The notes: generated by a model not told the origin, from the sequence alone. A DNA stretch of 27,873 nt from an uncultured Thermoplasmata archaeon (GCA_964585175.1 CAZPCW010000024.1:1-27873), one strand, 5' to 3'. Positions 1-27,873 are shown, counted from the stretch's first letter. Translations and numbers: made by a program.

Positions 1-2
1 AT

Positions 3-500
3 ACAGATGACGAAGAAAACCACTCCTACTCTGAATATCATTTTGAATTGAAGATGGAATCAGAAAACAAAACTACGGTTCTGTGGCCAATTCCTTATGA
101 CCCTTATGAAGAGGGGAGCGATAACACCTCAGAATTAGTGAATGAACTAAACATAAAAGAAGGAAATGGAGAAATTACTATTAATAAAACTAATCATGGC
201 AAGGCTTTAGAGGTTACCTTTAATGATTCAATCATAATTGAGGGGCATAAGAGACTTTACGAGGATACAAACGAGTATGAAGATGAGTGGGATCAATATT
301 TTTTTGAGGAATTAACCATGAAAAATAAAACAGAGAAACAGAAAGATTCCTATTTCGCATATTCTTCTTCAAATAATTTGAAAATAGTCAATTTCAATTG
401 TTACTATGAAAATGTTGGAAAACTTGATGGGGATCGAATTATTGGTAGGAGAATTAGTGATTTGACACTAGAAAAAGGCTGGCAATCCGTAGAGCTGTAA
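3..500 (+). CDS. Cassette protein A1 (5' end off-window); sequon-rich secreted-type paralog of 1261..1905
   Basis: Frame 3 is open from nt 3. The residues before the tracked Met (TDDEENHSYSEYHFELK) align with NTDSEDFHSYTEYHFELE of the 1261..1905 paralog, so the gene starts upstream of the window. Shared motifs: TVLWP-PYD, HG-AL-V-FN, KRLYED, LT-KGWQ. Several N-x-S/T sequons. Confidence 0.7.
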   Translation, partial: TDDEENHSYSEYHFELKMESENKTTVLWPIPYDPYEEGSDNTSELVNELNIKEGNGEITINKTNHGKALEVTFNDSIIIEGHKRLYEDTNEYEDEWDQYFFEELTMKNKTEKQKDSYFAYSSSNNLKIVNFNCYYENVGKLDGDRIIGRRISDLTLEKGWQSVEL

Positions 501-596
501 TTCAAATCCACCTTCGAGTACTTCGCCGATCCGGACCCGTCGGACCCCGATGTAGACTCCGACGACGACGGTCTGAATGATACGGAGGAGTACGAG

Positions 597-1253
597 ATGT
601 CTAACAATCCGGATGATGACTCGGTGGACGGCAGGGCTTTACCCACCAGAAAAGATATATTTGTAGAGGTGGATTATATGGACGGTCACGAGATGAGTGA
701 TGAAGCTAAGTGGAGAGTAGGTACACGCTTCCTGAACAACCCGACCGGTGATGAGATATGGCTGCATCTGGACGATGGTCTCATGGGTGGTGGGGAAGAG
801 ATAGAGCATAGAGATCCCTTGAGTGAAACTGAATTTAAGCAGGACCTTTACAACTCGAATTACAACGGGAACCATGGTTTCACTCAAAGCAGAAAAGGCA
901 AATTCCACTACTGTGTTTTTGCAGATGAGATATGGACAGGTAGATCTGGTATAAATCCTTCCTCTGTTAAAGAAACATTTGTCGTAGCTGACGGGCACAG
1001 TTTGGTTGATGATGTTACCGCACAAGCAGGGACATTCATGCATGAATTAGGTCACTCCCTTGGGCTCACCGGAACACCAGTCGGTAGACCAGGTTATTTC
1101 AAGGGTATAGACGAGGAATATAATCAAGATTATAAGAGTTGTATGAATTATGAATATCAGACCACGCTAATAGATTATTCTGATGGCTCCAATGGTGCTA
1201 AAGATCATGATGACTGGGCAGATGTAATGCAAGTCATGGATATCTGGATTTAG
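597..1253 (+). CDS. Cassette protein B1: HExxH zincin-like putative metalloprotease
   Basis: FMHELGHSLGL (HExxH) followed by SCMNY (possible Met-turn). The N-terminal 65 aa are near-identical to 1971..2615. GGAGGAG lies about 8 nt upstream of the ATG. No signal peptide in the ORF as drawn. Confidence 0.6.
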   Translation: MSNNPDDDSVDGRALPTRKDIFVEVDYMDGHEMSDEAKWRVGTRFLNNPTGDEIWLHLDDGLMGGGEEIEHRDPLSETEFKQDLYNSNYNGNHGFTQSRKGKFHYCVFADEIWTGRSGINPSSVKETFVVADGHSLVDDVTAQAGTFMHELGHSLGLTGTPVGRPGYFKGIDEEYNQDYKSCMNYEYQTTLIDYSDGSNGAKDHDDWADVMQVMDIWI

Positions 1254-1260
1254 TGATAAT

Positions 1261-1905
1261 ATGAACGTGAGTAAAAATTGGTATTTGATAGCAATAATAG
1301 TCATTCTGGTCGTAGCGATTACAGGCGGATATATTTATTTCGATGGCGAAGAAAATACAGATAGTGAAGATTTTCACTCTTACACTGAATATCATTTCGA
1401 ATTAGAAATGGAATCAGACAACCAAACAACTGTGTTATGGCCACTACCTTATGATGCAAAAGACAAATGGGATGAATCTCATGGCAATCTTTCTGAGATA
1501 GTGTATGAGCTTAAAGTCACTGAGGGAGATGGTTCTATCAATGTAAATAGTACTAAACATGGAAGAGCATTAAAAGTTAGCTTTAACGGAACAATCCGAA
1601 TCGAAGGGAATAAAAGGTTATACGAAGATGAATTCGAAGATGAAAAAGAGTATGAAAACAAGAGTCTTAAATACTTATTTGACGATTTAACCATGAGAAA
1701 TAAAACAAAACAGTCTAAAGAATTGTATTTTGTATGTTCTTCTAGTGATGACACTAAAATAGTTTACTTTGATTGTTACTCTAAACATGTAGGAAAATAT
1801 GATTCAAGTGGAACGATAGGGTTGTATATAGAAGAGTTGACATTGAAGAAAGGTTGGCAAACGATGGAGTTATCAGGAAATGCCCCAAATTACGAATCAC
1901 CGTAA
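1261..1905 (+). CDS. Cassette protein A2: N-terminal signal-anchor, sequon-rich extracellular-type protein
   Basis: Hydrophobic N-terminus WYLIAIIVILVVAITGGYIYF. Full-length paralog of A1. At least 7 N-x-S/T sequons. Starts 7 nt after the B1 stop. Confidence 0.7.
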   Translation: MNVSKNWYLIAIIVILVVAITGGYIYFDGEENTDSEDFHSYTEYHFELEMESDNQTTVLWPLPYDAKDKWDESHGNLSEIVYELKVTEGDGSINVNSTKHGRALKVSFNGTIRIEGNKRLYEDEFEDEKEYENKSLKYLFDDLTMRNKTKQSKELYFVCSSSDDTKIVYFDCYSKHVGKYDSSGTIGLYIEELTLKKGWQTMELSGNAPNYESP

Positions 1906-1970
1906 AACTAACAGGTCTAAAAGATAACGACGATTCCGGCGACGGCCTGAATGATACGGAGGAGTACGAG

Positions 1971-2615
1971 ATGTCCAACAATTCCGACACCTATTCCGTG
2001 GACGGCAGAGCAGTACCGACCAGAAAGGATATATTTGTAGAGGTGGATTATATGGACGGTCACGAGATGAGTGATGCGGCGAAGTGGAAAGTAGGCACGA
2101 GATTCCTGAACAACCCGACCGGTGAAGAGATATGGCTGCACATCGACGATGACCTCATGGGTGGCGGTGGGAATATCAATGACCATGAAGATAAGATCGA
2201 TGATGCAGATTGGGGGATAAACAATGGATACTTTGATCACCAAAATCAGAAATTTCACTATTGTCTGTTTGCACATCTAGATAAAGATAATCCTGATTCA
2301 GGATTAGGTACAGCAGATACTCCTGGTGATAAGCTTTGCCTTTTTGATGAAAATATAGAATCAGCGAGTGAGCAAGCGCATGTCTTTATGCATGAATTAG
2401 GACACAATATTATAAGTTTGTATGACCCTCAAAAAAGTTATTCTGAGCATAATCCGGATGCAGATCATTTAATTGATACGGATAGTGATCGGTACTATGA
2501 GCATTGTGATAATGAATGTGTTTTCCAAACAAGATTATCAAGTAGTGAACGAGAAAATATAATGAACTTCTGTGGTGAATGTTGGGATGCAATAAAGTTA
2601 TCTTATTCATTTTGA
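1971..2615 (+). CDS. Cassette protein B2: HExxH zincin-like putative metalloprotease (frame open upstream to TTG 1854)
   Basis: FMHELGHNI, KFHYCLFA and IMNF anchors are shared with B1. The conserved ATG at 1971 (..EEYEMSNN..) has the same GGAGGAG upstream as B1. The tracked ORF begins at a TTG (1854) that overlaps the A2 3' end. Confidence 0.6.
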   Translation: MSNNSDTYSVDGRAVPTRKDIFVEVDYMDGHEMSDAAKWKVGTRFLNNPTGEEIWLHIDDDLMGGGGNINDHEDKIDDADWGINNGYFDHQNQKFHYCLFAHLDKDNPDSGLGTADTPGDKLCLFDENIESASEQAHVFMHELGHNIISLYDPQKSYSEHNPDADHLIDTDSDRYYEHCDNECVFQTRLSSSERENIMNFCGECWDAIKLSYSF

Positions 2616-2628
2616 GAGGTGTAAAATT

Positions 2629-3171
2629 ATGAAGATGGCTAAAATACAGAAAATAAAGGTTCTAGTTTTTTGTCTAATTTTACTTTCTACCTTTGTGTTT
2701 GGCTGTATTGAAGAAGAAAACACCAATGAAAAAGAAGAATATCACAAATATCGTCTCAAGGTAGAAATTGAAAATTTAAAAGAAAAGGGTAATTCAACTT
2801 TAGTAATACCCTTTCCTAAAAAAGATAATAAATTAAATAATAGAATTTTTGAAGATGTTAAAGTGAAAAGCGGTGATTGTGATATCTCTAGTAATATTTC
2901 GAAGTATGGTAAAGGTTTAAGTTTAAAATTTAAGGATGATTTTTCAATGGTATCTGAAGGTGAAATTGATAAAAATATCTGGGATTATCAATTAAGTCTA
3001 AAAAACGAGAGTACATATTGGATATACTCAAGTTCAGATTGCCATTTTAATTTTGAATATGCAAAAGAATCTGACGAAGGAACTTATACAAAACATATAG
3101 ATGAATGTGAAAAAAATTTAACTGAAGGCTGGCAGTTAGTTGAAATCAATAAACAGGTCATAAATGAATAA
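2629..3171 (+). CDS. Cassette protein A3: divergent, AT-rich lipoprotein-type member of the A family
   Basis: Signal peptide with a lipobox-like LSTFVFGC. Distant similarity to A1/A2: Y-YRLKVE near the N-terminus, KYGKGLSLKF vs KHG-AL-V-F, and C-terminal LTEGWQLVE vs LT-KGWQ-VE/ME. Same position in the cassette order. Confidence 0.6.
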   Translation: MKMAKIQKIKVLVFCLILLSTFVFGCIEEENTNEKEEYHKYRLKVEIENLKEKGNSTLVIPFPKKDNKLNNRIFEDVKVKSGDCDISSNISKYGKGLSLKFKDDFSMVSEGEIDKNIWDYQLSLKNESTYWIYSSSDCHFNFEYAKESDEGTYTKHIDECEKNLTEGWQLVEINKQVINE

Positions 3172-3465
3172 TTCGTCGAGCTCGATTAGATGACTGGTCA
3201 CGAGATGAGTGATGCGGCGAAGTGGAAAGTCGGCACGAGATTCCTGAACAACCCGACCGGTGAAGAGATATGGCTGCACATCGATGCCCGTTCCACTCCG
3301 ATGAATCACAGATTCATCTGCATCCTCGGAAATAGCTTTCCTGCGGACGATGGTCTCATGGGTGGCGGTGAATCAATAGAGCATAGAGATCCTTTGAGGT
3401 GCTTTGATTCTCACATTTTTCACAATTTGATGATAAAAAAATGCGAGTTTAAAGAGAAGGGATAA
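3172..3465 (+). pseudogene. B3 remnant: truncated at both ends, mosaic copy of the B gene
   Basis: It starts mid-gene at FVELD*MTGHE (compare IFVEVDYMDGHE) with an in-frame TAG at 3187-3189. Nt 3192-3285 are almost identical to 2057-2148 (B2). A 60-nt in-frame insertion follows, then a B1-like DDGLMGGGESIEHRDPL segment. Homology is then lost and no HExxH remains. Confidence 0.8.
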
Positions 3466-3560
3466 ATGATATATACTCTGTACGCAATTTTACCAATGTG
3501 TACCATGTGTACAATACGACAGCATGTTCGCAATATCCGAAGCTTCGGAGGTGTTTATGA

Positions 3561-4553
3561 ATGAAGTTCAAACCCAGCCCTTTTTACCTATATCCGATCG
3601 AAGAGCCGTATTTGGATAATTTATTCGTCGATAGGGAGGAAGAACTGAAAATAGCTGAGGACCCTTTCACTTCCGAGTATATAGAGCAATCATCTATTTC
3701 CGAAATCTGTGCGGTCATCGGAGATATAGGAAGTGGGAAGTCAAGTCTATTGAACTATATCAGAGCATCTGTGGAGAAGGAAAACTTTGATGTCAGCTAC
3801 CACAACCAGGAGGATGAAACTTTTCCTACCGCCAAAATCTTTGAAGGGGGTAGCGATGTCTATATAATAGACGATGTGGATAAGCTCGATGAAGGGAAAG
3901 CTAGGCAGTTTTACACCACGCTGGAGAAGGCGATAAGTAAATGCAATCTCATATATTTCAGCGAGACTTATAGAAGAGATGAAGATTTGGTCAAGCTGAG
4001 GAACTCAACTGTCTCTGAGAATATAATCCTCCCCAGATTTTTAAAAGAAGAGACTTTAAAGGATATCTTGGAGAAACGGATGAAAAACTGCTTAACCAGC
4101 TCTGAATCGGAGTTCGAATTTCCCTTTTCTGATCAAGCAATCAAGATGGCGTCCATAAGGAGTGGAAACAACTTGAGAAGGTTCTTCAAGTATTGTAAAG
4201 AAGCCTGGAAGATGAGCGAGAATAAAGAACACATCGAAGACGATACCATGAAAAAAGGAATATCCATGATAGATAGAGAACTAATTTCAAGGCTCGACAT
4301 GAACGAAATACAGATCCTTTGGTCAATTACTGAGAGTGCTAAAAACAAGAAATATACCGCCAATCGAACAAATGTCAACAGGAAAACGCTAGACAGGGTG
4401 TTAAGAGAAGGACCATTGAAGAATCTAGTGGAATCTGAGAGAAAGGGCAATCAGGTTATGCTCAAATCAATATATTCAAGATTACCTGAGGGTAAAGAGA
4501 TCCTAAAAGATATCTACGCTAGGATGGGCGTCGATATAGAAAGTCTGTTTTGA
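3561..4553 (+). CDS. Orphan P-loop NTPase (archaeal-ATPase/Orc1-Cdc6-like) with a probable C-terminal winged helix
   Basis: Walker A GDIGSGKSS and Walker B VYIIDDVD. N-terminal FVDREEEL motif typical of the archaeal ATPase / ORC-like families. GGAGGTG lies 7 nt upstream of the ATG. Confidence 0.65.
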   Translation: MKFKPSPFYLYPIEEPYLDNLFVDREEELKIAEDPFTSEYIEQSSISEICAVIGDIGSGKSSLLNYIRASVEKENFDVSYHNQEDETFPTAKIFEGGSDVYIIDDVDKLDEGKARQFYTTLEKAISKCNLIYFSETYRRDEDLVKLRNSTVSENIILPRFLKEETLKDILEKRMKNCLTSSESEFEFPFSDQAIKMASIRSGNNLRRFFKYCKEAWKMSENKEHIEDDTMKKGISMIDRELISRLDMNEIQILWSITESAKNKKYTANRTNVNRKTLDRVLREGPLKNLVESERKGNQVMLKSIYSRLPEGKEILKDIYARMGVDIESLF

Positions 4554-4595
4554 GAAATATTTCCGTTGATCTCTCCCACCTGCATTTGATTTGGA

Positions 4596-4923
4596 TCAAA
4601 TTATAGGCAGAGGGTCTGGTGATTTGACACTAGAAAAAGGCTGGCAATCCGTAGAGCTGTAATTCAAATCCACCTTCGAGTACTTCGCCGACCCGGACCC
4701 GTCGGACCCCGATGTAGACTCCGACGACGACGGCCTGAATGATACGGAGGAGTACGAGATGTCCAACGATCCGGATGATGACTCGGTCAACGGCAGGGCT
4801 TTACCCACCAGAAAAGATATATTTGTAGAAGTGGATTGGATGGACGGTCACGAGATGAAGGACGCTGCTAAATGGAGAGTAGACCCGCCCTTCCTGAAAC
4901 CGGCGATCACATCTATCCCCTAA
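4596..4923 (+). pseudogene. Orphan A-3'end/B-5'end cassette fragment (copy of nt ~434-745)
   Basis: Near-identical at nucleotide level to 457-745. It encodes ..DLTLEKGWQSVEL, TAA (4660-4662), FKSTFEYFADPDPSDPDVDSDDDGLNDTEEYE, then ATG 4759 MSNDPDDDSVNGRALPTRKDIFVEVDWMDGHEMKDAAKWRV. It then diverges and stops at 4921-4923. No protease domain. Confidence 0.85.
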
Positions 4924-5146
4924 AACCGTTTCAAATCCGTGCTATATATAACATATCTAGTACGAGGATCTCCACCAACTAGTAAACCAAAACCACAAGA
5001 TTCTCCAACCCCTACTCACAGATTTAAAACACTATTCTCGGATATATAAAGTCCAAATCCATTCTGTTCCAAATTCGGAAGATAGTTAGTACACTAAATT
5101 AGTGAGATTTATTAGCCCTTTAGTTTCTAATTTGTAGTCAAAAAGT

Positions 5147-5654
5147 TCAATCGAATATCGCCTCAATATCTTTGACTTTAGTGTTGTCTTTCTTTTCGAT
5201 ATCCTCTACAATATTCTTCACCTCATCCTCGTCGATGACTCCCTTTTTAAGACCGATCCTCAGTATGGAATGGAGTGTGAGTGTATTGACCCCTTACTCT
5301 CTAGCAAATTTAAGAGCTAGATTATCTAATGAGGAAAATACGTGATCTCTTTCCATACAGGCGACGAGGGCTTCAATCTCACCTTTATCTAGGTGGATTG
5401 TCCTCTAAGAGGAGCTCTTGATATCTCTTCTGTTCTTCATCGGTAAGAGATATCACATCGATCTCATCGTATATCTTCTCGGGGAAATCGTATCCAAAAT
5501 CTAGAGGCACGCTAAGTTCATCGTATATCTCTTGTGTGATCTTTAGAAGACCTTGAGAAAAGATATTTTTCAATAATGTCAATCTATCGATCTTGGCGAA
5601 TGTGGAGATGATGTCCGTATCGAGGATGATGGTTTTAGTCAAGGAATTTATCAA
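5147..5654 (-). pseudogene. Decayed PIN-domain (DUF3368/VapC-like) toxin gene
   Basis: The tracked 89-aa ORF (IILDTDIISTFAKI..) stops at 5385-5387. The remainder continues in another frame from 5392 (LDKGEIEALVACMERDHVFSSLDNLALKFARE), hits an in-frame TAA at 5294-5296, then reads GVNTLTLHSILRIGLKKGVIDEDEV..AIFD to a stop at 5147-5149. Confidence 0.7.
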
Positions 5655-5940
5655 CCTCTTTATCTAATGTCTCGGTATCTTGTACCTTTATCTCCCTTTT
5701 TATCCCCCGGGAGTTCAGTATGTTTTTAAAACCCTCCTGTGAAACACCGGCGATCTCAGCAGCCCGTCCCAGACTTACCTTACCTTCTTTATACAATCCA
5801 ACGGCCACCTCTATTCGGATTTCAGGTTTTACTTCCAATAACGTTTTGAAAGCCTCATCCATCAGTTTTTCTTTGTTTTCAAAATAGCCGGAGTGAATGA
5901 GACTATCCATCCCTTCCTTAACAACCTTTGATCCAGTCAA
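5635..5940 (-). CDS. UPF0175-family antitoxin-like protein
   Basis: AVGLYKEGKVSLGRAAEIAGVSQEGFKNILNSRGI matches the UPF0175 signature. It overlaps the PIN gene start by 20 nt. The tracked start is TTG, and ATG at 5910 (MDSLIHSGYF) is an alternative start. Confidence 0.75.
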   Translation of the reverse strand: MTGSKVVKEGMDSLIHSGYFENKEKLMDEAFKTLLEVKPEIRIEVAVGLYKEGKVSLGRAAEIAGVSQEGFKNILNSRGIKREIKVQDTETLDKEVDKFLD

Positions 5941-6097
5941 TTCAATCCACTCTATATATAAGATAATCCAATTTATTATTTTAAGGTTTTGCTTTTTTAG
6001 GCTTCATCTAAGGTTATTTATAATCAGACGAAAATCTAATTATAACATTTTGGGATTAAGGCTCATCATGGCAGGGCTTTAAAAGGACCCTTAATGA

Positions 6098-6218
6098 TCA
6101 AACCAAAATTGAAGAGTGTAAGAGACATTACGAGGATACAAATAAGTATAAAAATGAGAGGAATCAATATTTTTTGAGTAATTAACGATGAGAAATAAAA
6201 CAGAGGAACAGAAAGGCA
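6098..6218 (+). pseudogene. Degraded internal fragment of an A-family gene
   Basis: Nucleotide similarity to 231-350 (..aagagac-ttacgaggatacaaa..gatcaatattttttgag-aattaac-atga-aaataaaacagag-aacagaaag), with stops in every frame. Confidence 0.75.
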
Positions 6219-6224
6219 CCTAAT

Positions 6225-6242
6225 TTTTAGGCTCACCTAAAA
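6225..6242. promoter_or_regulatory. Candidate DtxR-family operator overlapping the dtxR-feoB promoter
   Basis: Perfect inverted repeat TTTTAGG-ctca-CCTAAAA. The TTAGG/CCTAA half-sites resemble DtxR/IdeR boxes, although the arm spacing differs. It is followed by the TATA-like TTAAATAA at 6245-6252, about 25 nt upstream of ATG 6276. Confidence 0.45.
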
Positions 6243-6275
6243 CTTAAATAACATCGACATTGTGCATCTATATGT

Positions 6276-6713
6276 ATGAACAAGAACACCCGAGAAGAAT
6301 ATCTTGAAGCTCTCTACAAGTTATCTGCACAAAATGAAAAGGAAGAAGTAAAGACCGGGGAGATAGCGGAAGCGATGGGGGTTGCTCCTCCGAGCGTTAC
6401 TGAAGTTCTAACGGGGTTAGATGAAGACGGTTTTGTAGAATATATTCCTTACAAAGGTGCCAGATTGACTGAAAAAGGAAAAGAAGAAGGAAAGAGGATA
6501 GTCAGGACCCACAGGGTTCTGGAGGTGTTCCTAGTAGAGTACTTTTCTATGGATGGAGAAGCGATCCACGAGAAGGCTTGTGAGATGGAGCATATCTTTG
6601 ACATGGAGATGATAGATACGATGTGTGAAAGGTTAGGAGCTCCAACTCAATGTCCGCACGGCAAGCCCATCCCGTCCTGCAGCGAGACCGAATGTCCAGT
6701 GGAGGATAATTGA
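6276..6713 (+). CDS. DtxR/MntR-family metal-dependent transcriptional regulator (two-domain form)
   Basis: wHTH region plus the metal-binding/dimerisation region: RTHRVLEVFL, ACEMEHIF, CPHGKPIP. Confidence 0.9.
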   Translation: MNKNTREEYLEALYKLSAQNEKEEVKTGEIAEAMGVAPPSVTEVLTGLDEDGFVEYIPYKGARLTEKGKEEGKRIVRTHRVLEVFLVEYFSMDGEAIHEKACEMEHIFDMEMIDTMCERLGAPTQCPHGKPIPSCSETECPVEDN

Positions 6714-8668
6714 AGATGAGATACGCTAGAGAAACGTTAGACATAGGAGAGGATGATGAAGTTCACGTTCTCGTGGGAAATCCAAACGTTGGCAAGTCGG
6801 TCGTTTTCTCAGAGCTGACCGGAACTTACAGAGAGGTATCGAACTTTCCGGGAACCACCGTCGAGGTAAGCACGGGTAAATTATCACTCACGGAAAGAGA
6901 GGAAGTCCTGATAGATACGCCCGGAGCCGACTCACTCACGCCGATCTCTGAAGAGGAAAAAGTTACGAGAGATATACTGCTCGGGACGGACCCTGATACG
7001 ATCATCCAGACCGCAGATGCCAAGAATCTCAAGCGGGCGATGATGCTGTTCCTTCAGCTCTCGGAATTTGGACTTCCCGCTGTCCTAAATCTGAACATGA
7101 TCGACGAAGCGAAAACCCGCCTGATAGATATAGACATGGAAGGATTATCCAACGAAATCGGCATTCCGGTGGTCGGGACGGTCGCTCCCGAGGGTAGAGG
7201 TATAAATGAATTGGAATCCAAAATGAAGGAAGCCAGCGTGCCTGACGTGAAGCCGGAGTATCCTTCGGCTATAGAGAAAGGTCTGAAAGATCTGACAGAA
7301 ATTTTCGGAAACAGAGGCGTCGCGCTCCTTTACCTCTCAGTTCCGGATGAGATGGAGGATTATATCCGCGAGAAGATCGGAGAAGACGAGCTTCAAAAAG
7401 CTCAAAAAGTGCTAGACAGCTTGAGTAAAAAGTTCAGCAGAGACCTGTCCTATCTTATAACCATGAGTATAAGAGAGAAGGCGGAAGAACTCGCATCTAA
7501 GTACATGAAAAAAGAAGACGTTGAAAGTACAACCTGGAAAGAGAAGATAAGCGAAATGACCATGCGTCCCTTGACCGGCATACCGATATTTCTGTTGGTG
7601 CTCTTACTCCTATACGAATTTGTAGGATTTGTCGGGGCACAGCTGATAGTGGATAACTTGGAAGTCGGCGTTTTTCAGGCTCACGTCAACCCTTTCGTCA
7701 AGACAAATATATACGACCTCATGGGCAAAAACTTCGTCTCTAGAATACTCGTCGGCGAGTACGGAGTTATAACTGTCGGATTGACCTGGGCTGTCGCGCT
7801 CATACTTCCTATCATAACGACTTTCTTCCTAGCGTTCTCACTTTTAGAGGATGTGGGATACATCCCCAGATTAGCGGCCATGGCGGATAAAGGTTTGAGA
7901 CGTGTAGGACTGAACGGTAAAGCGGTCCTGCCGATGGTGCTCGGCTTCGGCTGTGATACCATGGCGACGCTGACGACTAGAGTTTTAGATACTAAAAAAG
8001 AGAGGGTCATAGGTACGACCATGCTCGCGCTAGGAATACCCTGCTCGGCCCAGCTGGGCGTTCTTTTCGCTATAATGGCCACGCTTCCCATACATTTTTT
8101 CTTCCTATGGGCTCTGATCGTATTTTCCCAGCTTCTTTTTGTGGCGTGGGCCGCCTCCAAGATACTGCCGGGTAGAAGAGGAGATTTTATAATGGAACTT
8201 CCTCCGCTCAGAGTACCGAAATGGAGGAACGTGCTGCGTAAAACTTACTACAAGGTAGTCATGTTTTTCAAGGAGGTTGTTCCGCTTTTCGTTCTTGGAA
8301 CTTTCCTTGTGAGCGTTGCGAACCTCACCGGAGTTTTGGACATGATGATCAAAGCTCTTGAACCGATAGCGGTTTCTTGGCTCGGTCTACCTTCAGATAC
8401 CTCTATAGTTTTCATACTGGGTTTCTTAAGAAGGGATTTTGGAGCCGCGGGCCTCCTGAATATGGCCGGTAGTTTGACACAGCTTCAGATGCTTGTCGCC
8501 CTCGTAGCGATCACTCTATTCATACCCTGCGTGGCTAACGTATTGGTTATAATCAAAGAGAGAGGTTTGAAGACCGCAGCTGCTATCATCGCTTTCATCA
8601 TACCTTTCGCCTTCTTCGTAGCGGGTGTATTGAACCATCTCTCGAGGTTCTTAGGAGGTTTGGTGTGA
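6710..8668 (+). CDS. feoB: Ferrous iron transporter FeoB
   Basis: G-domain motifs GNPNVGKS and DTPG, followed by a polytopic membrane domain. The tracked TTG start overlaps the dtxR stop; ATG 6716 is an alternative start. Confidence 0.95.
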   Translation: MKMRYARETLDIGEDDEVHVLVGNPNVGKSVVFSELTGTYREVSNFPGTTVEVSTGKLSLTEREEVLIDTPGADSLTPISEEEKVTRDILLGTDPDTIIQTADAKNLKRAMMLFLQLSEFGLPAVLNLNMIDEAKTRLIDIDMEGLSNEIGIPVVGTVAPEGRGINELESKMKEASVPDVKPEYPSAIEKGLKDLTEIFGNRGVALLYLSVPDEMEDYIREKIGEDELQKAQKVLDSLSKKFSRDLSYLITMSIREKAEELASKYMKKEDVESTTWKEKISEMTMRPLTGIPIFLLVLLLLYEFVGFVGAQLIVDNLEVGVFQAHVNPFVKTNIYDLMGKNFVSRILVGEYGVITVGLTWAVALILPIITTFFLAFSLLEDVGYIPRLAAMADKGLRRVGLNGKAVLPMVLGFGCDTMATLTTRVLDTKKERVIGTTMLALGIPCSAQLGVLFAIMATLPIHFFFLWALIVFSQLLFVAWAASKILPGRRGDFIMELPPLRVPKWRNVLRKTYYKVVMFFKEVVPLFVLGTFLVSVANLTGVLDMMIKALEPIAVSWLGLPSDTSIVFILGFLRRDFGAAGLLNMAGSLTQLQMLVALVAITLFIPCVANVLVIIKERGLKTAAAIIAFIIPFAFFVAGVLNHLSRFLGGLV

Positions 8669-8817
8669 TGGAGCATAAGTGCCCGCTTTGTGGGAAGGAA
8701 TTCGACGAAGGCGAGGTCAATTCATGTGAGTCGTGTCCTCTGCAAGGGAGTTGCAGCATGATACGATGTCCTGAATGTGGTTATGAATTCATTCCAGATG
8801 TAGACGAGAGGAGTTGA
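8668..8817 (+). CDS. Small Cys-rich zinc-ribbon protein (49 aa), translationally coupled to feoB
   Basis: Absent from the ORF track (below 60 aa). Its ATG overlaps the feoB TGA (gtGATGg). Sequence MEHKCPLCGKEFDEGEVNSCESCPLQGSCSMIRCPECGYEFIPDVDERS has three CxxC pairs. The next gene starts 6 nt downstream. Confidence 0.6.
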   Translation: MEHKCPLCGKEFDEGEVNSCESCPLQGSCSMIRCPECGYEFIPDVDERS

Positions 8818-8823
8818 GAAGAT

Positions 8824-9549
8824 ATGGTAGATGAAGAATTATCGGATATAGAATTGGATGAAGCTCTAGAAGTGTTATGGACTTTAGAAGAGGAGGGTAA
8901 AAGAGATATAGAGAGCTTTAAGGAGAGGATGACTCAAAGAGCCAACAACGGTTCCTCCTCAGAACACAGAAAAAGGTTCAGACGAGGTCATGGACACGAT
9001 ATAACGGAACAGGTTCTCGCCGAACTTCAAAAGAGAAATCTGGTCGCGAAGCGAGAGGGAAAGGTGAAGTTGACCGAAAAAGGCCATAATTCGGCTAGAG
9101 ATATAGTCAGGAGGCATAGGTTAGCGGAAAGACTGATGGTCGATGTACTTGACATGGGCCCTGAAGAGATAGAAAAACCGGCCTGTGAATTCGAGCATCT
9201 TTTATCGGAAGAGGTCACGGAAAGGATATGTACCCTTCTAGGCCATCCAAGAGAATGTCCCCATGGAAAACCCATACCGAAGGGCGAGTGCTGCTCGAAA
9301 AGAAAAGGTACATTAAAACCAGCTGTCACTTCCTTCACAGACGTTTCAATTGGAGAGGAAGTTAAGATAGCGTACATCCACACCCAAGACCATTCGAGCC
9401 TACACAAGCTGCTTTCTTACGATATAGGCCCTGGATCTCGAGCGGAACTTCTCCAAAAGACACCGGTCTACGTGATAAAGGCAGGAGAGACAGAGATCGC
9501 CGTCGAAGAGGATGTCTTGAAAAATATATTCGTCAAGAGACTGGAGTGA
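8824..9549 (+). CDS. DtxR/IdeR-family regulator with a C-terminal FeoA/SH3-like domain
   Basis: RRHRLAERLM, ACEFEHLL, CPHGKPIP, then an SH3-like tail (VKIAYIHTQD..LLSYDIGPGS). The N-terminal wHTH carries a basic, His-rich insertion (SSEHRKRFRRGHGHD). Confidence 0.85.
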   Translation: MVDEELSDIELDEALEVLWTLEEEGKRDIESFKERMTQRANNGSSSEHRKRFRRGHGHDITEQVLAELQKRNLVAKREGKVKLTEKGHNSARDIVRRHRLAERLMVDVLDMGPEEIEKPACEFEHLLSEEVTERICTLLGHPRECPHGKPIPKGECCSKRKGTLKPAVTSFTDVSIGEEVKIAYIHTQDHSSLHKLLSYDIGPGSRAELLQKTPVYVIKAGETEIAVEEDVLKNIFVKRLE

Positions 9550-9634
9550 ACCCGGTCCCGAAAAATCTTTCTTCTATAAATTTTAGATCTCTAAACATCG
9601 ATATATCTTTATTTTTCACTTAACCTAGGCCTCA

Positions 9635-10186
9635 TCAGCAGCAAGAAGTTTCACTGTTATCGGATCCGCAGCACTCCGAGGTTTGACTTTGAGGTCCACA
9701 GCAGCTCGAATCTATACTTTCTTCTCTTTTTTCTATACCGACGACCTTTTTCACTGCTTCTTCGATCATCTCTTTAGGTATAGTTTCATAAGTATTCCCT
9801 TCATATTCGAAAATCCGGCAGTCGTTACCGCCTCCAGTGATCTCGTAGCATTCCGGACCAGTAACGTCCTCGCAGGAGGGGCAGTAATTGTCCTTTATCT
9901 CGTAATCCTCATTCACGATAACTTCGATATCCGTACCGTCGATCCTCAAGGTAGGTGATCTGGTCAAGTCGTGTTTTTTGGCCTGCTCGTCACTCCTGAT
10001 CTTCGTTTTGTTTATGGTTATAGAATCGATATCATTCTGATGGATATCTTCCCTCAATTCCCTCACAGCTTCATCTAAAGTTTTATCGCTGGATTTACAT
10101 CTCTCACACTCCGAAAGATCCACGTAGAGGAAATCTATCTTTAATCTATTTTCCTTTTCTTCATTTCCAACATCGCCCATGGACAC
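9635..10186 (-). CDS. DUF2703-like thioredoxin-fold protein with a Cys-rich C-terminal tail
   Basis: LKIDFLYVDLSECERCKSSDKTLDEAV ... SPTLRIDGTDIE fits my recollection of the DUF2703 pattern. The tail is CCGPQSQTSE-CCGSDNSETS-CC. Confidence 0.55.
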   Translation of the reverse strand: MSMGDVGNEEKENRLKIDFLYVDLSECERCKSSDKTLDEAVRELREDIHQNDIDSITINKTKIRSDEQAKKHDLTRSPTLRIDGTDIEVIVNEDYEIKDNYCPSCEDVTGPECYEITGGGNDCRIFEYEGNTYETIPKEMIEEAVKKVVGIEKREESIDSSCCGPQSQTSECCGSDNSETSCC

Positions 10187-10301
10187 AATATCACTTGGTT
10201 ACTTACTACAAAAATTTAAGTATATAAGCTTTTGTAGTGGGAGGAAGGAAAATAGAAATAATAGCCTCTAAAACATTAATCAAATCGGTTTGATCCTATC
10301 G

Positions 10302-10310
10302 AAAAAAAAA
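10302..10310 (-). terminator. Oligo-T tract immediately 3' of tRNA-Val
   Basis: Nine consecutive T (minus strand) directly after the discriminator base. This is the usual archaeal termination signal. Confidence 0.5.
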
Positions 10311-10385
10311 TGGGCCCAGCCGGATTTGAACCGGCGAGCTTCGCCTCGTGAAGGCGACGTTCTAACCAATCTAAACCATGAGCCC
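10311..10385 (-). tRNA. tRNA-Val (anticodon CAC), CCA not encoded
   Basis: The minus strand GGGCTCATGGTTTAGATTGGTTAGAACGTCGCCTTCACGAGGCGAAGCTCGCCGGTTCAAATCCGGCTGGGCCCA folds as a cloverleaf. It has a 7-bp acceptor stem, anticodon stem TCGCC/GGCGA with loop TTCACGA, and a TTCAAAT T-loop. Confidence 0.9.
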
Positions 10386-10522
10386 GTAATCTATCCACGT
10401 TATAGAAAAGGCACGGTAATAAAATTTTTTATTTCGAATCTCGCGACCTATTCTCTAATCAGCACGAGAGGTTCATTATTCAAACAACGGATTTAAATAC
10501 CTCTCGTTTAATCATCTCACGG

Positions 10523-10909
10523 ATGGAACTGAACGAATTTGATTTTGAAGTCCAGATAAGGTGCCCTAGGTTCCCGACCGAAAATAAAGAGACACTGATA
10601 CGGTGTCTCTCTAAAGTATTTCCCAAAACCGATTGGGATATAGGAAAAGAAGAGATAGAAGGTAGGACCGAATACCTGACCAGATTTAAAAAGATCTTGA
10701 AAGATATGAAGATAAGAGATACCGCCAGAAAATTATTGAAAAGCAGAGCGACCGAAAATCAGTGTACTTTTTCACTTAACAAACAAGCTACATGCAACGA
10801 GAAAGTGAATTTTTCCGAAGAGGAACAACCTCTCGGAAAGGTAGAAGTAATCATCGAATGTGGGGAGATAGAGGAACTGATACAGAACTTGACGGAGACG
10901 GAGGAATAA
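10523..10909 (+). CDS. UPF0201-family (COG1931) putative RNA-binding protein
   Basis: Size about 130 aa. Pattern PTENKETL..KVFP .. DTARKLL .. FSLNKQA .. PLGKVEV fits my recollection of the archaeal UPF0201 family. Confidence 0.55.
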   Translation: MELNEFDFEVQIRCPRFPTENKETLIRCLSKVFPKTDWDIGKEEIEGRTEYLTRFKKILKDMKIRDTARKLLKSRATENQCTFSLNKQATCNEKVNFSEEEQPLGKVEVIIECGEIEELIQNLTETEE

Positions 10910-10910
10910 A

Positions 10911-11669
10911 ATGATATTGGCCTCCAACCCGAAATTCTCTCTGATGCCTTTTCACAAAGCTCTCCAAAATGTAGAGGAAGAATTCGATGGTTGGGAGATC
11001 CTGGCGGAAAAAAATCACAGCTGGAAATACAGGGAAGAGATCGAAGACGCTCTTTCCACGACAGAGATGGAAGTTCAAATCCATGCTCCTCTGAACGATA
11101 TAAATATATCTAGCATAAATCCGGATATGAGAAAGGCCAGCGTTAAAGAGGTAAAAAAATCTATAAAACTGGCTTCGACGATCGGGGCGAACATCGTGAC
11201 CGTTCACCCGGGCCTGTACTCTCCTTTGAGCAGGTATTGGGACGGTACGACCGAACTCGCCAAGGAATCTCTAGGCGACCTGAAAAGTTTTTCCGAAGAA
11301 CACGACGTAAAACTCGCAATGGAAAACCTTCCGGAGATGTGGTTGAGTATATGCAGTACACCGGATGAAACGAGGGATTTTCTTGAAGAATTGAATATAA
11401 ACTTCTGCCTCGATATCGGACACGCCTATACCGCGGACTCTCTGGATAGATTTTTGGAATTCTCTCCTCAAAACCTGCATCTCCACGACAACAATGGAGG
11501 GGAAGATAAACATCTTGCTCTAGGAGAGGGAGAAATAGATATCAAAAACGCGCTCCGATCCCTGGATGGCTACGAAGGAAACTTTGTCATCGAGGGAAGA
11601 GCTATGGAGGAGCTAAAAAAGAGTAAAAAACGTCTGGAATCGATGCTGAAAGAATTGGATATGGTATAA
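10911..11669 (+). CDS. Xylose-isomerase-like TIM-barrel protein (sugar phosphate isomerase/epimerase family)
   Basis: IHAP, VTVHPG, AMENL, LDIGHA, LHLHDN and GEGEID motifs occur in the order typical of the AP_endonuc_2 TIM-barrel fold. Starts 1 nt after the previous stop. Confidence 0.75.
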   Translation: MILASNPKFSLMPFHKALQNVEEEFDGWEILAEKNHSWKYREEIEDALSTTEMEVQIHAPLNDINISSINPDMRKASVKEVKKSIKLASTIGANIVTVHPGLYSPLSRYWDGTTELAKESLGDLKSFSEEHDVKLAMENLPEMWLSICSTPDETRDFLEELNINFCLDIGHAYTADSLDRFLEFSPQNLHLHDNNGGEDKHLALGEGEIDIKNALRSLDGYEGNFVIEGRAMEELKKSKKRLESMLKELDMV

Positions 11670-11693
11670 ATAAATACTTGAAGGGGTTTAAAA

Positions 11694-12677
11694 ATGGACT
11701 TCGTAATAATCGCCTATCTGGTGGCGATAGCCTTCTGTCTCTTTATGAGCGGACGATTTTCGGGCACCGAGACAGCTATAACTGCTTTAGACAAGATAGA
11801 GATCTCGCAGATGGTAGAGAAAGACTTGAAGCACGCCGAAAAGATAGAGTATCTGAAAAAGAACATGGATCAGACTATCACAGCTATTTTGATAGGGAAT
11901 AACATAGTTAATGTAGCCGCCCCCACTCTAGTCACTGTACTGGTAAAGGATCTTATCGGCAATTGGGCCGTTTCAATCGCCAGTGGAGTTCTGACATTGA
12001 TACTTTTAATAGTCGGTGAGATAACTCCTAAAGGCTATTCGCTCAAAAACAAGAAAAAATTCAGCATGAATAACGCCTTTTTGATCTATTATATGTCCAT
12101 CATATTTAAACCGCTCATAAAGGCGCTGAACGAGTTATCCGACTACATTATCGAGGCTTTGGGCGGAGAAACTAAATTCGATGAGTTGAAAGTCTCTGAA
12201 AAAGAGGTGATGCAGCTCGCCTCTATGCTGGAAGAGAAAGGAGTGATAAAAAAGATCGAGAAAGAGATCCTTCAGCGAGTTTTCTGGTTTGGTGATCAGA
12301 AGGTCAAGGTGGTTAAAGTACCTAAACAGGAGACCTATGCTTTAGACTCTGGCTTGACTAGAGAAGAGGCGGCTAATTTCATCAAGGAACACGGTTTCAC
12401 ACGACTACCCGTAATTAAGCACGAATCCGACCAAGTTATTGGCATACTGTACAGCAAGGAGATCCTCGGAAAAGAAGGAGGAAAAGTCAAGGATTACATG
12501 CGTGAACCGTATTTTGTGAAAAACAATGATGACATCACTAGGATCTTCGAACGTATGCGTAAGGAGAGAATACATATGGCTATTGTCAGGGACAAGGAAG
12601 GGAACTTTGACGGCATAATCACTTTGGAGGATATATTGGAGGAACTGGTCGGAGAGATATACGACGAATTCGACTGA
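11694..12677 (+). CDS. CNNM/DUF21 membrane domain plus CBS-pair protein (CorB/TlyC-like)
   Basis: N-terminal multi-TM DUF21-like region (SGTETAITALD), followed by a tandem CBS region. No CorC_HlyC C-terminal domain is evident. Confidence 0.8.
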   Translation: MDFVIIAYLVAIAFCLFMSGRFSGTETAITALDKIEISQMVEKDLKHAEKIEYLKKNMDQTITAILIGNNIVNVAAPTLVTVLVKDLIGNWAVSIASGVLTLILLIVGEITPKGYSLKNKKKFSMNNAFLIYYMSIIFKPLIKALNELSDYIIEALGGETKFDELKVSEKEVMQLASMLEEKGVIKKIEKEILQRVFWFGDQKVKVVKVPKQETYALDSGLTREEAANFIKEHGFTRLPVIKHESDQVIGILYSKEILGKEGGKVKDYMREPYFVKNNDDITRIFERMRKERIHMAIVRDKEGNFDGIITLEDILEELVGEIYDEFD

Positions 12678-12725
12678 ACGCTCCGAAAAAACCTTTTTAT
12701 ATATTATTACTCATCTCCTTCTGCG

Positions 12726-13292
12726 ATGTTAAGGTTGATACTTTCGGCACTGTTGATGTTTTTCCTACCCGGGTTCACTTTGATCAATGCGGTCTATCCG
12801 GTCAAAGGTGAACTCGACGAAGAACTGGATATGCTCTACAGGATGACTTATGGACTGGGGCTGAGCGCCGCGATCGTAGTGCTGATAGGTTTTATCTTAG
12901 GGCACATCTCGCTGAACGGAGGAAAAGGTCTTTTCGTCTCCGAAACTCTTACGGCGGGGTTGATCCTTTTAACAGTCCTGTTTTTCCTGATCGGCTGGTA
13001 CAGAGGCGGCTATCAGCGTTTGAGTTACATCTCTCCCAAGCTCTGCAGGCCTAAAAGGGATCTGCCCGACTTCGAGGAAAAAGGTATGGAAAAGGTGAAG
13101 AAGCTGCAGGGATTGGCGAAGAAAAGGGGTAAACTGAAGGAAAAGCTCAGATACAAAAAGAGAAAAATAAAGAGAAGTGAGGGGGAGAAAAAAAAGAGGC
13201 TGGAAAAGGAAAGAGAACATTTACGCGAAGAACTTGAAGAGATAGAAAAAGAGTTGAAAGAAGCTGAAAAAGATAGAGAAAAGGATTTTTGA
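12726..13292 (+). CDS. Membrane protein with a Lys/Glu-rich coiled-coil tail
   Basis: Three or four hydrophobic helices, then KKLQGLAKKRGKLKEKL..EKEREHLREELEEIEKELKEAEKDREK. TATA-like ttttatatatt lies about 30 nt upstream. Confidence 0.6.
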   Translation: MLRLILSALLMFFLPGFTLINAVYPVKGELDEELDMLYRMTYGLGLSAAIVVLIGFILGHISLNGGKGLFVSETLTAGLILLTVLFFLIGWYRGGYQRLSYISPKLCRPKRDLPDFEEKGMEKVKKLQGLAKKRGKLKEKLRYKKRKIKRSEGEKKKRLEKEREHLREELEEIEKELKEAEKDREKDF

Positions 13293-13301
13293 GGTGATCA
13301 T

Positions 13302-13661
13302 ATGGATTTTAATTACAAACTCGTGATAGCGGTTAGAAAAGATCTGGATATATCGGCAGGCAAATTGGCGGTGCAGGTCTCTCACGCTTCAGTGAGCTGC
13401 GCACTCAAAAGTAAAAAGGAGAAAAAAAAGTATTTCAAGAACTGGATGAATGAGGGACAGAAAAAGGTGCTGGTCGAGTGTGACGATCTCGAGCACATGC
13501 AATTCTTGAAAGAGAGAGCGAAAAAAGAGGGACTTGTTACGAAACTCGTGACCGACGCCGGTCTGACCGAAGTTCAGAGCGGGACGAAGACCTGTCTCGG
13601 GGTCGGACCCGGACCGAACAACTTGGTAGATAAGGTCACTGGAGATCTTTCTTTGTATTGA
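13302..13661 (+). CDS. pth2: Archaeal-type peptidyl-tRNA hydrolase
   Basis: KLVIAVRKDLDISAGKLAVQVSHAS ... DAGLTEVQSGTKTCLGVGP, about 118 aa. Confidence 0.9.
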   Translation: MDFNYKLVIAVRKDLDISAGKLAVQVSHASVSCALKSKKEKKKYFKNWMNEGQKKVLVECDDLEHMQFLKERAKKEGLVTKLVTDAGLTEVQSGTKTCLGVGPGPNNLVDKVTGDLSLY

Positions 13662-14248
13662 ACCGGAGGAAAATGATCAAAGAAAATATTAGGGCTATAG
13701 GCATTGACGATGCACCTTTCGAATTTTCCGAGGACGAAGTTCTAGTTGTAGGGAGCGTGGTGAGAGCTCCGAATTATCTTGAAGGTATACTGTCCACTAG
13801 AGTCGAGATCGATGGTAAAGATGCGACGGAAAATATAACCAAGATGATCATCGATTCAAGATTCGACGACCAACCCAGCGTGATATTTACCGACGGGGCG
13901 GCGGTGGGCGGTTTCAATCTTATGGATTTAAAGAAGATTAGCGAAAGGACTGGAATACCCACGGTCAGTATATCGAGAGAGAGACCGGAGTTCGATAAGA
14001 TCAAGACCGCGATGAAGGATCATTTCGAGAATTGGGAGGAAAAGTTCGAAAAGATAACTAAAGGGGAAATCCACGAGATAGAAACTGAACACAAACCTAT
14101 CTTCGTCCAGGTCGAAGGTACAGATTTATCAGAGGTTGAAAGACTAATCGATCTTTTCACGGTATTGGGAAGATTGCCCGAACCTATCAGGATAAGTCAT
14201 ATGATAGCCTCGGGTGTGAAGAGAGGCGAATCTATAGGGAAACCGTAG
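13658..14248 (+). CDS. DUF99/UPF0215-family protein
   Basis: AIGIDDAPF near the N-terminus and a length of about 190 aa. The tracked TTG start overlaps the pth2 stop; ATG 13673 is an alternative start. Confidence 0.7.
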   Translation: MNRRKMIKENIRAIGIDDAPFEFSEDEVLVVGSVVRAPNYLEGILSTRVEIDGKDATENITKMIIDSRFDDQPSVIFTDGAAVGGFNLMDLKKISERTGIPTVSISRERPEFDKIKTAMKDHFENWEEKFEKITKGEIHEIETEHKPIFVQVEGTDLSEVERLIDLFTVLGRLPEPIRISHMIASGVKRGESIGKP

Positions 14249-14351
14249 TTGAGGATAAAATGTTAAATAAATCTTAAAAAATTGATACGCCGGAGAGTAG
14301 ATAAAGATAGATAAAAACAAAATATTTTCATTATCGGACGTTGCGCAGCAG

Positions 14352-14711
14352 ATGGTTGGAGGATTTCTCCTCTCGGGCCCTTTCGTGGTCACGGAAGAGG
14401 TCTGGGCCTTAGCCACTAATATTTACTGGTACCATTCTCTTTTGGCAACTATCATTGTTCTCGGGATCGGCTACGGGGCACTTTACGAGGCCGATGTAGA
14501 CAGAGATCAACGTACAGAGAAGAAGTTTTTGGGGATACCGAGGCGTTTTTTATCTCTGATATTCGTGGCCTATGCTTCCGTAGGTCTTTTGATATTCTTA
14601 TTCGGAGCTATCAGGACGTTTGATGCGACTATATTCACGGCCACGAAAGTGATGAGTATAGTATCATTGTTCAGCGTCATCGGAGCAGCAACGGCGGACT
14701 CGGTATTCTGA
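14352..14711 (+). CDS. Small integral membrane protein (DUF2391-like)
   Basis: GGFLLSGPFVVTEEVWALA followed by three hydrophobic helices. The family name is from memory only. Confidence 0.45.
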   Translation: MVGGFLLSGPFVVTEEVWALATNIYWYHSLLATIIVLGIGYGALYEADVDRDQRTEKKFLGIPRRFLSLIFVAYASVGLLIFLFGAIRTFDATIFTATKVMSIVSLFSVIGAATADSVF

Positions 14712-14721
14712 GAGATCTATT

Positions 14722-15498
14722 TTACCGTTTAGATGATTTCTTCCAGTAGATAAGAGCGGCGACAACCACGGCAGAAATAGATATTTGCAAACCCAGTCCC
14801 GGAGTTTCTTCACCCACTTCGTTTTCGGACTCAACAGTGAATGTCACGTCCTCTTCAATCGTTAGTCCCTCAGCACCCATAGCTCTTACTTTCACAGTGT
14901 GTTCCCCCGTGGATGGATTTTCGAAAACATAACTTTCGTTTTTTCCTAAATCTAGCCAGTCACCTTCGTCCAATCTAATTGCGTAGTTCTCAGCGTATGC
15001 TCCAGACCATCTCACCTCGACGGTAGATCTGTTCTCTATCATCTTGCCGTCTTCGGGAGAAATTATTTCGAGCTGCAAACTTTCGACTATATTGAAATTA
15101 GCCGAATAATTATGTTGAGGAGTCGACCATTTCACCCGGTAATCACCCGCTTCTTTGGGTATATCTTCAGATTGTTTCAGGACCAAAGTTTCATTCGCGT
15201 CCGACGGCGGGACCGTAGGTCTTATCACCTCTGTAGGCTCATAAACTATCTCGCCACTCTCTGAGTCTATGATATGGAGCGTATGGTAAAAGGGAGAGTT
15301 CATCACACTTCCGTCATTCCTCACTTCTATTTTCACGTCTTCGCCTAGAGAATAAAACTCTTGATCGACCTCTAAATTATCTTTAGGATCGGAATCTGAC
15401 TTTCCTTCTACCGATATCATCCAAAGACTTGAAAGGATTAAACTCATGGTCAATAATACAACGATGCTTGAAACGAGGACCTTATTTTCTCTTTCCAT
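14722..15498 (-). CDS. Secreted Ig-like/beta-sandwich surface protein with a PGF-CTERM-like anchor
   Basis: N-terminal signal/TM segment (VLVSSIVVLLTMSLILSSLWM). The C-terminus is TPGLGLQISISAVVVAALIYWKKSSKR: a PG-motif, a TM helix, then a basic tail. Confidence 0.6.
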   Translation of the reverse strand: MERENKVLVSSIVVLLTMSLILSSLWMISVEGKSDSDPKDNLEVDQEFYSLGEDVKIEVRNDGSVMNSPFYHTLHIIDSESGEIVYEPTEVIRPTVPPSDANETLVLKQSEDIPKEAGDYRVKWSTPQHNYSANFNIVESLQLEIISPEDGKMIENRSTVEVRWSGAYAENYAIRLDEGDWLDLGKNESYVFENPSTGEHTVKVRAMGAEGLTIEEDVTFTVESENEVGEETPGLGLQISISAVVVAALIYWKKSSKR

Positions 15499-15604
15499 AC
15501 TTAACCGTTCAATTAAAAAGTGGATGAAGATATACTAATCATTTTTGGAAAAATCTATCGGTAAAAATGAAAAAAGGTTTTTCGTATAGATAGGTCCTAC
15601 TCTA

Positions 15605-16570
15605 TCACTCGATCAGCCCTTCTTCTTTCAGCTCTTCGTAGTCCTCTTCGATCAGTTCGTCTATACTTTTCACGTCGAAGTGGTCTTCACCTGTCCATTC
15701 GTTGGCCGCGGACTTGTACATGTCAGAAACGAAAGTGATGAGTTTTTCAGGTAATCTAGGAGGTTCGGACCATTCCTCTTTGGGCAGATCTTCTTCCTTA
15801 GCTTCCTCTATTTCCTCGTGCCATTCGCTACCTCTGTAATAATTTCTGAGCATCTGCTTGCTCAACTTTATACCTTCGTACTCGAACCTGTCCTCGTCCA
15901 GTGTACCCAAAACGTCCGCTAACATCAGCTCGCCTTCACCGTCGAGAGCGACTTCCATCTTTCCGTCGAGATGTTTCCATCCCAGTTCTCTTGCTCTTTC
16001 GTTGATGAATTCGTTCACTTCGACCGCTTTCTCTTTTATCCGATCTATCATTTCGTCTTCGAAACCGGTATGATCCTTTACCTCGTCTAAATTCTTGAAG
16101 TATCTGTCGAATTTCTCGTATTTTGTGCTGAAATCGATGATCGGCGGATCCAATTTAGCATCTACCTCGGGATAACCGTCCAAGCCCAGATCTTCCGGCT
16201 CTATCTTACCTTTGTCGAGCCTTCTGAAAACCGAGCTTCCTTCTCCCAAGTAATTTCTATAGATTATCTCGAGAGGCACCATCATATTCTTGAATTCTTC
16301 CAGTTCGTCTTCGGTAATCACGTTAACTACCTTTACCTTCATCCTGTTCTTCTCTTCCAATTCGACGAAGTGAGTTTTGATCCCCGACTTCTCTAACTCT
16401 TTGAAGTTGTAAGCTCCCATCAGGCAGAGAGCTTCACCTTTTCCTTCTATCTTGTCGGGCATCTCTCCATAGTCGAAAACGCTGTACCTGTCGCTGAATT
16501 CGAACACTCCAAGACCTTCTTCATCTTCAGTAGGCTCTTCTATTATCTCTAGGTCTTTCACACTTCCCAT
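15605..16570 (-). CDS. purC: SAICAR synthetase (long form)
   Basis: GSVKDL, FEFSDRYSVFDYG and KGEALC motifs. Confidence 0.85.
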   Translation of the reverse strand: MGSVKDLEIIEEPTEDEEGLGVFEFSDRYSVFDYGEMPDKIEGKGEALCLMGAYNFKELEKSGIKTHFVELEEKNRMKVKVVNVITEDELEEFKNMMVPLEIIYRNYLGEGSSVFRRLDKGKIEPEDLGLDGYPEVDAKLDPPIIDFSTKYEKFDRYFKNLDEVKDHTGFEDEMIDRIKEKAVEVNEFINERARELGWKHLDGKMEVALDGEGELMLADVLGTLDEDRFEYEGIKLSKQMLRNYYRGSEWHEEIEEAKEEDLPKEEWSEPPRLPEKLITFVSDMYKSAANEWTGEDHFDVKSIDELIEEDYEELKEEGLIE

Positions 16571-16571
16571 C

Positions 16572-17045
16572 TTATCTTACCTCTTTATCGTCTTCATCTA
16601 TCTGCTTCCTGTTTTCCTCTTGATATTCTTTGATCCGTTCCTGAAGGTCTTCATCAGTCAAACCGAGCATCTTCGCTGCAGCTAAAGCTGCCTGCTCTGT
16701 TCCCATGACAACCATAGGACAAACTCCAGAAGGCATCCTCAAGCTTGAAAATATATCGGCACCGGCGAATTTACTGCTGTAAGGCGGACAAGCTATAACA
16801 GGTTTCTCTGTTTGAGCATCGACGAATCCACTCAGTGCATTACTCCTCCCTGCTACGGTTATGTAAACTAGCTCTTCGTCTTCGTACTCATTTATTATAT
16901 CGATAGCTTTCGACGGCACTTTGTGGGCTGAAGCTATCCTCATAACGCTCTCTATCCCGAGTTCACTCAACGTATCCGCTATCTGCTCTGACCAATCCAT
17001 ATCGCTCTTCGATCCCATTATTATTACAGCTTTCATATTCTTCAC
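16572..17045 (-). CDS. purE: PurE (AIR carboxylase / N5-CAIR mutase family)
   Basis: IIMGSKSD, ASAHKVP and AGRSNALSG motifs. SAHK rather than SAHR hints at class II. Confidence 0.85.
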   Translation of the reverse strand: MKNMKAVIIMGSKSDMDWSEQIADTLSELGIESVMRIASAHKVPSKAIDIINEYEDEELVYITVAGRSNALSGFVDAQTEKPVIACPPYSSKFAGADIFSSLRMPSGVCPMVVMGTEQAALAAAKMLGLTDEDLQERIKEYQEENRKQIDEDDKEVR

Positions 17046-17465
17046 CTATTCTATCTTTTCAACAACTTTGTTGTAGATCTCGAACATCTCTTTTATCTCT
17101 TCTATCTTCAAAGAGTAGTATTTCTCTGGGGGTTTTTTCTCATACTCGACCAAACCCATATCATACAGAAGTTTAAGATGCTTTGAAGCGGAAGATTCTG
17201 TCAGGTCCAATTCATCGGCGACTTCGTGGACTGACATCTTCTCTTTATTGCAAAGCATCTGCAAGATGTTCCTTCTTTTTCTAGATCTGATCGCCCTAGC
17301 TAATTTTTCATCAGGCATCATCGGTGGCACTATAGCGGTAATATTTAATAATTTCGCAGTTGAACAATGATTCAACATGAAAAACTCTAATCTTTCTTCC
17401 TCTTCTATAGGTTCTTGATCTTTTACTGAGTCCATGATTGACCATATCATTCTAACAACAACCAA
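17046..17465 (-). CDS. ArsR/SmtB-type wHTH transcriptional regulator
   Basis: RKRRNILQMLCNKEKMSVHEVADELDLTESSASKHLKLLYDMGLV. Its stop directly abuts the purE start (17046/17045). The true start is uncertain because several Met codons are available. Confidence 0.7.
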   Translation of the reverse strand: MVVVRMIWSIMDSVKDQEPIEEEERLEFFMLNHCSTAKLLNITAIVPPMMPDEKLARAIRSRKRRNILQMLCNKEKMSVHEVADELDLTESSASKHLKLLYDMGLVEYEKKPPEKYYSLKIEEIKEMFEIYNKVVEKIE

Positions 17466-17531
17466 CCAGAAACTATAAATTTCTCTCTACTGCTTTTCGC
17501 CGATAATAAGGGAGAAGAACGGGTTGATGAG

Positions 17532-18353
17532 ATGGAATTATACGATGCTATATATAAAAGAAAATCTGTGAGAAAATACTCGGATAGAGGATTGGCCGAA
17601 GATACCCTAAAGAGGATCGAAAAAACTATCGATCTGAGGAACAAGCTAAACAATGAAATCCAAACTGATGTGAGTATCTTAGATGAAAAAACTCTCGGTC
17701 CCGCTCTTTCAGGTATCGTTGGAAGCTACGGTAAGGTCGAAGCACCGCACTACATAGTGGCAAGTTCCGAGAATGGTGACCTGCACTTGGAAAATGTAGG
17801 ATATTCGCTTGAACCGGTGGTTCTACATCTGACTAGAAATGAGATAGGCAGCTGCTGGGTGGGAAAAGGATTAGATGCAGAAAAGTACAAGAGTATGGTC
17901 GAAATGTCCGATCAGCTTGAACCTATAATAATGATCGCATTTGGATATCCTAAAAAGGGGAAAGACGTTTGGAGAGATAACGAAAACGAAGCTAAAAGGA
18001 AAGGATTAGACAAGATCCTATTGCACGATAAAGACCGTCTTTCCGAGGAATGGAAGAAGATCTTAGATGCGGCGAGGATGGCACCTTCCGCCGTGAATTC
18101 TCAACCTTGGAGATTCAAAAAAGACGGGGATCGTCTTCACGTCTATGTATCTAAAAAGGGCGGTCTACTGAACAAAGCTATGAAAAAGTTCGCGAATCTT
18201 GAGGAACTGAATCACATCGACGTCGGTATAGCTCTTAGCCATATCAAAGTCGCGGCTCAAAAAATGTCAAAAAGGATCAAAATCGAAAGATTGAATGATG
18301 TAGAAAAAGAGGATCACGAGTACATCGCTAGTGTTAAAGATATAGAAGGATGA
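17532..18353 (+). CDS. Nitroreductase-family protein
   Basis: N-terminal YDAIYKRKSVRKYSD, and later PSAVNSQPWRF. Confidence 0.8.
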   Translation: MELYDAIYKRKSVRKYSDRGLAEDTLKRIEKTIDLRNKLNNEIQTDVSILDEKTLGPALSGIVGSYGKVEAPHYIVASSENGDLHLENVGYSLEPVVLHLTRNEIGSCWVGKGLDAEKYKSMVEMSDQLEPIIMIAFGYPKKGKDVWRDNENEAKRKGLDKILLHDKDRLSEEWKKILDAARMAPSAVNSQPWRFKKDGDRLHVYVSKKGGLLNKAMKKFANLEELNHIDVGIALSHIKVAAQKMSKRIKIERLNDVEKEDHEYIASVKDIEG

Positions 18354-18410
18354 CCAACCTCTCAAATTTCTTTAAAAAATAATATATATCTCGATTTTTT
18401 TCACCATACC

Positions 18411-19322
18411 ATGGGAGCAATAGTCGAGATCGACCGATTCACCAAAAGGTACAACGGCGAGAAAGCCGTTAACTCTTTAGACTTAAAGGTGAAGAAGGGG
18501 GAGATATTCGGCTTTCTCGGGCCGAACGGAGCGGGAAAAACAACGACTATAAAGACGATGATGAGTCTGCTGAAGCCCACGGGGGGAACGGTCAAGATAA
18601 TGGGGCAGGATATCAATAAAAATAGTACCGCTGTAAGGAGTAATATCGGTTATCTACCAGAAAATATACAGCTTTACAAGAACTTGACCGGTAAAGAAAC
18701 GCTTGAATTTTTTGCTGCCCTGAGAGATGTTCCGAAAAGAGAAGTCAAAGAAAAGTTGAAAAAAGTGAATCTTCTCAAAGCAGCGGATAAAAAGGTAGGA
18801 AAATATTCTAAAGGCATGGTTCAGAGATTAGCCTTCGCTCAGGCTATTCTCGGTGAACCCCCTCTTTTGATCTTGGACGAACCCACTTCAGGTCTGGATC
18901 CAGAAGGTACCAGCAAGCTAAAAGGGCTGGTAAAAAATTACGTAAAAGAAGACAAGACAGTGTTCTTTTCCTCTCACGTGTTACCTAATGTTCAGGAAGT
19001 CGCGGATAGAGTTGGGATAATTGTCGATGGTAAACTGAGAGCTTTGGATTCAGTAAGGAATCTCAGAGATAGGCTAGATATACCGGCTAAACTGAAGTTG
19101 GTCCTTTCAGGAGATATCAAGGAAGTGAAAAAGTCGCTTGAAAAAAGCGGGATGGTGAGGGATTTCCGAAGCGAGGGCGATAGATTTACTATAATATGTG
19201 AAAATAAGAACAAAAGAGATATCATGGATCTTGTCGAGGAAAGTGGAGGTATGATAGATAATTTCTCCACTGAAGAAGGAGATCTTGAAGATATATTCAT
19301 GAGATTTACAGGAGGTGAATAA
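18411..19322 (+). CDS. ABC transporter ATP-binding protein (ABC-2 type)
   Basis: Walker A GPNGAGKTT, signature YSKGMVQRL, Walker B LLILDEPTSGLD. Confidence 0.9.
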   Translation: MGAIVEIDRFTKRYNGEKAVNSLDLKVKKGEIFGFLGPNGAGKTTTIKTMMSLLKPTGGTVKIMGQDINKNSTAVRSNIGYLPENIQLYKNLTGKETLEFFAALRDVPKREVKEKLKKVNLLKAADKKVGKYSKGMVQRLAFAQAILGEPPLLILDEPTSGLDPEGTSKLKGLVKNYVKEDKTVFFSSHVLPNVQEVADRVGIIVDGKLRALDSVRNLRDRLDIPAKLKLVLSGDIKEVKKSLEKSGMVRDFRSEGDRFTIICENKNKRDIMDLVEESGGMIDNFSTEEGDLEDIFMRFTGGE

Positions 19323-19324
19323 AC

Positions 19325-20152
19325 ATGGGAGACGATAAGTTCAGTTCTATATTGACCCTCGCCAAAAAGGAATTTATGGATAACGTTCGGAGCAAGTGGA
19401 TATTACTGCTGACCGCGGCGTTCATCGGATTCATACTGCTGGTAGCGGTTTATCAGGGATATGTACAGGACAGTGCAAGTTTTGAGGATATTATACAATA
19501 CGCTTTGAGTTTGGTTTCCATGTTTTTCTCTCTAATAGCGATCATGTTGGGATACAATGCGATAACTACTGAGATAGAATCCAGCTCTATAGGACTTCTT
19601 TTGACTTCAAAATTGGATAGAAAAGATATCTTAGTAGGAAAATTCCTCGGTCTCGCCTCCGTTTTAGCTTTCTCTATAGTAGTCGGATTGGGCCTTGGAG
19701 GAATAATAAACGGAATCAGCAACGGTTTCGATGGAGGCTGGAATTACTTAGGATTCATCTTTTTTTCGCTGATGTTCAGTCTAGCATTTTTAAGCATCTC
19801 CATGATGATGTCCAGCTTATTCAAAAAGAATTCTAGAGCTTTAGCAGGAGGTATATTCGTTTGGATATTCTTTAATATCATCTGGAGCCTCGTGTTGACA
19901 GGAATAATGGTAGCAAGTGGAGTTGATTTTAACGGGATCACAAGCTTGAGCGATTATCCTAAATGGTATTTCATAGCCGGCCTTGGAAATCCTGAGAATA
20001 TTTTGAGCTACTCTACGACTACTCTGCTCAACGACGGTACAACATATCTTCCCGATATTCTTAGATTAGAACTACTTACCGGATCTCAGCTTGTTTGGAT
20101 AATCGCTCCTCTGTTGGTCGCTTTTCTAGTGTTCAGTAGAAAAGACATATGA
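19325..20152 (+). CDS. ABC-2 family permease
   Basis: Six predicted TM helices. N-terminal LAKKEFMDNVRSKW is typical of NosY-like ABC-2 permeases. Starts 2 nt after the ATPase stop. Confidence 0.8.
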   Translation: MGDDKFSSILTLAKKEFMDNVRSKWILLLTAAFIGFILLVAVYQGYVQDSASFEDIIQYALSLVSMFFSLIAIMLGYNAITTEIESSSIGLLLTSKLDRKDILVGKFLGLASVLAFSIVVGLGLGGIINGISNGFDGGWNYLGFIFFSLMFSLAFLSISMMMSSLFKKNSRALAGGIFVWIFFNIIWSLVLTGIMVASGVDFNGITSLSDYPKWYFIAGLGNPENILSYSTTTLLNDGTTYLPDILRLELLTGSQLVWIIAPLLVAFLVFSRKDI

Positions 20153-20486
20153 GTAGAAAAGTCATTTTTTTCTTTTCTCAATTTACTCTTTATTAAGATA
20201 ATTTGAAAAAAAGAAAATCAAGCATTCTTGGTAAATTGAAAGGAAAACGAGTTTATTATAATGTCTTTGATCGTATTTTGAGGTCTTTTCTAACTGTTAA
20301 CTTATGTAAAATACTCATTTTATCTTGATATCCCTAGATTAAACTAGGCTGAGTATATCGCTAAAAAATGAAGAAGATCATTTCGAATATAATATTTGGC
20401 TATCGACAAGCTCTTTCTGGTATGATATTCCCGTCATCATTATTAAATTCCGATAAAATTTTATACGCCTTCGAGTTTTATTCATT

Positions 20487-20708
20487 ATGATTCCATATAT
20501 ACTGTTAGCTTTCCTGTTCCTGATCGGATTACCGAACGCACTCTGGCCCTACAAAATAGCTAGGTTTAGTGAACAAATCGATGCGATAGGGAGCAAAAGG
20601 GCTTGGTCCGAAGTGGAGCCCGCCGATTGGAAGGTCTATTTGACTAAGTGGAGCGGAATTCTGTTGATGATTTTTGCCGTGATATTTGTCATCATGACTC
20701 TGTTATGA
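20487..20708 (+). CDS. Small two-TM membrane protein
   Basis: Hydrophobic N- and C-terminal helices. TATA-like aaattttata lies about 25 nt upstream. Confidence 0.45.
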   Translation: MIPYILLAFLFLIGLPNALWPYKIARFSEQIDAIGSKRAWSEVEPADWKVYLTKWSGILLMIFAVIFVIMTLL

Positions 20709-20824
20709 TAAAGAGCGAGGGGCAGGAGCGAGGGGCAGTAATGCAATAAAGAGATATCTTTGATTCTAGAGGATTCTATTTAGATTGAAAGATTCTACTA
20801 GCCCGTAAAAACAAGTTCCTTTCT

Positions 20825-20992
20825 CGAACCTAAAGATTCTCATCGCTTTGGTCACAAAAAGAAGTGCTCCCGCCGGGATTCTTGTAGGAATTTTCATCAA
20901 AAATTCCTACAGCTCACAAATCATAGATTTGTTCACGAACCTAAAGGGTCTCATCCCTCTAGTCACAAAAAGAAGTGCTCCCGCCGGGATTC
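20825..20992. repeat. 57-bp direct repeat pair (20825-20881 and 20936-20992) duplicating the 3' end of tRNA-Glu plus its downstream flank
   Basis: The last 31 nt are identical (gtcacaaaaagaagtgctcccgccgggattc), with 5 mismatches in the remainder. The first copy contains the terminal 17 nt of the tRNA but no tRNA body. The 54-nt spacer holds two hairpins. Confidence 0.85.
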
Positions 20993-21050
20993 GAACCCGG
21001 GTCTTTGGCTCGAGAGGCCAAGATGGTTGGCCGAACTACACTACAGGAGC
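20976..21050 (-). tRNA. tRNA-Glu (anticodon CUC), CCA not encoded
   Basis: The minus strand GCTCCTGTAGTGTAGTTCGGCCAACCATCTTGGCCTCTCGAGCCAAAGACCCGGGTTCGAATCCCGGCGGGAGCA folds as a cloverleaf. Anticodon stem TTGGC/GCCAA with loop CTCTCGA; T-arm CCGGG-TTCGAAT-CCCGG. Confidence 0.9.
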
Positions 21051-21063
21051 AAATTACGAAGTA

Positions 21064-21281
21064 ATTTGCGACTTCGGGGAATTTGTTCCCCGTGAGGACA
21101 AATTACGAAGTAATTTGCGACTCAGTGGAAAATCTTATTTTCCACGTTAGGCAAATATGAAAGTAGTGAGCATTTTGCGACTTAGGTGAACTTGTTCCCC
21201 ATGAGGACAAATTACTTCTAATTTGCGACTAAGTGGAAAATCCTATTTTCCACGTTAGGCAAATGTAAACGTAATGAGTGT
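21064..21281. repeat. Two tandem copies of a ~109-bp unit (21064-21172, 21173-21281), each carrying conserved palindromes/hairpins
   Basis: Unit layout: TTTGCGACT, a GGGGAA-n4-TTCCCC hairpin, GAGGAC, a CAAATTAC-loop-GTAATTTG hairpin, GCGACT, a GTGGAAAAT-n3-ATTTTCCAC hairpin, then GTTAGGCAAAT. An extra copy of the CAAATTAC hairpin at 21049-21069 abuts the tRNA-Glu 5' end. Confidence 0.8.
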
Positions 21282-21300
21282 TTCTAACACTAATTTTTCC

Positions 21301-21308
21301 TATATAAT
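21301..21308. promoter_or_regulatory. TATA-like box (tatataat) between tRNA-Glu/repeats and csp, possibly bidirectional
   Basis: AT-rich near-palindromic TATA element about 100 nt upstream of the csp ATG and about 20 nt beyond the end of the tandem repeat. The csp gene has GGAGGTGA at 21395-21402. Confidence 0.35.
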
Positions 21309-21408
21309 AATTTTGTCAGTTCCAAAGGAGCTTTTTTGAGATTTGTATGGAAAATACTATAAAGGGGTGGCAGTTACTAGAACTGAAATCGCATGGAGGT
21401 GAACTCGT

Positions 21409-21603
21409 ATGGAAGGCACCGTTAAGTTCTTCAACGACATGAAGAACTATGGTTTCATCGAGCCCGAAGATGGCGGCGAAGATCTCTTCGTCCATCGCAG
21501 CGGCCTTGAATGCAACTCCCTCACAGAAGGGGACGAAGTTACATTCGAGACCGAAGAAAGTGAAAAAGGGCCCAGAGCTATCAACGTAGAAAAAGTAGAG
21601 TAA
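21409..21603 (+). CDS. csp: Cold-shock domain protein
   Basis: GTVKFFNDMKNYGFIEPEDGGEDLFVHRS contains RNP1/RNP2-like motifs (NYGFI, LFVH). 64 aa. Strong SD. Confidence 0.9.
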   Translation: MEGTVKFFNDMKNYGFIEPEDGGEDLFVHRSGLECNSLTEGDEVTFETEESEKGPRAINVEKVE

Positions 21604-21658
21604 ATAGTTCTTTTCTAAGGTCTATTAAAAATCGTTAGGGACTCACAATCCTCATCTT

Positions 21659-21817
21659 TTACTCAACATTGCTTTTGAATTTGCTCATCACTTTTCGTAT
21701 TTCGTCACATTTTTCGTCTATTTCCTCGTTAGCCTCTGCAGCTTTTGAGAGAGTAGCAGCTACTAAAACAGAGCTGCTCTCATCTTCGTTATCTTCGACT
21801 ATCTTGTTTATACTCAT
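21659..21817 (-). CDS. Small acidic hypothetical protein (52 aa)
   Basis: Absent from the ORF track. Sequence MSINKIVEDNEDESSSVLVAATLSKAAEANEEIDEKCDEIRKVMSKFKSNVE. GGAGGTGA lies 6 nt upstream of the ATG, and TTAAATATA lies about 26 nt further upstream. The overlapping plus-strand ORF 21669..21857 is a low-complexity Ser/Leu mirror. Confidence 0.5.
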   Translation of the reverse strand: MSINKIVEDNEDESSSVLVAATLSKAAEANEEIDEKCDEIRKVMSKFKSNVE

Positions 21818-22039
21818 TCTAATCACCTCCAGATGGTTGCAAATATATTTAATGTGAATAGTCTCATTAAAACTTTTTGTAATTTCGGAAACTCACTATA
21901 GGTTTTTCACTTATCTCCATCTTTTTGCTTCTAAAATTATTTCTTCTTACACTTTATTAATAAAATATAAAGAAAAAGAGTGAAATTGTTTTAGTATAAG
22001 TGGATAAACTGTGTTTTTTGGAACACCCAATGAGACCTA

Positions 22040-22300
22040 TCACTTTTTAATTTCCCCTCTTACATATCGCTCATCCAATAGCTTCTCTGCACTCTTCTCT
22101 GATTCGTGTCTTTTTCGTCTGTTTCCTTCATCACTGACCGTCAATAGATAGATCAAGAGACCAACGACTATCACCGCCAATATCAATAGTATCGGCCAAA
22201 ATCACGAGCCACCCATCATCCCGGTTCCATCCATAGGATGGTGGGTGTCGTTTCCGTTCAAAACTATCGGAACCATCGAAGAAATCAGTTTCGATGTCAT
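22040..22300 (-). pseudogene. SHOCT-like small membrane protein ORF interrupted by an in-frame TGA (or two short ORFs)
   Basis: MTSKLISSMVPIVLNGNDTHHPMDGTGMMGGS, then TGA (22202-22204), then FWPILLILAVIVVGLLIYLLTVSDEGNRRKRHESEKSAEKLLDERYVRGEIKK and a stop. This is a Met/His/Gly-rich head, a TM helix and a truncated LxERYxxGEI SHOCT motif. GGAGGA lies 9 nt upstream of the ATG, inside the copA 3' end. Confidence 0.5.
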
Positions 22301-22302
22301 AT

Positions 22303-24804
22303 TCACTCATCCTCCATGCTTATATCCGCTTTTTTCAGCCTATTAGAATTAGTTACAACGTTTATACTGGAGAAAGACATCGCCGCCATACCCATCAGTG
22401 GGTGTAGAAATCCTACGAAAGCCACCGGTATCGCGACCACGTTATAGAAGAAAGCCCATATGAGGTTCTGCTTTATCTTCCTAAAGGTCGCGTGGGAAAG
22501 CTTGACCGCTTTCACTACTGCGGAAAGATCACCTTCCACTAGAACGATATCACCGCTCTCTATCGCTATGTCGGTACCTGTACCTATAGCTATGCCTACA
22601 TTCGCCTGTTCCAGCGCCGGAGCGTCGTTGATACCGTCACCGACCATAGCCACGAGCTGACCTTGATCCTGCAGTTCTCTGACCTCTTCCACTTTCTCAT
22701 CCGGCATTACTTCCGCAAGAACTCTATCGATCCCTACCTGATCGGCTATAGCTCTGGCGGTCTCTTCGTTATCGCCGGTCAACATGACCGGTTCTAGACC
22801 TTGATCCTTCAGAGCTTTAATCGCTCGTTTCGAGTCCTCTTTGAGTTGATCCGCTATGCCTATCACTCCAAGAACTTGTCCTTCGACAGCCACGTAAACC
22901 GAGGTCTTAGCTTCTTTCTGAAGTTTTTTGAATTCACCGGTATAAGCACTTTCGACTCCGTACTCATCTAACAGAGCGGGTGTACCGACAAGGACCTCTT
23001 TGCCGTCTATTTCAGCTTTTATACCTTGACCGGTCACCGATTCGAAACTGTCGGGATCTTGCAGCGTCAAACCATTTTCTTTCGCCTTCTTCACTATCGC
23101 CTCTCCGAGAGGATGCTCAGAGCGCTGTTCGGCCGAAGCCGCATAGAGTAAAATATCGTCTTCAGAATCACCTATCACGTCTGTAACTCCGGGTTCTCCT
23201 TTTGTTATAGTACCGGTTTTATCAAGAACTATCGTCTTGATATCTTTCATCAGCTGGATAGACTCTCCTCTCCTGATGAGAACTCCGTTCTGGGCGCCTT
23301 TACCGCTTCCGACCATCAATGCTGTGGGTGTGGCTAATCCTAAAGCGCACGGACAAGCTATCACCAGTGTCGCTATCGCTGCGTAAAGCGCCAAAGATAA
23401 AGCTGTCAATTCCGGATTAACCCACGGCAAAAAGGCGTCCGCCCACGAGATTATAGAATGAAACGTGTCGGGAAATACCATCCAAGCTACGAACGCGGAA
23501 AGAGCTATGGTTATCACCGCGGGAACGAAGTACGATGTGATCTTGTCGGCGTAGGCTTGGATAGGCACTCTAGAGCCCTGGGCTTCCTCCACCATCTTGA
23601 TGACTTGTGATAAGAAAGTGTCTTTACCCACTTTTGTCGCCTCGACCGTTATCGAGCCCTCCTTATTGATCGTGGCTCCTATAACTTCGTCGCCCTCTTC
23701 CTTCTTAACGGGCATCGATTCGCCGGTCGCGATGGACTCGTCGACCGAGCTTTCCCCATCAAGAACTTTACCGTCGGTGGGTATCTTCTCTCCGGGTCTG
23801 ACTATCATCTTGTCCCCGATCTGTATCTTGTCAACGGGTATCTCCTGCTCTTCACCGTCTCTGATGACTCTAGCGGTTTTAGCTTCTAAAGTCATCAACT
23901 TCTTGATCGCCTGAGAAGCTTTACCTTTAGCTTTGTTCTCGATATATCTTCCTATAAGGTGGAAAGCGACTATCATGCCCGCTATACCGCCGTAGTTCAG
24001 TATCTCAAAACCGTAGCCGTAATAATTCAGGATCGCTATCAGACCTGTAGAATAAGCGGCCATAGAACCTAGCATGATAAGAGCGTCCATGTTCGGCGAG
24101 AGCTTAACTAGTGAACGGGCACCCGAATACATCGTCTCTCGACCTACAAAAAACAGGACCGGTGAAGCTAAAGCCACCAGGGCGATATCGTAGTACGGTC
24201 TTTGAAGGAGCGAATATCCTGCATAATTAGAGATGATTATAGCCATCATCGGTATGACGAAGGACCATGCGAGGTAGACTTTTCGTTTAGCGGTCTTAAC
24301 TTTTTCCAGATCCTTCTCGACTTTGTCTTTCTCCTCGTAATCCTCATCGAGCCAAGAATCCGGCACAGAATAACCGGTGTTCTCGACAGCCCTCACAAAG
24401 TCGCTCCTATGGACTTTCCCGGGTATATAATTGATCGTAGCTTTTTTAGTACTCAGGTTCACGTTAGCGGATATGACTCCGTCCAATTTCTCTAGAGCTT
24501 TCTGATTCGCCTGACTGCAGGACGCGCACGTCATGCCCTCGATAGGCATATCAACTCTTTCACCTTCTCCCAACGAATATCCCGCGTCCTCTACCGCTTC
24601 GGATATGTCGTCCATCCCTACCTGTGAAGTATCGTATTCAACAGATGCCTGTTCACTTCCGTAACTCACGTTGCTTTCATCCACACCATCCAGCTTATCT
24701 AAAGACTTCTCGATAGCTTGAGCGCAGCTGGCGCAGTGCATCCCCTCGATCGGGACATCTTTTTTCTGTTTTTCGTTCTCTTTTTCACTCATATTTTCAC
24801 CCAT
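22303..24804 (-). CDS. copA: Copper-translocating P1B-type ATPase with two N-terminal HMA domains
   Basis: GMHCASC and GMTCASC (HMA domains), [23 protein letters not shown]. Confidence 0.95.
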
Positions 24805-24828
24805 CTGATAAATAGAAAAAGGTTCACC

Positions 24829-24975
24829 CTAATCAAGGTATTCTTCTGGATTTTCCTCGAACAGGGTTTTACATCCAGGGGCACAGAAGTAGTAAGTCTC
24901 CCCCTCGTATTCCGTTTTGAACCTCGCTTCTTCCTCATCTACATCCATGCCGCATACGGGATCCGTTGCCATCAT
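24829..24975 (-). CDS. YHS/TRASH-domain small metal-binding protein (48 aa)
   Basis: Absent from the ORF track. Sequence MMATDPVCGMDVDEEEARFKTEYEGETYYFCAPGCKTLFEENPEEYLD matches the YHS pattern DPVCGM..Y.G..YYFC...C...F. It ends 24 nt upstream of copA, and TTTTATATG lies about 25 nt upstream of its ATG. Confidence 0.8.
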   Translation of the reverse strand: MMATDPVCGMDVDEEEARFKTEYEGETYYFCAPGCKTLFEENPEEYLD

Positions 24976-25070
24976 AACACCGTTATTACATTCTCATGCA
25001 TATAAAAGACGTTTCCGGTATACGAATGTAAAATAAAGAATGTCTAAAACTTACAAACGTTAAATTTAAA

Positions 25071-25715
25071 TTGTTAATAGTGCGTCTTTTAAATATGAAG
25101 CTTGACGAAATCGAGATGAAGATCCTTATCGAACTTCAAAAAGACGGGAGACTTTCCCGGAGATTATTGGCGGACAGAGTCGATGTCAGCACTCCTACCG
25201 TGAGTTCAAAGATAGAAAAGCTAGAAAACATGGGCATCATAGAAGGCTTTACCGTAGATATAGACCATAAAAAGATGGGTTTTCAAAAGTACTTCTTTAA
25301 GCTCGAAATCAACGGTATGTCTGAGGAAGAGATAAAGGGAATCTTTGACGATTCCGAACTATTCCGCAAAATAGAGAAACTGGAAGGGGCAGGATATCTG
25401 GTTACGCTTTTCATCAACGAGTTCAGCGAGCTCGATAAAGCTACTGAATATCTCGAAAAGAAGGCCGGATTGAAGATCGCCGATGTGTGGAGAGCGCAGG
25501 AGCACGAATCTAAATCTCCGAAGATACCGTTAGACGAAAACGTATCTCTCGATATCAGTTGTTACTACTGCAACAAACCGATCAAGGGAGAACCTGAAAA
25601 ATGGAAGAAAGACGGGAAGGAACATTACTTCTGCTGTCCCTCGTGTGAAGAGAAGTACGAAGAAAAATACGAGCGACTTCAGCAGAGGAAAAAAGAGATG
25701 AAAGGAGAAACCTAA
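25071..25715 (+). CDS. Lrp/AsnC-type HTH regulator with a C-terminal TRASH domain (CopR/CopT-like)
   Basis: MKLDEIEMKILIELQKDGRLS (AsnC-type HTH), and C-terminal CYYCNKPI..GKEHYFCCPSCEEKYEEKY (TRASH). Divergent from yhs-copA. The likely true start is ATG 25095, since the tracked start is TTG. Confidence 0.8.
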   Translation: MLIVRLLNMKLDEIEMKILIELQKDGRLSRRLLADRVDVSTPTVSSKIEKLENMGIIEGFTVDIDHKKMGFQKYFFKLEINGMSEEEIKGIFDDSELFRKIEKLEGAGYLVTLFINEFSELDKATEYLEKKAGLKIADVWRAQEHESKSPKIPLDENVSLDISCYYCNKPIKGEPEKWKKDGKEHYFCCPSCEEKYEEKYERLQQRKKEMKGET

Positions 25716-25914
25716 AGATACAAACTTTGTAAAATCAAAAACCGGATATCTATTTATCCGAAAAATTACTCTAGATAATCGTCCTATATACCTTTTAAAT
25801 TAAAAGAGAAAATCATACCTGAGTCGACTTGCCAAATGAGTTGCTCAACGACCAAAAAATACCTATATAGCAAATCAATTAATGGGTGAGCAGTAGATAT
25901 ATAGGTGACAAAAA

Positions 25915-27873
25915 ATGGCTGATGATGAAGAAGAAGGTCGTATCGAGTCCAGATTGGAAGGAGAAGACATATATTCTCCCCCAAAAGAGTTCGTGGAGCA
26001 GGCAAATGTAAGTGACCCTGACATATACGATTATGCGGAGGAGAATTATGAAGAGTTCTGGGCAGACAAGGCCGAAAGATTGGATTGGTATGAGAAGTGG
26101 GACGAAGTCCTGAATTGGGATGCACCCCATGCTGAGTGGTTTGTTAACGGAAAGTTGAACGTAAGCTACAACTGTATAGACAGGCATGTAGAGAACGGCA
26201 AAGGTGACAAGACCGCGATAATCTGGGAAGGCGAACCGCTTGAGGAGACTAAAAAGTACACGTTCAAAGAATTACAAGAAGAAGTATCCAAATTCGCCAA
26301 CGCCTTGAAAGACATGGGCGTTGAGAAGGGAGACATCGTAACGTTCTATCTCCCCATGGTCCCGGAACTAGCGATAGGCATTTTGGCTTGCTCAAGGATA
26401 GGCGCACCGCACAGTGTGGTATTCGGAGGATTTTCCCCATCGGCTCTGAACGAGAGGATCAACGACGCCGAAGCTAAAGTGCTAGTGACGGCAGACGGCT
26501 ATTACAGAAGAGGCGGCGAAATTGAGATGTGGGAAAAAGCCCAAGAAGGTATAGAAGGAGCTCCCTCATTGGAAAAAGTCGTCTGTGTAGACAGGCTAGA
26601 AAGAGACGATGTCGAACTTGACGGAGATAAAGAAGTTTATTATGATGATGTTGTAGAAGATCAACCTAATGAATGTGAACCCGAAAAGATGGATGCGGAG
26701 GACATGCTCTTCCTGATGTACACCAGTGGAACGACCGGAAAACCGAAAGGTGTTGTCCATACAACTGGAGGTTATCTCACTGGGGTTTCGGCGACGCATA
26801 ACTGGGTATTTGATATAAAAGATGATGATGTTTATTGGTGTACTGCTGACATCGGATGGATCACTGGTCACAGTTACATAGTTTATGGCCCCCTTGCTAA
26901 CGGATGTACGACTCTGATGTATGAGGGAACCCCCGATTATCCCGATAAAGATAGATTCTGGCAGATAGCCGAAGAACACGAAGTGAGTAAATTCTACACC
27001 GCGCCTACAGCGATAAGGATGTTCATGAAATGGGGTAAGGAGTATCCAGAAAAACATGATCTCTCTAACTTAGAAGTCCTAGGCAGCGTCGGAGAACCGA
27101 TCAATCCGAAAGCTTGGAAATGGTATCACGAACATATCGGCGGAGGCGAATGTCCGATAGTCGATACTTGGTGGCAGACCGAGACCGGGATGATGATGAT
27201 AACGCCGCTTCCGGGTATAACCGATCTCAAGCCAGGTAGCGCAACGAAACCTTTCCCGGGTCTTAAAGCCGACGTTGTCGACGAGGAAGGCAACAGCGTT
27301 GATACCAACGAAGGAGGTTATCTCGTCGTCAAGAGACCATGGCCGGCGATGCTCAGAACGCTCTACGACGAACCGGAGAGATACGTGAATACTTATTGGT
27401 CCGAATATGATGAAGAGACTTACTTCGCGGGCGACGGCGCCAGGATAGACGAAGATGGTTACTTTTGGGTCGTCGGTAGACTCGACGACGTGCTGAACGT
27501 TGCGGGACACAGATTGAGCACGATGGAGATGGAGAGCGCGCTTGTTGACCACGAAGCCGTCGCGGAAGCCGCGGTAGTAGGAAAACCCGACGAGATGAAA
27601 GGACAGGTTCCTGTAGGCTATGTGATACTAGAATCCGGCTACGAGCCGTCCGATGATCTATCGGAAGAATTGAGGGCCCATGTCGGAGAAATCATAGGAC
27701 CTATCGGAAAGCCTCACGCGGTGAGATTCAGCGACGATCTGCCGAAGACGCGTTCCGGAAAGATCATGAGAAGGATACTCAAGAAGTTAGAAAAAGGTGA
27801 ATCCGCGGGAGACACTTCTACCCTGAGGAATCCGGATATCGTCGAGCAGCTCAAGGAAAAAGTAAACGAGTAA
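25915..27873 (+). CDS. acs: Acetyl-CoA synthetase (AMP-forming)
   Basis: YTSGTTGKPKG, WWQTETG, and C-terminal PKTRSGKIMRR. 652 aa. AGGTGA lies 7 nt upstream of the ATG. Confidence 0.95.
   Translation: MADDEEEGRIESRLEGEDIYSPPKEFVEQANVSDPDIYDYAEENYEEFWADKAERLDWYEKWDEVLNWDAPHAEWFVNGKLNVSYNCIDRHVENGKGDKTAIIWEGEPLEETKKYTFKELQEEVSKFANALKDMGVEKGDIVTFYLPMVPELAIGILACSRIGAPHSVVFGGFSPSALNERINDAEAKVLVTADGYYRRGGEIEMWEKAQEGIEGAPSLEKVVCVDRLERDDVELDGDKEVYYDDVVEDQPNECEPEKMDAEDMLFLMYTSGTTGKPKGVVHTTGGYLTGVSATHNWVFDIKDDDVYWCTADIGWITGHSYIVYGPLANGCTTLMYEGTPDYPDKDRFWQIAEEHEVSKFYTAPTAIRMFMKWGKEYPEKHDLSNLEVLGSVGEPINPKAWKWYHEHIGGGECPIVDTWWQTETGMMMITPLPGITDLKPGSATKPFPGLKADVVDEEGNSVDTNEGGYLVVKRPWPAMLRTLYDEPERYVNTYWSEYDEETYFAGDGARIDEDGYFWVVGRLDDVLNVAGHRLSTMEMESALVDHEAVAEAAVVGKPDEMKGQVPVGYVILESGYEPSDDLSEELRAHVGEIIGPIGKPHAVRFSDDLPKTRSGKIMRRILKKLEKGESAGDTSTLRNPDIVEQLKEKVNE

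What the first reader, a model, noticed from the sequence alone, without database searches (positions are those of the whole stretch)
1..6218. Tandem, partly decayed array of a two-gene cassette (sequon-rich secreted protein A plus TSP3-repeat/HExxH zincin B) with a shared recombinogenic 5' module
Gene order is A1|B1, A2|B2, A3|B3-remnant, [ATPase], A-tail|B-head orphan (4596-4923), [toxin-antitoxin], A fragment (6098-6218).

The B genes share a GC-richer, almost identical 5' module. This is the Asp-rich DxDxDGLND repeat plus ..RKDIFVEVDYMDGHEMSD-AKW-VGTRFLNNPTG-EIWLH.DD.LMGGG. It occurs at about 500-790, 1917-2160, 3172-3400 and 4640-4900. Downstream of it, their catalytic-looking halves have diverged to only a few anchor motifs (KFHYC-FA, FMHELGH, MN[YF]).

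The A genes range from about half identical (A1/A2) to barely recognisable and much more AT-rich (A3).

A conserved head, a variable tail, tightly linked small partner genes and trailing orphan fragments form the architecture seen in polymorphic toxin/immunity loci and in contingency surface-protein families. I do not recognise this pairing as a described system in archaea.

Possible functions, all speculative:
- a secreted protease with a cognate prodomain, inhibitor or immunity partner
- a recombination-driven variable surface protease family
Basis: partly seen in the sequence, partly recalled or inferred. Interest (0 to 1): 0.75.

Follow-up and report, generated by a model that had tools for sequence, protein, structure and literature searches.

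The report
Swappable archaeal protease cassettes with partners
This stretch of a Thermoplasmata archaeon genome is the tail end of a locus in which a secreted zinc protease can apparently swap most of its catalytic domain for stored alternative versions, each stored with its own membrane-anchored partner gene; this resembles bacterial "polymorphic toxin" loci but uses two protein families that have not been described.

Summary
Three A/B gene pairs, a B remnant, an orphan A-tail/B-head and an A fragment lie at the stated coordinates. The B "heads" are 83-92% identical and GC-rich, and the B "tails" share about 25% of residues.

B is a metzincin-like zinc protease. A belongs to an unannotated family of sequon-rich, membrane- or lipid-anchored proteins.

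Across seven or more independent Thermoplasmata assemblies the unit appears to be a B tail plus the A gene downstream of it.
- Arrays start with a long secreted "main" protein that ends in B.
- They continue with B cassettes that lack a signal peptide.
- They end with A.

In a 99.9%-identical sister assembly, B1 is fused at the head module to such a main gene. The window's B1 also carries a 22-bp conversion patch copied from B2. Heads cluster by genome (91% identity within a locus, 72% between loci), whereas tails cluster by type across genomes. Both A and the B tails are under purifying selection.

Best reading (confidence about 0.5): a polymorphic-toxin-like, cassette-switching secreted protease with cognate surface partners acting as inhibitor or immunity proteins. 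Function is inferred, not shown. I rate it a new variant of a known kind.

The parts
1..500 (+). A1. A 5'-truncated gene for a sequon-rich extracytoplasmic A-family protein that ends ...EKGWQSVEL, with stop TAA at 498-500.
   Evidence: A-family HMM E=7e-43; 6 sequons in 165 aa.
501..794 (+). Head module, copy 1. It runs FKSTFEYFADPDPSDPDVDSDDDGLNDTEEYE, then ATG 597, then ...RKDIFVEVDYMDGHEM...DDGLMGGG. It has 52% GC. It encodes one TSP3-like Ca-binding motif plus the first beta-alpha-beta unit of the protease domain.
   Evidence: Identity with sister assembly L006 starts at about 509.
668..689 (+). A 22-bp patch where the window's B1 differs from L006 B1 at 7 positions. At all 7 positions it equals the window's own B2, so this is a gene-conversion tract.
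   Evidence: 10 mismatches in 11.4 kb, 7 of them in this patch.
597..1253 (+). B1. A 218-aa ORF from ATG 597, with GGAGG 8 nt upstream. It is a metzincin-like protease domain (FMHELGH, SCMNY) with no signal peptide. The open frame runs from 501.
   Evidence: Purifying selection on tails of this type.
1261..1905 (+). A2. A full-length 214-aa A-family protein with an N-terminal membrane anchor. It is the probable partner of B1.
1854..2615 (+). B2. The head is 1917-2168 and the conserved ATG is at 1971. The tail is divergent and Cys-rich (HELGH ... CxxCW..SF). There is no signal peptide.
2629..3171 (+). A3. A 180-aa A-family lipoprotein with lipobox FVFGC and 27% GC. GAGGTG lies 7 nt before its ATG. 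It is the probable partner of B2.
   Evidence: A3-type genes follow B2-type tails in the window, L008 and L009.
3172..3465 (+). B3 remnant. Part of the head survives, with TAG in place of the Tyr of VEVDYM. It carries a 60-nt subtype insert at 3286-3345 and the tail is lost.
3561..4553 (+). P-loop ATPase (weak PF01637/AAA_16 hits). The same kind of gene follows the last B remnant in L009. Whether it belongs to the system is unknown.
4586..4923 (+). Orphan fragment. It comprises the last 25 codons of an A gene, the same TAA, and a head module, then breaks off after ...HEMKDAAKWRV.
5385..5940 (-). Toxin-antitoxin pair inserted in the array: UPF0175 antitoxin at 5635-5940 and PIN/DUF3368 toxin at 5385-5654.
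   Evidence: plus Pfam labels of the identical genes in L006.
6057..6225 (+). Decayed A fragment, about 82% identical to A1 185-355, with stops in every frame.

Best explanation
The window holds the distal 'stored cassette' part of a polymorphic secreted-protease locus of a Thermoplasmata archaeon.

Proposed layout:
- The full system starts with a long main gene just left of the window. This gene is intact in L012 and is seen fused to B1 in the sister assembly L006.
- The main gene encodes a signal peptide, fn3/PKD-type domains, a beta domain, a Ca-binding TSP3 linker and a C-terminal metzincin-like protease domain (B).
- Immediately downstream lies a small membrane- or lipid-anchored, N-glycosylated protein (A).
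- Behind this come further cassettes. Each has a roughly 300-nt head identical in kind to the main gene's head, a different protease tail, and its own downstream A.
- The stored B copies have no signal peptide.

Proposed mechanism:
- Homologous recombination or gene conversion within the head keeps the heads alike within a genome.
- It can also move a stored tail, together with the A gene behind it, into the expressed main gene. This would change about two thirds of the catalytic domain, including the active-site helix and Met-turn region.
- A is proposed to bind or neutralise its cognate protease at the producer's own surface, acting as immunity protein or inhibitor.

Shown: the architecture, its recurrence, the head/tail mosaic, the conversion tract, selection on A and on B tails, the fold of B, and the surface location signals of A.

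Inferred: actual cassette switching into the expressed gene, physical A-B interaction, and a role in competition between cells.
For: B fold:
- The AF2 model has pLDDT 87.9.
- Foldseek's top hits are profragilysin/BFT (probability 0.99), then serralysin, PAPP-A2 and ADAM10.
- A profile search of PDB sequences hits M12B and serralysin proteases at E of about 1e-3.

A family:
- A matches 257 clusters at E<=1e-3. Nearly all are stand-alone proteins of 180-210 aa.
- A lipobox-like motif occurs in 51 of 122 members, and the rest inspected carry a membrane anchor.
- The family is sequon-rich.

Main gene:
- L012 has an intact 907-aa protein with a signal peptide, followed by a lipoprotein and then four B cassettes or fragments alternating with small lipoprotein or membrane-protein genes.
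- The two L006 ORFs are collinear with it.
- Main-gene scaffolds carry PKD, fn3 and TSP3 domains.

Recurrence of the array:
- It is seen in L003, L004, L008, L009, L010, L012, L013, L025, L090, L094, L100 and L157.
- Arrays end with A (L010, L100, L157) and start with a main gene ending in B (L012, L157).

Pairing:
- In five of five informative cross-locus comparisons, downstream similarity is 0.14-0.47 and upstream similarity is 0.04-0.06.
- The first Mantel test gave B versus downstream r=0.37, p=0.015, and B versus upstream r=0.13, p=0.27.
- B2-type tails are followed by A3-type partners in three genomes.

Mosaicism:
- Heads are 90.8% identical within a locus and 71.9% between loci.
- Head pS is 0.12-0.48, against 0.69-0.87 for tails.
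- The main genes of L006 and L012 carry different tail types.

Recombination:
- The breakpoint with L006 lies at the module.
- The window's B1 carries a 22-bp conversion patch.

Selection:
- pN is far below pS for both A and B1-type tails.
Against: - No expression, protease-activity or toxicity data exist.
- The stored B1 and B2 are intact, have a plausible ATG with GGAGG upstream, and are under purifying selection. They may therefore be expressed as stand-alone, non-secreted proteins, which the model does not require.
- All tails share one fold. In classical polymorphic toxins the C-terminal domains are unrelated.
- The exchange point lies inside the catalytic domain, which is unusual.
- Most B-family members in Thermoplasmatota (71 of 80 loci, and most) are single 500-840-aa secreted proteins without an A partner. 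The protease is therefore not inherently dangerous to its producer.
- An enlarged Mantel test no longer separates downstream from upstream pairing.
- The L012 main tail and its relatives have dissimilar downstream partners.
- A-family genes also form arrays with no B at all (L091).
- The A model has only moderate confidence (pLDDT 74.5) and no structural match to any known inhibitor.
- The junction in L006 could be an assembly collapse across the repeat.
Confidence: 0.5

Rival explanations
1. Variable surface-protein (contingency) family rather than a weapon. The same cassette machinery diversifies a cell-surface protease and co-displayed glycoproteins (A) for antigenic or phage-receptor variation, or for adapting to substrates. 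A is not an inhibitor.
For: - A is a large family of sequon-rich surface lipoproteins.
- L091 is an island of A-family and other lipoprotein genes with near-identical signal peptides and no B.
- The L006 main gene is interrupted at a C-run that could be phase-variable.
- Most B relatives have no partner.
Against: - B tail type and downstream A type travel together across genomes. This is expected for interacting partners and is not required for independent surface variation.
- The C-run frameshift is seen in only one assembly and may be a sequencing error.
Confidence: 0.22
2. Ordinary decaying paralogue array. A multi-domain secreted protease gene was duplicated and broken up by nonsense and frameshift mutations. 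A and B are leftovers or independent genes, and head similarity is a passive result of gene conversion between tandem repeats, with no switching function.
For: - The locus contains a B3 remnant, an orphan fragment and an A fragment.
- A1 and B1 are in one frame, separated by a single TAA.
- The stored B copies lack signal peptides.
- A toxin-antitoxin pair and an ATPase are inserted in the array.
Against: - A and B1-type tails are under clear purifying selection across genomes: pN is 0.10-0.31 against pS 0.41-0.85 for B, and about 0.25 against 0.7 for A.
- The same ordered architecture recurs in distant lineages that have different head sequences (L100, L013).
- The A-family profile found no match in the main-gene ORFs held here (L006, L012), so A is not a detectable broken-off piece of the main gene.
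Confidence: 0.18
3. A is the N-terminal pro-domain or anchor of the B that follows it, and A-B fusion proteins are made by TAA read-through (A1/B1) or a -1 frameshift (A2/B2).
For: - A1/B1, the orphan copy, L003 and L004 all have a single in-frame TAA followed by sequence that is coding in homologues.
- The A2/B2 overlap contains the heptamer C_CCA_AAT (1884-1890) in the A2 frame.
- The stretch from the stop to ATG 597 folds into a stable hairpin, with z=-2.44.
Against: - The frame relation is not conserved in other arrays (L008, L009, L012, L100).
- There is no structure downstream of the heptamer, z=+0.5.
- The pre-ATG stretch shows pN about equal to pS between B1 and B2.
- TAA ends 7 of 22 long ORFs in the window, so the code is standard.
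- Upstream partners do not co-vary with B.
- Arrays end with A.
Confidence: 0.05

Closest known systems
Bacterial polymorphic toxin systems with orphan C-terminal/immunity cassettes (Rhs and CdiA-CT/CdiI type; Zhang et al. 2012, PMC3482391)
   Same: - A long secreted multi-domain protein with a variable C-terminal part.
- A small partner gene immediately downstream.
- A downstream series of promoter-less C-terminal-part-plus-partner cassettes that keep a stretch of homology to the main gene.
- Different C-terminal types in the main-gene position in different genomes.
   Different: - All C-terminal parts belong to one fold (metzincin-like), rather than to unrelated toxin folds.
- The homology and exchange region lies inside the catalytic domain, after its first beta-alpha-beta unit, not in front of the domain.
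- The partners are extracytoplasmic lipoproteins or anchored glycoproteins of an unannotated family.
- The host is an archaeon. That paper reports classical systems in only about 15 of more than 225 archaeal genomes, and says most immunity protein superfamilies are absent from archaea.
- Toxicity has not been shown.
VARTIG module of Thermococcales (Makarova et al. 2021, PMC8416519)
   Same: - An archaeal locus with a large secreted multi-domain protein whose C-terminal region is hypervariable through recombination.
- Variable downstream genes.
- An organisation likened by its authors to polymorphic toxin systems.
   Different: - In VARTIG the variable part is an Ig domain with no enzyme. Here it is a protease domain with HExxH.
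- The taxon differs.
- The partner families differ.
Fragilysin (BFT) and other metzincins (adamalysin/reprolysin M12B, serralysin M10B)
   Same: - These are the best structural matches to B and the weak sequence-profile matches.
- B has HExxH on the active-site helix and an S-x-M-N-Y Met-turn-like motif.
   Different: - Identity is only 12-15% and the TM-score 0.4-0.5.
- Pfam Reprolysin_3 scores below its threshold.
- In B1 the residue at the canonical third zinc-ligand position (HExxHxxGxxH/D) is Gly (HELGHSLGLTG).
- A conserved G-I-D further on may replace that ligand.
Secreted metzincin plus adjacent cognate inhibitor operons (serralysin/AprA with Inh/AprI; recalled from general knowledge, not tested here)
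   Same: A secreted metzincin is encoded next to a small exported protein that protects the producer's own envelope compartment.
   Different: - A has no detectable sequence or fold similarity to those inhibitors.
- Those operons are single-copy and have no cassette arrays.

Membership tests
Metzincin clan of zinc metallopeptidases | HExxH zinc-binding motif on an active-site helix | tested here: met
   FMHELGH is present in B1 and B2. H181, G184 and H185 are invariant and E182 nearly invariant across 97 homologues. The motif lies in helix 172-186 of the model.
Metzincin clan of zinc metallopeptidases | Extended motif HExxHxxGxx(H/D), which supplies the third zinc ligand | tested here: not met
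   B1 reads HELGHSLGLTG and B2 reads HELGHNIISLY. More distant homologues (P0014, P0025, P0073) do have His at that position. A conserved G-x-D about 17 residues further on may substitute.
Metzincin clan of zinc metallopeptidases | Met-turn beneath the active site | tested here: inconclusive
   S-x-M-N-Y is nearly invariant (S213, M215, N216, Y217), as in astacin and serralysin Met-turns. The geometry in the model was not inspected.
Metzincin clan of zinc metallopeptidases | Overall fold | tested here: met
   Foldseek finds profragilysin-3 (probability 0.99, TM 0.43-0.53), followed by serralysin, PAPP-A2 and ADAM10.
Pfam Reprolysin_3 (PF13582) | Score above the gathering threshold of 22.4 bits | tested here: not met
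   18.5 bits for B1 and 18.1 bits for B2.
TSP type 3 repeat (PF02412 / PF18884) | Profile match to the Ca-binding Asp-rich repeat | tested here: not met
   The window's B1 and B2 give no hit at E<=1. Only one DxDxDGxxDxxE motif is visible by eye. Homologues and main genes do hit PF18884.
Polymorphic toxin system | Multi-domain secreted main protein with an N-terminal secretion signal | tested here: met
   This is not within the window. L012 has a 907-aa protein with a signal peptide and an fn3 domain. The two L006 ORFs (397 aa and 606 aa) are collinear with it. L157 and L090 encode giant PKD/TSP3 proteins.
Polymorphic toxin system | C-terminal domain differs between related strains while the N-terminal part is conserved | tested here: inconclusive
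   The collinear L006 and L012 main genes carry different tail types, but they are only 33-41% identical overall. No set of close strains was available. The search with the L006 N-terminus returned nothing.
Polymorphic toxin system | Downstream stand-alone C-terminal cassettes that share a homology stretch with the main gene | tested here: met
   Heads are repeated at 80-99% identity within a locus in the window, L009, L012, L013 and L100. The cassettes lack signal peptides.
Polymorphic toxin system | Cognate immunity gene immediately downstream of each toxin domain | tested here: inconclusive
   A small anchored protein follows nearly every B, and its type tracks the B tail type in five of five informative cases. 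The enlarged Mantel test is not discriminating, and no binding or protection data exist.
Polymorphic toxin system | The C-terminal domain is toxic to competitors and is neutralised by the immunity protein | not testable with these tools
   This needs expression and competition assays.
Programmed recoding (stop read-through or -1 frameshift) joining A to B | Conserved frame relation and recoding signals at A/B junctions | tested here: not met
   Frames differ among junctions. A heptamer is present, but no downstream structure follows it.

The most novel reading that the evidence does not exclude
Thermoplasmata archaea run a true polymorphic effector system. A surface-displayed or secreted metzincin attacks the envelope proteins of competing cells. 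The producer is protected by a cognate surface-anchored glycoprotein inhibitor (A). The weapon is re-armed by recombination at a homogenised module INSIDE the catalytic domain, which swaps the active-site half of the enzyme together with its immunity gene. This would be an archaeal, protease-based counterpart of Rhs/CDI systems, built from two undescribed protein families.
Probability: 0.3. Interest if true: 0.78.

Novelty: new variant of a known kind. Interest (0 to 1): 0.62.

Why it matters
Little is known about how archaea compete with or recognise each other. The 2012 survey of polymorphic toxins found classical systems in only a handful of archaeal genomes and found that most immunity protein superfamilies are absent from archaea (PMC3482391).

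This locus type is common in sediment and hydrothermal Thermoplasmata assemblies. It has a clear, testable design:
- an expressed secreted protease;
- stored alternative catalytic halves;
- a co-varying surface partner for each.

If the partners are specific inhibitors, the system would give three things:
- a new family of metzincin inhibitors;
- an example of domain-internal cassette switching in an enzyme;
- a handle on antagonism or self-recognition among uncultured archaea.

Even on the modest reading, it defines two unannotated protein families (B has at least 427 relatives among species-representative genomes, and A has 257 clusters at 50% identity) and corrects how these genes should be paired in annotation.

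Tried and rejected
- Alternative genetic code or read-through. TAA is the stop of 7 of 22 long ORFs, and junction frames are inconsistent. Rejected.
- -1 frameshift at A2/B2. A heptamer is present, but no downstream structure follows it. Considered unlikely.
- The 60-nt insert in B3 as a mobile or structured element. It is shared by five loci, but its fold z-score is 0.06 and it sits in an intact B in L013. It is read as a subtype loop.
- Rfam over the whole window found only two tRNAs.
- PADLOC gave nothing for A or B, and only weak PDC-M62A/mad hits for the ATPase.
- NCBIfam and Pfam gave nothing for A.
- Foldseek of the A model against PDB gave no credible match.
- A search for fused B-A 'Rosetta stone' proteins found none among the few multi-domain A matches scanned with Pfam. 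Those carry TPR, multi-pass membrane, PKD or DUF5801/RTX contexts.
- A protein search with the L006 main-gene N-terminus returned no hits, not even the query itself, so strain-level C-terminal swapping could not be surveyed.
- A look-up of P0001 (B1) returned no record.
- The enlarged Mantel test (36 cassettes) was diluted by unrelated single-copy genes and did not discriminate pairing direction. The argument rests on the specific informative comparisons and on the array ends.
- Homology between A and the pre-TSP3 beta domain of main genes. The A-family profile did not match the main-gene ORFs held here, L006 and L012, at E<=1e-3.

Full report
**1. What is in the window**

- A1 is 3-500, cut by the window edge, with stop TAA at 498-500.
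- B1 is 501-1253, with its first ATG at 597.
- A2 is 1261-1905.
- B2 is 1854-2615, with the conserved ATG at 1971.
- A3 is 2629-3171.
- The B3 remnant is 3172-3465.
- A P-loop ATPase lies at 3561-4553.
- An orphan made of an A tail, the same TAA and a B head lies at 4586-4923.
- A UPF0175/PIN toxin-antitoxin pair lies on the other strand at 5385-5940. The Pfam labels come from the identical genes in L006.
- A decayed A fragment lies at 6057-6225.

The compositional and divergence claims also hold.
- The B heads are 81-92% identical in DNA.
- The heads have 52-54% GC. The A genes have 27-34% and the B tails 35-41%.
- B1 and B2 share 86% of residues in the head and 25% in the tail.
- A1 and A2 are about 56% identical. 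A3 is 28% identical to A2.
- The A proteins carry 2.2-3.6 sequons per 100 residues, against 0.5 in the window's other long ORFs. B1 and B2 carry 0-1 sequon.

**2. What the proteins are**

B has only sub-threshold Pfam Reprolysin hits. An AlphaFold model built on 97 homologues is confident, with pLDDT 87.9. Its best PDB matches are all metzincins: profragilysin/BFT (probability 0.99), serralysin, PAPP-A2 and ADAM10. A sequence profile finds snake-venom M12B enzymes and serralysins at E of about 1e-3.

HExxH and an S-x-M-N-Y motif are nearly invariant. The canonical third-ligand position is not His or Asp in B1 or B2, although it is His in distant relatives. I therefore call B metzincin-like rather than a member of a named family.

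A has no Pfam, NCBIfam or PADLOC match. An exhaustive profile search finds 257 clusters. Almost all are stand-alone proteins of 180-210 aa. A lipobox-like motif occurs in 51 of 122 members, and the other members inspected have an N-terminal membrane anchor. The A model is beta-rich with moderate confidence (pLDDT 74.5) and has no credible PDB neighbour.

**3. The wider B family and the main gene**

B has at least 427 relatives among species-representative genomes and at least 404 in the JGI metagenome scan. They are overwhelmingly from Thermoplasmatota, with outliers in haloarchaea, Asgard archaea, Chloroflexota and Myxococcus.

Most are single genes of 500-840 aa that encode a signal peptide, N-terminal domains, TSP3 repeats and a C-terminal protease, with no A next to them. 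A subclade that includes the window's closest relatives has a different layout.
- L012 has an intact 907-aa protein with a signal peptide. It is followed by a lipoprotein gene and then by four B cassettes or fragments without signal peptides, alternating with small lipoprotein or membrane-protein genes.
- L157 and L090 have giant PKD/TSP3 proteins (1,902 aa and at least 2,259 aa) that end in B. Each is followed by an A-family or lipoprotein gene.
- L100 has six head-plus-tail cassettes, each followed by an anchored protein. The array ends with A and then a gene on the other strand.
- Similar arrays occur in L003, L004, L008, L009, L010, L013, L025 and L094.

**4. The sister assembly**

L006 (GCA_905333815.1) is 99.9% identical to window 506-11905. 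Upstream of window position 509 there is no similarity.
- Instead of A1, L006 has a 606-aa ORF that runs straight through the module into B1.
- That ORF and the preceding 397-aa signal-peptide/fn3 ORF are together collinear with the L012 main gene. They are separated only by a frameshift in a C-run.

B1 is therefore a stored cassette in the window and the expressed C-terminus in L006. The A1|B1 junction is independently confirmed in L003, a third assembly with diverged sequence. The L006 junction could be a real deletion between heads or an assembly collapse, and I cannot tell which.

Of the 10 mismatches between the two assemblies, 7 lie in a 22-bp patch at 668-689. There the window's B1 equals its own B2, whereas L006 B1 equals L003 B1. 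This is a short gene-conversion tract. The flanking identity between B1 and B2 is too short for an assembler to have produced it.

**5. Head and tail evolve differently**

- Within a locus, heads are 84-99% identical, with a mean of 90.8%. Between loci the mean is 71.9%.
- Synonymous divergence of heads within a genome is 0.12-0.48. For tails it is 0.69-0.87, which is saturated.
- Tails group by type across genomes. B1-type tails occur in the window, L003, L004, L008, L009 and L010. The Cys-rich B2-type occurs in the window, L008, L009 and L100.
- The main genes of L006 and L012 carry different tail types.
- The head ends at DDGxMGGG, after the first beta-alpha-beta unit of the protease domain. 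The exchangeable part therefore includes the active-site helix and the Met-turn region.

**6. Which A goes with which B**

The evidence favours the opposite register.
- B1-type tails are followed by A1/A2-type proteins in six loci. What precedes them varies: A1, a 207-aa protein of another type, a 158-aa unrelated protein, or the main-gene N-terminus.
- In the five cross-locus comparisons where similar tails have both neighbours known, downstream similarity is 0.14-0.47 and upstream similarity is at background, 0.04-0.06.
- Arrays begin with a main gene ending in B and end with A.
- A first Mantel test agreed: downstream r=0.37, p=0.015, and upstream r=0.13, p=0.27.
- An enlarged test, diluted by unrelated single-copy genes, did not discriminate. 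The statistical support is therefore modest.

**7. Are the stored copies alive?**

A proteins and B1-type tails show pN far below pS in all pairwise comparisons between genomes. They are not decaying pseudogenes as a class, although the window also holds clear wrecks: B3, the orphan fragment and the A fragment.

The stretch between the A1 stop and ATG 597 has no start codon. Between B1 and B2 it evolves with pN about equal to pS, so it is probably not translated in the stored copies. ATG 597 and ATG 1971 are each preceded by GGAGG at 8 nt. Independent translation of a signal-less B therefore cannot be excluded.

**8. Recoding considered**

Several features invite a read-through or frameshift reading.
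- A1 and B1 are in one frame across a single TAA.
- There is a C_CCA_AAT heptamer in the A2/B2 overlap.
- There is a stable hairpin between the stop and ATG 597, with z=-2.44.

Against it:
- Junction frames are inconsistent elsewhere.
- No structure follows the heptamer.
- The two substitutions in the orphan copy break hairpin pairs.
- The pairing evidence points the other way.

I give this reading about 5%.

**9. Interpretation**

The best-supported reading is a polymorphic-toxin-like cassette system. It comprises a secreted metzincin, stored alternative catalytic halves that recombine at a homogenised head, and a co-varying surface-anchored partner downstream of each tail.

The partner's role as immunity protein or inhibitor is inferred from three things: its position, its co-variation and its predicted extracytoplasmic location (anchor plus sequons). 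That location is where a secreted protease would meet the producer's own surface.

Several observations weigh against a weapon reading.
- Most family members have no partner.
- All tails share one fold.
- A-only lipoprotein islands exist (L091).
- There are no functional data.

A contingency or surface-variation reading, and a passive decay-plus-conversion reading, remain open.

**10. Literature**

Full-text searches found no description of this pairing. The closest published concepts are these.
- Bacterial polymorphic toxin systems. That paper notes their rarity in archaea and lists metallopeptidase toxin domains only from bacteria (PMC3482391).
- The VARTIG module of Thermococcales (PMC8416519).

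The 2019 mBio survey of archaeal conflict systems is not held in the library, so I could not check it.

Noticed in passing
L006 7940-8020 (sister assembly, upstream of the region equivalent to the window start): The main gene is split into 397-aa and 606-aa ORFs by a frameshift in a run of C (GTCTCCCCCCTTCG). The two ORFs are collinear with the intact 907-aa L012 protein. This could be a sequencing error or a phase-variable tract.
   Followed up: partly
window 3286-3345: A 60-nt in-frame insert (ARSTPMNHRFICILGNSFPA) lies between WLHID and DDGxMGGG in the B3 remnant. It contains two small hairpins whose loops vary between genomes. Four further distinct loci have an insert at exactly the same site (L001, L009, L012, L013). 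An intact B with the insert exists in L013. The overall fold is no better than shuffled sequence (z=0.06).
   Followed up: partly
window 514-597: The untranslated-looking stretch between the A1 stop and the B1 ATG folds into a long hairpin (-34.8 kcal/mol, z=-2.44) that buries the GGAGG before ATG 597. The two substitutions in the orphan copy break pairs, and the B2 equivalent has no such fold.
   Followed up: partly
window 1884-1890: A -1-frameshift-type heptamer, C_CCA_AAT, lies in the A2 reading frame within the A2/B2 overlap. A shift there would join A2 to the B2 head. No stimulatory structure lies downstream.
   Followed up: partly
L091 2258-8469 (JGI 3300041077): An island of at least six A-family lipoprotein genes plus other small lipoproteins. 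They share near-identical signal peptides (MAEKGETKI.AI.TI...SGC.GDD) and there is no B gene. This is either a possible orphan 'immunity' island or a variable surface-lipoprotein family.
   Followed up: partly
window 3561-4553 and L009 about 3350-4458: A PF01637-like P-loop ATPase follows the last B remnant both in the window and in L009. It has weak hits to the PADLOC candidate-defence models PDC-M62A and mad3/8. Its relation to the array is unknown.
   Followed up: no
window 5385-5940 (minus strand): A UPF0175/PIN(DUF3368) toxin-antitoxin pair sits between the orphan fragment and the A fragment, inside the decayed end of the array.
   Followed up: no
P0165 (2,464-aa protein from the representative library): The N-terminal half of the A profile (positions 39-107) matches eleven times in a giant DUF5801/RTX-repeat protein. 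This suggests that half of A is a widespread beta-sandwich module.
   Followed up: no
window 20001-20500 and 21501-22000: These are low-GC patches (31% and 34%) in an otherwise 41-50% GC region, near a tRNA gene at 20976-21050. They were not examined.
   Followed up: no
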